Notes: generated by a model not told the origin, from the sequence alone. Positions 1 through 64,000 are shown, counted from the stretch's first letter. The stretch is 64,000 nt of DNA from Candidatus Omnitrophota bacterium (GCA_014729775.1 WJJJ01000025.1:53790-117789); one strand, 5' to 3'. Numbers and translations: made by a program.

Positions 1-2
1 AC

Positions 3-1742
3 CATGCCGGAGCGGTGCTGTTCCTCGTCCATTTCGGTCTTCAGGCTTTTCTGGGATACGGCGCGCTGTTCCGCGCTTACCGCGCGGAAACCAACCTCAC
101 CCGCAAAAAGCAGATCGGTCTTATCGGGATCGCGAACGTGATCGGATTTACTGCTGCGGCGGATTTCCTGCCGAAATTCTTCCACGTTCCGCTTTATCCT
201 TACGGATATGTATCTCTGCTGGTGTTCATTGCACTGGTCGGGTATTCGATCGTCCGTTACAGAGCGTTCGATATCGAAACGGTGATTCATAAAACCGTGA
301 TGTGGATCGGCACCTCGCTGCTGGTGCTGATCCCCCTGGTTGGGGTGTACGCCTGGATGTTTCCCTTCTTAAAGGATTTCTTGTATTTACAGGTAGCCTT
401 TCTCTTGGGCGCGTTATTTTTATTCGCGTTTTATCTCCGGATCGTGCAGCCGCGGATCGACCGTCTTTTCCAGCGGCACAAGGCGAATCTTGAGCAGATC
501 GCCACGCGTTTTTCGGAAAATCTGGTGCATCTTCGGGGGGTGGTACCCGTACTCTCCCGGATTAAGGACACGATTCGCGAAGGAGTGAACGCGACAAGGA
601 CCGATATTTACCTTTGGGACGAGGATCGGAAGCGTTATGTTGATTCTGACGATTTCACCCATATTTTGCGTTTTTCCGGCGATACCCGTTTTTTCTCATG
701 GCTGGCAGAAACAAACCGGACTCTTTACCGTGAATTCACCGATATCGATCCTTTTTCCGCGCGGCTCCGCGATGAGGCGAAAGAATGTTTCCATGCCTCC
801 GGCGCGACGGTATTACTGCCGCTTGTAGTCAACGAAAAACTGCTGGGCTGTATCGCGCTGGGCAAGAAAGAAAATTTAAGAAGATACAGCGCCGCGGATT
901 TCTCTTTTCTGAATATGCTGAAAAACCAGTCGGCGATCGCCCTTTCCAATTCACTGCTGTATGAGAATATCGAAAAGCAGGTACGGGAAAAAACCAGGGA
1001 ACTGGTGGATGTGCAAAAACAGCTGATCCAGGCCGAAAAGCTGGCCACGGTCGGCACCTTGGCCGGGGGAGTGGCGCACGAGATCAATAATCCGCTTACC
1101 GCCGTTTTGACCAACGTGCAGATGCTCCTGGCAGCTCCGGAAGGAATGAACGAAACCGATCTGGAATCGCTGCAATTGATCGAGGAAGCGACGAAACGGT
1201 GCCGGAACATCGTGCAGAAACTGATGACTTACGCCAAGAAGCCCATGGAATCGGGTACATGGTCGATGGTGGATCTTTCTTCCGCGGTAGACAGAGTCAT
1301 GGCGTTTGTCGGATATCAACTTCAGCAGGAGAACATCAATTTACGCGTGCAGGTCGTTCCCGGAACGTATCCGGTCAACGGGAATCAGAATGAAATCGAG
1401 CAGGTATTGACGAATCTTATTTTAAACGCCCGTGACGCGATCAAATCCGCGCGGCGCAAAGGGAATATCGAAATACGCCTGTCCCGGGAAAACGACGCCA
1501 GCTGTATATCGGTGAGAGACGAGGGGCCGGGCATCAAGCCGGCGCTGATATCAAAAATATTCGACCCGTTTTTTACTACGAAAGACGTGGGGAAAGGTCT
1601 GGGACTGGGACTTTCCATTTGTCAGTCCATCGTTGAGCAGCACCGGGGCCGTATTGAAGTTTCTTCGCGTCCGGGACAGGGTACGGAGTTTCGGGTGTTT
1701 TTCCCGATACATACCGAAAAAGGTCTTATTCCCGAAAAATGA
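3..1742 (+). CDS. sensor histidine kinase, 5'-truncated at window edge (polytopic membrane sensor + GAF-like + HisKA + HATPase_c)
   Basis: The reading frame stays open back to nt 3 and the track 'M' at 15 is GTG. Multiple TM helices; H-box 'HEINNPLT'; G-boxes 'DEGPGI' and 'GKGLGLGLSI'. Confidence 0.85.
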   Translation, partial: HAGAVLFLVHFGLQAFLGYGALFRAYRAETNLTRKKQIGLIGIANVIGFTAAADFLPKFFHVPLYPYGYVSLLVFIALVGYSIVRYRAFDIETVIHKTVMWIGTSLLVLIPLVGVYAWMFPFLKDFLYLQVAFLLGALFLFAFYLRIVQPRIDRLFQRHKANLEQIATRFSENLVHLRGVVPVLSRIKDTIREGVNATRTDIYLWDEDRKRYVDSDDFTHILRFSGDTRFFSWLAETNRTLYREFTDIDPFSARLRDEAKECFHASGATVLLPLVVNEKLLGCIALGKKENLRRYSAADFSFLNMLKNQSAIALSNSLLYENIEKQVREKTRELVDVQKQLIQAEKLATVGTLAGGVAHEINNPLTAVLTNVQMLLAAPEGMNETDLESLQLIEEATKRCRNIVQKLMTYAKKPMESGTWSMVDLSSAVDRVMAFVGYQLQQENINLRVQVVPGTYPVNGNQNEIEQVLTNLILNARDAIKSARRKGNIEIRLSRENDASCISVRDEGPGIKPALISKIFDPFFTTKDVGKGLGLGLSICQSIVEQHRGRIEVSSRPGQGTEFRVFFPIHTEKGLIPEK

Positions 1743-1755
1743 AAAAGGAGTAGCG

Positions 1756-2139
1756 ATGAATAAAATACTTGTAGTCGACGATGATCCGTTAGTCGTCAGA
1801 ACGCTCAAAAATGTCCTGGAACGTGAAGGGTACGCGGTTGAGGCGGTAAAAAACGCCTATGAGGCGGTCGATCGCGGAACGGGAGCTGATATCGATTTGA
1901 TTGTTTGTGATATTCGACTTCCCCAGATGAGTGGCATCGAGCTTATCGGGAAGGTGAAGCAGATGCGGAGTGAGGAGGGAAAACGCGAGGTGCCGGTGAT
2001 TTTCATTACCGGTTACGCTTCCGCCGAAGCGCCTGATCAGGCGCGGGATTTGGGCGGAAAAGCATATCTGTTTAAACCTTTTGATTTAGACAGTTTGCTC
2101 GAGGCGATCCGGACGCATCTGTTTCGCCGGAATGAATGA
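1756..2139 (+). CDS. single-domain response regulator (CheY-like receiver)
   Basis: ATG at 1756 with RBS 'aaaggag' 6 nt upstream. 'ILVVDDDP' acidic pocket, phospho-Asp in 'LIVCDIRLP', conserved 'KPF'. Immediately downstream of the HK. Confidence 0.9.
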   Translation: MNKILVVDDDPLVVRTLKNVLEREGYAVEAVKNAYEAVDRGTGADIDLIVCDIRLPQMSGIELIGKVKQMRSEEGKREVPVIFITGYASAEAPDQARDLGGKAYLFKPFDLDSLLEAIRTHLFRRNE

Positions 2140-3023
2140 AACGCGCAGCCGAGGCGCACAGGAATAGAAAGGATAAGGGAGAGCCGCTGCCGCGGCGTTC
2201 CCGGACGGTCCTACCAGGCGGACAGAAGATACTGTCGAAAGCGGCCGTACGTCTGCGGGTGCGCTACCGGTTCTACCGGCGCATGTGGTTCAAAACCATA
2301 CGGCTGGCTACCTTTTTTTTCTTTCGGCTCTGGATAAAAGAACTGGAGGGATTCGACCGTATTCCGGAAGGCCGTTCGGCACTGCTGGTATCGAATCATC
2401 TCAGTTATTATGATTTTCTGATTTTGGGAGCGTTATTCCGGCATCATATCGTTTTTCTCGCGGTGAATAAAATCAGGGCAACTCCGTTTATTCGTTGGTT
2501 TACGAAACTTCATTTTGTGGTGTATGTCGACCGGGACCATCCCGGGCCCGTCTTCTTCAAACAGGTAATGAGGCATATTCAGGCGGGGAAATTGATCGTG
2601 GTGTATCCGGAAGGTTCACGGTCCCGGACGGGGAAAATGCTTCGGCCGAAACCGGGATTCGTGAAGCTCGCGATGCGTGCCAATATTCCGATCATTCCGG
2701 TAGCGATGCGGGGTACCTACGAAATTCTTCCCCCCCAGCGAAAAATCCCGCGGTTCAGGAAATGTGCGGTGCGGGTAGGGAACAGAATGTATATTTCACC
2801 AAATAATCCTGAATTCACGGACGTATTTTTCGCCGAGCCGCGGGAAAAGATCAGCGATCTAAGTAAGGAACAAATTGAAGAGGTCGCGGTGCGGGTCATG
2901 GAAAAGGTCCGTATGCTGGCCGGAGAAGAATGGGATGAACGCGCGGCCGACCAGGTTCGCCGGGTACTCGATCCGGCTCCGGCCGGGGAGGAAGGTGACC
3001 GCAACCCCGGTACGGAATCATGA
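2136..3023 (+). CDS. plsC: 1-acyl-sn-glycerol-3-phosphate acyltransferase (PlsC/LPLAT family)
   Basis: HX4D motif 'NHLSYYD', 'VYPEGSRSRTG' and 'IPIIPVA' blocks typical of PlsC. ATGA start/stop overlap with the upstream RR. Confidence 0.8.
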   Translation: MKRAAEAHRNRKDKGEPLPRRSRTVLPGGQKILSKAAVRLRVRYRFYRRMWFKTIRLATFFFFRLWIKELEGFDRIPEGRSALLVSNHLSYYDFLILGALFRHHIVFLAVNKIRATPFIRWFTKLHFVVYVDRDHPGPVFFKQVMRHIQAGKLIVVYPEGSRSRTGKMLRPKPGFVKLAMRANIPIIPVAMRGTYEILPPQRKIPRFRKCAVRVGNRMYISPNNPEFTDVFFAEPREKISDLSKEQIEEVAVRVMEKVRMLAGEEWDERAADQVRRVLDPAPAGEEGDRNPGTES

Positions 3024-3164
3024 ACGGAATGGTCTTCGTTGCAGAAACACTCCGCTGCCGGCTTGTATGTGACAGGCGGGCGTGCCGATTCCTCGGAGAG
3101 CCGTACTAAGAGCATCGGGATCAGCCGCTGAAACCGTACGGATCGGAGAAAGGACGGAGATGGG

Positions 3165-3839
3165 ATGACTACCGTGTTTCAACCGCATGAACTGCTGGTG
3201 GTTTTTGACGTCGACAACGTGATTATTCCGGGTCAGACTCAGAAGTGTTTTTTGGGGAAACTTCTGCGGGCAGGGGATGTATCCTTGTTCTCGTTTTCTG
3301 TGGTGTGCTCATGGTTTTTGTTGTATAAGGCGGGGATTACAGTGAATACACAGAGAATTCGGCGCTACGCCTACAGGCAGTTAGCCGGGAAGCGATCCGC
3401 GAATCTCCGCCAGCTGTGCGCGGATCTTTTCCAGTCAGAGCTGCGGCCAAAAATTTTTCCGGCCGCGATGAAGAAAATCGCGTCCTACCGCGACCGCGGA
3501 GCTACCGTTATTTTAATGTCCTCCTCATTACGCGAAATCGTGGAAAGAATTCAAGAATATATCGGCGTGGAGACATGCATCGCAACGAATTTAGAAGTGC
3601 GCAACGGCAGTTACACCGGGGAGATCCAGGGAGGAGTTCCCTATGGAGAGGGAAAAGTGCACAAGCTCCAGGAATTTATCGCAGAGAACGGTCCTTACAG
3701 GAAAATTATTGCGTATTGCGATCACGATTCCGATCTTCCTCTGCTGGAGTACGTGCATGAACCGATCATAGTCAATCCTAATAAAAGAATGCGGCGTCTT
3801 GCCGAGGAAAGGAGATGGAGAGTTGAACAACATACATGA
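3165..3839 (+). CDS. HAD-IB family hydrolase (phosphoserine-phosphatase-like)
   Basis: HAD motif I 'VVFDVDNVII', C-terminal 'CDHDSDLPLL' motif IV. About 224 aa, typical for HAD-IB. Confidence 0.7.
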   Translation: MTTVFQPHELLVVFDVDNVIIPGQTQKCFLGKLLRAGDVSLFSFSVVCSWFLLYKAGITVNTQRIRRYAYRQLAGKRSANLRQLCADLFQSELRPKIFPAAMKKIASYRDRGATVILMSSSLREIVERIQEYIGVETCIATNLEVRNGSYTGEIQGGVPYGEGKVHKLQEFIAENGPYRKIIAYCDHDSDLPLLEYVHEPIIVNPNKRMRRLAEERRWRVEQHT

Positions 3840-3849
3840 TCTGCATCTG

Positions 3850-6012
3850 ATGGAAGTAATGTACATTTTCTCGTCTATGCTTACGGGACTGGGCAGTATT
3901 GCGCTTGGGGTATTCGCGGTAATCGCAGGCAAGAAGTCTTCGGTGAACATAAGGTATTTTCTTATGAGCGTGTGCGTGGCACTTTGGTCGTCGGGCTTGT
4001 TTTTCTGTCACTGGTTTGCCCGGCTGCCGCTTTCCCTCTACTGGAACCGGTTTGGTCATGCCGCCGCTGCGTTTATTCCGGTGACTTTCTTCCACTTTAT
4101 TCTTGTGCTGGTCAAACGAACGGACAAGAAAAAAATTCTTCTTTTAGGCTACGGCGCTTCTTTTCTGATCGCGTTATCTTCTTTTACGACTCTCTTGATT
4201 CGCGATATGCGTCCCAATGCCTGGTTTACGTTATGGCCGCAACCGGGGATCTTATACCCTGCGTTCATATTATTGTTCGGTTTTTATGCAGTCTATTCAT
4301 TCGCGCTGGGTTTCCAGCGCTATCAAATGACCAGTGGATTTCAAAGAGAACAGTTGAAATATATTCTTGTGGGAATGGTCGTTGGTTTCGGAGGAGGGGC
4401 AACCAATTACCCGTTATTCTATGATTTGAAAATTCCACCGGTCGGTAATTTCTTTATCTTCAGCTATATTCTCATGTACGCCTACGCCATTCTGCGTTAT
4501 CGGTTAATGGACGTGCATCTGGCCGTTTCCCGCACCACGCTGGGGTTGGGAATCTACACGCTGGTGTTCGGAATCCCTTTTTACGCGGGGTTCGTGACCG
4601 ATTCTTGGATGTTTTCGACCTCGCTCGCCGTGATTCTGGCCATACCGGCGCCCTTCATGTACCGCTATTTTCGCGGGAGGACCGAAAGGATTCTTTTAGC
4701 CGAGCAGCGTCACTATCAGAGAGTTTTGCTGCGCGCGGCCAGCGGCATGGTTCGCGAACACAATCTGGAGAAGCTGTACCGTCTGGTGGTATATGTGGTG
4801 AAAAAAGCGGTAAAAATCCGGTGGGTGGCGCTGTGTATTCGCGATGATGAAGGGGGTCCGTATCGATTGAAGAATTTTCGCAACGGCGGAGGGCAGCGGC
4901 CGTCGGCCGAGTATCCCGCCGAGCATCCGCTGCTGCGCTTTCTCGACGAAAAAAGGGAACCCGTGGTGTATGAAGAACTGCCGCAAGGTCTGCGCCGCAG
5001 CGTGGATTTTCCGGAAAAGGTCGGTCTTTTGATCCCTTCTTTTGTGGAAGACCGTCTGCTCGGTTTTTTGATCCTGGGTGAAAAAATGAACGGGAAGGCC
5101 TATTCGGCCGACGATATCAACGTGTTTAAGATCCTGGCGCATCAGGCCGCGCTGTCGATCGAGAACTGTCTGTTTTTCGATGAATTCAAAAAGGTCCAGG
5201 AACGAATTTTCACGGCTGAAAAGCTGGCGTCGGTGGGAGGCATGGCCGACGGGGTTGCTCATCAGATCAAGAACCGGCTCAATCATTTTTCGGTCGCCGC
5301 CGGAGAGCTTAAGTATGAAATCCAGGACGTGCGCGAGAAGTTTCCCGAAATGTGCGAGAACGAACCCAAAATCGCGAAATCGCTCGACTATCTCACGGAT
5401 ATCGCGGAATCTCTGATTGATAACGTGAAACGGACCGACGGCGTGATACGGGGAATTCTTTCTTTCGCCCGTACCGAAGAAAAGGAAACGTTTTTCTCCC
5501 ACTTCTCCTTCACGGAAACCGTCGAGTTATCGCTGGAACTGCTGAAGATTAAACATCAGGTGTCTCATTTTCCGCTTAAAACGAATATCTTAGGTGGGGA
5601 TATGATATACGGAGTAAAATCTCAGATCATGGAGGCGGTGTACAATCTTCTGGATAACGCCTATGAAGCAATACAGGATAAAATGAATTATCATCTTGAT
5701 GAAACACAGAAAAAAGAATTTAGGCCGCAGGTGAGGATTGAACTGGCAGAGAACCACGAAATGAACAAAATTACGGTGAGTGATAACGGAATCGGCATTA
5801 AAACGGTTGACAGAAATAAAATTTTCGCGCCGTTTTTCACGACCAAATCCTCGTTTAAATCAGGAACCGGGATCGGGATGTACGTGGTCAAACGGATGGT
5901 GGAAGAAAATCACGGCGGCCGGATATGGTGTACCTCAGAGTTCATGGAAGGAACGCGCATGCATATGGAACTTCCCAAGGCACCTTCGTCCGAAAACGAA
6001 GAGAGGGCGTGA
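3850..6012 (+). CDS. sensor histidine kinase (7-8 TM sensor domain + GAF-like + HisKA + HATPase_c)
   Basis: ATG at 3850; the ORF-track start at 3799 is TTG and overlaps the HAD gene. TM-rich N-terminal ~290 aa paralogous to HK 3..1742 ('RYRLMDVHLAVSRT' vs 'RYRAFDIETVIHKT'). H-box 'VAHQIKNRLNHF'; G-boxes 'SDNGIGI' and 'GTGIGMYVVKR'. Confidence 0.85.
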   Translation: MEVMYIFSSMLTGLGSIALGVFAVIAGKKSSVNIRYFLMSVCVALWSSGLFFCHWFARLPLSLYWNRFGHAAAAFIPVTFFHFILVLVKRTDKKKILLLGYGASFLIALSSFTTLLIRDMRPNAWFTLWPQPGILYPAFILLFGFYAVYSFALGFQRYQMTSGFQREQLKYILVGMVVGFGGGATNYPLFYDLKIPPVGNFFIFSYILMYAYAILRYRLMDVHLAVSRTTLGLGIYTLVFGIPFYAGFVTDSWMFSTSLAVILAIPAPFMYRYFRGRTERILLAEQRHYQRVLLRAASGMVREHNLEKLYRLVVYVVKKAVKIRWVALCIRDDEGGPYRLKNFRNGGGQRPSAEYPAEHPLLRFLDEKREPVVYEELPQGLRRSVDFPEKVGLLIPSFVEDRLLGFLILGEKMNGKAYSADDINVFKILAHQAALSIENCLFFDEFKKVQERIFTAEKLASVGGMADGVAHQIKNRLNHFSVAAGELKYEIQDVREKFPEMCENEPKIAKSLDYLTDIAESLIDNVKRTDGVIRGILSFARTEEKETFFSHFSFTETVELSLELLKIKHQVSHFPLKTNILGGDMIYGVKSQIMEAVYNLLDNAYEAIQDKMNYHLDETQKKEFRPQVRIELAENHEMNKITVSDNGIGIKTVDRNKIFAPFFTTKSSFKSGTGIGMYVVKRMVEENHGGRIWCTSEFMEGTRMHMELPKAPSSENEERA

Positions 6013-6069
6013 ACGGGCGCGGACGGCGGCACGAGGGGCCGTGGTTTTTCAAAAGACGGATCAGCGTGT

Positions 6070-7419
6070 ATGAGCAAAAAGAAGATTCATGAACGCCGGA
6101 GGTTTCCGCGGGTACGCGCCGCATGGCGCGTTCGGGGTGCCTCGGGCGTGCGCGGCAGTACGGTGGACGTGAGCGAATCCGGCGCGCGGATCGTATTTTC
6201 CCGGCCGCTCTGCGATTCTTCTTTGACCCTGGACCTCGTACTGCCGGACGGAACCGAGGTATTGTCCCTTTGCGTCCGAATCGTCCGCGAAGTCCCCGGC
6301 CTTCGGGAGGAATACGCGTTCCGTCTGATCGATTGTACCGGAACCCAGCGCCGTGCGCTTCGTCGCGCGCTGCTGGCTCAGCAGGTGCACATTGTGCTCA
6401 GTGACATTGACGAGGTGTCTGTCCGGGAACAAATAGAAAAATTTTTTCTCCGGGATCTGCTCGAGTATCTTCATTTGGCCGCGTCCTTCGAAGAGTCACT
6501 GGGGAGGGACTCTGATCCTGCCGGAATCGTTCCGGCGCTTGAACGGGCCCATAACGCGTTGATGCTGAAAGGGTATTGTTTGGAATTGCTTCTTTCCGGT
6601 GAATCCGCTCTGGTGAAACGGGTAAAGGAGTATTTCCAAAAATGGACTGCGCCATGGACGGCGCAAAGCGCGATCATGCGCTGGGCATTGGAAAAACCCC
6701 GGGGAATTCCCGGGGATTATCGGATATTGGAGTACATCTACGAGGATCGCGTTGTTTCTGAGGGGATCGGCCGTTATTTCGATTCGTTGTTCTTACGCAG
6801 TCCCTATGCGGTCGCGATGCGTCTGCGTAAAGACCGGATACTGGCATTGCTGCAGGAATATCTTTCCGCGCTCCCTCCCCTGAAAGAAGCAAAAGTATTA
6901 AATATCGCTTGCGGTTCATCTCGCGAAGTGAGAGAATTAGTAGCTCACGCCGCGGTGCCGTGTAAATTGAAAATTACCTGTATGGACTGGGATTGGGAAG
7001 CGCTCCGTTTTTCGCGGGAGAAATGCGCCGCGCCCGGAAACCGGGTCCGTTGCGGATACGTGAGGGAAGATGTCATTCGGATCGTGCGGAATAAAGTTCC
7101 GCTGTATTCATACGGAGTCCAGGATATTATTTTTTGCGCAGAACTTCCCAATTATCTTCCGGACCGGGTGATGAAAAAGCTGCTGCACCGGGTATATCCG
7201 CTTTTAGAGAGGGGAGGAAAGTTCCTGTTTACCCACAAAAACCGCGAAAAAACTTATCCTCCGTTGTTCCCTGACTGGTTCTGTGACTGGCGGATGATAC
7301 CCCGCACTCCGGAAGAGGTCGTTGAGGTGTGTCACCGTTGCGGCATCCCCCGCGGCGCGCTGAAAGTCGAGCCGGGGGTATTCGGATACGTGTATTTCTT
7401 TACGGTGACCAAGAAATAG
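6070..7419 (+). CDS. PilZ-domain protein fused to a predicted class I SAM-dependent methyltransferase
   Basis: N-terminus 'RRRFPRVRAAWRV...DVSESGARIV' matches the PilZ RxxxR and DxSxxG motifs. C-terminal half has MTase-like motif I 'VLNIACGSSREV', 'ITCMDWD' and motif II-like 'DIIFCAELPNYLPD'. Confidence 0.6.
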   Translation: MSKKKIHERRRFPRVRAAWRVRGASGVRGSTVDVSESGARIVFSRPLCDSSLTLDLVLPDGTEVLSLCVRIVREVPGLREEYAFRLIDCTGTQRRALRRALLAQQVHIVLSDIDEVSVREQIEKFFLRDLLEYLHLAASFEESLGRDSDPAGIVPALERAHNALMLKGYCLELLLSGESALVKRVKEYFQKWTAPWTAQSAIMRWALEKPRGIPGDYRILEYIYEDRVVSEGIGRYFDSLFLRSPYAVAMRLRKDRILALLQEYLSALPPLKEAKVLNIACGSSREVRELVAHAAVPCKLKITCMDWDWEALRFSREKCAAPGNRVRCGYVREDVIRIVRNKVPLYSYGVQDIIFCAELPNYLPDRVMKKLLHRVYPLLERGGKFLFTHKNREKTYPPLFPDWFCDWRMIPRTPEEVVEVCHRCGIPRGALKVEPGVFGYVYFFTVTKK

Positions 7420-7512
7420 AGATTATGGGGATGCACCGGATCCTTGATCCTGGATCCTGGATGCGGAAGGAGAAGAGGAGAAGAGTCAGCGAGAGGAAGG
7501 ACGAGGGAAGCG

Positions 7513-8595
7513 ATGGTCTATCATTTTCTGTTTCCGCTTTCGAAATATTTTTTCGCCTTTAACGTAACCAGATACATCACTTTTCGCGGCGGATGTGCGG
7601 TCGTAACCGCATTCCTGCTGGTTTTTCTGTTCTGGCGGTTTACGATCGCCCGGCTGCAGCGGTTGAAAGTCGTGGAAAAAATTGACATGTACGGCCATAT
7701 CCACTTAGAAACGCTGCACGGTACCAAAAAGGGCACGCCTACCATGGGAGGATTGCTCATTCTCTTTGCCGTTCTGGGATCCACGCTGCTCTGGGCGCGT
7801 CTCGATAATGTGTATATTTGGTTATGCATGGGTATCGCAGGATTTCTGGGGATACTGGGGTTTACCGACGACTACCTCAAGCTGAAAAAAGGGAAAGGCT
7901 TGACCAGGATCCAGAAGTTTTCCGGCCAGATCGCTGTGGGGGTAGCCGTAGGGATCGTGGCGGTGGCCAGCAAGTACATTTCCACTACCTGGCATTTTCC
8001 TTTCGCCAAGGATGTGATTCTCGATCTGGGATATTTTTACTTGTTCTGGGCTGCATTAATGATCGTCGCGTCTTCGAACGCGGTGAATTTTACCGACGGG
8101 CTTGATGGTCTGGCAATCGGCGCGATTGTCATCAACGCGCTCTTCTTCGCACTTTTGGCTTACTTAAGCGGGCATGCGAATTTCGCTTCCTATCTGTTTA
8201 TCCCATATATCCAGGGAACCGGTGAACTGACGGTCCTCTGCCTCGCGGTCGGCGGGGCCGGCCTGGCCTTTCTGTGGTATAATTCTTATCCCGCGCAGGT
8301 ATTTATGGGAGATGTGGGCGCGCTCGCCTTGGGCGGATTGACGGGCGCCGTGGCATTATTTGTAAAAAAAGAGTTTCTGCTTTTTTTGAGCGGCGGGTTA
8401 TTTGTGATCGAAGCGGCATCGGTAATTCTCCAGATTTTATGGGTAAGATACGGCAAACGGCGGTTATTCCGGGCAGCGCCGCTGCACCATCATTTTCAAT
8501 TGCTGGGCTGGAAAGAACCGAAGATTATTATACGATTCTGGATCGTGTCGATTGTGTGCGCGGTACTCGCGCTTCTTACGTTGAAACTGCGTTAG
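7513..8595 (+). CDS. mraY: phospho-N-acetylmuramoyl-pentapeptide transferase
   Basis: ATG at 7513 ('MVYHFLFPLSKYF...'); the ORF-track start at 7444 is an R/E-rich extension. Polytopic; 'NAVNFTDGLDGLA' and 'HHHFQLLGW' MraY signatures. Confidence 0.93.
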   Translation: MVYHFLFPLSKYFFAFNVTRYITFRGGCAVVTAFLLVFLFWRFTIARLQRLKVVEKIDMYGHIHLETLHGTKKGTPTMGGLLILFAVLGSTLLWARLDNVYIWLCMGIAGFLGILGFTDDYLKLKKGKGLTRIQKFSGQIAVGVAVGIVAVASKYISTTWHFPFAKDVILDLGYFYLFWAALMIVASSNAVNFTDGLDGLAIGAIVINALFFALLAYLSGHANFASYLFIPYIQGTGELTVLCLAVGGAGLAFLWYNSYPAQVFMGDVGALALGGLTGAVALFVKKEFLLFLSGGLFVIEAASVILQILWVRYGKRRLFRAAPLHHHFQLLGWKEPKIIIRFWIVSIVCAVLALLTLKLR

Positions 8596-8611
8596 CATTT
8601 CTTCGTCGACG

Positions 8612-9862
8612 ATGAATATTGAATCAATTGAAACCGTGGCGGTCGGCGGGTGGAGCAAAACCGGTATGTCACTCGCAAAGCTCCTGCTTACCTTAGGAAA
8701 AAAAGTGAAGGTCACCGAAGAGCGTGAGCGGGGATGTTTTTCTCCCGCGCTCATTGACGTATTTGCGCGTAAAGGCGTGTGTTTTGAATTCGGCGGCCAT
8801 TCACTCCGTTTTTTGCGTGATGCCGGTCTGCTCATCGTGAGTCCGGGAATCGATTTGCAGCGTTCGGCGCTGTCTGCGCATGCCCGGGAACTGTGTATCC
8901 CGGCCGTGGGGGAGATCGAATTCTGCTTTTGGCTGACGCGGGCCCGCTGTGTCGGTATCACGGGAACCAACGGAAAAAGCACCACCACGTTTCTTACCTA
9001 CCTGGTATTGAAAGAGAAGCGGAAACGGGTGTTTTTGGGAGGTAATATCGGTATCCCGTTTTCTTCGTTCGTGCGCCGGACGAGAAAGAACGATCTCATC
9101 GTGCTCGAATTGAGTTCCTTTCAGCTGGAAACGATTCTCGAGTTCCATCCCTTTGTCGCCGCGTTATTAAACATCGAGCCCGACCATTTGGACCGATATC
9201 CCGGTTATGCCGAATATAAGGCCGCAAAATTCAACATTTTCCGCAATCAGCGTCCAGATGAGTGGGCGGTCGTGAACGAACGCTTCCTGCCGGAAGTAAG
9301 ACAAACGCTGCGTGCCCGCTGCGTTCCTTTTTCCGGAGGGGAAAACGAGAATGTCGACTGTGTCACCCGCATCGCGGGGTTGTTCCAAATTCCCCGGGAA
9401 ACCGTTACCGCGGTAGGCGCCGGGTTTCACGGATTGCCTCACCGGCTTCAAACCGTAAAAAAAATTCAGGGTATCAGCTTTATCAATGATTCCAAGGCGA
9501 CGAATCCCGCGTCCACGCTGTGGGCTCTGCAAAGGGTGAAGAAGAAAGGGAAACGGATCCTTTTGATCGCCGGAGGCAAGGATAAGGGGGTGTCTTACGA
9601 ATGTCTCCGGGATAAATTCAGCGGCGTCAAACAGCTGTTTCTTATTGGTGAATCCGCGCCGAAGATACATAAAGCATTCAGGGATCGGTGTCCTGCCGAG
9701 ATCTGTCCTTCTCTGGAGGAAGCGGTAAAGGAAGCCTACCGGAATGCCCAGCGCGGCGATGTGGTGCTGTTGTCACCGATGTGCGCGAGTTTTGATATGT
9801 TCCGTAATTACACTGAGCGCGGATCGCGGTTTACCGCCGCGGTAAATAAGCTGAGTTCGTGA
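8612..9862 (+). CDS. murD: UDP-N-acetylmuramoylalanine--D-glutamate ligase
   Basis: P-loop 'GITGTNGKSTTT' Mur ligase motif; position after mraY; 416 aa. Confidence 0.92.
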   Translation: MNIESIETVAVGGWSKTGMSLAKLLLTLGKKVKVTEERERGCFSPALIDVFARKGVCFEFGGHSLRFLRDAGLLIVSPGIDLQRSALSAHARELCIPAVGEIEFCFWLTRARCVGITGTNGKSTTTFLTYLVLKEKRKRVFLGGNIGIPFSSFVRRTRKNDLIVLELSSFQLETILEFHPFVAALLNIEPDHLDRYPGYAEYKAAKFNIFRNQRPDEWAVVNERFLPEVRQTLRARCVPFSGGENENVDCVTRIAGLFQIPRETVTAVGAGFHGLPHRLQTVKKIQGISFINDSKATNPASTLWALQRVKKKGKRILLIAGGKDKGVSYECLRDKFSGVKQLFLIGESAPKIHKAFRDRCPAEICPSLEEAVKEAYRNAQRGDVVLLSPMCASFDMFRNYTERGSRFTAAVNKLSS

Positions 9863-9869
9863 TCCGGAA

Positions 9870-11021
9870 ATGAACGGTATATTCGGGAGATGGAAAGAAA
9901 ACATATGGCCGAGTACCTTGCGGCGCCAGCGGCGGGTTCTCTTCCTTTCTGTACTCGGACTGACGTTATTCGGCATACTCATGGTCTATGAAGCATCGAG
10001 CGTGTACGCTTATCATATCGCTTCCGACCCGGCCTATTTTCTCAAAAGACAATTTGTGTTTTTTCTCGCCGGCCTGGCCGCTTTTTTTCTGACGATCTTT
10101 TTCGTCGATCTGGACTGGCTCCGCCAGTACTATAAGGAGATTTTGGGCGCTACGCTGGTGTTACTGGCACTCGTTCTTTTTCTGGGGAAAAGTGCCGGCG
10201 GGGCCAAAAGGTGGCTCTCTCTGGGAATTGTACACGTGCAGCCCAGTGAATTCCTGAAGATAAGTTTCGTGCTTTTCGGGGCGGAGTATTTCCGGAGAAA
10301 GGGAAAGAAGATACGGTCTTTGCGGGAAGGCGTCCTGCCGATGATGGGAGTACTCGCGGTTATTGGGGTGCTTTCGCTGTTGCAGCCCGATCTGGGCACG
10401 GCGATTTTCTGGGTCATATGGGTGTTTTTGATGTTGTTCCTTTACAAGGCGCGGATTCGTCACTTATCGGCCGTGGGAGGGGTGGGAATACTCTTATGCG
10501 CGCTATTAATTTTTGCCTCTCCTTACCGGATGCGGCGGATCGTCTCTTATCTGAATCCGTTTCTTGATCCCCAGGGCGCAGGTTTTCAGCTCATCCAGTC
10601 ACAAATCGCCTACGGGAGCGGCGGATTATTCGGGGTAGGATTGGGTGAAGGGAAACAAAAACTTTTTTTTCTTCCCGCAGCGCACACTGATTTTGTGTAT
10701 TCGATTATCGCGGAAGAGTTCGGCCTGCTGGTAAGTGGAGGGATTCTGTTTCTTTTTTATTTTCTTTTTCATCACATGTACCGGATAGCGGTAAGGTGTC
10801 AGGACCCCTTTCGGCGGGCCGTGTTATGGGGCGTGATCTGCGTGTTTTTCCTTGAAATCATACTGAATATCGGCGTCACCTGCGGAGTCTTTCCCACCAA
10901 GGGAATGGCACTTCCTTTTTTGAGTTACGGGGGCAGTAATCTTATCACCCATTACGTTCTTCTCGGAATTTTTTTCAATGCGACGCGAACGAACACACCA
11001 CATAACTCTCTTCGTATGTGA
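9870..11021 (+). CDS. ftsW: SEDS-family peptidoglycan glycosyltransferase/lipid II flippase FtsW
   Basis: 10-TM SEDS protein; 'GSGGLFGVGLGEG' and 'LPAAHTDFVYS' conserved blocks; dcw position. Confidence 0.9.
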   Translation: MNGIFGRWKENIWPSTLRRQRRVLFLSVLGLTLFGILMVYEASSVYAYHIASDPAYFLKRQFVFFLAGLAAFFLTIFFVDLDWLRQYYKEILGATLVLLALVLFLGKSAGGAKRWLSLGIVHVQPSEFLKISFVLFGAEYFRRKGKKIRSLREGVLPMMGVLAVIGVLSLLQPDLGTAIFWVIWVFLMLFLYKARIRHLSAVGGVGILLCALLIFASPYRMRRIVSYLNPFLDPQGAGFQLIQSQIAYGSGGLFGVGLGEGKQKLFFLPAAHTDFVYSIIAEEFGLLVSGGILFLFYFLFHHMYRIAVRCQDPFRRAVLWGVICVFFLEIILNIGVTCGVFPTKGMALPFLSYGGSNLITHYVLLGIFFNATRTNTPHNSLRM

Positions 11022-12027
11022 ACGGAGCGGGGGACATTTATTTCCCGCGTTGAGTCTGGCCCGGGAAATGCGCCGAAGAGACACGGGGTATCCGGTGTTT
11101 TTCGTCACGTCGGCGCAGTTGAAGCTTTTGATCCGGCGTGAGAATTTCCCCGTGTATGGGCGCGGTTTTCGGCGGCGGAATTTAATCCTGGAATTATGCT
11201 ATCGCTTTTGGGAGGCGCCGCTCCTTTTGTGCCGCTGCCGGCCGGCGAAGGTGTTTGGATTCGGCGGGAGGGACAGTTTTTTTCTCATGCTTTGGGCTGT
11301 CCTGCTGCGCATGGGCCCGGTACTCTATGAACCGAATTCGGTTTTCGGCCGGGCCAATAAGATTCTTTCGCCCTTTATGAAACGCAATTTTTGCGGTTTC
11401 AGGCCGCTTTGCCGGGGACGGCACATTGTTTGTGCCGGGATCCCCGTCCGCGATGATCTTCAAAAGCTCCCGGCGGGGGAGGCGAAAGAAAAGCTTGGTT
11501 TTGGGGCCGATGCGGTGGTGCTTACGGTTTGCGGAGGGAGTCAGGGCTCTCAATTCCTGAATGATCTTATGATGAAACTGGCGCTTGTCATTCCGTCACA
11601 CGTGAAAATCGTACACATCACGGGCCGTCGGGGATATACGGAAACCAGGAAATTTTACGAGAGGACGGCAGTCAGGGCGCGGGTGTTGGATTTTTGTACC
11701 GATATGAGCACGGTATATTCAGCGACGGATGTGATCATATCGCGAAGCGGCGCGATGACCTTAGGGGAAATTATTTATTTTCAAATTCCTCCGGTCTTTA
11801 TCCCGCATCCCGGCGGTTTTTCCCATCAATACCGCAACGCGGATTTTCTCCAGCAGCGAAACGCCGCCGCGGTTTTTCGGCAGAATGAGATCGATTTTCA
11901 GCAGTTTACTGATGCCGTGTCCGAATTATTAACTAACCCTTTGCCGCGGAAGAGGATGGCCGAGCAGCTCGCTGCCGTGCAGACGGCAGTATCTGCGCGG
12001 AAGTTTTATGATCGGGTGTTTGAATGA
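10978..12027 (+). CDS. murG: UDP-GlcNAc--N-acetylmuramyl-(pentapeptide)-PP-undecaprenol GlcNAc transferase
   Basis: GT28 fold; N-terminal G-loop is degenerate ('ERSGGHLFPALSLA' instead of 'GGTGGH'). 44-nt overlap with ftsW. Confidence 0.85.
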   Translation: MRRERTHHITLFVCERSGGHLFPALSLAREMRRRDTGYPVFFVTSAQLKLLIRRENFPVYGRGFRRRNLILELCYRFWEAPLLLCRCRPAKVFGFGGRDSFFLMLWAVLLRMGPVLYEPNSVFGRANKILSPFMKRNFCGFRPLCRGRHIVCAGIPVRDDLQKLPAGEAKEKLGFGADAVVLTVCGGSQGSQFLNDLMMKLALVIPSHVKIVHITGRRGYTETRKFYERTAVRARVLDFCTDMSTVYSATDVIISRSGAMTLGEIIYFQIPPVFIPHPGGFSHQYRNADFLQQRNAAAVFRQNEIDFQQFTDAVSELLTNPLPRKRMAEQLAAVQTAVSARKFYDRVFE

Positions 12028-12851
12028 GAAAAAAAACGACGTGTATCGCATTGGTGGTATGTCTGTGCAGTGCCTGCGGGGGCGCCCCTGTCCTGGCGGA
12101 TGCGCCGCCGATGCCCGATGTGTCTCTTTCCGGCACGGAAGAAGAGTTTTCCCAGAAGCGCTCGGAACATTTCATCGTCTATTACGATCCGGAAGTCAGC
12201 GAAGCGGCCGCGCGCAAAATCAGCGCGATGGCCGAACGGTATTACCGTTCCATTACCCAGGAGTTCCGGCTGATTCGGGAAGATCTTTGGCTGTGGGATA
12301 ACCGGGCGCGAATTTACGTGGCGAAAGACCGGGGAGAATATCTGCGCAGATTCCGCTGTCAGCAGTGGTCGGCGGCCTGCGTGGATTACCGCTCAAAGAA
12401 GATTTTCACTTATCCGTCACAAAATGATTTTTCGGGATTGCTGCTGCATGAGTTAACCCACATTATATTCCGGGAGTACGTCGGACACCGGCGTCTGCCT
12501 TTATGGATCGATGAAGGCGTGGCTACGTACATGGAATACAAAAATTCTCCCTCCGGAGACCGGCTGCTGCGAATGACAGAGGAGATGGTACGGGAAGACG
12601 CCTATATTCCTTTCCGCCGGATCCAGGCGATGTCGCGCCTGAGTAAGTCCGGTCGGGCAGCGCGCCGATTTTATGCGCAGTCCTACAGCATGATCGTGTT
12701 CCTCCGTCAATTTGGAAGTCATTATTTTAAGCCTTTCCTTTCCGCCCTGAAACGGGGCGAATCAGTCGGTGATTCATTAGGAAGTTCCTACCGCTCGTTA
12801 CGGTCGATCGAACAATTTGAAAAAGCATGGAAGAGACATTACCAAAAGTAA
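12024..12851 (+). CDS. secreted/lipoprotein gluzincin-like putative metallopeptidase (Peptidase_MA_2-like)
   Basis: Signal peptide with Cys-rich lipobox-like 'LCSACGG'. 'HELTH' zinc motif followed by 'EGVATYMEY' (third-ligand Glu pattern of Peptidase_MA_2). ATGA overlap with the murG stop. Confidence 0.55.
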   Translation: MRKKTTCIALVVCLCSACGGAPVLADAPPMPDVSLSGTEEEFSQKRSEHFIVYYDPEVSEAAARKISAMAERYYRSITQEFRLIREDLWLWDNRARIYVAKDRGEYLRRFRCQQWSAACVDYRSKKIFTYPSQNDFSGLLLHELTHIIFREYVGHRRLPLWIDEGVATYMEYKNSPSGDRLLRMTEEMVREDAYIPFRRIQAMSRLSKSGRAARRFYAQSYSMIVFLRQFGSHYFKPFLSALKRGESVGDSLGSSYRSLRSIEQFEKAWKRHYQK

Positions 12852-14203
12852 CCAATGTGCATCTGGTTGGGATAGGCGGGATCGGCATGAGCGCGCTCGC
12901 TTTTCTCCTACGCGAAAAGGGGATCGGCGTTTCAGGCTCGGATCTCCGGGACAACCCTACGGTCAACGAATTGCGGAAATCCGGGATCAAGGTGTATATC
13001 GGACACCGCCCTGAACACATTACGCATGCGGATCTGGTGTGTATTTCCTCTGCCGTCGGAGTTTCCAATCCAGAAGTCCGCGCGGCGCGTTCCCGGGGAG
13101 TTCCGGTCTGGCCGCGGGCGCGGATGTTAGCCGCGCTTGCCGCCGGATGTAAATCGATCTGCGTGAGCGGAGCTCACGGAAAGACGACGACCACCTCGCT
13201 CCTGGGGTTTGTGCTTTCCCAGCTCGGGTTTGCGCCCACAGTGTGTATCGGCGGGGTGCCTCTCAATTTTTCACGGCATGCGTGGTGGGGGAAGGATTAT
13301 TTCGTGATCGAAGCGGACGAAAGCGACGGGAGCTTTCTTTACTACACGCCGGAGTTTTCGGTTCTCACCAACATCGATACCGAGCATCTCGAATATTACG
13401 GTACGCCCGCCCGCCTGCGGGAGGCATTCAAAAAGTTTGCCGCCAATACCAAACACACGGTGGTCGCCTGCGCCGAGGATCCGCAGGTGCGCGCCGTGAC
13501 CGAATCCGTAACACATTGCTGGTACGGGTTCGATTCTTCTTTACCTGTACACGCCCGGGATGTGCGCTGTGAAGAAAGGGGCATGCGTTTTACCGCGTCG
13601 GTACATTCTCAGGAATTCGACGTATTTCTTCCCCTGGTGGGAGCACATAACGTGCTGAACGCGCTCGCGGTCTTTTCGGTGTGTTCGTTGCTTTGCGCCG
13701 CGCCCCGGAAAGTGACTCATGCCGTTCGTGAATTCAAAGGAACTCATCGCCGCTTTCAGTTCAAAGCGCAGGTCGGCGGGGTGACCTTTATCGATGATTA
13801 TGCCCATCATCCCACCGAGATCCGGGCGGTACTGCAGGCACTGAAATATCTTCCGGCGAAACGCCGCTGGGTAATATTTGAACCGCACCGGTTTACCAGG
13901 GTGAAACGTCTCGCCGACGAATTCGCGGAATGCTTTGCCGGTGCCGATACTCTTATCCTTACCGATATTTATTCGGCCGCCGAAGCCCCTCTTCCTGGAG
14001 CGACGGTAGAGGACCTTTTCCGGCGGATCCGGCGCGGATATGACGGGCAGTTGTACTATGTCCCTAAACATGAACTGGCGGGGATGCTCGGCGGGCGGGT
14101 ACGGTCCGGCGATGTGATCCTCGGTTTGGGGGCGGGGGAGATCAGCGAATTGATGGAGAAGATCATAGATGAATTCCGATTACGGCACGATACTGCTGGA
14201 TGA
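12827..14203 (+). CDS. murC: UDP-N-acetylmuramate--L-alanine ligase
   Basis: N-terminal 'VHLVGIGGIGMSALA' and 'GAHGKTTTTS' P-loop; 458 aa. Confidence 0.93.
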   Translation: MEETLPKVTNVHLVGIGGIGMSALAFLLREKGIGVSGSDLRDNPTVNELRKSGIKVYIGHRPEHITHADLVCISSAVGVSNPEVRAARSRGVPVWPRARMLAALAAGCKSICVSGAHGKTTTTSLLGFVLSQLGFAPTVCIGGVPLNFSRHAWWGKDYFVIEADESDGSFLYYTPEFSVLTNIDTEHLEYYGTPARLREAFKKFAANTKHTVVACAEDPQVRAVTESVTHCWYGFDSSLPVHARDVRCEERGMRFTASVHSQEFDVFLPLVGAHNVLNALAVFSVCSLLCAAPRKVTHAVREFKGTHRRFQFKAQVGGVTFIDDYAHHPTEIRAVLQALKYLPAKRRWVIFEPHRFTRVKRLADEFAECFAGADTLILTDIYSAAEAPLPGATVEDLFRRIRRGYDGQLYYVPKHELAGMLGGRVRSGDVILGLGAGEISELMEKIIDEFRLRHDTAG

Positions 14204-15029
14204 ACCTCTTGCTTCCTATACGACGCTGAAAATAGGAGGGCCGTCGGCCCGTCTTTTTTTTGCGGCTTCCGAGGAGGAATTGAGCAAGATCCTTACCAGC
14301 TTCAGGGAAGAACCGCTGATATTGGGCGCGGGTTCCAATCTTTTGATCAGCGACCGCGGTACGCACAGACCGGTGATCAAACTTACCGGTCATATGCGGA
14401 CAGTTTCCCGGCAGGGGAATATTATCAGCGCGGGAGCGGGCGTCAGATTGCCCGAACTGCTGAGATTTTGCATCGCGCATCGGTTAACCGGCTTGGAACC
14501 GTTCGCCGGAATCCCGGGATCACTCGGAGGGATGGTCAAAATGAACGCGTCGGCGCACGGGTGCGCGGTGAGCGATTATGTGACGCAGATCGAAGCTTTT
14601 ACCCGCCGGGGCAGGCACGAGGTCATCCCCGCGGAACGGCTCGATTTTCGCCGGCGTCATTGCGCGCTTAGCGGAGCGGTTATCACCCGGGTGAAACTGT
14701 GTGTGCGTCCCGCGAATAAGGATATCCGCGGACGAATCAGGGCGGTTGTGCAACGGCGTCTGCGTACGCAGGATTATCGTTATCCTTCCTGCGGCTGTGT
14801 ATTTCGCAATCCTTCCACCGCGCCGGCGGGAAAGCTTATCGATGAGTGCGGATTAAAAGGACTTCGCCGCGGAGGGGCATTGATTTCTCCGGTCCACGCA
14901 AATTTTATCGTCAACACGGGCGGTGCCCGTTATGCTGATGTTGATTTTCTCATCAGTCAGATCCGTCGCAAAGTGTATGACCGGTTCCGTGTCCGGCTAA
15001 AAGAGGAAGTCACTCGTTGGTCCTCGTGA
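14169..15029 (+). CDS. murB: UDP-N-acetylenolpyruvoylglucosamine reductase
   Basis: 'LASYTTLKIGGPS' FAD-binding N-terminus; 'GSNLLISD'; 286 aa. Confidence 0.9.
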   Translation: MNSDYGTILLDEPLASYTTLKIGGPSARLFFAASEEELSKILTSFREEPLILGAGSNLLISDRGTHRPVIKLTGHMRTVSRQGNIISAGAGVRLPELLRFCIAHRLTGLEPFAGIPGSLGGMVKMNASAHGCAVSDYVTQIEAFTRRGRHEVIPAERLDFRRRHCALSGAVITRVKLCVRPANKDIRGRIRAVVQRRLRTQDYRYPSCGCVFRNPSTAPAGKLIDECGLKGLRRGGALISPVHANFIVNTGGARYADVDFLISQIRRKVYDRFRVRLKEEVTRWSS

Positions 15030-15110
15030 AATCCGCGTGTTTACGGATATCTCTGAAAAGAAGTGAGGTTTCTCCTGTAAACCCCGGAAAAATTTGTTAT
15101 AATAACAACG

Positions 15111-16100
15111 ATGCCTGAACGCAAATCGAAGTCCGGTCGCGGCCAATGCCGGGTCGGGGTATTAGGAGGAGGAATATCTTCGGAAAGGGAGATCTCACTG
15201 CTTTCAGCCCGCTCCGTGACCGATGCGTTGAATCGGTGCAGGATCCCGGCAGTAATGATCGACGTTGATTCTTCGGATCCTGAGCGAATGCGAAACCTGC
15301 TCCGGAAGGACGGGATCGGTTTCGTGTTTATCGCTCTCCACGGAGAATACGGGGAGGACGGGCAGGTTCAGCGGCTTCTTGGTCAGGAGAAAATGAGGTA
15401 TACCGGATCCTCTCCCTCCGCCAGCGCCCGGGCAATGGATAAGGTGTGCGCGAAGGAAGTGTTTCAACAGCACGGCATTTATACGCCGCGGGGACGGGTA
15501 TGCGGAGACGCTGATGATATCGGCGTGTATCCCGAATTCCCCTGCGTGGTGAAGCCGTCCCGGTCCGGTTCCAGTATCGGAGTGGAAATAGTGGAAGAAC
15601 CCCGCGGCCTTCGTCCTGCAGTGGAGCGGGCGGCCGCGATTCAGAAACCGGTGCTGATCGAAGAATACGTTCCGGGCCGCGAAGTGACCGTGGGGATTTT
15701 GGGTAACCAGGCATTATCCGTCATCGAAATAATTCCCCGGCAGCGATACTATGATTACCGGGCGAAGTATTGCGATGAAGCAACGCGTTTCCGCCACGCA
15801 ACGGACCTGGAACCTGAGCGCTACCGGGAGATCCAGGATATCGGGCTGAAGGCACATCGCGTGCTGGGATGCCGGGGATTTTCACGGGTGGACGTCCGCC
15901 TCACCAACGAAAAAATACCTTACGTCCTGGAAGTGAATTCTATTCCGGGATTTACTTCTCATAGTTTATTGCCGTTGTCGGCAAAATATTCCGGTATTGA
16001 TTTTGATGAGCTGGTAGTACAGATACTCAACCAAGCAGGATATGGCAAGGAAACGTCGCAAACGAAAATCTCAGCGAAAAAAGCTCAGAATACCTCCTAA
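15111..16100 (+). CDS. ddl: D-alanine--D-alanine ligase
   Basis: ATP-grasp; 'FIALHGEYGEDGQVQ', 'EEYVPGREVTVGIL' and 'LEVNSIPG' motifs. Confidence 0.9.
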   Translation: MPERKSKSGRGQCRVGVLGGGISSEREISLLSARSVTDALNRCRIPAVMIDVDSSDPERMRNLLRKDGIGFVFIALHGEYGEDGQVQRLLGQEKMRYTGSSPSASARAMDKVCAKEVFQQHGIYTPRGRVCGDADDIGVYPEFPCVVKPSRSGSSIGVEIVEEPRGLRPAVERAAAIQKPVLIEEYVPGREVTVGILGNQALSVIEIIPRQRYYDYRAKYCDEATRFRHATDLEPERYREIQDIGLKAHRVLGCRGFSRVDVRLTNEKIPYVLEVNSIPGFTSHSLLPLSAKYSGIDFDELVVQILNQAGYGKETSQTKISAKKAQNTS

Positions 16101-16800
16101 AATATTTTTGTGGACGGGGATCGGCATAGGCATTCTCGCGACCATTATCGTGATCGGCCGCGCCGTATACAAATCCGATGCGTTCCTCATCACCAGAGTG
16201 GTAGTCGATGAGCCTCTGGACAAAAGAGTGGAGAGGGAACTTCTCGGCCGGTCTTTATTCCGGATTCCTCTCCAGGAGATCCAGCGCGATCTCATGGAGG
16301 AGTATCCGGAACTCAAGGCGATTCGGATCGTCAAGCAGTTCCCTTCGACGGTGAGCATACAGGTCCGGCCGAGGAAACCGGTTGCACAGTGGAAGACTAC
16401 CCGTTATTATCTGATGGGACGCGAAGGCGTAGTCCTGGATTCCGGACGCGATGAGCCCTATTCGGAGTATGTGGTGATTGAGACGAACGGCTACCGGGGA
16501 AGGATCTCGAAAGGAATGCAGATCGATGATCGCGCACTGCAGGGGGCGCTTTCACTCGCAGAAATCATTCAGTCGAGTTCATTCCTTCGTGAGTATACCG
16601 TGCGTACCATCAACGCTTCTCAGCTTCCGGCATTATCGTTCTCGCTCGGCGGGATCAATGTGATGGTAGGCGAAGGAGACTGGAGAAAAAAAATCGCTCT
16701 GCTGCAGACTCTTCTCGAAGAAAAAATACGGGAAAATCTTTCCGCGGTGAAGTATATCGATTTACGCTACCAGAAGGTATATGTTGGTTACAAACGATGA
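16042..16800 (+). CDS. ftsQ: cell division protein FtsQ (POTRA-containing)
   Basis: Basic N-terminus, single TM ('IFLWTGIGIGILATIIVIG'), POTRA-like region; located after ddl. Confidence 0.75.
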   Translation: MARKRRKRKSQRKKLRIPPKIFLWTGIGIGILATIIVIGRAVYKSDAFLITRVVVDEPLDKRVERELLGRSLFRIPLQEIQRDLMEEYPELKAIRIVKQFPSTVSIQVRPRKPVAQWKTTRYYLMGREGVVLDSGRDEPYSEYVVIETNGYRGRISKGMQIDDRALQGALSLAEIIQSSSFLREYTVRTINASQLPALSFSLGGINVMVGEGDWRKKIALLQTLLEEKIRENLSAVKYIDLRYQKVYVGYKR

Positions 16801-16815
16801 GAGCCCGCTAGTACG

Positions 16816-17988
16816 ATGTTTCGGCTGACGAATGGCGTATGCGGAATGGAAGTCGCTGACGACAGGACTTTTTTCTCCTATGCATCGGCGTCGGGAAAAA
16901 ATATGCATGTGATTGAGGAATCATGGGTGCCCGTTCCTTTTTCCGGGGACGATCTTGTCGCACATTTCAAAGAGAACTTCAATCTTTTCGCTGCCGAATT
17001 ACAGCACAAAGAAAAAAAACACCGGTTAAAGATCCGGCGTCTTTTTGTCAATCTGCCCGCCCGGTTTACGCGTGTTTCCACTGTCGAACACACCGTTTCT
17101 TTTCGTCGTGAAAAGAAAATTTCGATCCGTGATGTGCTTTCCGCCAAACAGTACGTGGAAGAATCCGCCTCGGAGTGGGGCGAATGCTGTCTGCATCATG
17201 TTGTCGAGCGTTACTGGGTAAACGGCGGGGAGAGTTTTTCTCCGCCGGTGGGAACATGGAGCGGGAAAATAAGACTGCGTTGTCGTCTTATTTGGGTGAG
17301 AAACAATGTGTGGGCGGAGCTCAATGAAATCGCGACGCACTTTCATACTCGTCTCGGCGGAGTGATTGCCGAGGAAATGAGCGTGTTGTCTTCAAGCGGA
17401 GACGCGAGCGGAATACTCCCTGAAAAAGCCGTGCTCAAAATCGGTTATCATGATACCGTCTTTCTCTACTGGCGGAAAAAAAAGGTGATCTCCGAAAGGA
17501 GGTTTCCGTTCGGACTGCGGGGAATTTTTTGCCGGATGGCGGAACGGTTCAGTCTGTCTCTGCCGGTCGCGGAACAGGTTTTTCACCGTTATTTTTCTTT
17601 GAAGCCCGAAGTCGTTCGCTCTTCGCGCCGGCTCGGGGAAGTAAGCGTGAAGAGCGGTGATGCCTACGTCAATCTCAGTGTAGGCGCGGTCAACCGCTTC
17701 CTGCGCGAAGTCATTCACCGGGAGTTGGAGCGGATCCTCGATGAATGTATTCCGGAGATCGGCGGAGATCGCACGTCAGTGACGGTAACAGGCAGACTGA
17801 ACGGGCGGGAAGGATGGGCCCGTTTTTTGAGAGAGCACTTCGCAAGGCCGGTGCTGGCGGCTTCCGCCCGGGAAAGCGCGGCTTTCGGCGCGTCCCGGTA
17901 CGGATTATTTCCTTGTTTAGATCGTGAAACCGTGCCTCAAAAAAAATTTTTTCGGCGCATATCGGAACTGTACCGTGAATACTTTTAA
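16816..17988 (+). CDS. degenerate FtsA-like actin-fold protein (position of ftsA)
   Basis: 390 aa at the ftsA slot. C-terminal 'SVTVTGRLNGREGWARFLREHFARPV' resembles the FtsA phosphate-2/connect-2 'VLTGGGA...' block, but the N-terminal phosphate-1 'DIGT' motif is not recognisable. Confidence 0.45.
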   Translation: MFRLTNGVCGMEVADDRTFFSYASASGKNMHVIEESWVPVPFSGDDLVAHFKENFNLFAAELQHKEKKHRLKIRRLFVNLPARFTRVSTVEHTVSFRREKKISIRDVLSAKQYVEESASEWGECCLHHVVERYWVNGGESFSPPVGTWSGKIRLRCRLIWVRNNVWAELNEIATHFHTRLGGVIAEEMSVLSSSGDASGILPEKAVLKIGYHDTVFLYWRKKKVISERRFPFGLRGIFCRMAERFSLSLPVAEQVFHRYFSLKPEVVRSSRRLGEVSVKSGDAYVNLSVGAVNRFLREVIHRELERILDECIPEIGGDRTSVTVTGRLNGREGWARFLREHFARPVLAASARESAAFGASRYGLFPCLDRETVPQKKFFRRISELYREYF

Positions 17989-18005
17989 CCCCGGACTTTT
18001 CTTCA

Positions 18006-19937
18006 ATGAAATACCTCGAACAGATTGAACAATTTCTGAAAATGCTGAAAATCGGACTCACCCACGCGAGCATGTACTTTACCGAGCATCCGATCTATCA
18101 AAAAACCGTTCGGGAAGTGCACAGGGAGCTTCAGCAGGTACTGCGTGAAAAGAACCCTCTTCTCATCGGAGTCTCGCCCGATGCGCTGATCATCGACAAT
18201 CATGAATGGAAGAATTCCCGATTAACCGAGGATCTGGCGGTTTTTTTTCATACCCGCATGGTGAGCCGGATCGAATTCGTCGACGGAATAACAGAACAGG
18301 AGCTCCACACCTTTCTCTCGTATGTCTCCCTTTCGGCGCAGGAAATTTTAAGCCTGGGCGGCCTCGGAAAAATCTTCGAGGAAAAACAAGTCGCTCACGT
18401 CCATGTGTCTGATCTCGATTATTCTCACCTGCTGAAAAATGCGGGAGTGTACCATAAAGATATTTGGAAATATCTGCTCCGCAGCGCGGCCCGGAGCCAG
18501 AAGGACGAAGAAATGAAGGCGCTGATCGATAATTTTGAAACCGTCGTGAGTTCCCTCGGAAAGGAATTATTTCAAGAAGCAGAGTGCCGGGCTCAGCTCC
18601 GGGTTTTTTTGACGCACTTAAGCAAGAGTCAAAAAAGTACGTTAAAACAGTGCAGTAAGACCATCCTTCAGTATCTTTTGAGAGACCGCGATGCGGTTGA
18701 GGGTAAAATCCCGGTTGAGGATCTCCGAAATTTTCTCACCGTATTGTCGGATGCTGAATCAGCGGATATCCTGTGGGATGAGATCGCAAAAGGTCCTGAT
18801 TTTGATGCGAGTGCTTTTTCGTTCTTTCTGACCCTCTTGAGTTCGAAAAATCACGAGATTATCGCGGACAAAGTGCTGCACCGTTTGGATTCGGTGTCGA
18901 CCGAGAAAAAGCATCAAATGAAGTCCAGACTCGAAGATTTGTTTTCAACCGCGTTTTCTTCCGGCCCGCGGGAAGCCAGCCAGGTGTATCAGGAAGCGTT
19001 GTCCGCGATGTTTGAGGCGATGTCCGATGAGGGGCGATGGGTGTTTGACCGCGAGAATGCGCGCAAGAACTACCGGTATATTCTGCTGGCGCTGCTCGAT
19101 GAGAAAAAAAAATCCGAACAGATGCGGCGGATCGCGGAGAAGATTTCCGCGGAGACGATACACGCATTCGAAATTCGCGACCGCGGATATCTGGCGGCCT
19201 GTTTCTCTCTGCTCAAAAGGAAAGACGATTCCTTTCGGTCTGAACTGCAGGAAGGGCTGCGCGGGCTCGATGAATTCCTGGAAACAAAAGTGCTCCAAGG
19301 AGAGTATCCTTCCGGAATGGAACGCTATCTTTCCCGGCTAAAAAAAAGTTCCTATGGTCCGCGGACATACATTCAGAAAATCACCCAGGCTTCTTCTGTG
19401 TCCCCCGCGCTGCTCGATGCGTTTCTCCGCTTTTATCCGGGCGAGACCGGGAGACTGCTGGAAGAAGTGAAGACTCGGCAGGCACAGGCTTCTTACATGA
19501 CTTCGCTGGCGGAATCGGCCGCGGCGGCGGATTCCCCTTCGAGCCTGCGTATGCTGTGCGGGCTTTACCGCGATGCGCGGCTCTATCTGCGGCGGGTGAT
19601 TCTCCGGGTGATGCGCCGAATGAAACAATACGATATTGATTTTCTCTTTGAGGTTCTTTCTGGTTCAGAAGTTTTTCTCAAACGGGAGGCGCTGGCGATA
19701 CTTGCAGGTATACCCGGCGCGCGGGCACGCGCCGCGGAGATTTTATTTCGCGTCCCGAATCCGTTTGGTATCCGGGAGAATCTCCTCAGTTCCCATATCG
19801 CGCTCGCCGATGAATTTTCGCTTTCCGAGGCCCGGCCTTACCTGGAAAAATTATCGGGCCAGCTGTGGTTCTGGCATAATAAAACGAAACGGCACGCGCA
19901 GGAAGTGCTGCGTAAATGGCATGAAAAATCAGATTGA
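18006..19937 (+). CDS. hypothetical protein: HD-GYP-associated N-terminal (DUF3391-like) domain + long alpha-helical/HEAT-like C-terminus, no catalytic domain
   Basis: First ~130 aa align with the N-terminus of the downstream HD-GYP protein ('MYFTEHPIYQKTVREVHRELQQVL' vs 'MYTPEHKRFIEAVDGAYMELQKIL'; 'RIEFVDGITEQELHTF' vs 'KITFVRGVDKDELASA'). The remainder is helical, with 'ALAILAGIPGARARAAEILF' HEAT-like repeats. Confidence 0.6.
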   Translation: MKYLEQIEQFLKMLKIGLTHASMYFTEHPIYQKTVREVHRELQQVLREKNPLLIGVSPDALIIDNHEWKNSRLTEDLAVFFHTRMVSRIEFVDGITEQELHTFLSYVSLSAQEILSLGGLGKIFEEKQVAHVHVSDLDYSHLLKNAGVYHKDIWKYLLRSAARSQKDEEMKALIDNFETVVSSLGKELFQEAECRAQLRVFLTHLSKSQKSTLKQCSKTILQYLLRDRDAVEGKIPVEDLRNFLTVLSDAESADILWDEIAKGPDFDASAFSFFLTLLSSKNHEIIADKVLHRLDSVSTEKKHQMKSRLEDLFSTAFSSGPREASQVYQEALSAMFEAMSDEGRWVFDRENARKNYRYILLALLDEKKKSEQMRRIAEKISAETIHAFEIRDRGYLAACFSLLKRKDDSFRSELQEGLRGLDEFLETKVLQGEYPSGMERYLSRLKKSSYGPRTYIQKITQASSVSPALLDAFLRFYPGETGRLLEEVKTRQAQASYMTSLAESAAAADSPSSLRMLCGLYRDARLYLRRVILRVMRRMKQYDIDFLFEVLSGSEVFLKREALAILAGIPGARARAAEILFRVPNPFGIRENLLSSHIALADEFSLSEARPYLEKLSGQLWFWHNKTKRHAQEVLRKWHEKSD

Positions 19938-21243
19938 AAAATTCGTCAGAAGTATCTTCGCCGTGTTCCAGATCACGCAGATGTACACGCCGGAGCATAA
20001 AAGATTCATTGAGGCGGTGGATGGCGCGTACATGGAGCTGCAGAAAATTCTGCAGACCAGAGAGGACGTGACGGTAGGCATCGTGGGCGAGGAATTTACT
20101 ACAGGTGACGTAATACTGTTTGATCTGAGCAAAAAAACGAAGTCGTTTATCGTTTTTTTGAAAGACCGGGGCATTGAAAAGATCACTTTTGTCAGGGGTG
20201 TTGACAAAGATGAACTGGCGTCAGCGATCACGGCGATCTTCACCGTCGATCCTCATTCCGAAGCGGATATGCAAAAGGTGCTGGTTACGGAGGGGATTAC
20301 TCACATTAAAACGGGTACGATCAGCGCACCGCGTGATGAAGGGAAAAAGGTGTTTGCCCAGGAATACCATAACGCGTTGGAATCGGTCCGCAGCGCCCTG
20401 GGCAACATGCTTGAAGGCAAGGAGGTGAATGCGCTGGATCTGAAGTATTCGCTCGCCCATTTCGCGGAAAATATTCAGGTATGGCACAAGGAGTTTCGCA
20501 GGCTCCTGGCGGTCAAACAGCATGATCTGGGTACATTTTCACATATTCTCAATGTCGCGATCCTTTCGGTGTACTTTTCGGCCTGTCTCGGCTTTCGAAA
20601 GAATGACATGACCGAAATCGGAATTGCCGCACTGTTTCATGATATCGGCAAACAGTATATCTCGCGGTATATCATCAAGAAAACCCGCCGACTCACCGAT
20701 GAGGAATTCAAACAAATACAAAGTCACACCGTGCTGGGAGCAAACCTCCTCCTTCCTTATGAACCGGTGCTGGGTTTTCTCCCGGTCGTCGTCTGTTTCG
20801 AACATCATTTAGGGTATGACCGGCAGGGCTATCCCCGAACGCCGTACAACCGGCATCCGCATATCGCCTCTCAAATCGTGACGATATGCGATGTGTATGA
20901 CGCGCTGATGCAGAGACGGTCTTATAAGCGGGATTATCCTCCCCGATTTATTTACGATCTTATGATGCGCGATAAGGGACGGCAATTTCACCCGCTGCTC
21001 ATAGAGAAATTTTTTCAGTTCATGGGAATTTGGGCGGTGGGCACGATCGTGGAACTGAATGATAAGCGTGTCGGGATCGTACGCCGGGAAAATCAGGGGG
21101 ATATCCGCTCTCCCTGGGTGCAAATAATTTCGCCGGCACCTGAAAAGGAGCTTTTGAATCTTGAAAAAGAGACGCCCCGGCTCTATATCCAGAAAGCGCT
21201 GAATCCCATGAAGGAAGGGAAGCGATACCTTTCTTTCTTGTAG
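19921..21243 (+). CDS. HD-GYP domain c-di-GMP phosphodiesterase with DUF3391-like N-terminal domain
   Basis: ATG at 19921 (17-nt overlap with the upstream gene). HD motif 'LFHDIGK', 'FEHHLGYDRQGYPRT' (HD-GYP signature), 'CDVYDALMQRRSYK'. Confidence 0.85.
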   Translation: MKNQIEKFVRSIFAVFQITQMYTPEHKRFIEAVDGAYMELQKILQTREDVTVGIVGEEFTTGDVILFDLSKKTKSFIVFLKDRGIEKITFVRGVDKDELASAITAIFTVDPHSEADMQKVLVTEGITHIKTGTISAPRDEGKKVFAQEYHNALESVRSALGNMLEGKEVNALDLKYSLAHFAENIQVWHKEFRRLLAVKQHDLGTFSHILNVAILSVYFSACLGFRKNDMTEIGIAALFHDIGKQYISRYIIKKTRRLTDEEFKQIQSHTVLGANLLLPYEPVLGFLPVVVCFEHHLGYDRQGYPRTPYNRHPHIASQIVTICDVYDALMQRRSYKRDYPPRFIYDLMMRDKGRQFHPLLIEKFFQFMGIWAVGTIVELNDKRVGIVRRENQGDIRSPWVQIISPAPEKELLNLEKETPRLYIQKALNPMKEGKRYLSFL

Positions 21244-21258
21244 AACCCGGAGAAAAGG

Positions 21259-21287
21259 TTTGCCGGGCGTACTAAATATGATATATT
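21259..21287 (+). promoter_or_regulatory. sigma70-like promoter TTTGCC-N17-TATATT placing TSS at or next to the RR start codon (leaderless candidate)
   Basis: 'tttgcc' 21259-64, 17-nt spacer, 'tatatt' 21282-87; the RR ATG is at 21295. Confidence 0.3.
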
Positions 21288-21294
21288 GTATACC

Positions 21295-21663
21295 ATGAAC
21301 GCCGCGCAAAAACCAGTGTTGGTAGTCGATGACGAAAAAGAAATCGTTGATTTCCTTGAGAAGTTCATTTCCCGGTTCGGGTATAGGGTCGAAAAGGTGA
21401 CCAGCGGGGAAGCCGCACTCGCGTTCATTGAATCGCACGGCGCACGCTGTGTGTTCTTGGACATACAAATGGGAGGGGTCGATGGTATCGAAGTACTGCG
21501 CCGGATCAAGAAAACGTATCCCGATATCACCGTAATCATGATTACCGGTAAGGCAGAAAAAGAGGTTCAGACGAAAGCAAAACGATACGGAGCCGCTACC
21601 TATATTACCAAACCCCTGGATCTGGAAGATTTGAGCCGGAGAATTAAGGAATATCTAGTATAA
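21295..21663 (+). CDS. single-domain response regulator (CheY-like)
   Basis: 'VLVVDDEKEIVDF', phospho-Asp in 'VFLDIQMGG', 'TKPL'. ATG at 21295; the track start at 21286 is TTG. Confidence 0.85.
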   Translation: MNAAQKPVLVVDDEKEIVDFLEKFISRFGYRVEKVTSGEAALAFIESHGARCVFLDIQMGGVDGIEVLRRIKKTYPDITVIMITGKAEKEVQTKAKRYGAATYITKPLDLEDLSRRIKEYLV

Positions 21664-21681
21664 CTTCAATTCGAACCCCAG

Positions 21682-22860
21682 ATGACCGTCGATTACCAGC
21701 AAGATCTCGAAAAAGCCGCGCGCCAGATGATTCTGATTCATCGCTCGAGTACTCTGACCCGGCTTATTCTGCGTACGATCGTTGCGAAAGTAAAGGTGGA
21801 ACACGCAGGCTTGTTTATATACGACAAACAGCGGGACGAATATGTGGTCAAAGTTTCCCGGGGAGCCACGGGAATGAAAATTCCTTCCGGATTCGTGAAA
21901 ATATCGCAGGAAAATTCGCTCATAAGGTATTTTCGCGAGCCTTCCCTGCCCTATCCCAAAGACAGTATTCTCTGGTCGTCCTTGAACGGATATCTCCGAT
22001 CAGCGAAACGCCGGAAGAACGAGGAATTAGTGAATTTTTTGGAAGATCTGCGGATGACCTTGTCTTTATACCAAGCCCGTGCATGCGTGCCGGGATTCTT
22101 CCGTAAGGAACTGGTCGGCGTGCTTTTTTTAGGGGAGAAGACCGATCAACAGGGACTCTCCAAGGAAGAACTGGGATATCTTTCCGTCCTCGCCTCGGAC
22201 GTCGTGATGGCGATCAAGAATGCCTGGTTGATCGAGGATCTCAATCAACAGGTCGAAGTGAATAAGCGGCTGTTCGTACAGACGGTTTCGGCGCTGGCTT
22301 CGAGCATTGAAGCGAAAGACATGTATACGATCGGCCACACTGAACGGGTCGTGGAGAAAAGTCTGGAGATCGCCCGGCAGATGCGGCGGCGCAAAAGGAT
22401 CCGGAATTGGGAATCGTTTTTGGAGAATTTGAGGGTAGCGGCGCTGCTTCACGATATCGGAAAAATCGGCATACCGGAAAAGATCCTGAATAAAAAGAAG
22501 TGGCTCAACGAAAAGGAGCGGGGCGTGATTGAAAGGCATCCTCTCATCGGAGCCAAGATCCTGCAGCAGGTGGAGGAAATGAAAGATGCGCTCTTGGGCG
22601 TAAAGCACCACCATGAACGCTACGATGGAAAAGGGTATCCTTCCGGATTGCGGGGAAAAGAAATCCCCCTTACTGCGGCGATAATCGCGGTCGCCGATTC
22701 GTTTGACGCGATGATTATCGACCGGCCGTACCGAAAGGGCCTCCGGCTCAGCGAAGCTTTGGAGGAGATCCGCAAGAACCGGGGTAAGCAGTTCGCGCCG
22801 GCCGTCGTCGATGCCTTTTTGTCCTTGTACGCGGTCCCGGCAAAAAAGAAAAGAAAATGA
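21682..22860 (+). CDS. GAF-like + HD-GYP domain protein (c-di-GMP phosphodiesterase)
   Basis: 'GHTERVVEKSLEIA', 'LLHDIGKIGIPE', 'HHHERYDGKGYPSGL', 'ADSFDAMIIDRPYRK'. Confidence 0.85.
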   Translation: MTVDYQQDLEKAARQMILIHRSSTLTRLILRTIVAKVKVEHAGLFIYDKQRDEYVVKVSRGATGMKIPSGFVKISQENSLIRYFREPSLPYPKDSILWSSLNGYLRSAKRRKNEELVNFLEDLRMTLSLYQARACVPGFFRKELVGVLFLGEKTDQQGLSKEELGYLSVLASDVVMAIKNAWLIEDLNQQVEVNKRLFVQTVSALASSIEAKDMYTIGHTERVVEKSLEIARQMRRRKRIRNWESFLENLRVAALLHDIGKIGIPEKILNKKKWLNEKERGVIERHPLIGAKILQQVEEMKDALLGVKHHHERYDGKGYPSGLRGKEIPLTAAIIAVADSFDAMIIDRPYRKGLRLSEALEEIRKNRGKQFAPAVVDAFLSLYAVPAKKKRK

Positions 22861-24020
22861 GATCCGCTGTTGAGAATACGCAGGGGGATACCGCAAAAAA
22901 GAAACGAAGCATCATTGTGTTTTATATTTCCGAATTCGGCGGGCACAGCCGGGCTGCCAAGAATATCCGCGAAGCGCTGCTCATGCGGGATCCCGGCCTG
23001 GCTGTCCACAGGATCAACGGGGCAAAATATTTTTATCCCGTATGGGAGCGTATCGTCGATTTTATCTATACCCGCGTCATCGTCCATTCGCCGCATTTGT
23101 GGGGCAGGGTATATGACCGGGAAAAAGTCATTCGCCGTCTTTCCCCGGTACGAAGGGTCGTAAACCGTTTGGCATTCGGAAAGGTGAAACGGCTGCTGCG
23201 CCGGAAAAGGCCCGATTGCATCGTGGCGACCCAGGCGTTTCCCTGCGGAGTGATTGCCGATTACAAACTTGCTTACGAAGTAGATGTTCCGCTGATCGCG
23301 GTGGTGACCGATTATTATCCTCATCGCTTCTGGGTGCACCCGGCCATCACCCATTATGTGGTGGCCTGCCCGGAAGCCAAGGATATTTTGTGCCGGGAAG
23401 GGGTTCCGGAAGAAAAAATCAAGATTCTGGGAATTCCGATTTCGGTGAAGTTTCTCCAGTCATTCTCAAAGGAAGCGGTTGCTCGTGCCTACGGATTCAA
23501 TCCCCACCTGCCCTCGCTGCTGCTCATGGGCGGAGGATTAGGACTTGGCCCTTTGAAAATGATTGCCGGCGATATCGATTCTCTCCCGTATGAGTTTCAA
23601 ATTATTGTGGTGTGCGGACGCAATCACGGGCTCTATCAGTGGTTTTGCTCGCGCCGGAGAAAATTCCGTAAGCCGGTATATTGTTTTCGGTACGTTGATT
23701 TCGTGCATGAATTGATGGATTTCGCCGACATTATCGTGACCAAAGGAGGGGGGATTACCGTGTCGGAAGCCCTGGCAAAAGGACTTGCGATGCTGATTAC
23801 CAATCCGATTCCGGGTCAGGAAGAACGCAATGTTGCCTATCTGGCGCGTACCCAGGCGGTTTTGCGGATGCGGAATCCTCAAGAGATCGCCGAGGCCGTG
23901 CAACGGCTGTTTACCGAAAAAGGGGAATTGTACCGTCTTAAGGAACGGGCTAAGGATATCGCGGTGATTGATTCATCCGTACGAATCGTTGATCTGATAT
24001 TGAGCGAATTGCGGGGATAA
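22857..24020 (+). CDS. diacylglycerol glycosyltransferase, MGDG-synthase/UgtP-like (GT28 family)
   Basis: N-terminal 'IIVFYISEFGGHSRAAKNIREAL' MGDG_synth-type domain plus C-terminal GT-B domain ('VTKGGGITVSEALAKGLAMLI'). ATGA overlap with the upstream gene. Confidence 0.7.
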   Translation: MRSAVENTQGDTAKKKRSIIVFYISEFGGHSRAAKNIREALLMRDPGLAVHRINGAKYFYPVWERIVDFIYTRVIVHSPHLWGRVYDREKVIRRLSPVRRVVNRLAFGKVKRLLRRKRPDCIVATQAFPCGVIADYKLAYEVDVPLIAVVTDYYPHRFWVHPAITHYVVACPEAKDILCREGVPEEKIKILGIPISVKFLQSFSKEAVARAYGFNPHLPSLLLMGGGLGLGPLKMIAGDIDSLPYEFQIIVVCGRNHGLYQWFCSRRRKFRKPVYCFRYVDFVHELMDFADIIVTKGGGITVSEALAKGLAMLITNPIPGQEERNVAYLARTQAVLRMRNPQEIAEAVQRLFTEKGELYRLKERAKDIAVIDSSVRIVDLILSELRG

Positions 24021-24026
24021 CCGGCT

Positions 24027-24884
24027 ATGTATGTGCTTTTTTTCCTGGGAAAAATCATCGCGTTGAGCCTTCCCCGGCCGGCCCGTTACCGGTTCGCGAA
24101 AATGTGCTCTCTGCTTCAGTACCGGTTTTCCCGCAGAGACCGCGAGACCGTTCGAAATAATTTGCTCCCGGTTATCGGTCCGGAGGAACGAGAAAGATAC
24201 ACTCGGCGGGTATTTGTCAATTTCGGTTACTATCTGGCCGACTTTTTCACCTATTCCCGTATTACTCCGGCGTTTTTAAAAAAATACGTCACCGTGGAAG
24301 GGGAGGCGAATCTCCGCCAGGCGATGGCCCGCGGCAGGGGTGTGATCGCGCTCACGGCTCATTTGGGAAACTACGAACTCGGCGGCGCCGTTGTTGCCCT
24401 GCGCGGGTATCCTTTCTGCGCCGTCGCGCTCCCTCACAAAGTACAAAAAGTAAACGAATTTTTCAACGCACAGCGAAAACGAGTGGGGATAGAAGTGATC
24501 CCGACGGGTATCGCGGTCAAACGGTGCCTGAAACGGCTGCGGGAAGGCAAGATCATCGCTTTTCTGGGAGACCGGGATTTTTTCGGCGGAGGGATTGCGA
24601 CCCCCCTCTGCGGAGAGCGGGCGATACTGCCGAAGGGCGCGGCCTATTTTGCGCAAAAAACCGGGGCGGCGATCGTACCCAGTTTTTTCGTGCGGGATTC
24701 GCTCTATCATTACCGTCTGATATTCGAGCCTCCCATTTTCACTGAGCGGCACATGAGTGAAAACCAGATACTTCGGCAATTCGCGCCCGTGCTGGAACGC
24801 TACATTCGCGCTTTTGCGGATCAGTGGTACATGTTCGGGCCGTTTTGGGAAAAAGACGTCAAGGATGCAAATGGATATTCGTAA
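24027..24884 (+). CDS. lipid A biosynthesis (Kdo2-lipid IVA) acyltransferase family protein (LpxL/HtrB-like)
   Basis: 'ALTAHLGNYELGG' matches the HxGNWE H(X)4E motif of the Lip_A_acyltrans family; 285 aa. Confidence 0.65.
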   Translation: MYVLFFLGKIIALSLPRPARYRFAKMCSLLQYRFSRRDRETVRNNLLPVIGPEERERYTRRVFVNFGYYLADFFTYSRITPAFLKKYVTVEGEANLRQAMARGRGVIALTAHLGNYELGGAVVALRGYPFCAVALPHKVQKVNEFFNAQRKRVGIEVIPTGIAVKRCLKRLREGKIIAFLGDRDFFGGGIATPLCGERAILPKGAAYFAQKTGAAIVPSFFVRDSLYHYRLIFEPPIFTERHMSENQILRQFAPVLERYIRAFADQWYMFGPFWEKDVKDANGYS

Positions 24885-25551
24885 TGTATGGGCGGTAGTG
24901 CCGGCGTACAACGAAGGGAGGAAACTGTACGGGATTGTTTCCGAACTTAAACGCCGCCGGCTCTCGGTGCTGGTAGTCGATGACGGCTCCACCGATGATT
25001 CGGCGAAAATTGCCAGAGCCGCCGGCGCCGACAAGATTATTTCACACCCGAAAAATTTGGGGAAAGGACGATCGATTAAAATCGCGATCGCGTATCTATG
25101 TGCGTCAACCGATTTCGAATATATGGTCACTCTGGACGGAGACGGACAACATGCTCCCGGCGACCTTCCCGTATTTTTTTCCGCAGCGGCTCAGGGGTGT
25201 GATTTTGTAGTCGGCAATCGAATGGCCAATCACCGCGGCATGCCGAGACTGAGAGTGGCGACTAACCGGGTGATGTCCTGGATGATTTCCCGGATTACCG
25301 GCCAGTACATTCCCGATACTCAGTGCGGGTATCGGTTGATCCGCAAAGAAGTGCTGGAGCATATTCAGATACGCACGACTAAATTCGAAATCGAATCGGA
25401 AATACTGCTGAAGGCAGCCCGGAAAGGATATCGAATTCACAGCGTGCCCATTCAAAGCATTTATTTCCAGGGGTATGAGAGTAATATTCATCCGGTATTT
25501 GACACGATTCGTTTTTTTCGGTTTTTAATCAAGGCCGTCAAATTCAAGTGA
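24865..25551 (+). CDS. family 2 glycosyltransferase, polyprenyl-phosphate glycosyltransferase (Dpm1/ArnC/GtrB-like)
   Basis: ATG at 24865 ('MQMDIRNVWAVVPAYNEG'), 'VVDDGSTDDS', 'LDGDGQH' DxD-type motif; about 228 aa; 20-nt overlap with the upstream gene. Confidence 0.8.
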   Translation: MQMDIRNVWAVVPAYNEGRKLYGIVSELKRRRLSVLVVDDGSTDDSAKIARAAGADKIISHPKNLGKGRSIKIAIAYLCASTDFEYMVTLDGDGQHAPGDLPVFFSAAAQGCDFVVGNRMANHRGMPRLRVATNRVMSWMISRITGQYIPDTQCGYRLIRKEVLEHIQIRTTKFEIESEILLKAARKGYRIHSVPIQSIYFQGYESNIHPVFDTIRFFRFLIKAVKFK

Positions 25552-26070
25552 ATGGAATGGATCCGGACAGAACTTTTTGAGGCCGTGACGGGGACTTTTT
25601 CTCCCCCGGTCGCGGTGACGGTGAGCGCGATGCTTCCGGTGTTTGAGCTGCGGCTCGCAGTTCCGCTGGGAATACTGCAGTTTCGTTTGCCGGTGTGGGA
25701 GGTGTATACGCTGGCCGTGGTCGGCAATCTGGTTCCGGTACTGCCCCTGCTTTTCTTTCTGTCTTTTTTCTTTCACGGCGTACAGCAAGTGCCGGTATTC
25801 GGCCGTCTCTTCCGGTGGTGGTTCGAAAGGGTGGAGCGAAAGTCGCAGAGAGTCCGCCGTTGGGGGTTTTGGGGGTTGGTGCTGATGGTGGCGATTCCGC
25901 TGCCGATGACCGGTGCCTGGACGGGATGTGCGGCCGCGGCATTGCTTGAAGTTCCCCTGCGCAGAGCGGTAGCCGCAATTACGCTTGGGGTTCTGTGCGC
26001 GGGAGCGGCGGTCACTCTTTTGAGCGTGGGGGCGGGTGGTATCGTGACGCGCTGGTTCCTGCCGAACTGA
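25552..26070 (+). CDS. small integral membrane protein (possibly COG2426/small-multidrug-export-like)
   Basis: 4 predicted TM helices. ATG directly abuts the GT2 stop (tgaATG), so it is operonic with the GT2 gene. Confidence 0.55.
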   Translation: MEWIRTELFEAVTGTFSPPVAVTVSAMLPVFELRLAVPLGILQFRLPVWEVYTLAVVGNLVPVLPLLFFLSFFFHGVQQVPVFGRLFRWWFERVERKSQRVRRWGFWGLVLMVAIPLPMTGAWTGCAAAALLEVPLRRAVAAITLGVLCAGAAVTLLSVGAGGIVTRWFLPN

Positions 26071-26084
26071 AAAGGAGAAAAATC

Positions 26085-26113
26085 TTTACAAATCAAAAGA
26101 GCCGATGTATAAT
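26085..26113 (+). promoter_or_regulatory. near-consensus sigma70-type promoter (TTTACA-N17-TATAAT) upstream of hisG
   Basis: -35 'tttaca' at 26085-26090, 17-nt spacer, -10 'tataat' at 26108-26113, about 28 nt before the hisG ATG. Confidence 0.45.
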
Positions 26114-26140
26114 CTTTAACTTTCGGGATTGGATGGGGAT

Positions 26141-27028
26141 ATGACGAAAAAACGCAATAAATTAACGCTCGGGATACCGAAGGGAAGTCTCCAGAATAAG
26201 ACGCTGGAAATTTTCAAAATGGCGGGATTTGATTTTTACGTGAGTCCCCGTTCCTACTTCCCCACCGTGGATGATCCCGAACTGAGATCGATATTGATCC
26301 GTGCTCAGGAAATGTCGCGGTACGTCGAAGAAGGACTGCTTGACTGCGGCATTACCGGTGAAGACTGGATTCTGGAGAATAATTCCCGCGTGACCCGTCT
26401 GGCGGAATTAAAATACGCCAAGCGTACGTTGCAGCCGGTTCGGTGGGTGATCGCGGTGAGAGAGGATTCCAAGATCCGGACATTGACCGACTTGGGCGGC
26501 AAGAGGATCGCGACCGAGCTGGTAAATTACACCAAAAAGTATTTCAGACAGCGGAAGATTCCGGTGGAGGTGGAATTCAGCTGGGGCGCGACTGAAGTGA
26601 AGGTGAAAAGCGGACTGGTCGACGCCATTGTCGAGCTTACCGAAACCGGCGAAAGTCTCAGAGCGAATAACCTGAAAGAGATCGCAACGATATCTGAATC
26701 CACCACGCGGTTTATCGCCAACAAACAGGCTCTGAAGGATCCATGGAAAAAAAAGAAAATGGATCATTTACTCCTGCTTCTGCGGGGTGCGCTTGAATCC
26801 CGCGACAAAGTGGGGCTCAAATTGAATGTGCGGGAGAAAGATCTTGACCGGGTTCTTGATTTGCTTCCCGCATTGAAAGAGCCGACCGTTTCTTCTCTCA
26901 CCCTGAAGGGATGGGTCGCGTGCGAGGTGATTCTGGAAGAGAAAGAGGTGCGTAATTTGCTGCCTTTGTTGAAGGAGAACGGTGCTCAGGGGATTATCGA
27001 GTATCCGTTGAATAAAGTTTTGTATTAG
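26141..27028 (+). CDS. hisG: ATP phosphoribosyltransferase, long form
   Basis: 'LTLGIPKGSLQNKTLEIFKMAGFD' HisG N-terminus; 296 aa including the C-terminal regulatory domain. ATG at 26141; the track start at 26129 is TTG. Confidence 0.9.
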   Translation: MTKKRNKLTLGIPKGSLQNKTLEIFKMAGFDFYVSPRSYFPTVDDPELRSILIRAQEMSRYVEEGLLDCGITGEDWILENNSRVTRLAELKYAKRTLQPVRWVIAVREDSKIRTLTDLGGKRIATELVNYTKKYFRQRKIPVEVEFSWGATEVKVKSGLVDAIVELTETGESLRANNLKEIATISESTTRFIANKQALKDPWKKKKMDHLLLLLRGALESRDKVGLKLNVREKDLDRVLDLLPALKEPTVSSLTLKGWVACEVILEEKEVRNLLPLLKENGAQGIIEYPLNKVLY

Positions 27029-27051
27029 CGCAGAGGATCGAAGGAGTATCT

Positions 27052-27141
27052 ATGCCGTGTGGAAGAAAAAGAAAATTGAAGAAAGTGAAGCGTCACTGGT
27101 TCAAGAAGAGAAGAAAACAGCAGAGACATAAAGCGAAATAA
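27052..27141 (+). CDS. candidate 29-aa highly basic small protein (MPCGRKRKLKKVKRHWFKKRRKQQRHKAK)
   Basis: ATG with RBS 'gaaggag' 7 nt upstream. The stop taa overlaps the ATG of the next gene (taATG). Not on the ORF track because it is under 60 aa. Confidence 0.3.
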   Translation: MPCGRKRKLKKVKRHWFKKRRKQQRHKAK

Positions 27142-28106
27142 TGAGAGTCTGGACACTCTTTCTTGCTCTGATCCTTCTGGTTCATGTCGCAGGAGCGCAA
27201 ACCCGGAGGTATTCCGCCGGATTATACAGAGATTATCTTCAGGGAGTGTATGCCGCCGCCCGCGGAGATTATGAAACTGCGGTGCGGAAGTTGGAAGACG
27301 CCAAACGTTTTGACCCCGACGCTCCTCACCTGCGGGTGCGGCTTGCCACGTATTACATTAAGCTGGGACAGCTTGCGAAGGCGGAGAATGAACTTCAAGA
27401 GGTAAAGAATCTGGATCCCCGCAACGTTGATGCCTCTCTTGCGTTGATTTTTCTTTATTCGTACGGGCAGAAGGAAGAAGCCCTCGTACAGGAGTATGAG
27501 GACTTTTTAACACGCGCGCTGAAAATATCCCCGAAGGATCAGGAGATTCTCCTCCATCTGGCGCAGTACTATTTCCAGCAGCAGCGATACGAGAAGGCCG
27601 AGGAAATATACCAGAGGATGGTGGATGAAAATCCCGAGTACGTCGAAGGGTTGTTCTGGCTGGGATATTTGAAAGAAGAACTTGGGAACAGAAAAAAAGC
27701 AATTCGGCTGTGGAGGAAAGTGCTTGAGGTGGATGCGGATCACGCCCCTACGCTGAATTCGCTCGCCTACATTTACGCCGAAGAGGGAATTCGTTTGGCT
27801 CAGGCTGAATCCATGCTGAAAAATGCGCTTGCACAGGAACCGGAAAACGGCGCATATTTGGACAGCTTAGGCTGGGTTTACTATAAACAGGGGGAATACG
27901 CGCGGGCCGAAGAGGTCCTGCGGCAAGCGATCGGCCTGGTGAAAGATCCGGTGATTTACGAACATCTGGGCGATGTCTACCGTAAACTCGATCAGCCTCA
28001 CAAGGCGGCGCATTTCTATCGCGAAGGTCTTACTCATTTTCCCGAAAATGAACGGTTGCAGAGAAAGGTGAATCAGTATGGAGAAAATACGGTTCCTCAA
28101 GAATAA
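27141..28106 (+). CDS. secreted tetratricopeptide-repeat (TPR) protein
   Basis: Signal peptide 'MRVWTLFLALILLVHVAGAQ'; multiple TPR units ('YYIKLGQLAKAE', 'LGWVYYKQGEYARAE'). Confidence 0.8.
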   Translation: MRVWTLFLALILLVHVAGAQTRRYSAGLYRDYLQGVYAAARGDYETAVRKLEDAKRFDPDAPHLRVRLATYYIKLGQLAKAENELQEVKNLDPRNVDASLALIFLYSYGQKEEALVQEYEDFLTRALKISPKDQEILLHLAQYYFQQQRYEKAEEIYQRMVDENPEYVEGLFWLGYLKEELGNRKKAIRLWRKVLEVDADHAPTLNSLAYIYAEEGIRLAQAESMLKNALAQEPENGAYLDSLGWVYYKQGEYARAEEVLRQAIGLVKDPVIYEHLGDVYRKLDQPHKAAHFYREGLTHFPENERLQRKVNQYGENTVPQE

Positions 28107-28914
28107 CGCCAACCAGATGCGCAGGCTGATAGTGGAAATGCTCGCCAAAGCCGGGAGCGGCCATCCGGGCGGGTCCCTTTCCGCGACCGAAATCCTTGCC
28201 TGCCTTTTTTTTGAAGTTATGCGGCATGATCCGAAAAATCCCGGCTGGGAGGACCGCGACCGGTTTCATCTTTCAAAAGGGCACTGCTGCCCCGCTCTTT
28301 ACGCTGCGCTGGCGCTCAACGGGTATTTTCCCAAAGAAGAACTCATGCATCTTCGTTGTCTCGGTGCCAAACTGCAGGGACATCCCGACCGAAGAACTCC
28401 GGGAGTGTCGATGGCGAGCGGATCATTAGGAAAGGGGTTATCCGTGGCACTGGGTATGGCTCTTGCCGGAAAAATGGATAAAAAGGATTATCGAGTCTAC
28501 TGTGTGATGGGAGACGGGGAGATCCAGGAAGGGAATATATGGGAAGCCGCGATGGCCGCGGCGCATTTCAAGACGGATAATCTGTGCGGGATTCTGGACT
28601 ATAACCGGTTTCAGATTGACGGCCGTACCGAGGATATCATGAATCTCGAGCCGGTGGTCAACAAGTGGGAATCGTTCGGCTGGCATGTGATTGAATGTGA
28701 CGGGCACAATATCGAACTGCTAATCGAAGCTTTTCACCAGGCGAAAGGGATTCAGCAGAAGCCAACACTTATCGTGGCGCATACGGTCAAAGGGAAGGGG
28801 GTCTCATTCATGGAACACGTAGTGGATTTTCACGGGAGAGCCCCTACAACCAAAGAGCAGGAGATCGCATTCAAAGAACTTGAGGATATCGAGCGGGACG
28901 AGAGTCAGCTGTAA
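28078..28914 (+). CDS. transketolase, N-terminal (TPP-binding) subunit of split transketolase
   Basis: 'GHPGGSLSATEILACLFF' and 'GDGEIQEGNIWEA' TPP motifs; 278 aa. Confidence 0.9.
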   Translation: MEKIRFLKNNANQMRRLIVEMLAKAGSGHPGGSLSATEILACLFFEVMRHDPKNPGWEDRDRFHLSKGHCCPALYAALALNGYFPKEELMHLRCLGAKLQGHPDRRTPGVSMASGSLGKGLSVALGMALAGKMDKKDYRVYCVMGDGEIQEGNIWEAAMAAAHFKTDNLCGILDYNRFQIDGRTEDIMNLEPVVNKWESFGWHVIECDGHNIELLIEAFHQAKGIQQKPTLIVAHTVKGKGVSFMEHVVDFHGRAPTTKEQEIAFKELEDIERDESQL

Positions 28915-28927
28915 AGGGAGAGCATGC

Positions 28928-29869
28928 ATGGAAAAGTTGTACGCGCGTGATTTATATGGGCAGACGCTTCTTGAACTGGGGAAGAAAGATCCCCGGGTTG
29001 TCGTACTGGATGCGGATCTTTCCGGATCAACGCGAACCGCGATTTTTGGAAAGGAATTTCCCGAAAGATTTTTCAATGTAGGCGTCGCGGAACAAAATCT
29101 GATGGCCACCGCGGCCGGATTATCCAGCTGCGGCAAGATAGTGTTCGCCTCGACATTCGCGATGTTCGCCACTGCTCGGCCGCTGGATCAAATCAGAAAT
29201 ACCGTGTGCTACAACAACTGTAATGTCAAAATCGTGGCTACCCACGGAGGCATTACCGTAGGAGAGGACGGCGCTTCTCATCAGGCGATCGAAGATGTGG
29301 GATTTCTGCGTCCCATACCGAATATCAGAATTATCGTTCCCTGTGATGCCTGGGAAGCCAGAGCCGCCGTACTGGCCGCGTATGAAACAGAAGGCCCGTT
29401 CTACATCCGATTGGGCCGTTCGAAAGCACGAACGGTCACACAGAAGCCGCCTTTCGAGCTGGGGAAGGGACAGACGATCGAGGATGGCCGGGATGTAGCC
29501 CTTGTTGCTTGCGGCATCATGGTGAACGAGGCGCTTCAAGCCCGAGACGTGCTGAAAGAGCAGGGGATTTCTGCGGCAGTAATCAATATGCCGACGATTA
29601 AACCGGTCGATGAAGACTTGATCGTCCGGATGGCAGAGCGGTTCGGAAAGATCGTCGTATGTGAAGAACACCAGGTAATAGGAGGATTATATTCAGCGGT
29701 ATGCGAAGTGCTTGCCCGCACGCGGCCGGTCCGCGTAGCCGCGGTAGCCGTAGACAATAAATTCGGACAATCGGGAAATCCCGAGGAGTTAATGAAACAC
29801 TATGGTCTCACCCCTGGTGGAATCGCGGACAAAGCGGTCAACCTGTGCCGGCAGACGTCTGGTAATTAA
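28928..29869 (+). CDS. transketolase, C-terminal (pyrimidine-binding) subunit
   Basis: ATG at 28928 ('MEKLYARDLYGQ'); 'FNVGVAEQNLMATAAGL'; pairs with the upstream N-terminal subunit. Confidence 0.9.
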   Translation: MEKLYARDLYGQTLLELGKKDPRVVVLDADLSGSTRTAIFGKEFPERFFNVGVAEQNLMATAAGLSSCGKIVFASTFAMFATARPLDQIRNTVCYNNCNVKIVATHGGITVGEDGASHQAIEDVGFLRPIPNIRIIVPCDAWEARAAVLAAYETEGPFYIRLGRSKARTVTQKPPFELGKGQTIEDGRDVALVACGIMVNEALQARDVLKEQGISAAVINMPTIKPVDEDLIVRMAERFGKIVVCEEHQVIGGLYSAVCEVLARTRPVRVAAVAVDNKFGQSGNPEELMKHYGLTPGGIADKAVNLCRQTSGN

Positions 29870-30704
29870 AAGTCCCGCGAAAATCAACCTCTATTTGAAT
29901 CTGCTGGGCCGGTATCCGGTTCCCACTCCTTCCGGAATCCAGTCATATCATGAAATTGAAAGTATCGTGGAGCGGATATCGCTCTGCGACCGTATTGTGA
30001 TCGCGGTGCGTGCCGACCGGAGGATCACATTCGTCAGCGATTGCAGTGACCTTCCCGCGCGTAAGAATACCTGCGTGCAGGCGGCGCGTTTAATGCAAAA
30101 AGAATACGGGATCAGCGCGGGTTTCGATATCTGCCTGAAAAAAAACATTCCTGTCGGCGCCGGTCTCGGAGGAGGGTCCTCGAACGCGGCCAGCGTGATT
30201 CTGGGGATTTGTTCTCTGCTCGGTCTGCAGCTTTCCCGCGACCGGCTGTTCCTTCTGGGCGAACAAATCGGGAGTGACGTGAATTTCTTTCTCGCGCAGA
30301 CACCGTTCGCGGTGATGCGGGGACGCGGAGAGAAGATTTCCCCTTTTCAGGGACATCGCTTTTTGCATACGGTGGTCTGGCCGGGAGTATACTGTTCCAC
30401 AAAAAAGGTGTACGCACGCGTCACGAGAAAATTGACAAAAATTTTTGATAATGTTAAGATATTGCGGTACGCGATAAAGAACGGAGATGTGCAGCTTTCT
30501 CAACGAACGGCGTTTAACGCATTGGAACAGCCGGCACTCGAGGCGTATCCCGGTCTGCGGCGGGCAAAATGTTGTTTGCATGGAATTGACCGATATGTGC
30601 GAATCAGCGGAAGCGGAAGCGCGCTGTATACCATGGGCGCGAAAAGGATATCTTCCTCCTTTCGATTACACAACTTTGCGGTGTATAGAGTACACACATT
30701 TTAA
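29802..30704 (+). CDS. ispE: 4-diphosphocytidyl-2-C-methyl-D-erythritol kinase
   Basis: 'SPAKINLYLNLLGR' and GHMP 'PVGAGLGGGSSNAA' motifs. The start is uncertain: the ATG at 29802 overlaps tktC by 68 nt. Confidence 0.8.
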   Translation: MVSPLVESRTKRSTCAGRRLVIKSPAKINLYLNLLGRYPVPTPSGIQSYHEIESIVERISLCDRIVIAVRADRRITFVSDCSDLPARKNTCVQAARLMQKEYGISAGFDICLKKNIPVGAGLGGGSSNAASVILGICSLLGLQLSRDRLFLLGEQIGSDVNFFLAQTPFAVMRGRGEKISPFQGHRFLHTVVWPGVYCSTKKVYARVTRKLTKIFDNVKILRYAIKNGDVQLSQRTAFNALEQPALEAYPGLRRAKCCLHGIDRYVRISGSGSALYTMGAKRISSSFRLHNFAVYRVHTF

Positions 30705-30839
30705 CGCATAGACGTTCGCGGAACAAAGCGCAGTATCACGAAGGTACATGCCGAAATCTCGTGACCGCAGGGGAAGGGGAAAATTTCCCGCGGCCGGGAC
30801 CACGCGCGCGAACACCACGGGAAAAGGAGGGGATGTCCT

Positions 30840-31268
30840 ATGGAAATCACTGAAGTACGTGTGTCGTTGATTGAACGTGACGGGAAGCGGCTGAAGGCTT
30901 ACGCGACAGTGACGTTCGATAATTCGTTTGTCGTCCGCAACATTAAGGTGGTGGAAGGGAATAACGGGTTGTTCGTGGCGATGCCCGCCCGAAAAATGAA
31001 ACAATTCTGTCCTCGTTGCGGGAAAAAAGTCGACGTGGGCAGTAAGTTCTGTAATCATTGCGCTCTTCAGCTTCCGCCGCCCTCCGGCGACCTCGCGACA
31101 AACCGTCAGGCGACCCATCAAGACTTGGCGCATCCAATCAACCAGCAGTTCCGCGATTACCTTCAAGGGAAAGTGTTGGAGGCGTTCACGCATGAACAGC
31201 AGGCGAAACGTGCTCCTGAAGATCCGGCGGTTTCCCCTGCCGTTGAAGAAGAATCCCGCAATCTCTAA
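30840..31268 (+). CDS. spoVG: SpoVG-family protein with C-terminal zinc-ribbon extension
   Basis: 'MEITEVRVSLIERDGKRLKAYATVTFDNSFVVRNIKVVEGNNGLFVAMPARK' is canonical SpoVG. It is followed by 'CPRCGKKVDVGSKFCNHC' and a ~50-aa tail. Confidence 0.85.
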   Translation: MEITEVRVSLIERDGKRLKAYATVTFDNSFVVRNIKVVEGNNGLFVAMPARKMKQFCPRCGKKVDVGSKFCNHCALQLPPPSGDLATNRQATHQDLAHPINQQFRDYLQGKVLEAFTHEQQAKRAPEDPAVSPAVEEESRNL

Positions 31269-31309
31269 GACGGGTGTGCGGGACAGGAAATTTCCCGCAA
31301 CACCGCATT

Positions 31310-31381
31310 TGCCCGGTAGTGTAATTGGCAACACATCAGATTTTGGTTCTGACGTTCCTGGTTCGAGTCCAGGCCGGGCAG
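31310..31381 (+). tRNA. tRNA-Gln (anticodon UUG)
   Basis: Manually folded cloverleaf: acceptor TGCCCGG/CCGGGCA (U1-A72 as in bacterial tRNA-Gln), D-stem GTGT/ACAC, anticodon stem TCAGA/TCTGA with loop TTTTGGT (anticodon TTG), T-arm CCTGG-TTCGAGT-CCAGG. No encoded CCA. Confidence 0.8.
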
Positions 31382-31527
31382 TATATGCATCCGGGGGGGC
31401 GGTGAACGAAGTGGCGAGAATGATCCCGGTAAATGCAAACGGCTGTGACCGGCACCCGCCGAATTTTCGCCCGGAGAGCGGATCGGTCTTGTAGGCAACC
31501 TGCCGCTTCGGGGCAAAAGAAACGCGT

Positions 31528-32340
31528 ATGTGTGATCAAAACCATAAACGGCAAAGTGTTTCTGCTGTCGTTCTTGCGGCAGGACAAGGTACCCGAATGC
31601 GGTCGGATCTCCCCAAGGTACTCCATCCGCTTGCGGGGGAGCCGATGATTCTGCATATTTTGAGGAAGCTGCGTTCAATTCCCCGCGTAAAGCAGATTCT
31701 GTTGGTAATCAAGCACCAGGCTTCTCTCGTTGCTGAGCGTGTCCGTGATTGTTTTCCGGAAGAGGAAAGAATTCAGTATGTGCTGCAGGGAGAGGAGAAC
31801 GGCACCGCGTCTGCGGTTGCCTCCGCGCTTGTCCGCGTGACCCAACCCCATGTGCTGATCCTGTGCGGGGACGCCCCTTTGATCCGAAAGTCGACGATCG
31901 ACGCGGTTCTCGATGAGTATTTCAAAGAGGATTCGGCCGGTCTGGTGGTGAGCGCGCTGCGGAACGAACCCAATGATCTGGGGCGAATATGCCGCGATTC
32001 CCGGGGAAACCTGACCGCTATTTGCGAAAAAGGAAGCGGCCCGGCGTACCGGCAGAGCTGCGAGGTGAACAGCGGAATGTACTGTTATCCCGTTTCCGTG
32101 CTCAGGGATACCATTCCCAAAATTGCTCCGAATACGAAAAAGAACGAATATTATCTTACCGATATGGTGCGAATTCTGGCCGGGAACGGCAAGCGTCTCA
32201 CCAGCTTTGTGGTTCCCGATTACCGGGAGATTTTAGGCGTGAACACGGTGGATGATCTGTACCAGGCCGAAAAAATAATCCTGAAATACGAAAACGGTAC
32301 TGCTTCCTTCCCGGGACCGGATCCGGAGCAATCCCCGTGA
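31528..32340 (+). CDS. UDP-N-acetylglucosamine pyrophosphorylase domain protein (GlmU N-terminal uridyltransferase domain only)
   Basis: 'VLAAGQGTRMRSDLPKVLHPLAG', 'LQGEENGTASAV', 'ILCGDAPLI' and 'NEYYLTDMV' track E. coli GlmU residues 1-230. There is no left-handed beta-helix acetyltransferase domain (270 aa total). Confidence 0.8.
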   Translation: MCDQNHKRQSVSAVVLAAGQGTRMRSDLPKVLHPLAGEPMILHILRKLRSIPRVKQILLVIKHQASLVAERVRDCFPEEERIQYVLQGEENGTASAVASALVRVTQPHVLILCGDAPLIRKSTIDAVLDEYFKEDSAGLVVSALRNEPNDLGRICRDSRGNLTAICEKGSGPAYRQSCEVNSGMYCYPVSVLRDTIPKIAPNTKKNEYYLTDMVRILAGNGKRLTSFVVPDYREILGVNTVDDLYQAEKIILKYENGTASFPGPDPEQSP

Positions 32341-32380
32341 TTTTCTTGAATTTAGCCCTTTACCTTTCCCGGAAACGGTG

Positions 32381-32388
32381 CTATAATT
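32381..32388 (+). promoter_or_regulatory. possible extended -10 element (TGcTATAAT) upstream of prs
   Basis: 'tgctataat' lies 46 nt before the prs ATG. No good -35 at 17-nt spacing. Confidence 0.25.
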
Positions 32389-32433
32389 GCGAAATTGTCT
32401 GCGGGAGAATAGGATATATCCGGAACAGATGTC

Positions 32434-33381
32434 ATGGATAACCTGATCATTTTAAGCGGAAGCGCACATTCCAAATTGACAGACGGTATTTGCGGCCATC
32501 TGGGACTTGAACCGGCAGAAGCCCTTGTGTCACGGTTCAGCGACGGCGAGGTACGGGTGGCCGTGTACGAAAATGTGCGCGGGAAAGACGTGTTTGTGGT
32601 ACAGCCGACGTGTCCGCCCGTGAATGAAAATCTCATGGAATTGCTGATCATGCTTGACGCGCTGCGCCGTGCCTCAGCGAAACGGATTACGGCGGTGATT
32701 CCCTACTTCGGGTATGCCCGGCAGGACCGGAAAGATCAGCCCCGCGTGCCGATTACCGCTAAGCTTGCGGCGAATCTGCTTACTGGAGCCGGCGCAAACC
32801 GGGTGTTAACGCTCGATTTGCACGCGGGACAGGTACAGGGGTTCTTTGATATTCCGGTTGATCATCTTTACGGGGTAAACGTATTTTTCGATCATTTTAA
32901 AAATATGGATATGGACGGTCTGAATGTGGTGTCGCCCGATGTCGGCGGAATTAAAATGGCCCGTGCCTACGCTAAAAAGTTTCAGGCGGGATTAGCGATT
33001 GTGGATAAGCGCCGTAATACTCCGGAATCGACAGAGGTGATGCATATCCTGGGCGAAGTGAAGGGGAAAAACGTGATCCTTGTCGATGACATCATCGCCA
33101 CCGGAAGTTCTTTGGTCGAAGCCGCGCAGGCGCTCAAAGACGCGGGGGCGAAGAAAATATTCGCCGCGATCACTCACGGGATTTTGTCCTCTACGGCGGT
33201 GGAGAAGGTGGCAAACTCAAAGATAGACGAGTTAGTGATTACGGATTCCATTCCTTTGCCGGAAGGAAAACAGCATGAAAAGATCAAAGTGGTATCCGTA
33301 GGCCTGCTGTTCGCGGAGGCGATAAAAAGGATTCATTTCGAACAGTCGATAAGTGTGTTGTTTGACGGAATAGGGAGATAG
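32434..33381 (+). CDS. prs: ribose-phosphate pyrophosphokinase
   Basis: 'ILSGSAHSKL', 'FSDGEVRV' and the PRPP-binding 'ILVDDIIATGSS' motif. Confidence 0.93.
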   Translation: MDNLIILSGSAHSKLTDGICGHLGLEPAEALVSRFSDGEVRVAVYENVRGKDVFVVQPTCPPVNENLMELLIMLDALRRASAKRITAVIPYFGYARQDRKDQPRVPITAKLAANLLTGAGANRVLTLDLHAGQVQGFFDIPVDHLYGVNVFFDHFKNMDMDGLNVVSPDVGGIKMARAYAKKFQAGLAIVDKRRNTPESTEVMHILGEVKGKNVILVDDIIATGSSLVEAAQALKDAGAKKIFAAITHGILSSTAVEKVANSKIDELVITDSIPLPEGKQHEKIKVVSVGLLFAEAIKRIHFEQSISVLFDGIGR

Positions 33382-33382
33382 T

Positions 33383-34108
33383 ATGGAAAGAATTCAGATC
33401 GAAACGCAAAAAAGAGTAAAGCTCGGGAAAGAGGCGAATAAAAAAATGAGGCGCGGCGGAGAAGTTCCTGCCGTCGTCTACGACAAGGAAATGAACGTTC
33501 CGATACGCATATCGCACGATGCGCTGATGAAACTGCGCGCGGTACATTTCGCCGAAAGCGTGATTGTCGACATGACGATCCAAAACGGAACATCCGGGAA
33601 AGATTCCGTGCCGGTGATCATCAAAGCGCTGCAGCATCATCCGTTGAGTGAGGAAATTATTCATATCGATTTTTTAAAAGTTTCTCTGACCGAAAAAATC
33701 CAGGTGCATGTGCCGGTTTCACTTAAAGGGGAGATCAAGGAAGTGAAAGAAGGAGAAGCGGTGCTGGAGCAGATGCTGCGAGAAGTGGAAATCGAATGTC
33801 TCCCGACGGATATCCCGGACAAAATACAGGTTGACGTGTCGGAATTGACCATAGGTCATTCCTTTCACGTTGCCGACATAAAAACCGCTCCCGAGATTAA
33901 GGTGGTGACCCCGGGTGAGGATACCATCGCGACAGTAGTGTATAAGGAAGAAGAGCCGATAGAAACTCCCGAAGCGGTTGAAGGCGAAGAGCCGGAAGTG
34001 ATCAAGGCAGAGGGAGCCGAAGAAGAAGGCGCTGAGGGCGAAGAAAAAGGCGAGGGCGGGGAAGAGACCGTCCAGAAGGAGCCGAAGGAAGAAAAGAAAA
34101 AAGAATAG
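33383..34108 (+). CDS. rplY: 50S ribosomal protein L25/general stress protein Ctc, with acidic low-complexity tail
   Basis: 'RRGGEVPAVVY' and 'IHIDFLKV' L25 blocks; conserved prs-rplY-pth order; C-terminal E/G/K-rich tail. Confidence 0.88.
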   Translation: MERIQIETQKRVKLGKEANKKMRRGGEVPAVVYDKEMNVPIRISHDALMKLRAVHFAESVIVDMTIQNGTSGKDSVPVIIKALQHHPLSEEIIHIDFLKVSLTEKIQVHVPVSLKGEIKEVKEGEAVLEQMLREVEIECLPTDIPDKIQVDVSELTIGHSFHVADIKTAPEIKVVTPGEDTIATVVYKEEEPIETPEAVEGEEPEVIKAEGAEEEGAEGEEKGEGGEETVQKEPKEEKKKE

Positions 34109-34130
34109 CCCGCGGTCGCAGGAATTCGCA

Positions 34131-34724
34131 TTGACAGAGAGAAAGGCAATTGTTGGTCTTGGGAATCCCGGGAGGAAATACCGGCACAACCGTCACAATA
34201 TCGGCTATATGGTTCTTGAAAACGTGGCGGATAAATGGAATGTAAGGTGGCGCGGCTCCCGTCGTACCAGGACTGACAGCGCGCGTTATGCGGGAAACGA
34301 AGGAGAAATTATTCTCGCCAAGCCGCGCACATTCATGAATTGTGCCGGGACGGCCGTCGCCGCGCTCGCAACGGAATATGGAATATCCCCGGACCGAATG
34401 CTCGTCGTGTATGACGAGATCGATTTAGCGTACGGGCGGCTCCGGTTTAAACCAGAAGGATCGAGCGGGGGACACAAAGGGATGCAGTCCGTGATTGAAT
34501 CGCTCCACACTGCCGAGATCCCGCGTTTGCGAATCGGGATCGGCCGGGGCGCGGAACTGTCCGTAAGTGAATATGTGCTTTCTGATTTTACGGCGGACGA
34601 GCGAAGCCGGCTCACACAAATCGTGACCCGCGCCGGCAGGGCGTGTATCGACTGGGCTGTGCGGGGCAACGAATTTGTAATGCAGGCGTATAACCGAAAA
34701 CACAAGACGGAAAACACACAATGA
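34131..34724 (+). CDS. pth: peptidyl-tRNA hydrolase
   Basis: 'AIVGLGNPGRKYRHNRHNIGYMVLE' Pth signature. The start at 34131 is TTG; there is no nearby in-frame ATG. Confidence 0.88.
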   Translation: MTERKAIVGLGNPGRKYRHNRHNIGYMVLENVADKWNVRWRGSRRTRTDSARYAGNEGEIILAKPRTFMNCAGTAVAALATEYGISPDRMLVVYDEIDLAYGRLRFKPEGSSGGHKGMQSVIESLHTAEIPRLRIGIGRGAELSVSEYVLSDFTADERSRLTQIVTRAGRACIDWAVRGNEFVMQAYNRKHKTENTQ

Positions 34725-34740
34725 GGGAAAAGGAGGAAGA

Positions 34741-35082
34741 GTGGAACGCGTATATGAAAGTATGATGATCCTGGTGCCGGATATCGACGAGGAGTCGCGT
34801 CAGGAAGCGTGCGACAAAATATCGAAAAAGATCGAACAGCTCGCGGGAAAAGTCATGAGCTCACGGGTGTGGGCGAAAGAACGAAATTTTAATTTCATTA
34901 TCCGCAGCCGCGCAGCCGGAAAGAAAAAATACGAGAGAGGGACCTATTGGCTGATTCTTTTTTCGCTGGATACCGCGGAATTGCCCGCATTGAAGGAAAC
35001 GATCCGGTTGGAGGAACGCATATTGCGTCATATCATCACCCGTAAGGAAAAGCACCAGCTTGCCGGGACCTCGGCGCAATGA
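34741..35082 (+). CDS. rpsF: 30S ribosomal protein S6
   Basis: GTG start with RBS 'aggagg'; 'YESMMILVPDIDEE' S6-like N-terminus; rpsF-ssb-rpsR-rplI order. Confidence 0.85.
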   Translation: MERVYESMMILVPDIDEESRQEACDKISKKIEQLAGKVMSSRVWAKERNFNFIIRSRAAGKKKYERGTYWLILFSLDTAELPALKETIRLEERILRHIITRKEKHQLAGTSAQ

Positions 35083-35099
35083 GATAACAAGGAGGAAGA

Positions 35100-35522
35100 A
35101 TGGTAAGTCTGAACAGAGTGTATTTGGTCGGAAATCTCACCCGGGACCCTGAATTGAGGTATACCCCGCAGGGGACAGCCGTGGGGACACTGAGGATCGC
35201 GGTCAATACGCCCTTTAAAGATAAATCAGGCCAAATGCAGCAGGATACCTGTTTTATTAACGTGGTCGTATGGTCGCAGATGGCCGAAGTGTGTAATCAA
35301 TATTTACAGAAAGGGCGTCAGGTGCTCGTAGAGGGGCGTCTGCAGTCCCGTTCCTGGCAGGATAATGAAGGAAAAAAGCGTACTACGATCGAAGTGCGGG
35401 CGTCGCGGGTCCAGTTCATGCCCCGGGGAGGTGCCCGCGAAGAAAGCCGGGAAGCGGATCTCGGTGACGGGCCTGAAGAAGTCGTGAATCTTGAGAATGA
35501 AGGAGCGCGGGACGCGATTTAA
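35100..35522 (+). CDS. ssb: single-stranded DNA-binding protein
   Basis: 'NRVYLVGNLTRDPELRYTPQGTAVGTLRIAVN' OB-fold; RBS 'ggagg'. The C-terminus ends '...ENEGARDAI' rather than the canonical D-D-D-I-P-F tip. Confidence 0.88.
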   Translation: MVSLNRVYLVGNLTRDPELRYTPQGTAVGTLRIAVNTPFKDKSGQMQQDTCFINVVVWSQMAEVCNQYLQKGRQVLVEGRLQSRSWQDNEGKKRTTIEVRASRVQFMPRGGAREESREADLGDGPEEVVNLENEGARDAI

Positions 35523-35541
35523 GGTATGTGGAGGTAAATGA

Positions 35542-35772
35542 ATGGCGAGAAAAAAACCAAAAGTGGTGCGGTTCAAAAAGAGCTGTGTTTTCTGTAAAAA
35601 AGATTTGGATATTGATTATAAGAATCTGGAGCTTCTCGGAAGATACGTGTCTTCGAAAGGAAAAATCGCGTCACGGCGAATAACCGGAAATTGCGCTCGG
35701 CATCAGCGTAAACTCACCCGGGAGATCAAACGGGCCCGGTATTTAAGTCTGTTACGGTACGTAGCCCGCTGA
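35542..35772 (+). CDS. rpsR: 30S ribosomal protein S18
   Basis: '[29 protein letters not shown]...RHQRKL' S18 signature. Confidence 0.9.
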
Positions 35773-35816
35773 TTCCGTGTACAGTTGACAGTCACAGTAA
35801 TCCAAGGAGAACCTCA

Positions 35817-36260
35817 ATGAAAGTGATTCTGCTCAGACCGTTTCAAAAGTTGGGAGAAGAAGGGGAAGTGGTGGAAGTCAAAGGCGGATACGCCCGCAAT
35901 TACCTTATTCCCCGCGGCATCGTGATGCACGCGACGAAGGACAGCTATAAGAAGATAGAAGAACTGAAAGAACGCCGCCGTAAACAGGAGGCTCAGGAAC
36001 GGGGGCGCGCCGAAGAATTGAAGCAAAAATTAAAAGCCTTGTCGGTCACCATCGCGTGCGAGGTGAAAAACGAAGAAGAAATCTTCGGGTCGGTCGCGGA
36101 ACCTCAAATACGCCAGGCGCTCCAGGACGAAGAGATTGATCTCCAGGGAGCCAAAATAGAAATGGCCGAACCCATACGGAAGCTCGGGGCATACAACCTG
36201 ACCGTGCATCTTACTGCCGGTATCGACGCAGCAATCCGCGTCTGGGTTGTGAAGAAATAA
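35817..36260 (+). CDS. rplI: 50S ribosomal protein L9
   Basis: 'MKVILLRPFQKLGEEGEVVEVKGGYARNYLIPRGIV' L9 N-domain. Confidence 0.9.
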   Translation: MKVILLRPFQKLGEEGEVVEVKGGYARNYLIPRGIVMHATKDSYKKIEELKERRRKQEAQERGRAEELKQKLKALSVTIACEVKNEEEIFGSVAEPQIRQALQDEEIDLQGAKIEMAEPIRKLGAYNLTVHLTAGIDAAIRVWVVKK

Positions 36261-36296
36261 AAACCGGATTTACGCAGAGTAGTTTCTGGAGCTCAT

Positions 36297-37652
36297 ATGA
36301 ACCCGGCAATCTCTCCGCACTCACTGGAAAAGATTCCTCCCCAGAATCTCGAAGCCGAAATGGCAACGCTGGGCGCCATGCTGATCAACGAGGAAAGTAT
36401 TCCCGAGGTGCTCGAAACCCTTACCGAAGACGCGTTTTATAAAGACGCGCACAGAATCATTTTTTCCGCCGTTATCGAACTGTTTGATCAGCGAAAAAAA
36501 GTAGATATTCTGACCGTTTCCGAAATGCTCAGCCGCAAGAAACTCCTCGAAGCGGCCGGCGGCGCCGCCTACCTAACCACGCTGTCCGATTTTGTGCCGA
36601 CCGCCGCGCACGCGGGGCATTACGCGCAAATCGTACGGGAAAAAAGCATTCTTCGTTTTCTTATCCACAATGCTACGCAAATCGTTTCTCTGGCGTATAA
36701 AGAGGAAGGAGAGGTTTCGGGAGTGCTCGACCGGGCGGAAAAATTGATATTCGAAATCAGCGACCGGCGGGTTGAAGGCGGCTACAGCCACATCAAGGAT
36801 ATCATCAAGGACGGTATTGAATTGATTGAATCGTTGTACCATAAAAAATCACATATTACCGGGATACCGACAGGATTTCGTGATTTTGACGTTCGTACCG
36901 CCGGTCTGCAAAAAGGAGATTTTATCGTAATGGCCGGCCGCCCATCTATGGGCAAAAGCGCGCTTGCGACTACAATCGCCGAGCATGTCGCGGTAAACGA
37001 GAAGCAGCCAGTCGTCATTTTCAGCCTGGAGATGTCGAAAGAACAGCTCATGCAGCGCTTCCTATGCTCTCAGGCTAAGGTGAACATTCAAAAATTGAGG
37101 ACCGGCTTTCTTGCGCCGTCGGAGTGGCCGGTGCTGACCAGTGCGGCCGGACGCCTTTCAGAGGCTCCGCTGTTTATAGATGATACTCCCGCGATGAGTA
37201 TCTTCGAACTGCGGGCGAAAGCCCGGCGCCTGAAAGCGCATCACGACATTAAACTCATTCTCGTCGATTACCTGCAGATGATGCGCGGACCCCGCAGGGG
37301 AGAAAGCCGTCAGCAGGAAATTTCCGAAATTTCGCAATCGCTGAAAGCCTTAGCAAAGGAATTGGCGGTGCCGGTGATCGGTCTCAGTCAGTTGTCCCGG
37401 GCGGTCGAGATGCGGACGGATCACCGGCCTCAATTATCCGATTTGCGTGAGTCCGGAGCGATTGAGCAGGATGCTGACGTGGTGGTGCTGCTGCTGCGGG
37501 AGGAATATTACGATCCGACACCTGAAAATAAAGGTATGGCGGAGGTGATCATCGCGAAACAAAGGAACGGTCCGGTGGGGAGTATTCATTTGGGGTTCAT
37601 GAAGGAATTCATGAAATTCGTGAATCTGTCGCGCGCAGGGGAGGAGGGTTGA
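36297..37652 (+). CDS. dnaB: replicative DNA helicase
   Basis: 'GIPTGFRDFD', Walker A 'GRPSMGKSALA', 'IFSLEMSKEQL', 'ISQSLKALAKELAVPVIGLSQLSR'. Confidence 0.93.
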   Translation: MNPAISPHSLEKIPPQNLEAEMATLGAMLINEESIPEVLETLTEDAFYKDAHRIIFSAVIELFDQRKKVDILTVSEMLSRKKLLEAAGGAAYLTTLSDFVPTAAHAGHYAQIVREKSILRFLIHNATQIVSLAYKEEGEVSGVLDRAEKLIFEISDRRVEGGYSHIKDIIKDGIELIESLYHKKSHITGIPTGFRDFDVRTAGLQKGDFIVMAGRPSMGKSALATTIAEHVAVNEKQPVVIFSLEMSKEQLMQRFLCSQAKVNIQKLRTGFLAPSEWPVLTSAAGRLSEAPLFIDDTPAMSIFELRAKARRLKAHHDIKLILVDYLQMMRGPRRGESRQQEISEISQSLKALAKELAVPVIGLSQLSRAVEMRTDHRPQLSDLRESGAIEQDADVVVLLLREEYYDPTPENKGMAEVIIAKQRNGPVGSIHLGFMKEFMKFVNLSRAGEEG

Positions 37653-37684
37653 CTTTGAAAATCAAAACGCTTATAATACCTGAA

Positions 37685-39958
37685 ATGAAAAACGTTCTTA
37701 TCCTGTTTTTGAGCGTACTGGTGCTTTTTCCCTTCTCCGGCACCGCGCAGAACACCGTGTCCCGCATCGAAATCCAAGGTAACTCCATCGTCAGTGACGC
37801 GACGATTATTTCCAAAATCAAGAGCCGTGCAGGCCAGCCGGTAAGCGAAAACGTCGTCAACCAGGATATCAAGAACCTCATTGCCACCGGTTTTTTTGAA
37901 ACGGTGGAAGTCAATACCCGTCAGGGAGACGACGGACAGATATTGGTTTTTTCCGTCCAGGAGAAACCCGTGCTGGACGAGCTCAGGATCGAAGGAGCGC
38001 GCCGGATCAGAGCCAGAACGATAAAAGAAACGATCCAGTTGAAGGAAGGCAGTTTCATCGACGAGTACCGGCTCGAAGAAGCGGTGCGTAAGATCGAAGA
38101 TCTCTATGCGCAAAAAGGTTTCTCTCAGGCCCAGGCCGAATATTCATTGCGGTCGGAGGATGCCGGCCAAACTGTGGTCAATATTACCATAAACGAAAGC
38201 GAAGTGCGGAAAGTCCGGAAGGTCACGATTGCAGGAAATGAGGAGTTTTCCGATGCACGGATCCTCAAACTGATGAAGACACGTCCGGCGTGGCTTTTCA
38301 ACAAGGGCCTGTTCAAGGAAGCGCAGTTGAAGGATGATGTGAGCCGTATCAAGGATTTTTATCTTCAGCACGGGTTCAGCGACGCAGAGGTTTCGGCTGA
38401 AACTGAGAAAAAGACCGAAGGCATATACGTCACGATATCCGTCAAAGAAGGTCCTCAGTATTTTATCGGAGAGGTGGAAATTAAAGGAAACGAAATGGTT
38501 TCGACCGGGGAACTGCGTCAGTCACTGGTGCATACGCAAGGAGACGTGTTCAGCGAAACTGCCCTGTATGAAGATGCCGCGAATTTGAAAGGTGTATATG
38601 TTGACAAGGGGTATATTTTTGCGAACGTCGAGCCGTTGAGCATATATGATCCCCAAACGGAACGGATTCAGATCACCTATCGCGTGACCGAGAATGAAAT
38701 CGCCTATCTGGAGCAAATAAATATACAAGGAAACGAAAAAACCAAGGACGAAGTGATCCGGAGGGAACTGCGCGTGTATCCGGGCGATAAGTTCGACGGG
38801 GAAAAGCTTCGTCGCAGCAAGGAGCGGCTTGACAACCTCGGTTTTTTTGAGGAAGTAACGGTGGATACCGAACCCGGATCCAAGCCGAATTGGGTTGATT
38901 TGGTCTTTGACGTAAAAGAAGCGAAGACCGGATACGTGAGTTTCGGCGGCGGATACAGTTCAATCGATGAATTCATCGGCTTTATGGAGATCCGGCAGCG
39001 GAATTTCGACTATCAGAACTGGAAAACGTTTACCGGGGCCGGACAGGATCTGAGTCTCAATATGAGTTTGGGTACCATCACCGACCGCTACCAGTTAAGC
39101 TTCACCAATCCCTGGATTTTCGATCAGCCTCTTTCCTTTGGATTTGACGCCTACAAAAAGGGACACGATCAAGAGGACGATGTCGGGTACGCCTACGAGG
39201 AAGATATACGCGGAGGAGTACTGAGATTATCGCGCGAATTCGGTGAACGGGTCAAGGCCGGAGTCGCGTATCGCTTTGAGCGGGTCGAGATTAGCGATGT
39301 GGTGGATGACGCGACCCAGGCGCTGAAAGACGAAGCAGGAGAAAATGATTTGAGTACGGGAGAATTTCACCTTAGTTACGACACCCGAAATAGCGTGTTT
39401 ACGCCCTCCCGGGGAATATATGTGACAAACACCCTTCAGCTTACGGGCTCCGTGCTGGGCGGAGACCGCGATTTCGTGAAGTATTTCGTGCGCGGGAGTA
39501 AATATTTTCCGTTGTTCCACGATTCGGTTCTTGAAATTCGGGGCAGAGTGGGATTCGGAGACACCATTGACAGTACCGATAAAATCCCGATATATGAACG
39601 TTTTTTTGCCGGTGGCGCCTCCACTATCCGTGGATACCAGGAACGAAAAGTCGGGCCGATCGATGCGGTGACCGACGATCCCGTCGGAGGAGAAGCGCTT
39701 TTCGTAGCGAATATCGAATACACCTATCCGCTGGTCGAGGATTTTTTGAAACTGGCGACATTTTTTGATACCGGCAATGTCTGGGCGGAGAATCAGGATT
39801 TTCTTGACGGGGACCTTAAATCAAGCGTCGGTCTCGGTTTTCGGGTCAAAACTCCCCTGGGGCCGGTGAGTGTCGATTACGGCTGGCCGCTTGACGTGGA
39901 ACCGGGGGAAGAAGACAAGGAAGGACGGTTCCATTTCAACATCAGCCGGGGATTCTAG
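37685..39958 (+). CDS. bamA: outer membrane protein assembly factor BamA (Omp85, POTRA repeats + beta-barrel)
   Basis: ATG at 37685 with signal peptide 'MKNVLILFLSVLVLFPFSGTAQ'; the track start at 37649 is TTG. Five POTRA-like repeats; C-terminal barrel ending '...FHFNISRGF'. Confidence 0.9.
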   Translation: MKNVLILFLSVLVLFPFSGTAQNTVSRIEIQGNSIVSDATIISKIKSRAGQPVSENVVNQDIKNLIATGFFETVEVNTRQGDDGQILVFSVQEKPVLDELRIEGARRIRARTIKETIQLKEGSFIDEYRLEEAVRKIEDLYAQKGFSQAQAEYSLRSEDAGQTVVNITINESEVRKVRKVTIAGNEEFSDARILKLMKTRPAWLFNKGLFKEAQLKDDVSRIKDFYLQHGFSDAEVSAETEKKTEGIYVTISVKEGPQYFIGEVEIKGNEMVSTGELRQSLVHTQGDVFSETALYEDAANLKGVYVDKGYIFANVEPLSIYDPQTERIQITYRVTENEIAYLEQINIQGNEKTKDEVIRRELRVYPGDKFDGEKLRRSKERLDNLGFFEEVTVDTEPGSKPNWVDLVFDVKEAKTGYVSFGGGYSSIDEFIGFMEIRQRNFDYQNWKTFTGAGQDLSLNMSLGTITDRYQLSFTNPWIFDQPLSFGFDAYKKGHDQEDDVGYAYEEDIRGGVLRLSREFGERVKAGVAYRFERVEISDVVDDATQALKDEAGENDLSTGEFHLSYDTRNSVFTPSRGIYVTNTLQLTGSVLGGDRDFVKYFVRGSKYFPLFHDSVLEIRGRVGFGDTIDSTDKIPIYERFFAGGASTIRGYQERKVGPIDAVTDDPVGGEALFVANIEYTYPLVEDFLKLATFFDTGNVWAENQDFLDGDLKSSVGLGFRVKTPLGPVSVDYGWPLDVEPGEEDKEGRFHFNISRGF

Positions 39959-40007
39959 TCGGAATGAGCCATATTTTACGGAGGAATGAGTTAAAGGAGG
40001 CAATCGA

Positions 40008-40520
40008 ATGAAAAGAATAGTAGTGATGCTGATCGGCATGTGTGTGATCGCCGGAGTACCGTGGTGCGGATCCGCCGATGCGAAGGATATGAAGATAGGG
40101 TATGTCGATGTGTTTAAAGTATTTAATGAATACGAAAAAACAAAGGAATACGACGCAGTACTGGAAAAGAAAAAAGAAGAAAAGGAAGCCCAGCTGCAGG
40201 AGAAGAAGGAAAAGATCGAACAGATGCAGAATAAGTTGAGCATGATGAAAGAAAAGGAACAAGGGACCCAGCGGGAAAAGATCGCCGAGGCAGTAAAAGA
40301 ATTCAAATCTATCGAACGTGAATCATTTATCGATCTGAAGAAAACCAGGGACGAACGCATGAAAGAAATCGTCGAAGATATTGATAAGGTCGTCGAGGAA
40401 TTCGCCCAGGAAGAAGGGTATGACTTGATCGTGAACGGCAACGCGGTCCTTTACGGAAGCGGAAATTTGGATATAACCGACCAGATACTCAAAAAGGTGA
40501 ACCAGCGATACGGACGTTAA
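40008..40520 (+). CDS. skp: periplasmic chaperone Skp/OmpH
   Basis: Signal peptide; 'IGYVDVFKVFNEYEKTKE' followed by a long K/E-rich coiled coil; bamA-skp-lpxD order. Confidence 0.85.
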   Translation: MKRIVVMLIGMCVIAGVPWCGSADAKDMKIGYVDVFKVFNEYEKTKEYDAVLEKKKEEKEAQLQEKKEKIEQMQNKLSMMKEKEQGTQREKIAEAVKEFKSIERESFIDLKKTRDERMKEIVEDIDKVVEEFAQEEGYDLIVNGNAVLYGSGNLDITDQILKKVNQRYGR

Positions 40521-40541
40521 TCGGGCGGTGGAGAGTAAAGA

Positions 40542-41585
40542 GTGAAGTATACGCTGGGACAGATCAATGAGATGATCCAGGGCGCGCTGGTCGGGGATCC
40601 TCAAGTGCTGATTACCGGTATCTCCGGCATTAAGGAGGCCAGACAAGGGGACATTACCTTTCTCGCCAATTCGAAATACCTGCCTCTGATGAATTCTACC
40701 AAAGCGTCGGCGATTATTGTTTCGCGGGAGATTGAACAGTCTTCTAAACCGATCATTCAGACGGAAAACCCGTCATTGGCGTTCGCGAAAGTAGTGAATA
40801 TCGTGGCGCCCAACGACATGAGCCATCCTAAAGGAATCCATCCTACGGCGGTCATCTCTCCGAATGCCCGTTTAGGAAAAAACGTTTCCGTAGGAGCCTA
40901 TACGATCATCGAGAGCGAGTGTGAGATCGGAGACGGGAGCATCATTTACGGAGGGTGTTTTTTAGGGCGTGAGGTGCGGATCGGCAAGGATTGTCTGGTA
41001 TACCCGCACGTTTCCATTCGCGAGGGAATCCGTCTGGGCAACCGGGTAATCGTACACTCCGGAGCGGTGATCGGCAGTGATGGTTTTGGATTTGCCACCG
41101 TAAAGGGGATGCAGGAAAAAATTCCTCAAATCGGGACGGTGGAAATCGAGGATGACGTGGAGATCGGTTCTAACGTGACGATTGACCGGGCGAGGTTTGA
41201 TACGACTCATATCGGTCGCGGGACCAAAATCGATAATTTGGTGCAGATTGCTCATAACGTGCATATCGGAGAGAATTGTATTATCGTAGCCCAGGCGGGG
41301 ATTTCGGGAAGCACGACCCTCGGCAAGGGCGTGATACTCGCCGGTCAGGCGGGAGTAGTCGGACATATTCAAATCGGCGACGGCGCCATTGTTGCTGCGC
41401 AGGCCGGAGTTACTAAAGCCGTTCCGGCAGGGACAAAAGTGTCCGGCTATCCGGCAAAGCCTCATGGGGAAGCAAAGCGGGTCAATGCCTGCATGCAGCG
41501 TCTGCCGCAGTTACACAAAAGGATCAAAGAACTGGAAGAGAAAATTTCACAACTGGAGAAACGATTAGAGGAGCATGATGGATAA
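40542..41585 (+). CDS. lpxD: UDP-3-O-acylglucosamine N-acyltransferase
   Basis: GTG start; N-terminal 'ITGISGIKEARQGDITFL' followed by a hexapeptide-repeat left-handed beta-helix. Confidence 0.9.
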   Translation: MKYTLGQINEMIQGALVGDPQVLITGISGIKEARQGDITFLANSKYLPLMNSTKASAIIVSREIEQSSKPIIQTENPSLAFAKVVNIVAPNDMSHPKGIHPTAVISPNARLGKNVSVGAYTIIESECEIGDGSIIYGGCFLGREVRIGKDCLVYPHVSIREGIRLGNRVIVHSGAVIGSDGFGFATVKGMQEKIPQIGTVEIEDDVEIGSNVTIDRARFDTTHIGRGTKIDNLVQIAHNVHIGENCIIVAQAGISGSTTLGKGVILAGQAGVVGHIQIGDGAIVAAQAGVTKAVPAGTKVSGYPAKPHGEAKRVNACMQRLPQLHKRIKELEEKISQLEKRLEEHDG

Positions 41586-42891
41586 ACAACGCACGGTATC
41601 TCAACCGATTCATTGTGAAGGTGTGGGGCTGCACACCGGCGAAAAATCCCGTCTGGAAATAGTCCCATCGGCGCCGAATGCGGGTATTACCTTTTCCCGG
41701 AGGGATATCGCTTCCGGGCTGATCAAAGCAGATTTCTATTCGGTGCTGGACACGACGAAATTTCCGCGCCGGACTTCCATCGGCACGCAGGATTCATACA
41801 TTCATACCATTGAGCATCTTATGGCTGCATTTCATATTCTTCATATCGATAACGCGCACGTAAATATCTGGGGAGAGGAAGTGCCCGGATTGGACGGGAG
41901 CGCGAAAGGATTCGTGGACCGCATTACCGAGGCGGGAACCGGCGAACAGAGCGCGCCGCGGAATTATCTCACGCTGCGGGAACCGCTTTGGGTAGAAGAC
42001 GGGGAATCCCGTATCATGCTCTTTCCGCACAACGGTTTGCGTATATCCTACGCTCTGAAATACGATAATCCTTTGATCGGCGCCGGATATGTGGACGTTG
42101 ATCTTACCCGGCCCCTGCCCGATAATTTTTACGAAGCCCGCACGTTTTGCCTGGAGGAAGAAGTCCAGCCTCTTCTTGATATGGGGTTGGGAAAAGGATC
42201 GAATTACGAGAACACACTGGTGGTTTCGAATAAAGGAATTAAAAACAACCGAATTCGTCTGGATGACGAATTCATTAAACACAAACTGCTTGATCTGGTC
42301 GGTGATCTGTATCTGGCCGGTCCGATCAAAGCCCATATTTTTGCCGTTCGCAGCGGGCATAAATTGAATATTAAACTGCTGGAGAAGTTGCGGAAATACA
42401 AAGAAAAAGTGATCAGCGGCGGCGTGGGGTCGCAAACCGGTTTTATCCCCGAAGGAAACGAACTGAAAGCGGAAGAGATCATGAAGATTCTTCCGCATCG
42501 CTATCCGTTCCTGCTTGTGGACAGAATCAGCTATCTTGACCGGGGAAAACGCGCGGTGGGCATTAAATGCGTGACGATGAACGAATATTTCTTTCAGGGA
42601 CACTTTCCCGGCCGTCCGGTAATGCCCGGAGTATTGATGATCGAGGCGATGGCCCAGGTGGGAGGGGTATTGATGCTCGCCTGCGAAGAACATAAAGGGA
42701 AATTAGCGTTTTTCATGGCGGCTGATAAAGTGAAATTCCGCAAGACAGTTGAACCGGGAGATTGTCTTACGATCGAAGTCGTGGCCGGTAAAGTGAAGAA
42801 AAAGACCGGCACCGTTCATGCCAAAACGTACGTGCAGAATAAGGTTGTTGCCGAAGCGGAATTGATGTTCGCGCTGGTCGGCGCGGCATAG
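41575..42891 (+). CDS. lpxC/fabZ: bifunctional UDP-3-O-acyl-GlcNAc deacetylase / 3-hydroxyacyl-ACP dehydratase (LpxC-FabZ fusion)
   Basis: N-terminal 'IHCEGVGLHTGEKSRLEIVPSAPNAGITF' and 'HTIEHLMAAF' are LpxC. The C-terminal 150 aa ('LPHRYPFLLVDRI', 'GHFPGRPVMPGVLMIEAMAQ') are FabZ. Confidence 0.9.
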   Translation: MMDKQRTVSQPIHCEGVGLHTGEKSRLEIVPSAPNAGITFSRRDIASGLIKADFYSVLDTTKFPRRTSIGTQDSYIHTIEHLMAAFHILHIDNAHVNIWGEEVPGLDGSAKGFVDRITEAGTGEQSAPRNYLTLREPLWVEDGESRIMLFPHNGLRISYALKYDNPLIGAGYVDVDLTRPLPDNFYEARTFCLEEEVQPLLDMGLGKGSNYENTLVVSNKGIKNNRIRLDDEFIKHKLLDLVGDLYLAGPIKAHIFAVRSGHKLNIKLLEKLRKYKEKVISGGVGSQTGFIPEGNELKAEEIMKILPHRYPFLLVDRISYLDRGKRAVGIKCVTMNEYFFQGHFPGRPVMPGVLMIEAMAQVGGVLMLACEEHKGKLAFFMAADKVKFRKTVEPGDCLTIEVVAGKVKKKTGTVHAKTYVQNKVVAEAELMFALVGAA

Positions 42892-42982
42892 GATCTTTTC
42901 TTTCCCGACGGATCATTCCTTCCTTTTTCGTTGTCCGCCGGTCATTTTTTGATATAATGTATTTTGTGATACCCAGAGACCT

Positions 42983-43771
42983 ATGCCTGTTGAAATTCAC
43001 CCCACAGCAATGGTGCATGAAAACGCCCTCCTCCAGGACGGAGTGTGCGTCGGGCCTCACGCGATCGTCGGTCCGGATGTGTCGATAGGTGCCGGAACGA
43101 GTCTCGCGGCTTTCGCTCAGGTGATCGGACATACCGAAATCGGCAGATCCTGCCAGATATTCTCCTACGCCGTAATCGGCAGCATCCCGCAGGACCTGAA
43201 ATACAAAGGAGAACGTTCCTACCTGAAAATAGGCGATTACAACCGTATCAGGGAATTCGTGACCGTGAATCCCGGTACCGAAAGGGACGCGGTAACCCGC
43301 ATCGGGAACGGGAATCTGCTCATGGCCTATTCCCATATTGCGCACGATTGCGTAATAGGGAACAATAATATTCTCGCCAATAACGCCACGCTGGCCGGTT
43401 ACGTGACCATCGAAGACAAGGCGGTTATCGGTGGACTCGCGGCAGTACATCAATTCTGCCGTATCGGCGCTTACTCCATCGTCGGGGGATGCTCAAAGGT
43501 CGTCCAGGATATTCCGCCCTATTCGATGTGCGACGGTCATCCGGCAAAAGTGCACGGATTGAACCTGGTTGGTCTCAGGCGAGCGTCGATGCCGACGGCA
43601 ACCGTCCAGGCGTTAAAAAAAGCATTCAAAATACTTTTTTTCGAACAGCATTCCTATTCCCAGGGCGCAAAAAAGATTCGTGGCGAAGGTCCGTGCGTGC
43701 CGGAAGTGGAGAGTCTGCTGAAATTCGTGGCGGAATCCAAGCGGGGGATCAACAAAAGGCACGCAGCGTGA
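42983..43771 (+). CDS. lpxA: acyl-ACP--UDP-N-acetylglucosamine O-acyltransferase
   Basis: 'IHPTAMVHENALLQDGVCVGPHAIVGPDVSIG' hexapeptide repeats; 262 aa. Confidence 0.9.
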   Translation: MPVEIHPTAMVHENALLQDGVCVGPHAIVGPDVSIGAGTSLAAFAQVIGHTEIGRSCQIFSYAVIGSIPQDLKYKGERSYLKIGDYNRIREFVTVNPGTERDAVTRIGNGNLLMAYSHIAHDCVIGNNNILANNATLAGYVTIEDKAVIGGLAAVHQFCRIGAYSIVGGCSKVVQDIPPYSMCDGHPAKVHGLNLVGLRRASMPTATVQALKKAFKILFFEQHSYSQGAKKIRGEGPCVPEVESLLKFVAESKRGINKRHAA

Positions 43772-43772
43772 C

Positions 43773-44609
43773 ATGACTGCGAAAACAAAGATCGGGATCA
43801 TTGCCGGGAACCGTTTACTGCCGGTTGTTCTTGCCGCGGCAATCCGGCGGCAATGTCCTGAGTGTGAGATTATCGCGCTGTGCTTTCGGGGAGAGACTTC
43901 CTCACGGATCAAACGATTTGCTGACCGGACTCATTGGCTCGTGCCCGGCCATCTCGCCCGCTTAATCCATCTCTTGAAAAAATACGACCTTACCCGCTGT
44001 ATCCTGGCGGGGCAAATTTCCCCATTGAGAATTTTTCAGCCGCGGTACTGGGATAGGGCATTCCGCGAGTTGGTGGACCAAATCGAGGATTTTCGTCCGC
44101 ATACGGTTTTTTCTGGCTTAATTCACAGACTGGAACAGGAAGGGATCGTCTTTCTCGATTCGACGGAGTATCTGCGGGATCTGCTCGCTCATCCGGGTCC
44201 CATGAACAAAATGATACCGGATGCACATCTGCAGCGTGATATTGTGTTCGGTTCCCGCGTGGCGGCGCGCTACGTGGAGCTTGATATCGGGCAAACCCTG
44301 GTAGTGAAAAATAAGACCGTTGCCGCCCTCGAATCGCTGGAGGGGACTGACCGTACGCTGATCCGGGGGGCTCGGCTGGCCGGCCGCAATTGCGTCGCAG
44401 TAAAATACAGCCGAAAGCATCAGGATCTACGGTTTGACGTGCCGGTTATCGGACTGCGGACGTTGCGCGTGCTGCGCCGTATGCGGGCCGGCGCGTGCGT
44501 ACTGGAAGCCGGCCGGGTTATTATGCTGGAAAAACCAAAGTTTCTGCGCGCAGCCGCACGTTACGGGATCCCCGTGGTGGGTACGGAAGCAGGAGCAGGT
44601 GATGGCTAA
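43773..44609 (+). CDS. lpxI: UDP-2,3-diacylglucosamine pyrophosphatase, LpxI family (DUF1009)
   Basis: 278 aa. N-terminal 'KIGIIAGNRLLPVVLAAAIRR' and C-terminal 'RFDVPVIGLRTLRV' match LpxI/DUF1009. Immediately follows lpxA (stop/start overlap), as in lpxA-lpxI-lpxB loci. Confidence 0.65.
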   Translation: MTAKTKIGIIAGNRLLPVVLAAAIRRQCPECEIIALCFRGETSSRIKRFADRTHWLVPGHLARLIHLLKKYDLTRCILAGQISPLRIFQPRYWDRAFRELVDQIEDFRPHTVFSGLIHRLEQEGIVFLDSTEYLRDLLAHPGPMNKMIPDAHLQRDIVFGSRVAARYVELDIGQTLVVKNKTVAALESLEGTDRTLIRGARLAGRNCVAVKYSRKHQDLRFDVPVIGLRTLRVLRRMRAGACVLEAGRVIMLEKPKFLRAAARYGIPVVGTEAGAGDG

Positions 44610-46506
44610 ATACCCGCAGGTGCTCTTGTGGGCAGCTGCCCTCTGTCTGACGGTGCTTCCCGGTGAGGGATACGGTCAGAAAAAGCCTTCACATCTGAAT
44701 CTGGCTTTATTATTCAAGGAGAACGGAGAATACGTCCGCGCCGCGCAAATACTTGACCGTGCGCAAGAGGATGATACTCCGGAAGTTCTCCGGATACGGG
44801 CGGAGGTCGCGGTGATGAGCGGTGATCCCCGGACGGCGTTGGAGTACTATGCCCTCCTGCCGCGCCGGGAATGGTATGACCATATTTATCAGGGGTTGGC
44901 CTATGAACAGCTCGACGCGCCGGAGCGCGCCTGCCGTGCATACGAAGAATCGCTCGGAAAGAAACGGTCATCGATTCCTCTCTACCGCCTGGCCAAACTT
45001 CATCTGCGGAAAAAAAGATACGCCGCTGCCAGAAAATATTTTCAGGAACTGTTGGACCTTGATCCCAGTTACCGGATCGCCTATTATCATTTAGGCCGCA
45101 TTTTCCTGAGGGAAAAGGAGTACGCGTCGGCATACCGGATGCTTTCCAAAGCGGTTCGTTTCTTCCCGGAACGGGATCCGGCCGAGACGGCGCTGGCCGA
45201 GGCCAGGACGGGATTGGGCGAAGAGTATTTTCGCGCACGGAAAAAGGAGAAAACCGCAAAAAGAAAAAAGATAGAGATACCGGATTATCTGCCTCATACC
45301 GGAAAAATGGTACGGGTGGGGCTCGCAGAGGGACTCGAAACGCTTACCTTGCGCTGCGGACGCGCCTGTATTTTTTCCGACGGTACCCGGCAATTTACCG
45401 GGTCATCAGGGGTGTTCTACACCCTGGAAACCCGCCGCGGCGGGCTCATTCTGCGTCCGGCCGAAACCCAGACAATCCTGACGCGTTTCAGCGGACCAGT
45501 GACGGTCCGTTCATCACAGTCCGAAAGAGGAGAGCGATCGTTGTTTTACCTGTTCGACGTGATCTACGGCCGGGACGCCTATTGGCACAAGCGGATTGAC
45601 CGGATGTACCGGGGAAATCTGCGCGTGATCCCCCGGGGCAAGACCTTCACCGTAGTAAACCACCTGACTCGTCAGGAATACCTGTACGGAGTACTGCCCG
45701 CCGAAATCCTGTCCGGTTCTCCGGTCGAAGCGCTCAGAGCGCAATCGGTTGCCGCCAGAACGATTGCCAGCCGGAATCTCGGCCGCCACGAAAAACAGGG
45801 GTACGACTTTTGCGCTGATACCCATTGCCAGGTCTATCAGGGATATTCGCACGAAACGGACCGCACCAATCGAGCGGTTGACGCGACGCGGAATGAAGTG
45901 CTCTATTTCGGGTCCGAGCCCATTGAAACACTGTACCATTCAAATTGCGGAGGATGCGTACGGTCTGATGCCTACGGAAAAAGAAAGTATTTCGCGCATG
46001 CGTTCGATTTCGACAACGGCAGGTATAAGGGGCTCACTCCCGGCGAATTCACTCCATTTTTGGAAGAGCTTTGGTTTTACGAAGAACCAAAAGCCTTTTC
46101 TTACCGGCAAAGCACCAAATATCGCTGGCAGAGAGCCTATGACGCCGAAGATTACCGATTCGCGTTCGGTGATGATTTGAGGAATGTGCGTATTCGTACT
46201 GGAGAAAAGGATGAATGTTTTCATCACGATACGCTGGAAATCACGAGTGGCGGCGAACAGGTTACGGTAAGGGGGGACTGGAGAATAAGGAAATACTTTC
46301 AGGGGTTACGATCGAGCGCGTTCAAGTTCGAGCAGGTCAGGTTTCCTTCCGATGCCGATGCGGTCCTGCTGTTCTGGGGAGCCGGATTCGGCCACGGAAC
46401 GGGCCTGTGTCAGGACGGGGCAGTGGGAATGGCCAGCCAAGGTTTCTCCTACGAGAAGATTCTTACCCACTATTATCCCCATACCCGGTTGATTAAGGAA
46501 GAGTAA
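44602..46506 (+). CDS. secreted TPR + SpoIID/LytB-domain protein
   Basis: ATG at 44602 with signal peptide 'MAKYPQVLLWAAALCLTVLPGEG'. N-terminal TPRs; C-terminal 'AARTIASRNL...YDFCADTHCQVYQGY...LYHSNCGG' SpoIID/LytB signature. Confidence 0.75.
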   Translation: MAKYPQVLLWAAALCLTVLPGEGYGQKKPSHLNLALLFKENGEYVRAAQILDRAQEDDTPEVLRIRAEVAVMSGDPRTALEYYALLPRREWYDHIYQGLAYEQLDAPERACRAYEESLGKKRSSIPLYRLAKLHLRKKRYAAARKYFQELLDLDPSYRIAYYHLGRIFLREKEYASAYRMLSKAVRFFPERDPAETALAEARTGLGEEYFRARKKEKTAKRKKIEIPDYLPHTGKMVRVGLAEGLETLTLRCGRACIFSDGTRQFTGSSGVFYTLETRRGGLILRPAETQTILTRFSGPVTVRSSQSERGERSLFYLFDVIYGRDAYWHKRIDRMYRGNLRVIPRGKTFTVVNHLTRQEYLYGVLPAEILSGSPVEALRAQSVAARTIASRNLGRHEKQGYDFCADTHCQVYQGYSHETDRTNRAVDATRNEVLYFGSEPIETLYHSNCGGCVRSDAYGKRKYFAHAFDFDNGRYKGLTPGEFTPFLEELWFYEEPKAFSYRQSTKYRWQRAYDAEDYRFAFGDDLRNVRIRTGEKDECFHHDTLEITSGGEQVTVRGDWRIRKYFQGLRSSAFKFEQVRFPSDADAVLLFWGAGFGHGTGLCQDGAVGMASQGFSYEKILTHYYPHTRLIKEE

Positions 46507-46870
46507 TCGCGAGAATTCTGGGGAGGAATAACAGGATGCCCACGCATATCGCGCCGGCGCACACTACGAGGACCGCGCCGGAAGCAATATCCTTGATGAT
46601 CTTGATCCGGGGATCGGTTTCGGGATTGATCATGTCACAGAGGTATTCGACGACCGTGTTAAAGACTTCGGATACGAATACGGTGAGAATGACGAGCAGG
46701 AGAATGACCATTTCCAGAAGCGAACAGCGAAGCCATATCGCGAATACATATACCGCGAATCCGATCAGAAAAATGATCCGGGCGTTGCGTTCGGTGCGTA
46801 CGACGATCAAGAGTCCACGCAGCGCGCTGAGGAGACTTTCCCGAATGGTGTGATGATGCCAGCTTTTCAT
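46493..46870 (-). CDS. dgkA: diacylglycerol kinase / undecaprenol kinase (DgkA family)
   Basis: 125 aa, 3 TM; 'ERNARIHF'-like 'ERNARIIF' and 'EVFNTVVEYLCD' DgkA motifs. Confidence 0.8.
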   Translation of the reverse strand: MKSWHHHTIRESLLSALRGLLIVVRTERNARIIFLIGFAVYVFAIWLRCSLLEMVILLLVILTVFVSEVFNTVVEYLCDMINPETDPRIKIIKDIASGAVLVVCAGAICVGILLFLPRILAITLP

Positions 46871-48261
46871 GGATTATTCCCGGTAAGGAAGCCGGAAATC
46901 TCCTCCGGCGTGCGGACTTCCCCGATACATTCCCGCCACATTTTTTGTGTTTCCATACACAGATAGACCGGGGTAGTGCCGTCCTTTTCTCTGAGCCATT
47001 CTCTCATTTTTGCGTAGATTTGTCTACGGATGAATTCCGGATAACGCAACTTTCCGTCGCCGCCGAGAAGCAGTTCCCCGTAGAAGAGGGTGCTTTCGGG
47101 AAATCTCTGCTCCCATATTGATTTGATCTTCCGGTGGGCGCGCAGGGTGCCCAGGCTGATCCAGGCAAAGGGCGGCCGCAGGTATGAATACAGCTTCGAT
47201 ACCAGTGCCCGATACTCTGTTTCCCATCCCGGCATGTGGATCAGCGGGTCAAAGTGAAAGGCGATCCGATATCCGGCCTGCCGGACTTTTCGGGCAGCTT
47301 CGAGCCTCGCGTCGAGGGACGCCGTGCCGGGCTCTTCATGTGCGGTAATATCCGGCGGGTTCAACGACCAGGAGATGACGATGTTATCCGCCGGGGACAT
47401 CCGGAGGATGTTGTCGATACAGGCACTTTTTGTTTTGAACTCAAAGTATACGTCCGGTTTGGCGCGGAAATACGGAATCAGCTGCAAAGAATACTCCGTG
47501 AGCGGGTCCAGCGCGAGAGAATCGCAAAATTCACCGGTTCCCAGCCGCAGCGGGCCGGGACGCGTGCGCAGAAAAGAATCAAATCGTTCGAAGAAATCGG
47601 ACACGTTGGCCGGGAGAATGATCCCGGGAACATTTGCGTAATGCTGCAGAAAACAGTAAGAGCAGTCGTAGGGGCAGCCGAATCCGAGGTTGAGTATCCA
47701 GTATCCGCAGCGCACGTGGCTTTTGGTACAGGGACACGGTTTATGAAAATCCCAGGGCTCCCGGACGAGAAAGAGCAGGGGGGTTTTCACATTCAGGGGA
47801 GAAAATCGATGCGTGCGGGAATATTCCCGGAGAGATTTCAATGTGGTGAGCGGGGTGTCCGGATAGCGCTCCCGTACGCGCCGGGCGAGATCGCTTTTCC
47901 GCACCGAGGATTCCATGTATATCTGTGCCGGCCTGAATTCGGCAAATCGTCCAGATTCGGGTGCGGGCAGCGGCGGTAACGGGGATGAGTACACCTCAGA
48001 CGGCGGGATGGAGATACGCGCGCTGGTTTCGGGGAATCTCCGGGCGATGAGCACCCGGCGCAGTGCCACAAAGGCGTCCCGCGGCGAATATCGGCGAAGA
48101 TCGAGCTCTTTCTGCGCTTCCTCGAGAATTTCGTGCGGCGAAACGCGTTCGCGAACGGATATTTCGTGTGCAAGCCGTGCGACATCGCGCAGTTTATTTG
48201 ATTCCAGACGCATCCCGAATCGCGATTCGACGTCATGTTGTATTGAAGCTTCATTTGTCAT
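46867..48261 (-). CDS. radical SAM protein, spore-photoproduct-lyase (SplB/COG1533) family, with ~190-aa N-terminal extension
   Basis: 'KPCPCTKSHVRCGYWILNLGFGCPYDCSYCFLQ' contains the CxxxCxxC cluster in SPL-family context. Start overlaps dgkA (operon). Confidence 0.6.
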   Translation of the reverse strand: MTNEASIQHDVESRFGMRLESNKLRDVARLAHEISVRERVSPHEILEEAQKELDLRRYSPRDAFVALRRVLIARRFPETSARISIPPSEVYSSPLPPLPAPESGRFAEFRPAQIYMESSVRKSDLARRVRERYPDTPLTTLKSLREYSRTHRFSPLNVKTPLLFLVREPWDFHKPCPCTKSHVRCGYWILNLGFGCPYDCSYCFLQHYANVPGIILPANVSDFFERFDSFLRTRPGPLRLGTGEFCDSLALDPLTEYSLQLIPYFRAKPDVYFEFKTKSACIDNILRMSPADNIVISWSLNPPDITAHEEPGTASLDARLEAARKVRQAGYRIAFHFDPLIHMPGWETEYRALVSKLYSYLRPPFAWISLGTLRAHRKIKSIWEQRFPESTLFYGELLLGGDGKLRYPEFIRRQIYAKMREWLREKDGTTPVYLCMETQKMWRECIGEVRTPEEISGFLTGNNP

Positions 48262-48369
48262 AATTCTTGCGGTGTGCTGTCTGCGTGCACGATAAATTGA
48301 TTTATGCTATTATAGAATATCTGACAAATAAGTAAAGCAGTTGAAAAAAGCAAAAAAAGGAGAGGCCGT

Positions 48370-48567
48370 ATGAATAAGTGGCAGGCGATCGGGTTTTTCA
48401 GCCCGGCGGTGATCTTTTTCCTTACCGGAATTATCTTTTTCGCGCTCGGCAGCGTCGCCGCGGATCCGGTACTTCGCCAGATCGGATCATTCTGGATGCC
48501 GCTGGGCTTGCTTTATCTGTTGCTCATGCTTTTTTTATATTCTCGGAAGAAAAAAGGCTCTGGATGA
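48370..48567 (+). CDS. small membrane protein (65 aa, 2 TM)
   Basis: Strong RBS 'aaaaaggagagg' 5 nt before the ATG; two hydrophobic helices. Confidence 0.5.
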   Translation: MNKWQAIGFFSPAVIFFLTGIIFFALGSVAADPVLRQIGSFWMPLGLLYLLLMLFLYSRKKKGSG

Positions 48568-48590
48568 ACCGTAAGACAGGCGAGGAGAAA

Positions 48591-49493
48591 CTACCGGCGC
48601 CGCGAAGAGAGCGACTCGAACAGTTTGTTCTCCAGTTCTGCGGTCATTGCTTCATATTTGCCGGCCTCTTCGAATTTCCTTCGTTTACGGGCTCCCTGCG
48701 TAAAAATTGAAACTTTTTTCTTGAGCGCGTCAAAGGCAAGAAGCTTTTGAGTTTCGGTCAGGCGCGTTTTTCCCACGAACAGGTTGTGGAGCGCTTGAAT
48801 ACGGAACCTGTCCATTGCCGGGTAGCGGCGCGATTGCTGGTCCGGATGGCCGCCCTCTTTGATCGTGAGCGCTTCCGGGAGCAGATAGACAGGGAATTTC
48901 GCCGAAACTCTCAGCCAGAAATCGTAATCCTCACACGCCGGCAGATTTTCGTCGAATGTTCCCAGCAGCTGAAAAATACCTTTTTGCACTGCCGCAGTGG
49001 AGATACTGATACAGCACAGTTCCAGCGCCTGACGGAACACCCATCCCGAAGGTTTCTTATGGTAGCTTTTCTGCGGCAGGAGCGTCCCGTTGCGGTACCA
49101 GACTTCTTCGGTATGGAAAACACGGTACTCGGGAAAATTCTGGATATGTTCGTGCATAAGTTCAAGCTTATGCGTCCGGAACCGGTCGTCGGAATCGAGG
49201 AAGCAGACATACTCTCCCCGGGCATGGCGCAGGCCCAGGTTACGGGCTGCGGAAACGCCGCGATGGTCCTGTTGAAAGGCATTGATCTGGGGGTGGGGCA
49301 GATACTGAGCGATCAAATCGCGGCTGTCGTCGGTGGAGCCGTCGTCGACGATGATCAGTTCGTAATCGGTAAAGGTCTGTTCCAGTACCGATTCCATGGC
49401 GATCTTGAGAAAATCACTACGGTTGTAAGCGGGGATAATTACGCTGAAGAAGGGCGCTTCATTCATTCTGGTATGTTCCTCAATTGAAATCAT
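48591..49493 (-). CDS. family 2 glycosyltransferase
   Basis: 'FFSVIIPAYNRSDFLKIAMESVLEQTFTDYELIIVDDGSTDDS' GT2 N-terminus; 'CFLDSDD' DxD. Confidence 0.85.
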   Translation of the reverse strand: MISIEEHTRMNEAPFFSVIIPAYNRSDFLKIAMESVLEQTFTDYELIIVDDGSTDDSRDLIAQYLPHPQINAFQQDHRGVSAARNLGLRHARGEYVCFLDSDDRFRTHKLELMHEHIQNFPEYRVFHTEEVWYRNGTLLPQKSYHKKPSGWVFRQALELCCISISTAAVQKGIFQLLGTFDENLPACEDYDFWLRVSAKFPVYLLPEALTIKEGGHPDQQSRRYPAMDRFRIQALHNLFVGKTRLTETQKLLAFDALKKKVSIFTQGARKRRKFEEAGKYEAMTAELENKLFESLSSRRR

Positions 49494-49807
49494 ATTATAA
49501 GTGAAAACCGATTCGAGCGCAAGGAGGATGGAGAGAAAAAACCAATATTGAGGTGGTATTTTTGAAATAAATTATGGTAAAATATGATGCATGTGTGATC
49601 TGCATCCACGGGGTGATCTGTTTCCGCCTGAAAAGAAGGACGCACAGGCACGCTCCCTCGCGCCCGCTTTCAGGGATGAGATGCCGCGAGCGCGCCGTTT
49701 AACACCCTGTCTGTGCCTGATAAAATCTCCTCGGGAAGCAGAAGGCCTGTGATGTCAATGGGGTGATATCTGTGGCGGCAATGAACAAAAAATGAGGGGA
49801 GGAAAGC

Positions 49808-50017
49808 ATGCAGCATCAAAACTGGAAATGCCCCAAATGCGGCAATGAGCAATTCGAAACCGACCAGTTTCAGGCCACCGGAGGAATGTTCGCCAAGATC
49901 TTTGACGTGCAGAATAAGAAATTTTCCACGGTGACGTGTGACCGATGCCAGTACACCGAGATCTACCGCGCCGCAACTGGTTCGCTGGGGAACGTGTTTG
50001 ATTTCTTTACCAGCTGA
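49808..50017 (+). CDS. small zinc-ribbon protein (69 aa)
   Basis: 'CPKCG...CDRC' four-Cys ribbon; RBS 'gaggggagg'. Confidence 0.55.
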   Translation: MQHQNWKCPKCGNEQFETDQFQATGGMFAKIFDVQNKKFSTVTCDRCQYTEIYRAATGSLGNVFDFFTS

Positions 50018-50070
50018 GTTCCATGCGGGTATTTTGCGCCGGATGAACGGAATTTTTCTTATTTCAAAGG

Positions 50071-50493
50071 ATGGATGAATCGCGTGAGAGAACGTCGCTG
50101 AGGAATTTTCTTCTTGTGCTGGGAATCCTGCTGGCGGCATGGGCAGGGCTGTGGTATTTTCATTTTCGTTATGATCAATCAATGAGAGTGACTGCCACCG
50201 CGTTTAATTCCGTACCGGAACAGACCGACCGTCAGCCGAATACCGCGGCCTGGGGGAACCGGCTTAAACCCGGTGATAAGGCGATCGCCGTCTCCCGTGA
50301 TCTTATCGACCGGGGCCTGAAAAACGGGACACCGGTCAGGATTGAGGGTCTGTTCGGGACGTATACCGTACGCGACAAAATGAACAAACGATATCGCCGC
50401 AGGATCGATATCTATATGGGCGCAGATAGGCAACGGGCCATGAAGTGGGGAAAACAAAAGGTGCGTATCCGCTGGCCGGGTGATGACCGATGA
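50071..50493 (+). CDS. 3D-domain protein (MltA-like/stationary-phase-survival-type, N-terminal TM anchor)
   Basis: 'VTATAFNSVPEQTDRQPNTAAWGNRLKPGDKAIAVSRDLIDRGLKNGTPVRIEGLFGTYTVRDKMNKRYRRRIDIYMG' matches the 3D-domain pattern (TAY...G...iAvd...GT.V.IEG.G.Y.V.D.G....IDIYM). Confidence 0.7.
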   Translation: MDESRERTSLRNFLLVLGILLAAWAGLWYFHFRYDQSMRVTATAFNSVPEQTDRQPNTAAWGNRLKPGDKAIAVSRDLIDRGLKNGTPVRIEGLFGTYTVRDKMNKRYRRRIDIYMGADRQRAMKWGKQKVRIRWPGDDR

Positions 50494-50929
50494 GCAGATG
50501 AAGAGAACCCGTGCACACCGGAAATTTTACCGCCACGGCCTGAGGTTCGAATGTCAAGGCGGGGGCAAGTGCTGTACCGCCGGCACGCAGGAAGGGTACG
50601 TATACCTGACGCTGGCTGACCGGCAGAATATCGCGCGCTATCTGGGAATTTCCCTGGCGGTATTTACCAGAAAATACTGCCGGCGGGAACAGGGGATGTG
50701 TTATTTACGCCGGCTGAAACCATGCTGCCAGTTTTTGGACAATAATCGATGCGCGATTTATCCGGTCCGGCCGATCCAGTGCGAGACCTGGCCGTTCTGG
50801 CCGGACAATCTTACCCCCGAGGCCTGGCGGCGCGCGAAGCGGTTTTGCCCGGGAATCGGGAAAGGACGGATCCATTCCCTTCAGGAGATAGAACGGTTAA
50901 TGACACTGCAGGCGCGGCTGGAAACATAA
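50480..50929 (+). CDS. YkgJ-family cysteine-cluster protein (UPF0153, putative Fe-S/Zn-binding)
   Basis: 'CQGGGKCCTAG' ... 'CCQFLDNNRCAIYPVRPIQCETWPFWP' is the characteristic CxxxxCC...CC...C...C arrangement. Confidence 0.7.
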   Translation: MMTDEQMKRTRAHRKFYRHGLRFECQGGGKCCTAGTQEGYVYLTLADRQNIARYLGISLAVFTRKYCRREQGMCYLRRLKPCCQFLDNNRCAIYPVRPIQCETWPFWPDNLTPEAWRRAKRFCPGIGKGRIHSLQEIERLMTLQARLET

Positions 50930-50939
50930 AGGAGGCAAG

Positions 50940-51419
50940 ATGCGCAGGCTGTTCTTTATCGGGATTATGATACTCGGATTATGCGGAGCACGCGGCCAGG
51001 CATTGGACTGGAAAATTACGGAATTCTGGATGAATGCCGATCAACTTTTATCTCCGGGAGACATGGTGTGCCGCAGTATTATCGATGCGTCCGCAGCGAC
51101 GGTCGGGAGCGGCGGCGCACGCGAAGCCCGGATGGAACATCAGGTGATGTATATAGGATATGAGCCTGGCGATCCCGGGCAGGCGCGGTTTCTGCGTACC
51201 AGTACCTGGCGTAAGGACACCGCGAAATTTTACCAGCCGGGAACCAAGGACGTGCGTGAATGGACCCAGCCCTTTGACCGTCAGGGGATGACTGTGCTTG
51301 ACTTTGCGTATTTTCCCGCGATCAAAGTCACCTTGACCGATCGTGAGACGGAGACCATCCGGGTTGCGGCCGACGTTGACCAGTGGAAGGCAGAATTGCC
51401 GCCGGTACGGGATTATTGA
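50940..51419 (+). CDS. secreted hypothetical protein
   Basis: RBS 'aaggagg'; signal peptide 'MRRLFFIGIMILGLCGARGQA'. No recognisable domain. Confidence 0.55.
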   Translation: MRRLFFIGIMILGLCGARGQALDWKITEFWMNADQLLSPGDMVCRSIIDASAATVGSGGAREARMEHQVMYIGYEPGDPGQARFLRTSTWRKDTAKFYQPGTKDVREWTQPFDRQGMTVLDFAYFPAIKVTLTDRETETIRVAADVDQWKAELPPVRDY

Positions 51420-51488
51420 CCCTCAGGGACCGCAAGAAGGCTCTTGTCTTCCGTACCCCCGGCGGAAAGATGATTACCTTTTTTCCCG

Positions 51489-52376
51489 CTATCCCGGAGT
51501 ATCGCCGGGAAGGCCGCCGGCGAGAGGATTTTGATACGTAAGGGACCTGTCATAGAACCGGCGGAATTCCGGTACTATGAGATACAGCCGCAGTCCGGTT
51601 CTGCGGTTCAGCGCTCTCATGCGGACGGCCTGATCCGCCGCAAACGAATCATAGCGGTGTTTGGCGGCGTATATCTCCTTCATTTTTTGCGCCGCGGCGC
51701 GTTCCCTTATCTGCTCGATTCGTTCCCCCACCTGGAGGAAATTTCCCTGGATAGGATGGTACAGTTCCACGTCAATCTCTTTCACTCCTTTCGGAAGCAG
51801 GCGCAGGATTGTGTCCAAGGAGGAAAGAAAAGGGAAAAAAGGGCCGGCGTGCACCCGCAACGAAATCCCGAAACGGAGAATTTCGGCCAGTGTATCTATT
51901 CGATGGTGAAGGTGAGGAGACGCGCCTTCCAAGGCGCGAATATGATGATTACTGCTCAAATTGAAGGTGAAAAATATCCGGTTCTCCCGGTTCCTGCTCA
52001 GTAAAGGCAGGCAGGAACGAATCAAATGCGATTTCGTCAAAATCGTCACCGGAATTCCATATCGGTCTAGAATCTTCAGAATTTTTTCGGTCAGACGGAA
52101 ACGGGCTTCCGCATACTGAAAACATTCGGTAGTTGAGCCCAGCAGTACCCGCCGCGGCCGCCGCATTCGGAGTTCCCGGGTCAATAGTTCCGGCGCATTT
52201 ATTTTCGCTTCTACACAGGCACGCCTGCTACCCGCGCTATGCGCCTTTCGGGCGTAGCAGTAGACGCAGTCAAACTGACATCCGCGATAAGGATTGATTA
52301 CCGCGTCGGCCAGACTGATTTGCGTAGGAGAAAGCACCCGTTGAGCCCGTATCTCTTTCCACTCGCAGAAGCTCAT
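51489..52376 (-). CDS. radical SAM protein, COG1533 'DNA repair photolyase'/SplB-like family
   Basis: 'NPYRGCQFDCVYCYARK' is the hallmark COG1533 motif (CxxxCxxC); 295 aa. Confidence 0.7.
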   Translation of the reverse strand: MSFCEWKEIRAQRVLSPTQISLADAVINPYRGCQFDCVYCYARKAHSAGSRRACVEAKINAPELLTRELRMRRPRRVLLGSTTECFQYAEARFRLTEKILKILDRYGIPVTILTKSHLIRSCLPLLSRNRENRIFFTFNLSSNHHIRALEGASPHLHHRIDTLAEILRFGISLRVHAGPFFPFLSSLDTILRLLPKGVKEIDVELYHPIQGNFLQVGERIEQIRERAAAQKMKEIYAAKHRYDSFAADQAVRMRALNRRTGLRLYLIVPEFRRFYDRSLTYQNPLAGGLPGDTPG

Positions 52377-53647
52377 CGCGGAACCTTCCCGGGCTGGATC
52401 AAGTTGTTGATATATCTGGGGGTGAACGGAATTTTCTCGGCGGCGACCAGCGCGGCCAGCCGGTCGGCCCGGTGACGCGCCCTACGCGAAGGGAACCGCG
52501 GTGCGGCCCGCCGGAGGTCATAATCGAGATAGGGGTTGATCTGTGCGATTTTCGGAATGAGCCGTTTCTGCGCAATAAGGAACCGGCAGGTCTGTGCGAA
52601 ATCCCGCGCGCGTTCGCCGGGAAATCCGGCGATCAGACTGATCTCAAAGTGAATACCAGCGGTGCGCAGGGTGCGGAAAAAGGAACGTGCGCCGCCGGCG
52701 GTAACGCCTTTTCTCATTTTCTGTAATACTGCATCAGAGCCGCTCTCCAGGCCGATAAACAGGTTGCTGCACCCGCTTTTTTTCAATAAACGGGCCAGGG
52801 CAACGGGAAATGAAGGCTGGATTTTCATCTGGGCTTCCCAGCGTATCGAAAGCCTGGTGTCGATAATCATCCGGCAGAATTCTTCGAGCCATTGGAAAGA
52901 ATGATTGAACAGTGAATCGCAGAACACGAAATAGCGCCGCCGGTAACGCCGGTGTAACCGGATAATCTGTTCACCCACATAAGAGGGGCTGTGGATGCGA
53001 TAGGAACGGAAGAGGAACCTTTCGGTGCAGAAGGCGCACTCTCCGGGACAGCCGCGCGAAGAGAGAAGAGGAAGCACAGGGGGGATCCGAGAGGGCGCCA
53101 GATAATCGAAGTCATAGTGCGGCAGGCGGTCAAGATCGGAAAGTTCATCGTGCACGATCCGCGCTCGATCGTCGCCCCGGATGATCCGGGCCGACGGCAA
53201 CTCGCCTTCGCCGATGACCCACTGTGCCCGCAGTCCGGGAAACTTTCCGCTCAGGTAGAATCGTAAAGTCTGGGGTCCGCCGCAGAAAATTTTCACCTTT
53301 GGGTTTCGCCGAACGATACGATCGGCGATGTCCAGGACACAGGGAGTATTCCGCTGAGTGAGCGTAAACCCCACCGCGTCCGATTCCGCTGCGGTACATT
53401 CGACTTTTTCCATCAGCAGGGGAACCGCGTTGCGCAGACGGGCGAACAGCGACCGCTCAAACGCCGGATCGACTTTCAGCCATCGCGGCCGCGTCTCAGG
53501 CAGACGGCGGAACGCAATCTGGTTGAGATCGAGGATCCGCACTTCTGCCGTACAGGTATGTTCCAGATACGCTTTCAGCAGTACCGGTGCCAGCGGCGGC
53601 GGGGTGATCCAGGAGGGCGGGGCATAGATCAAGGTTACTATTTTCAT
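52373..53647 (-). CDS. B12-binding-domain radical SAM protein (class B)
   Basis: N-terminal Rossmann-like B12-binding region ('KIFCGGPQ'); 'SSRGCPGECAFCTE' CxxxCxxC. ATGA overlap with the downstream rSAM gene (operon). Confidence 0.7.
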   Translation of the reverse strand: MKIVTLIYAPPSWITPPPLAPVLLKAYLEHTCTAEVRILDLNQIAFRRLPETRPRWLKVDPAFERSLFARLRNAVPLLMEKVECTAAESDAVGFTLTQRNTPCVLDIADRIVRRNPKVKIFCGGPQTLRFYLSGKFPGLRAQWVIGEGELPSARIIRGDDRARIVHDELSDLDRLPHYDFDYLAPSRIPPVLPLLSSRGCPGECAFCTERFLFRSYRIHSPSYVGEQIIRLHRRYRRRYFVFCDSLFNHSFQWLEEFCRMIIDTRLSIRWEAQMKIQPSFPVALARLLKKSGCSNLFIGLESGSDAVLQKMRKGVTAGGARSFFRTLRTAGIHFEISLIAGFPGERARDFAQTCRFLIAQKRLIPKIAQINPYLDYDLRRAAPRFPSRRARHRADRLAALVAAEKIPFTPRYINNLIQPGKVPR

Positions 53648-53726
53648 GTTTTTTTATGAGAAGTTGCGTTACAATAAATATCCAGGACTGTATTGTACTA
53701 TAACGGGGAACTTCACAAAAATCAAG

Positions 53727-54860
53727 ATGCGCCCATTACTGTACATCCATATTCCGTTTTGCGACAGAGGCAAATGCGCTTATTGCGATTTCTACAGCGT
53801 GCCCTATGAACCCCGGCAGGCCGCGGCGCTCGTCGAAAGCTACGGGCGCGAACTCCGGATGACCACTTCTCATTTTCGCACGATTTATATCGGCGGAGGA
53901 ACCCCCTCGGTCTTATCCCGATCAGCGTGGGCGACGCTGCTCAACGCCTGCCGCCGGCACGCCTCCGGCGCGGAAGAATGGACGGTCGAGATGAATCCTG
54001 AACACGTGACCGGGACGCTGGCGCATATGCTGAAAGAGTCCGGGGTGAACCGGATCAGTCTGGGAGTACAGTCATTCTGCCGGCAGAAATTACGGTGCCT
54101 CGGCCGCAGGCATTCTCCGTCGCAAGCCGCTGAGGCGGTGAATATCGTCCGGAAGGCAGGGATCCAAAATGTCAGCATTGATTTACTGTTCGGCGTATGG
54201 GAAGAATCCCTTAAAGAATGGAGGCGGGAACTTGCCGGTGCACTCACCCTTCCCCTGACCCATCTTTCTCTCTACGCGCTGACCTATGAAAGGGATACGC
54301 TCCTTGGCCGCCGCCTTTCACGGGGGGACATTACGCCCCTCGCGGACGATATCGTGGCAGAGCAGTATCTGGCAGCCGCTGATCTCCTGCGTTCCTGCGG
54401 GTTCGTACGCTATGAGATCTCCAATTTTGCCCGGCCTGGTCGTGAATGCCTTCATAATTTGGGATATTGGCAGGGATTTCCCTATCTTGGAATCGGTCCG
54501 TCGGCGGTTTCTTTTCTGAACGGAGTTCGTATGCGCCGAACTGCGGAGGTGTCCCGTTATCTCGCGCTGGACGGAGGCGCGGCGGCCGTATGCGAGCGGG
54601 AAAAACTTCCTCCCGCGTACCGGGCCCGCGAAGCCGCCGCAGTATTGATACGAACCAGTCAGGGGATCGATTTTGCGGCTTTCCGCCGCCGCTACGGATA
54701 CGACCTTTTGAATACGACGCGGCCGGGCCTGCAGGAATTGGTAGGGGCCGGAATTCTGGAATGGACCGGCTCTCCGGCACGCCCCACCGGCGTACGGCTT
54801 ACTTCCGAAGGCTTCCTGCGTGCCGATACCGCTTCCAGTGCCCTGCTTTCACACACCTGA
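53727..54860 (+). CDS. hemW: radical SAM heme chaperone HemW (HemN-like, oxygen-independent coproporphyrinogen-III-oxidase-like)
   Basis: 'LYIHIPFCDRGKCAYCDFYS' plus 'IGGGTPS' HemW/HemN signature. ATG at 53727; the track start at 53646 overlaps the divergent gene. Confidence 0.85.
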   Translation: MRPLLYIHIPFCDRGKCAYCDFYSVPYEPRQAAALVESYGRELRMTTSHFRTIYIGGGTPSVLSRSAWATLLNACRRHASGAEEWTVEMNPEHVTGTLAHMLKESGVNRISLGVQSFCRQKLRCLGRRHSPSQAAEAVNIVRKAGIQNVSIDLLFGVWEESLKEWRRELAGALTLPLTHLSLYALTYERDTLLGRRLSRGDITPLADDIVAEQYLAAADLLRSCGFVRYEISNFARPGRECLHNLGYWQGFPYLGIGPSAVSFLNGVRMRRTAEVSRYLALDGGAAAVCEREKLPPAYRAREAAAVLIRTSQGIDFAAFRRRYGYDLLNTTRPGLQELVGAGILEWTGSPARPTGVRLTSEGFLRADTASSALLSHT

Positions 54861-54994
54861 CTGAAAATATTCCGGATTCGTTGATTTCACGGGAGAAGTG
54901 TTCATTTAAAGGTAGATTTTTTACGCATAGATGATATAATCTATCGGATATTGGGGCGCGCCGGAGCAGGGGTTACTTTTCGGTTCAGATACGA

Positions 54995-55981
54995 ATGAAA
55001 CTACGCAAGAAACGGGTGCAGCACATACTGTCGCAGTTTGCCGGGAAACACTGTCTCGTCATCGGCGATCTGATTTTAGATCACTATCTGCTGGGCAACG
55101 TGGATCGCATCTCTCCGGAAGCTCCTGTTCCGGTAGTATGGGCCTCCGGAGAAGAATTTCTCTGCGGGGGCGCCGCCAACGTCGGACGTAACTTAACCGC
55201 ATTGGGCGCGTCTTCCTCACTATGCGGAATTACCGGCAGGGATTATTACGGAAAACAGCTTTGGACAATTATCGAACAGGAGGGAATCGGGACGCGGTTG
55301 ATCCGCAGAGAGAAGCTTCGCCCGACTACGCTCAAGACACGGGTAATTGCCCATCATCAACAAGTAGTAAGGGTGGACCGCGAAGCGACCGATCCGCTGC
55401 CTTCTCGGGTGAATCGCGCGCTGGTGAAAAAGGTGCGTGCGTGCCTCGATCTGTTTGATGCGGTCATTATCGAAGACTACGGAAAAGGGGTGGTGACTGC
55501 CGAATTGGTGCAGGAATTAGTTGCCCTGTGTCGCGAAAAGAATAAAATAATCACGGTCGATCCCAAACAGGATCATTTTGATTATTACCGTCACGTAACC
55601 GCGCTGACGCCGAATTTACACGAAGCGGCACAGGCGGTGCACATGCGGGGAAGTGAAGCCGGTGAAGTGGCGGCGATCGGCCGTGCGGTACTTGATGCCC
55701 TCCAGCCGAAGGCACTGCTGCTCACTCTCGGCGAGAAGGGGATGATGCTCTTCTCCCAAGACCGTATCACCCATATCCCTGCCTATCCGGTAGAAGTGTA
55801 TGATGTCACGGGAGCGGGGGATACCGTAATCGCCGCGTTTACGCTCAGTTTAAGCGCGGGCGCGACATTTGAAGAAGCGGCGTCGATCGCGAATTTTGCC
55901 GCCGGCATAGTAGTAGGACGCAGAGGCGCGGCCGTAACCGATGCTGAAACCCTGCGAAGGAGGATTTATGAGCACATATAG
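54995..55981 (+). CDS. hldE: D-glycero-beta-D-manno-heptose-7-phosphate kinase (HldE/RfaE domain I, PfkB family)
   Basis: 'VIGDLILDHYLLGNVDRISPEAPVPVV' and 'DVTGAGDTVIAAF' ribokinase-family motifs; 328 aa with no adenylyltransferase domain. Confidence 0.8.
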   Translation: MKLRKKRVQHILSQFAGKHCLVIGDLILDHYLLGNVDRISPEAPVPVVWASGEEFLCGGAANVGRNLTALGASSSLCGITGRDYYGKQLWTIIEQEGIGTRLIRREKLRPTTLKTRVIAHHQQVVRVDREATDPLPSRVNRALVKKVRACLDLFDAVIIEDYGKGVVTAELVQELVALCREKNKIITVDPKQDHFDYYRHVTALTPNLHEAAQAVHMRGSEAGEVAAIGRAVLDALQPKALLLTLGEKGMMLFSQDRITHIPAYPVEVYDVTGAGDTVIAAFTLSLSAGATFEEAASIANFAAGIVVGRRGAAVTDAETLRRRIYEHI

Positions 55982-56726
55982 CGTTATCGGGGTAATTCCG
56001 GCCCGCTACCGGTCAACCCGCCTTCCGTTTAAATTACTGCGGGAGGTGGCCGGCAAACCTTTGCTGCAGCATACCTGGGAGAACGCGTCCCAGGCGCGGA
56101 TGCTGGATAAATTACTCATTGCCTGTGATGACGAACGGATCGAAGAAGCCGCCCGAGACTTCGGCGCGGAAGTAGTCCCGACGTCGGTACAGCACACCTC
56201 TGGTACCGATCGTATCGCCGAGGCGGTCCGCGATATCGACACTCAGATCATCATCAACATCCAGGCCGACGAACCTATGATCCAGCCGTTTGTGATTAAC
56301 CGTCTCGCGACCGAAATGCGGGAGAACCGAGATCTCATGATGGCCACGGTCAAAAAAAAGATCGAGCGAAAAGAGGAAGTATACGATCCCGGGGTGGTCA
56401 AAGTCGTGTGCGGAAAAGACGACTTCGCCCTTTATTTCTCCCGTTACGCCGTTCCTTACGTCAGGGACGGACAGAAGCTGGCGCACTCGTTCTATAAACA
56501 TGTCGGTATTTACGCCTACACCAAAGATTTTTTATTCACCTTCAAGAATCTGCCTCCTTCGCAACTGGAACAGGCGGAAAAGCTGGAACAGCTGCGAGCC
56601 CTCGAAGCCGGATTCAAGATCAGGGTAATAGAAACCAACTGTGACTGCCGGGGAGTCGATACGGAAGAAGATCTGGCCGCGGTCACCCGGCTGCTCGCGG
56701 AAAAAAAGGCGGAAGATGAACACTGA
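55968..56726 (+). CDS. kdsB: 3-deoxy-manno-octulosonate cytidylyltransferase (CMP-KDO synthetase)
   Basis: ATG at 55968 with RBS 'gaaggagg'. 'VIGVIPARYRSTRLPFKLL' and 'IINIQADEPMI' motifs. Confidence 0.9.
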   Translation: MSTYSVIGVIPARYRSTRLPFKLLREVAGKPLLQHTWENASQARMLDKLLIACDDERIEEAARDFGAEVVPTSVQHTSGTDRIAEAVRDIDTQIIINIQADEPMIQPFVINRLATEMRENRDLMMATVKKKIERKEEVYDPGVVKVVCGKDDFALYFSRYAVPYVRDGQKLAHSFYKHVGIYAYTKDFLFTFKNLPPSQLEQAEKLEQLRALEAGFKIRVIETNCDCRGVDTEEDLAAVTRLLAEKKAEDEH

Positions 56727-57528
56727 CCGGTTTTTTGAAAAATTTTTATTCATCGCCGGCCCGTGCGTCATTGAGGATGAGGCGCAGGTGATGGAAACCG
56801 CCGAATTCCTGCAAAGGCTGTGCGCCCGCTATCCGGTGAACCTCGTGTTTAAGGCCAGTTTTGACAAGGCCAACCGGACCGCCCTGAATTCGTATCGGGG
56901 GCCGGGACTGAACGAGGGTATGCGAATCCTCAGCCAGGTGAAGGCCCGTTACGGGCTCGCGGTGCTCACCGACGTCCACTGCGTGACGCAGGTAGAAACT
57001 GTCGCCCGGACGGCGGATGTCCTGCAGATTCCCGCGTTCCTTTCCCGGCAGACGGACCTGCTCTGCGCGGCCGGCCGCACCGGGAAGCCGGTCAACGTCA
57101 AAAAGGGGCAGTTTCTCGCTCCGGCACACATGAAATATGTGGTGGAAAAAATTGAGTCGACCGGCAACGGAAATATTCTGCTTACCGAACGCGGCACCTG
57201 CTTTGGATACCAGAATCTGGTCGTGGATTTCCGATCGTTGTTTATTATGAAAAAATTAGGGTATCCGGTTATTTTCGACGCGACCCATTCGCTCCAGCGT
57301 CCTTCTGCCGCCGGAGGCATTTCCGGGGGGGACCGCGAATTTGCCGCAGGCTTGTGCCGCGCCGCGGCCGCCTGCGGGGTGGACGGTCTGTTCATGGAAG
57401 TGCACCACGCTCCCGAAAAAGCGCTTTCCGATTCCAGAACCTCTCTTTCCTTTGAGGGGGTTGAAGACGTGCTGAAAAGCGTGCTCGCGGTACGCGCCGC
57501 GGTATTGAACGAAAAGGGTTCCGAATGA
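56716..57528 (+). CDS. kdsA: 2-dehydro-3-deoxyphosphooctonate aldolase (KDO-8-P synthase)
   Basis: ATG at 56716 ('MNTDRFFEKFLFIAGPCVIEDE'). 'KASFDKANRT' and 'HCVTQVE' motifs. Confidence 0.9.
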   Translation: MNTDRFFEKFLFIAGPCVIEDEAQVMETAEFLQRLCARYPVNLVFKASFDKANRTALNSYRGPGLNEGMRILSQVKARYGLAVLTDVHCVTQVETVARTADVLQIPAFLSRQTDLLCAAGRTGKPVNVKKGQFLAPAHMKYVVEKIESTGNGNILLTERGTCFGYQNLVVDFRSLFIMKKLGYPVIFDATHSLQRPSAAGGISGGDREFAAGLCRAAAACGVDGLFMEVHHAPEKALSDSRTSLSFEGVEDVLKSVLAVRAAVLNEKGSE

Positions 57529-58505
57529 AAGAGCCGCGCGAGAATGAAATCCTCCAATGGGCCCGGGAAGTGATTCAAATCGAAGCCGAAGGTATTTCCC
57601 GTCTGACCCAGAGTTTAAACGATGAGTTCCTGCGGGGAATCCGGCTTCTTCAGAACTGTCAAGGCCGGATCGTAGTAACCGGCATGGGAAAAGCGGGGAT
57701 CATCGGACAGAAATTTTCCGCCACCCTTTCTTCCACGGGGAGCTCAAGTTTTTGGCTTCACGCCGCCGAAGCTGTTCACGGTGATCTGGGACGAATCAAG
57801 GAGGACGACATCGTGGTCGCGCTTTCTTACAGCGGAGAAACCGATGAGATCAAAAATCTTATCCCGTTCGTGAAAAAGATCGGAGCGAAAATCATCGCGG
57901 TTACCGGCAAGGAGAAATCCAGTCTGGCCAAATATTCTGACAGCGTGATCAGTGTCAAGGTCGCCAAGGAGGCCTGTCCGCTGAATTTGGCTCCTACGAC
58001 ATCCACCACCGCGATGCTGGCCATATGCGACGTGATTTCAGTCATTCTGCAGAAACTCGCCGGGTTTCAGGAAAAAGATTTCGCCCTTTTCCATCCCCGA
58101 GGGTCGCTGGGACGCCGGCTGTTGCTGAAGGTAAAGGATATTATGCGTACCGGTAAATATAACCCTGTAGTCGCCGAAGATACTCCGGTGAAGGACGTAC
58201 TGGTTCAAATTACCTCATCTCACTCGGGGGCGGCGACCGTGACGGGAGAGGACGGTACGATTGCCGGCATTTTTACCGACGGTGATCTCCGCCGGAATTT
58301 AGAGCTTCATCCCGATTTACTGCGTCGGCCGGTAAAAGAAGTGATGACCGTGGGACCGACAGTGGTCCGCCAGACGGATCTCGCCTCGGAATGTTTAAAA
58401 ATTCTTGAACAGAAAAAAATTGACGAGGTTCCCGTCGTTGACCGGGAAAACCGGCCGGTAGGCATGATCGACGTGCAGGATCTGATTGCCGCGGGGGTGA
58501 TCTAA
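57525..58505 (+). CDS. kdsD: arabinose-5-phosphate isomerase (SIS + tandem CBS)
   Basis: 'GRIVVTGMGKAGIIGQKFSATLSSTGS' SIS domain plus two CBS repeats. ATGA overlap with kdsA. Confidence 0.88.
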   Translation: MKEPRENEILQWAREVIQIEAEGISRLTQSLNDEFLRGIRLLQNCQGRIVVTGMGKAGIIGQKFSATLSSTGSSSFWLHAAEAVHGDLGRIKEDDIVVALSYSGETDEIKNLIPFVKKIGAKIIAVTGKEKSSLAKYSDSVISVKVAKEACPLNLAPTTSTTAMLAICDVISVILQKLAGFQEKDFALFHPRGSLGRRLLLKVKDIMRTGKYNPVVAEDTPVKDVLVQITSSHSGAATVTGEDGTIAGIFTDGDLRRNLELHPDLLRRPVKEVMTVGPTVVRQTDLASECLKILEQKKIDEVPVVDRENRPVGMIDVQDLIAAGVI

Positions 58506-58508
58506 GCA

Positions 58509-59051
58509 ATGAATAAAACGCATCATTCCGCCGATACTCTGTTTGCCCGGATTCGTCTCCTGGTTCTTGACGTTGACGGCGTCCTGACCCGGGGAGAGAT
58601 TATTTATGATGACCGGGGGGGGGAATGGAAGATTTTCAACGTAAAGGACGGTTTGGGTATCGCCCTGCTTTCCAAGCTGGGGATCCCTACCATTTTTCTT
58701 TCCGCGCGGAATTCTCCGGTACTGCAAAAACGGGCCCAGGATATGAAAGTAGTGGAGGTCATCGGCGGGATTCTTCCCAAGGAAAGTCTGCTGGAGTCAA
58801 TCGAAGAGAAATACCGCGTTCCCCGCGATCAGATCTGTTTTATCGGTGATGATCTCATTGATTTGAGAATGATTGAACGGGTCGGTGCCGGAGTGGCGGT
58901 TGCCGATTCTCCCGAAATGGTGAAGTCGGCCGCCCGGTACGTAACCGCACGCAAAGGAGGTGACGGCGCGGTCCGGGAAATCGTCGATTTGATCGTGCGG
59001 GCTCAGGGACTGGAAGAAAAACTTTTGGAATGGCTGAGAAATCCCAAATAA
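58509..59051 (+). CDS. kdsC: 3-deoxy-D-manno-octulosonate 8-phosphate phosphatase (HAD)
   Basis: 'LLVLDVDGVLTRGEIIYDD', 'FNVKDGLGIALL', 'ICFIGDDLIDL'. Confidence 0.88.
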   Translation: MNKTHHSADTLFARIRLLVLDVDGVLTRGEIIYDDRGGEWKIFNVKDGLGIALLSKLGIPTIFLSARNSPVLQKRAQDMKVVEVIGGILPKESLLESIEEKYRVPRDQICFIGDDLIDLRMIERVGAGVAVADSPEMVKSAARYVTARKGGDGAVREIVDLIVRAQGLEEKLLEWLRNPK

Positions 59052-59067
59052 AGATTCGATTAAAGAA

Positions 59068-59096
59068 TTGCCAAACACGAAACGATTTGATATAGT
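59068..59096 (+). promoter_or_regulatory. sigma70-like hexamers TTGCCA-N17-TATAGT ending 4 nt before the annotated lptC/A ATG
   Basis: Read directly: 'ttgcca' 59068-73, 17-nt spacer, 'tatagt' 59091-96. If functional, the mRNA would be leaderless or the true start lies downstream. Confidence 0.25.
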
Positions 59097-59099
59097 GTT

Positions 59100-59894
59100 A
59101 TGCTTTTGAAACGTGTGACCGCGATACTTCTCATGTGCCTGGCGGCTCCCGGGATTTCGGAAGGACTTTCCCAGCAGAGAATCGAACAGTTTTACCTTTC
59201 GAATCTGAAGGAGGATGGTACGCGCGATTGGGAAATTACCGGGAACGAAGCCATGGTGTACGAAAAACACGTGGATATCGACCGGATGAACGCGAAATTC
59301 TTCGGAGACGGGGATACGGTCTCTGTGAAATCCAACAAAGCCAAGTTGATCAAAGAAAGCGCGAACGTGTTCCTCCGCGAAGACGTGGAGATCGAGAATC
59401 AACAGGGAATGAAAATGAACACGGAATCTCTCGACTGGATAAGGTCCGATAATAAGATTGAAACCGATGAATGGGTGCAGGTCCAGCGCGATGACATGCA
59501 GGTCCGGGGAAAGGGGCTTCGGGCCGATACCGCGCTGAAAAACATCGATTTCAACAAAGATATTGAACTCCAGATTCCCCAGGGCCAAAAATACATTTCG
59601 ATCCGGTGTGAAGGACCGCTTGAAATCCAGTACCACCAAGGCACCGCGCTTTTCCGGAAAAACGTCGTCGTGACCGACCGCAAGAGCAAGCTTTTTTCCG
59701 ACAGGGCCAAAGTACATTTCGATCCGGAAAGCAAAGAAATCCGAAGAATTGTGGCCGAGGGACACGTGAAAATCATTCGCGACGAGAACGTGACTTTCGC
59801 GGAGAAAGCCACGTATATGGGGAAAGAAGGCCGGGTCATTCTGGAAGGAACCCCGCGGCTTATCTACTTTCCGAATTCTGAAGAGACGGAATGA
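59100..59894 (+). CDS. LptC/LptA-family (OstA-like) periplasmic LPS transport protein
   Basis: N-terminal membrane anchor/signal; beta-jellyroll repeat pattern ('VEIENQQGMKMNTESLDW...', 'AEGHVKIIRDENVTFAEKATY', 'RVILEGTPRLIYF'). Lies between kdsC and lptB as in kdsD-kdsC-lptC-lptA-lptB. A single 264-aa ORF where two genes are usual. Confidence 0.65.
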   Translation: MLLKRVTAILLMCLAAPGISEGLSQQRIEQFYLSNLKEDGTRDWEITGNEAMVYEKHVDIDRMNAKFFGDGDTVSVKSNKAKLIKESANVFLREDVEIENQQGMKMNTESLDWIRSDNKIETDEWVQVQRDDMQVRGKGLRADTALKNIDFNKDIELQIPQGQKYISIRCEGPLEIQYHQGTALFRKNVVVTDRKSKLFSDRAKVHFDPESKEIRRIVAEGHVKIIRDENVTFAEKATYMGKEGRVILEGTPRLIYFPNSEETE

Positions 59895-60613
59895 AACTGT
59901 TAGAGGTCAACAATCTCACCAAATCTTACGGGGGACGGCAGGTCGTCAAAGGAGTTTCGTTAAATGTGCAAAGAGGCGAGATCGTGGGCCTGCTGGGCCC
60001 CAACGGCGCCGGAAAAACCACGACGTTTTACATGATCGTGGGCGTGATCGCGCCTGATTCCGGGGAAATCCGGTTCGATAATTTGGACATCACCAAGCTG
60101 CCCGTTCACGTCCGTGCCAAATACGGAATCGGCTATCTTTCACAGGAGCCCTCGGTCTTCCGCAAATTAACGGTAGAGGAGAATATCCTTGCTATACTGG
60201 AAACACTTCCTCTTTCGCGAAGAGAACGGCACGCGAGACTGGAACATCTGCTCAACGAATTGAATATCGCGCATTTGCGGAAAAATAAAGCGTACACGCT
60301 GAGCGGCGGCGAAACCCGACGCTTGGAAATTACCCGCGCCTTGGTCACCAACCCTTCGTTCTTACTTTTGGATGAGCCTTTTTCCGGTATCGATCCGATT
60401 GTCGTCGGTGAAGCAAAGCAGATCATTATGGAATTAAAGCGCAAGGGAATGGGGATTCTTTTAACCGATCATAATGTGAGAGAGGCACTCTCGATCACTG
60501 ACCGCGCGTTTCTTATTGCCGAGGGGAAAATACTTATCCATGGAACGTCGCATGATCTGATCGGTGATACCAAAGCACGTGAAGTATATCTGGGAAAAGA
60601 TTTTCGAATGTAA
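59891..60613 (+). CDS. lptB: LPS export ABC transporter ATP-binding protein
   Basis: Walker A 'GPNGAGKTTTF', signature 'LSGGETRRLEITRAL', Walker B 'LLLDEPFSGIDP'; 240 aa; ATGA overlap with the upstream gene. Confidence 0.9.
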   Translation: MKLLEVNNLTKSYGGRQVVKGVSLNVQRGEIVGLLGPNGAGKTTTFYMIVGVIAPDSGEIRFDNLDITKLPVHVRAKYGIGYLSQEPSVFRKLTVEENILAILETLPLSRRERHARLEHLLNELNIAHLRKNKAYTLSGGETRRLEITRALVTNPSFLLLDEPFSGIDPIVVGEAKQIIMELKRKGMGILLTDHNVREALSITDRAFLIAEGKILIHGTSHDLIGDTKAREVYLGKDFRM

Positions 60614-60637
60614 CGTAAATAGGAGAGGGGACTGAGA

Positions 60638-61519
60638 ATGAAAGTAGAAGTGAAAAAACTTGATCAGCTGAAACGGGAGCTCCAGGTAGAGGTGAGCGGA
60701 GACGAATATCAGACGTATAAGAAAAACACCTATCTGGAATCGGGGAAAAAATTAAAAGTTCCGGGATTCCGTCCGGGCAACGTGCCCTACGAAATGCTCG
60801 TGAAACACCACGACAAAGCACTCAGCCAGGAATTCATGAAACAGGCTCTTCCCCTGTATTACCAAAAAGCGCTTCAGGAGCAGAATATCTCGCCGGCCGG
60901 GTATCCGCAAATCCACGATGTGGATATGAACGATCGCGCCTTTTCTTTCCGGGCCGAAGTGGAAATTCAACCCGAGATATCGGTAAGCGAAAATGAGTAT
61001 CGCGGGATCAAGATCAAAGAAAAAGTCGAGCCGGTGGAACCGGTGGAGATAGAGAAAGTGATTTCAAACATTAAGGAAGGAATAAAGAAGGTGGCGAAAA
61101 AGGAACTTTCGGACGAAGAGATCGCGCATTGGGTCGGATATCCCGATAGGGATACGTTGCGTGAAGCGATCAAAGGAGAAATTTTCATCGAGAAACTTCG
61201 CTCCCGCCGGCAAAAAATCGATTCCCGGATCAGCCAGCATCTTTTAAAGCAGGTGAACGTGCAGGCGCCGCGTACCGAAGTGGAAAACATGCATAAGGAA
61301 TTCGTCCGGCGCGAAATGCAGAATCTGCAGGCACGGGGAGTTCCTCAGCAGGACATCGAAAAATACAAAAAGGAAATCGAGGAGAAGACCAAAACGCTGG
61401 CGGAAGATCAGGTGAAACTGTCGTATATCATCAGGGCCATCGCGCAGAAAGAGCACATAGAAGGGAAAGGACTCGGCGAGGCGGTTCTGGGAACGATTCT
61501 GTATTACGCCAAGTACTAA
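60638..61519 (+). CDS. tig: trigger factor lacking the FKBP PPIase domain (N-terminal ribosome-binding + C-terminal chaperone domains only)
   Basis: 'KVPGFRPGNVPYEMLVKHH' contains the TF signature GFRxGxxP. 293 aa versus ~430 for canonical Tig, with no FKBP block. tig-clpP order. Confidence 0.75.
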   Translation: MKVEVKKLDQLKRELQVEVSGDEYQTYKKNTYLESGKKLKVPGFRPGNVPYEMLVKHHDKALSQEFMKQALPLYYQKALQEQNISPAGYPQIHDVDMNDRAFSFRAEVEIQPEISVSENEYRGIKIKEKVEPVEPVEIEKVISNIKEGIKKVAKKELSDEEIAHWVGYPDRDTLREAIKGEIFIEKLRSRRQKIDSRISQHLLKQVNVQAPRTEVENMHKEFVRREMQNLQARGVPQQDIEKYKKEIEEKTKTLAEDQVKLSYIIRAIAQKEHIEGKGLGEAVLGTILYYAKY

Positions 61520-61549
61520 TTCATTCAGTACCAGTACAAAGGAGGAAGA

Positions 61550-62146
61550 ATGAAAAATCAGATGTACGTGCCGATGGTGATAGAGCAGACGGGAAGAGTG
61601 GAACGCGCTTACGACATATATTCCCGCCTGCTGAAAGACAGAATTGTATTCATCGGAACTCCTGTGGACGATAATATCGCGAACGTAGTCGTCGCCCAGA
61701 TGCTTTTCCTTCAGATGGAAGACGCGCACAAAGATATTAACTTGTACATCAATACTCCCGGGGGCGCGATTACCGCCGGAATGGCGATTTACGATACGAT
61801 GCAGTTCGTGAAATGCGACGTGGCCACCTATTGCGTGGGACAAGCGGCTTCGCTGGGAGCACTCTTGTTATGCTCGGGAACAAAAGGGAAGCGATACGCG
61901 CTTCCCAATTCCCGGATAATGATTCATCAGCCGCTCGGGGGAGCTCAGGGAAGCGCCGAGGATATTTCCCGGCAGGCGAACGAAATCCTCCGGATGCGCG
62001 AGGCCGTGAACAACATTTTGACAGCCCATACCGGCCAGTCACTGGAGAAAGTTGAAAAAGATACCGACAGAGATTTCTTTATGACCGCCGATGATGCGAA
62101 AAAATACGGATTGGTCGATGAAGTGATTGTTCCTTCGAAAAAGTAG
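61550..62146 (+). CDS. clpP: ATP-dependent Clp protease proteolytic subunit
   Basis: '[24 protein letters not shown]', catalytic '[11 protein letters not shown]' (Ser) and 'IMIHQPLGG' (His); RBS 'aggagg'. Confidence 0.95.
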
Positions 62147-62174
62147 CCCCTGCACAGAAGGGAAAGGAGAACGA

Positions 62175-63311
62175 ATGAAACGGAAATATTTAATGACTCC
62201 GGGACCGTCTCCGGTGCCGGCATTCGTACGCGAGTCATTGTCGCGTGAAATTATGCATCATCGTACCGATGAATTTCGCGAAATCCTTCAACACGCTCAT
62301 GAAGGACTTAAATACGTTTTCTGCACTAAAAATCCGGTGTTGATTTTTTCTTCTTCGGGCACGGGAGCTATGGAAGCAACGGTGTCCAGCCTTTTTTCTC
62401 CCGGAGATAAAGTGATCTCTATCGCCGGCGGGAAATTCGGACAGCGCTGGACGGAGCTCGCCAAAGCCTATCAGCTTGACGTAGTGGAAATGACGATAGA
62501 CTGGGGCAATGCTCCCGATCCGGAACGGCTGAAATCTCTGCTCGAACAGCATGCTGCGGTGAAAGGAGTGCTGACGACTCTGTGCGAAACGTCAACCGGT
62601 ACCGTGTACGACGTAGAAGCGTTGGCGAAAACCGCCCGTAAAGCAGGCGCGCTCATCGTGGTTGACGCGGTCAGCGGACTTGGACAGGATAAACTTCCCA
62701 CTGATGAATGGGGGGTAGACGCGGTCGTATCCGGATCGCAAAAGGGACTGATGCTGCCGCCGGGTCTGGCATTCGTGAGCGTGAACGCGAACGCGCAAAC
62801 CGCGATGAAAAACGCGCAGTGTTCCAGATACTATTTAAACCTGCAAAAGGCCCTGGCGAGCTACGCGAAATCCGACACCCCGTTTACTCCGGCGGTCTCC
62901 CTGGTAGTCGGGCTGAAAGAAGCACTCAGGACAATGCAGGAGGAACGAATGGAAAGCCGGTGGGTACGGTTCGAAACAATGGCAGCCGCGACCCGGAAAG
63001 CGGCGCAGGCGCTCGGCCTGAAACTGTTTTCCTCCCGCCCGTCGGCGTCACTGACGGCGATACGCGCGCCTGAGGGGATCAAATCCACCGATATCGTGCG
63101 CACACTTCGGAAAAATTACGGTATAAGCATCGCCGCGGGTCAGGGCGACGTAAAGGAAAAAATTTTCCGTATCGCCCATATGGGGTGGATCAACGAGCAG
63201 GATTTGATGATGACATTTTCTCTGCTGGAGAAAGTACTTCGTTCACTCGGTCATACGTTTGAGAACGGGGTATCGCTGGCGTGTCTGCAGGAGGTTTTAT
63301 ATGGCAAGTAG
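62175..63311 (+). CDS. class V aminotransferase (AGXT/SGAT family), probable phosphoserine aminotransferase given adjacent serA
   Basis: ATG at 62175 with RBS 'aaggaga'. 'YLMTPGPSPVP', 'SGSQKGLMLPPGLAF' (PLP-Lys in SGSQK). Directly followed by serA. Confidence 0.75.
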   Translation: MKRKYLMTPGPSPVPAFVRESLSREIMHHRTDEFREILQHAHEGLKYVFCTKNPVLIFSSSGTGAMEATVSSLFSPGDKVISIAGGKFGQRWTELAKAYQLDVVEMTIDWGNAPDPERLKSLLEQHAAVKGVLTTLCETSTGTVYDVEALAKTARKAGALIVVDAVSGLGQDKLPTDEWGVDAVVSGSQKGLMLPPGLAFVSVNANAQTAMKNAQCSRYYLNLQKALASYAKSDTPFTPAVSLVVGLKEALRTMQEERMESRWVRFETMAAATRKAAQALGLKLFSSRPSASLTAIRAPEGIKSTDIVRTLRKNYGISIAAGQGDVKEKIFRIAHMGWINEQDLMMTFSLLEKVLRSLGHTFENGVSLACLQEVLYGK

Positions 63312-64000
63312 AGTTCTTGTTTCGGATAAACTGGCGTCTGAAGGTCTCCGTATCCTGCAGGATTCCGGTTTTGAAGTCGACACAAAATACGACCTGAGCC
63401 CCGAACAGCTGCGGGAAGAAATCCGGCACTACCAGGCGTTGGTAATCCGCAGCGGCACCAAGGTCACGGCCGAAGTTATTTCCCGGGCCGACTCCCTCAA
63501 GGTGATCGGACGCGCCGGTGTCGGCGTAGACAACGTTGATATTGAAGCCGCGAGCAAAAAGGGCATTATTGTGATGAACGCGCCCGGCGGCAATACGATT
63601 TCGACCTGTGAGCACGCCTGCGCACTCATGCTTGCGGTCGCCCGGAATATCCCTCCGGCGGCGGCGTCTATGAAATCCGGGAAGTGGGACCGTTCAAAAT
63701 TTAAAGGAAAAGAACTGAACGCAAAAATTCTGGGAATTATTGGTTTCGGACGCATCGGAAAAGAAGTCGCAAAACGCGCGCTCGCGTTCGGAATGAAAGT
63801 GCTCGTGCATGATCCGTTCGTCTCTCAAGAGGTCGCGGCTCGGATCGGGGTGGAATTAGCGCAGGTAGATGACATACTTTGCGCCGCTGATTTTATCACT
63901 ATGCATACTCCGCTGACCGAAAAAACAAAAGGGATGATCGGGGCCGCGGAAATTTCAAAGATGAAATCGTCGGCGTATCTCATTAACTGCGCCCGCGGCG
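63301..64000 (+). CDS. serA: D-3-phosphoglycerate dehydrogenase, 3'-truncated at window edge
   Basis: 'KILGIIGFGRIGKEVAKRA' NAD-binding GxGxxG, 'VMNAPGGNTISTCEH'. The ORF runs off the end of the window. Confidence 0.88.
   Translation, partial: MASRVLVSDKLASEGLRILQDSGFEVDTKYDLSPEQLREEIRHYQALVIRSGTKVTAEVISRADSLKVIGRAGVGVDNVDIEAASKKGIIVMNAPGGNTISTCEHACALMLAVARNIPPAAASMKSGKWDRSKFKGKELNAKILGIIGFGRIGKEVAKRALAFGMKVLVHDPFVSQEVAARIGVELAQVDDILCAADFITMHTPLTEKTKGMIGAAEISKMKSSAYLINCARG

Follow-up and report, generated by a model that had tools for sequence, protein, structure and literature searches.

Five minus-strand genes in a 64,000-nt stretch of Candidatus Omnitrophota bacterium GCA_014729775.1 (WJJJ01000025.1:53790-117789, here called the window) constitute one vertically inherited Omnitrophota operon. 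Its order is B12-type radical SAM enzyme (B12-rSAM), small SPL-superfamily radical SAM enzyme (small rSAM), GT2 glycosyltransferase, long SPL-fold radical SAM enzyme (long or SPL-like rSAM), and dgkA; in this genome, lineage-specific plus-strand fillers cut it into three units. The best overall explanation, which we offer tentatively, is that these enzymes modify a phosphate-bearing sugar or glycoconjugate for the cell envelope.

One inherited operon with two separable modules

The interval at positions 46493 to 54860 is flanked as the sequence-only reading had described, with lpx genes upstream (bamA, lpxD, lpxC-fabZ, lpxA, lpxI, and spoIID) and kds/lpt genes downstream (a pfkB-family kinase gene, kdsB, kdsA, a kpsF-like gene identified through synteny with locus L001, kdsC, lptC, and lptB). 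The open reading frames (ORFs) that it had listed are all present (Table 1), and its family assignments stand with the exceptions given below, the first being that the interval contains a single GT2 and not several. The five operon genes are the only non-shadow minus-strand genes of the otherwise codirectional window. Both ATGA stop/start overlaps, one between the B12-rSAM and small rSAM genes and the other between the SPL-like gene and dgkA, were verified; the small rSAM gene thus has no promoter of its own.

Table 1. Features of the interval, in operon order followed by the plus-strand ORFs
Feature	Position	Strand	Length	Family score	Placement
B12-type rSAM	52373-53647	-	424 aa		Module A, gene 1; first gene of the ancestral operon
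Small SPL-superfamily (COG1533/DUF5131-like) rSAM	51489-52376	-	295 aa		Module A, gene 2
GT2 (GT-A fold)	48591-49493	-	300 aa	PF00535, 113.1 bits (threshold 23.3)	Module B, gene 1
Long SPL-fold rSAM	46867-48261	-	464 aa	PF20903, 87 bits	Module B, gene 2
dgkA	46493-46870	-	125 aa	PF01219, 100.5 bits (threshold 22.3)	Occasional last operon gene
ORF with two hydrophobic segments	48370-48567	+	65 aa		Between SPL-like gene and GT2; ORF list only
Zn_ribbon_13 (Pfam family)	49808-50017	+			Filler
Basic protein	50071-50493	+	140 aa		Filler
YkgJ/CxxCxxCC (Pfam family)	50480-50929	+			Filler
Protein with signal-peptide-like N terminus	50940-51419	+	159 aa		Filler
hemW	53646-54860	+		TIGR00539, 232 bits (cutoff 205)	

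The arrangement is identical in two complete Omnitrophota genomes. In a set of 80 GTDB species loci, the small rSAM gene lies downstream of the B12-rSAM gene in 59 of 69; the corresponding counts for the window's own clade are 28 of 29 (small rSAM) and 16 of 19 (SPL-like rSAM). In 21 of 25 loci of that clade the GT2 gene follows the small rSAM gene, and the ORFs often overlap or all but abut. At least 15 loci have ORFs spaced in this way. Of 46 metagenome loci in a reciprocal search from the SPL-like gene, 35 have GT2 immediately upstream; in most relatives the two genes overlap or lie a few bases apart, and in four cases they are fused (P0281, P0285, P0343, and L042). The tight pairing of the COG1533-like rSAM with the B12-rSAM, whose absence from other genomes would have refuted the sequence-only reading, holds across genomes and phyla, and the proposal of an uncharacterized multienzyme system is supported.

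The operon consists of two separable modules, A (B12-rSAM and small rSAM) and B (GT2 and the N-domain/SPL-fold rSAM), which are found apart in loci L101, L102, L106, L119, and L134. Module A is also found in Elusimicrobiota, Spirochaetota, and Auribacterota, where an MTAN-like nucleosidase often accompanies it, and module B also occurs, coupled to murI, in a high-GC lineage. The SPL-like gene stands alone in Nitrospinaceae, and in another Omnitrophota clade it is preceded by an MTAN-like protein, not a GT2. Since the modules occur apart, they need not share one substrate.

The plus-strand genes at 49808 to 51419 are variable filler that lies outside the system and splits the operon halves. The small plus-strand proteins had been counted among the members of the system, but in 165 related loci none has a homolog near the cluster (within 10 kb); the insertion point is variable, and other genomes carry unrelated genes at this junction. 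The 140-aa protein had been called a 3D-domain protein, for which we found one weak match (E = 0.005, to the EntB C terminus) and no support in Pfam or a PDB sequence search. The 65-aa ORF matched no family and has no homolog in related loci; it is variable filler or possibly no gene at all. The hemW gene, which encodes a radical SAM heme chaperone, is divergent to the B12-rSAM gene in 28 of 30 loci belonging to the window's clade, compared with only 1 of 41 more distant ones, and is probably a conserved divergent neighbor linked by synteny only. Its TIGR00539 alignment begins at residue 32, and translation probably starts at Met28 (∼53727).

The enzymes and their nearest relatives

The B12-rSAM matches PF04055 (52.6 bits) and, below the gathering score of 32.1, PF02310 (25.3 bits), with which most of its homologs are recorded. 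Residues C200, C204, and C207 do not vary among 27 homologs, nor do the GGP and GxGE motifs. No NCBIfam model came near its cutoff. The top family and PDB matches are all class B members; in the PDB they are AprD4 and, at E = 1e-8, the glutamine C-methyltransferase of methyl-coenzyme M reductase (MCR), 9ccb. With class B enzymes (9CCB, AprD4 6FD2, PhpK, RiPP C-methyltransferases, HpnJ, and HpnR), the window enzyme shares the GGP, GxGE, and CxxxCxxC motifs and probably also the domain order, in which a Rossmann-type B12 domain lies N-terminal to the rSAM core. The likeness is limited to that core (approximately residues 170 to 360), and the equivalog models all fall far under their cutoffs (PhpK, 99 versus 600 bits; HpnJ, 74 versus 578, more precisely 73.8 versus 577.6; HpnR, 40 versus 650). 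The suggested analogy with hopanoid methylases is not supported by these scores; HpnP is absent among the matches, and no shc or hpnH gene was found in any related locus.

The best structural match of the small rSAM is SPL, and its nearest families are PA0069 (NF033668; 100.2 bits), Rv2578c (NF038135; 98.9 bits), and TIGR04470, "radical SAM mobile pair protein B" (53 bits). These families resemble it in size and fold class, but it reaches only a quarter to a third of their cutoffs (360 for PA0069 and 430 for Rv2578c), with only residues 24 to 191 aligned, over ∼165 of the ∼320 to 350 PA0069 and Rv2578c profile positions. Its translational coupling to a B12-rSAM is not described for any of the three, and to our knowledge none has a known reaction. 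A type II ortholog scores 114 bits against TIGR04470, nearly full-length. The two SPL-type proteins of the interval, described as SplB-like paralogs, are no more than distant relatives: hhalign relates them with a probability of 96%, at 18% identity over 144 columns.

The GT2 carries a DxD motif (in FLDSDD). Among PDB entries it best matches K4 chondroitin polymerase 2z87 (E = 4e-35, residues 8 to 201), its nearest relatives are polysaccharide glycosyltransferases, and it weakly matches SunS-type S-glycosyltransferases.

The long rSAM has the SPL fold over the whole protein, preceded by a family-specific N-terminal helical domain (residues 1 to 82) and a linker (residues 83 to 112). This extension, first put at ∼190 aa, is ∼85 to 110 aa, comprising a five-helix bundle (residues 2 to 82) and the linker, with SPL homology starting at ∼102 to 111; in the high-GC lineage the domain is a separate ORF. 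The cluster motif C196-x3-C200-S-Y202-C203, with Tyr between the second and third Cys, is invariant in 28 family members. Scores against the SplB models are low (TIGR04070, 91.8 bits with a cutoff of 400; TIGR03886, 51.9 bits with a cutoff of 437).

In SPL, Cys140 is the H donor, Arg193 and Glu268 are lesion-base ligands, Arg273 and Lys309 are phosphate ligands, and Arg304-Tyr305 form the hairpin tip (PMC3467042); Cys140 is Geobacillus (G.) thermodenitrificans numbering, equivalent to Cys141 in Bacillus (B.) subtilis, and clostridia have an alternative H donor at position 76. In the long rSAM family, the C140 position is an invariant Glu244, and Cys246, two residues on, varies among other members (Ser, Gly, Ala, Thr, or Ile). 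Two conserved serines, Ser297 and Ser369, take the places of the thymine ligands R193 and E268, while the phosphate ligand R273 is retained as invariant Arg374. Four additional conserved Cys residues are present, of which Cys176 and Cys178 adjoin the position of SPL Ser76, bordering the active site; the set is a probable extra metal or Fe-S site in an active-site loop. The HMM alignment does not reach the hairpin region, which, read tentatively from the model's secondary-structure string, appears short, with a Gly-x-Asp tip in place of Arg-Tyr. Judged by these residues, the long rSAM is not an SP lyase and has probably retained phosphate binding.

Assignment to genuine SplB would have counted against the sequence-only reading, but neither SPL-like protein qualifies as one, given the SplB scores and the replaced residues. 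Unlike SplB (PDB 4FHC/4FHD; TIGR04070 and PF20903), the long rSAM also has the five-helix domain and the four extra Cys, is paired with and sometimes fused to a GT2, and is hosted here by presumably nonsporulating Omnitrophota metagenome-assembled genomes. The sole SpoIID-family gene here sits in a lipopolysaccharide context. We know of no sporulation genes in Omnitrophota. Public records label members of the family "spore photoproduct lyase."

From its match to 100 of 102 PF01219 profile positions and its character as a small polytopic membrane protein, the dgkA product is assigned to the prokaryotic diacylglycerol/undecaprenol kinase family. Of 18 species loci in the window's clade, 7 have dgkA downstream of the SPL-like gene, as do 7 of 42 metagenome loci, giving the link a penetrance of 17 to 39%.

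Alternative substrates

Nucleic acid or nucleoside chemistry is the alternative that survives best, although we consider it unlikely. The targets of the two SPL-superfamily rSAMs would be a flipped-out base or nucleotide of DNA or RNA, or else a free nucleoside; the B12-rSAM would methylate the target; the GT2 would glycosylate the product, in the manner of base-J glucosyltransferase or queuosine glycosyltransferases; and the MTAN-like protein would cleave an adenosyl-type N-glycosidic bond. The structural match of the small rSAM to SPL is consistent with such a role, as are its proximity to PA0069 and Rv2578c, members of COG1533, whose genes are SOS regulated in many phyla (LexA regulation in several phyla is described in PMC4951493 and PMC8565304), the Met/Glu/Asp catalytic set kept by the MTAN-like partner, and the phosphate-ligand Arg of the long rSAM. 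The three rSAM families are all basic (median pI, 9.0 to 9.3), but so are neighboring proteins of this genome. The single-copy, phylum-wide, housekeeping distribution is typical of RNA modification genes. Against this reading, SPL R193, E268, and C140 are all replaced, and the hairpin is apparently short with an altered tip; nuclease, helicase, methyltransferase-restriction, and tRNA-binding partners were not found, nor was any defense-system match. Furthermore, the GT2 is nearest to polysaccharide enzymes, and coupling to dgkA and murI does not fit.

Modification of a membrane lipid tail or head group, one of the functions suggested by the sequence-only reading, appears rather improbable. Here, the B12-rSAM would methylate, its partner rSAM would cross-link or rearrange an alkyl or isoprenoid chain, the GT2 would add a glycolipid head, and DgkA would supply or recycle lipid, on the models of Hgm/Hbs acting on GDGTs and HpnP/HpnR acting on hopanoids. 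Class B rSAMs are often lipid modifiers, dgkA lies within the operon, and there are weak NCBIfam matches to HpnJ and to a ladderane-associated B12 rSAM (62 bits). Hbs/Hgm is a proven lipid-tailoring unit in which a B12-binding rSAM methylase and a second rSAM are encoded in one cluster and act consecutively on a single substrate; Hbs has an ∼100-aa N-terminal substrate-binding extension, and homologs are reported in Omnitrophota (bioRxiv 10.1101/2023.10.20.563219). The pairing of a B12-rSAM with an N-terminally extended second rSAM is alike in the two systems; however, Hbs, an AhbD-like SPASM/twitch enzyme that carries a COG4001 extension, has no kinship with the SPL-type partners, and its system includes no GT2. 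The resemblance lies in a possible working mode and not in family membership. Lipid-family scores are all far under their cutoffs, the lipid-synthesis genes shc, mss, tes, and elb were not seen in any of 165 loci, the rSAMs all lack membrane segments, and most loci lack dgkA.

It is very improbable that the substrate is a peptide or protein, whether RiPP-like or housekeeping, with the B12-rSAM as C-methyltransferase, the other rSAMs as epimerase or cross-linker, and the GT2 as peptide glycosyltransferase. The best B12-rSAM matches do include ApyD (90 bits) and a RiPP C-methyltransferase (85 bits) besides the MCR glutamine methylase, and the SunS-type match of the GT2 points the same way. On the other hand, we found no conserved small ORF for a precursor (the overlapping genes of contiguous operons leave no space for one, and the 65-aa ORF lacks homologs in related loci), protease, transporter, and RRE partners are absent, and phylum-wide core synteny is atypical of RiPP clusters.

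The notion of an accessory island gained by horizontal transfer, its genes functionally unrelated and true SP lyases for DNA repair among them, can be set aside almost entirely: the strand switches, tetranucleotide z values of 2.0 to 2.4 in the 50- to 56-kb windows (range, -1.8 to +2.4), and the public annotation would favor it, but the highest-z windows include the conserved hemW and pfkB genes, GC3 is 0.59 to 0.68 for every gene of the interval and of its flanks, the locus has no integrase, flanking repeats (only short imperfect ones), or adjacent tRNA (the nearest is 15 kb off), and SPL-defining residues are missing. The minus-strand genes are instead core Omnitrophota synteny, with genes, order, and chromosomal position conserved in dozens of species at 40 to 60% protein identity and only the 49.8- to 51.4-kb filler variable; this conservation, together with native composition, shows that the locus is not a foreign island.

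A putative envelope sugar pathway

In the envelope sugar reading that we favor, the GT-A glycosyltransferase would transfer a sugar from a nucleotide-sugar to an acceptor, and the SPL-fold rSAM would use a 5'-deoxyadenosyl radical to abstract hydrogen from a sugar-phosphate substrate. Methylation or some other B12-dependent radical reaction would fall to the cobalamin-type rSAM, a second radical step would be the work of the small rSAM, and DgkA would recycle the lipid involved (diacylglycerol or polyprenol).

Several observations weigh against this scheme. No component has a characterized close homolog, the SPL fold and COG1533 relatives point to nucleic acids, and we know of no SPL-fold rSAM that acts on a sugar. 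Module A has no envelope neighbors outside the window's clade, and the murI, secA, hemW, and kds neighbors may be plain housekeeping synteny. The low penetrance of dgkA, the MTAN-like protein that takes the place of GT2 in another Omnitrophota clade, and the separate occurrence of the modules also count against it.

Pathways that combine rSAMs with PNP_UDP_1 nucleosidases include hopanoid side chain synthesis (HpnH, HpnG, HpnI, and HpnJ) and the futalosine pathway (MqnE, MqnB, and MqnC). The same superfamilies, namely, rSAM, MTAN/PNP-fold nucleosidase with catalytic Glu/Asp, GT2, and B12-rSAM, co-occur here, and the best model for the nucleosidase of locus L004 is HpnG (43 bits with a cutoff of 187). 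The rSAMs, however, are unrelated to HpnH and MqnE/C, scores are well under cutoffs, and the neighborhood contains neither a squalene-hopene cyclase gene nor mqn genes; the nucleosidase may serve just to clear away 5'-deoxyadenosine and SAH as by-products.

The envelope-directed role put forward from the window alone remains plausible. The GT2 is fused to the SPL-like rSAM in some relatives, dgkA is coupled to the SPL-like gene, and murI begins 0 to 4 nt from the SPL-like stop codon in L147, L159, and L161. The operon is embedded in a bamA-lpx ... kds-lpt block, and a second glycosyltransferase set follows module A in L041 and L079. The product of this inherited Omnitrophota operon is possibly a modified cell-envelope sugar.

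Gene content and setting of the interval

Every ORF that the sequence-only reading had named between 46493 and 54860 was found in place, and Pfam and NCBIfam upheld the assigned families. The ATGA overlaps between the B12-binding radical SAM (rSAM) gene and the small rSAM gene, and between the gene for the rSAM resembling spore photoproduct lyase (SPL, or SplB) and dgkA, were verified. These four genes and the GT2 gene are the only five genuine minus-strand genes in the 64-kb window. Some details required correction: the interval encodes one GT2 rather than several, the SPL-like protein has an N-terminal extension of ∼85 to 110 residues instead of ∼190, and the 3D domain proposed for a 140-aa protein gave one weak match with nothing further in support. 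The two SPL-like proteins are related, as had been claimed, but only remotely (hhalign probability of 96%, 18% identity).

Features of the interval, with positions in the window
Feature	Position	Strand	Family support
dgkA	46493-46870	minus	Pfam/NCBIfam
SPL-family rSAM, 464 aa	46867-48261	minus	Pfam/NCBIfam
GT2	48591-49493	minus	Pfam/NCBIfam
Zn_ribbon_13 protein	49808-50017	plus	Pfam/NCBIfam
YkgJ-type CxxCxxCC protein	50480-50929	plus	Pfam/NCBIfam
Small rSAM, 295 aa; nearest Pfam/NCBIfam families PA0069, Rv2578c, DUF5131	51489-52376	minus	
B12-domain rSAM, 424 aa	52373-53647	minus	Pfam/NCBIfam
HemW	53646-54860	plus	Pfam/NCBIfam

The interval is flanked upstream by bamA, lpxD, lpxC-fabZ, lpxA, lpxI, and spoIID and downstream by a pfkB-family kinase gene, kdsB, kdsA, a kpsF-like gene (identified by synteny with the related locus L001), kdsC, lptC, and lptB. 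The lpxC-fabZ gene (41575-42891) encodes LpxC and FabZ fused into one bifunctional protein (NF009667, 414 bits), and spoIID (44434-46506) encodes a SpoIID/LytB-domain protein that has an extended TPR region at its N terminus. The longest spoIID ORF begins within lpxI, so the true start is probably a Met at ∼44605; the convergent placement of this gene relative to the operon is conserved in 13 species loci. At the other end, the longest hemW ORF starts a single base away from the oppositely oriented B12-rSAM start codon (53646-53730). Since HemW homology begins at about residue 30, the real start is probably Met28, which would probably leave ∼80 bp between the divergent genes as a promoter region, including a promoter-like site (53725-53697). 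A promoter/terminator scan placed such sites upstream of all three minus-strand units (that site, 48336-48309, and 49599-49571), with the total of promoter-like sites at chance level (5 observed versus 6.0 expected).

The mixed gene orientation had been interpreted as an accessory island. We rejected this interpretation because gene order is conserved across species, composition is native, and flanking repeats are absent. GC3 was 0.59 to 0.68 for each gene inside and beside the interval, tetranucleotide distance ranged from −1.8 to +2.4 SD with the highest values over the conserved hemW and pfkB genes, and neither repeats flanking the interval nor a nearby tRNA was found. The stretch 50001-56000 is mildly deviant in tetranucleotide composition (z of 2.0 to 2.4) despite its conserved core synteny, which may be chance.

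The small plus-strand proteins, which had been counted as members of the system, were rejected as such: none of the window's five small ORFs on the plus strand had a homologue within 10 kb of the cluster in related loci, even at E = 0.01, and they are filler. In other genomes (L006, L007, L011, L025, and L038), the gap between the small rSAM and GT2 genes carries unrelated opposite-strand genes that differ per genome and, judged by N-terminal sequence, resemble pilin, SPFH, toxin-antitoxin (MNT/HEPN), zinc ribbon, or methyltransferase proteins. The corresponding junction (49494-51488 in the window) is thus a recurrent insertion hot spot in Omnitrophota. The filler genes of L001 and a 96-aa gene of L002 had no Pfam match. 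The variable part of the interval is confined to ∼49.8 to 51.4 kb and a doubtful 65-aa ORF (48370-48567).

A conserved operon of two separable modules

A B12-rSAM profile scan of one genome per GTDB species yielded 164 relatives, of which 80 loci were kept, and homologues of every window protein were sought in their six-frame ORFs. Neighbors were counted where flanking sequence sufficed, and the clade of the window corresponds to 39 to 47% identity. The pairing of the COG1533-like small rSAM with the B12-rSAM, proposed from the window alone, proved to be conserved: the small rSAM gene lies within 3 kb downstream in 59 of 69 loci (28/29 in the window's clade and 31/40 more distant loci). Within the clade, a GT2 gene (21/25), an SPL-like rSAM gene (16/19), and dgkA (7/18) also occur nearby, and hemW is divergent from the B12-rSAM gene in 28 of 30 loci; the corresponding counts among more distant loci are 3/32, 8/28, 0/24, and 1/41.

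In the complete Omnitrophota chromosome CP070807, hemW is divergent from the B12-rSAM and small rSAM genes, which are followed by three unrelated genes and then by GT2, SPL-like rSAM, and dgkA. The dgkA-side end is convergent with spoIID, and kinase-kdsB-kdsA-kpsF-kdsC-lptC-lptB lies beyond hemW, as in the window. A second chromosome, CP070797, carries the B12-rSAM, small rSAM, and GT2 genes in one overlapping operon. At least 15 loci have overlapping or nearly abutting small rSAM, GT2, and SPL-like genes; the ancestral state is therefore one operon in the order B12-rSAM, small rSAM, GT2, and SPL-like rSAM, with or without a terminal dgkA. These comparisons demonstrate a conserved operon of two separable modules, with an intact catalytic motif in each enzyme: module A, the B12-rSAM and small rSAM, and module B, the GT2 and the long SPL-like rSAM with its N-domain.

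A reciprocal scan of metagenome contigs with an SPL-like profile gave 470 relatives (80 loci kept). A GT2 gene lies directly upstream of the full-length SPL-like gene in 35 of 46 loci, but the genes upstream include the B12-rSAM in only 8 of 22 and the small rSAM in only 10 of 25. Natural GT2-SPL fusion proteins occur (P0281, P0285, P0343, and L042). Module A is missing beside hemW-GT2-SPL in five loci, one of which (L119) has hemW-SPL alone. Conversely, module A is found without module B in Spirochaetales, Endomicrobiales and other Elusimicrobiota, Auribacterota, and other lineages, usually alongside a divergent protein of the PNP/MTAN superfamily.

Several variants of this arrangement were found. 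A second Omnitrophota clade has a tight operon without GT2 (type II), in the order B12-rSAM, small rSAM, DUF362/2x[4Fe-4S] ferredoxin, MTAN-like protein, and SPL-like rSAM. Scores of the MTAN-like proteins against the housekeeping MtnN, DeoD, and HpnG models are very low, and these proteins keep the Met-Glu and Asp residues that are catalytic in E. coli MTAN. Downstream of and convergent to the type II operon of L049 (15261-17671), a 467-aa membrane polyferredoxin-like protein and a second DUF362-like protein are encoded, as judged by sequence; these may supply electrons to the rSAMs. In L079 (8220-16696) and L041 (5985-15680), the order is B12-rSAM, MTAN-like, small rSAM, a FliN-like gene, and two GT2s, followed in L079 by a GT4; a second, divergent B12-rSAM paralogue precedes the unit on the other strand. 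In a further Omnitrophota clade, a conserved protein of ∼315 to 336 aa without a Pfam match, which may represent an extra component, is encoded directly upstream of and codirectionally with the B12-rSAM (L062, 8899-9909; same position in L048, L053, L057, L058, L060, L061, L068, L069, L083, and L085). Type IV upstream genes had no Pfam match.

An SPL-like subfamily that is shorter and lacks the N-domain was found in Nitrospinaceae, where it stands alone, and in a high-GC lineage (L147, 4218-11391; L159, 8527-15642; L161, 9974-15802). The latter has the order GT2, N-domain-like small ORF, SPL-like, murI, and secA, with the murI start 0 to 4 nt from the SPL-like stop in all three loci; no GT2 was detected in L161. 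The separate small ORF is weakly similar to the N-domain. The Nitrospinaceae protein (374 aa, four-Cys family; L154, 10046-11170; L163, 3655-4779) has no GT2 neighbor and is publicly named "spore photoproduct lyase" or "radical SAM protein"; its neighbors are dnaN-like (by N-terminal sequence), an aroF-type DAHP synthase, and an RlmI-like methyltransferase (both by Pfam).

Active sites and family membership

Where SPL has the H-donor Cys140, the SPL-like family has an invariant Glu244 (464-aa protein numbering), and the base ligands Arg193 and Glu268 of SPL are replaced by the conserved Ser297 and Ser369. The ligand of the intralesion phosphate, Arg273, is kept as the invariant Arg374. The family has four added conserved cysteines (C176, C178, C185, and C435), and the Nitrospinaceae and high-GC subfamilies have the same number, repositioned to CP[AG] plus a CC pair. 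C176 and C178 align with SPL residues 77 to 79, beside Ser76, which lies 4.2 Å from the lesion in SPL. From this alignment, we infer that the active site includes a putative auxiliary site for a metal or an Fe-S cluster. The five-helix domain at the N terminus is family specific and basic; a search of 1.8 billion representatives returned 8 weak matches only, which are probably fragments of the same family and therefore offer no clue to function.

The SPL-like protein failed SplB membership in both score and catalytic residues, and genuine SplB was rejected because those residues are replaced. PA0069 and Rv2578c membership failed by score. The B12-rSAM has class B motifs, and among solved structures it most resembles the MCR glutamine C-methyltransferase and AprD4, although the likeness is confined to the rSAM core. 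The suggested analogy to hopanoid methylases did not hold, as scores fell far short of the cutoffs and the context was wrong. Hopanoid, ladderane, and GDGT lipid-enzyme assignments were all rejected on scores far below cutoffs, and Hbs is an rSAM of another class. The GT2 is nearest to polysaccharide-building GT-A enzymes (K4 chondroitin polymerase, E = 4e-35; also TuaG, EpsD, and PglI). Operon members belong to the class B rSAM, GT2, and DgkA superfamilies at the broad level only. A defense system was rejected, PADLOC having returned only one weak, generic B12-rSAM match. Uncharacterized rSAM clusters are common; searches of the literature found no description of the cluster, of GT2-SPL fusions, or of an SPL-like family with four added Cys. 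We regard the locus as a probable tailoring operon with several rSAMs, based in part on a repurposed SPL fold; its conservation is striking, and its enzymology is likely new.

Candidate substrates and implications

As the substrate class we tentatively favor, at somewhat less than even probability, a cell-envelope sugar or glycoconjugate that carries a phosphate. The SPL-like enzyme is functionally tied to a polysaccharide-type glycosyltransferase, has lost the thymine-specific residues while keeping a phosphate ligand, and shows translational coupling, with dgkA in Omnitrophota and with murI in another lineage. The operon of the window's clade lies inside a lipid A/Kdo/Lpt block, and glycosyltransferases again follow module A in L041 and L079. 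The MTAN-like partner would clear the by-products 5′-deoxyadenosine and SAH.

The main rival, a nucleic acid or nucleoside substrate, is unlikely but deserves weight: the SPL fold, a nucleosidase partner, a housekeeping-like distribution, and SOS-regulated COG1533 relatives (PMC4951493, PMC8565304) all point to it. Protein pI is uninformative on nucleic acid binding because neighboring housekeeping proteins are equally basic. Modification of a lipid tail, suggested only by analogy with Hbs/Hgm, is distinctly improbable. We give little credence to a specific joint proposal in which the GT2 and SPL-fold rSAM, with the B12-rSAM pair, produce a hypermodified and glycosylated base of DNA or RNA without need of oxygen, as a phylum-wide bacterial rSAM equivalent of the base J pathway. 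In this proposal, a pyrimidine radical would be made and functionalized by the SPL-like enzyme instead of being repaired, and glycosylation would fall to the GT-A enzyme. Slighter still is the chance of a RiPP or protein modification role, and a RiPP cluster was rejected since no precursor gene was found. The data contradict both an island of unrelated genes and genuine SplB repair, which are scarcely credible.

Omnitrophota genomes are small (∼1.3 to 1.8 Mb in three complete chromosomes), and all records examined are metagenome or single-cell derived. A four- to five-gene operon with three rSAMs, one of the cobalamin-binding class B type, is kept in many of them, implying an important product. 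This work defines two portable, uncharacterized enzyme modules present in several phyla. To our knowledge, the SPL fold has been known only from spore DNA repair; here, it has a widespread sister family with a different active site, a putative extra four-Cys site, and a GT2 partner (directly upstream in 35 of 46 loci). The names "spore photoproduct lyase" and "DNA repair photolyase" given to these proteins in public annotation are therefore probably wrong. Should the product prove to be an envelope sugar or lipid, these bacteria would have a new structural feature and possibly a biomarker; if it is a nucleic acid modification, it would represent new chemistry.
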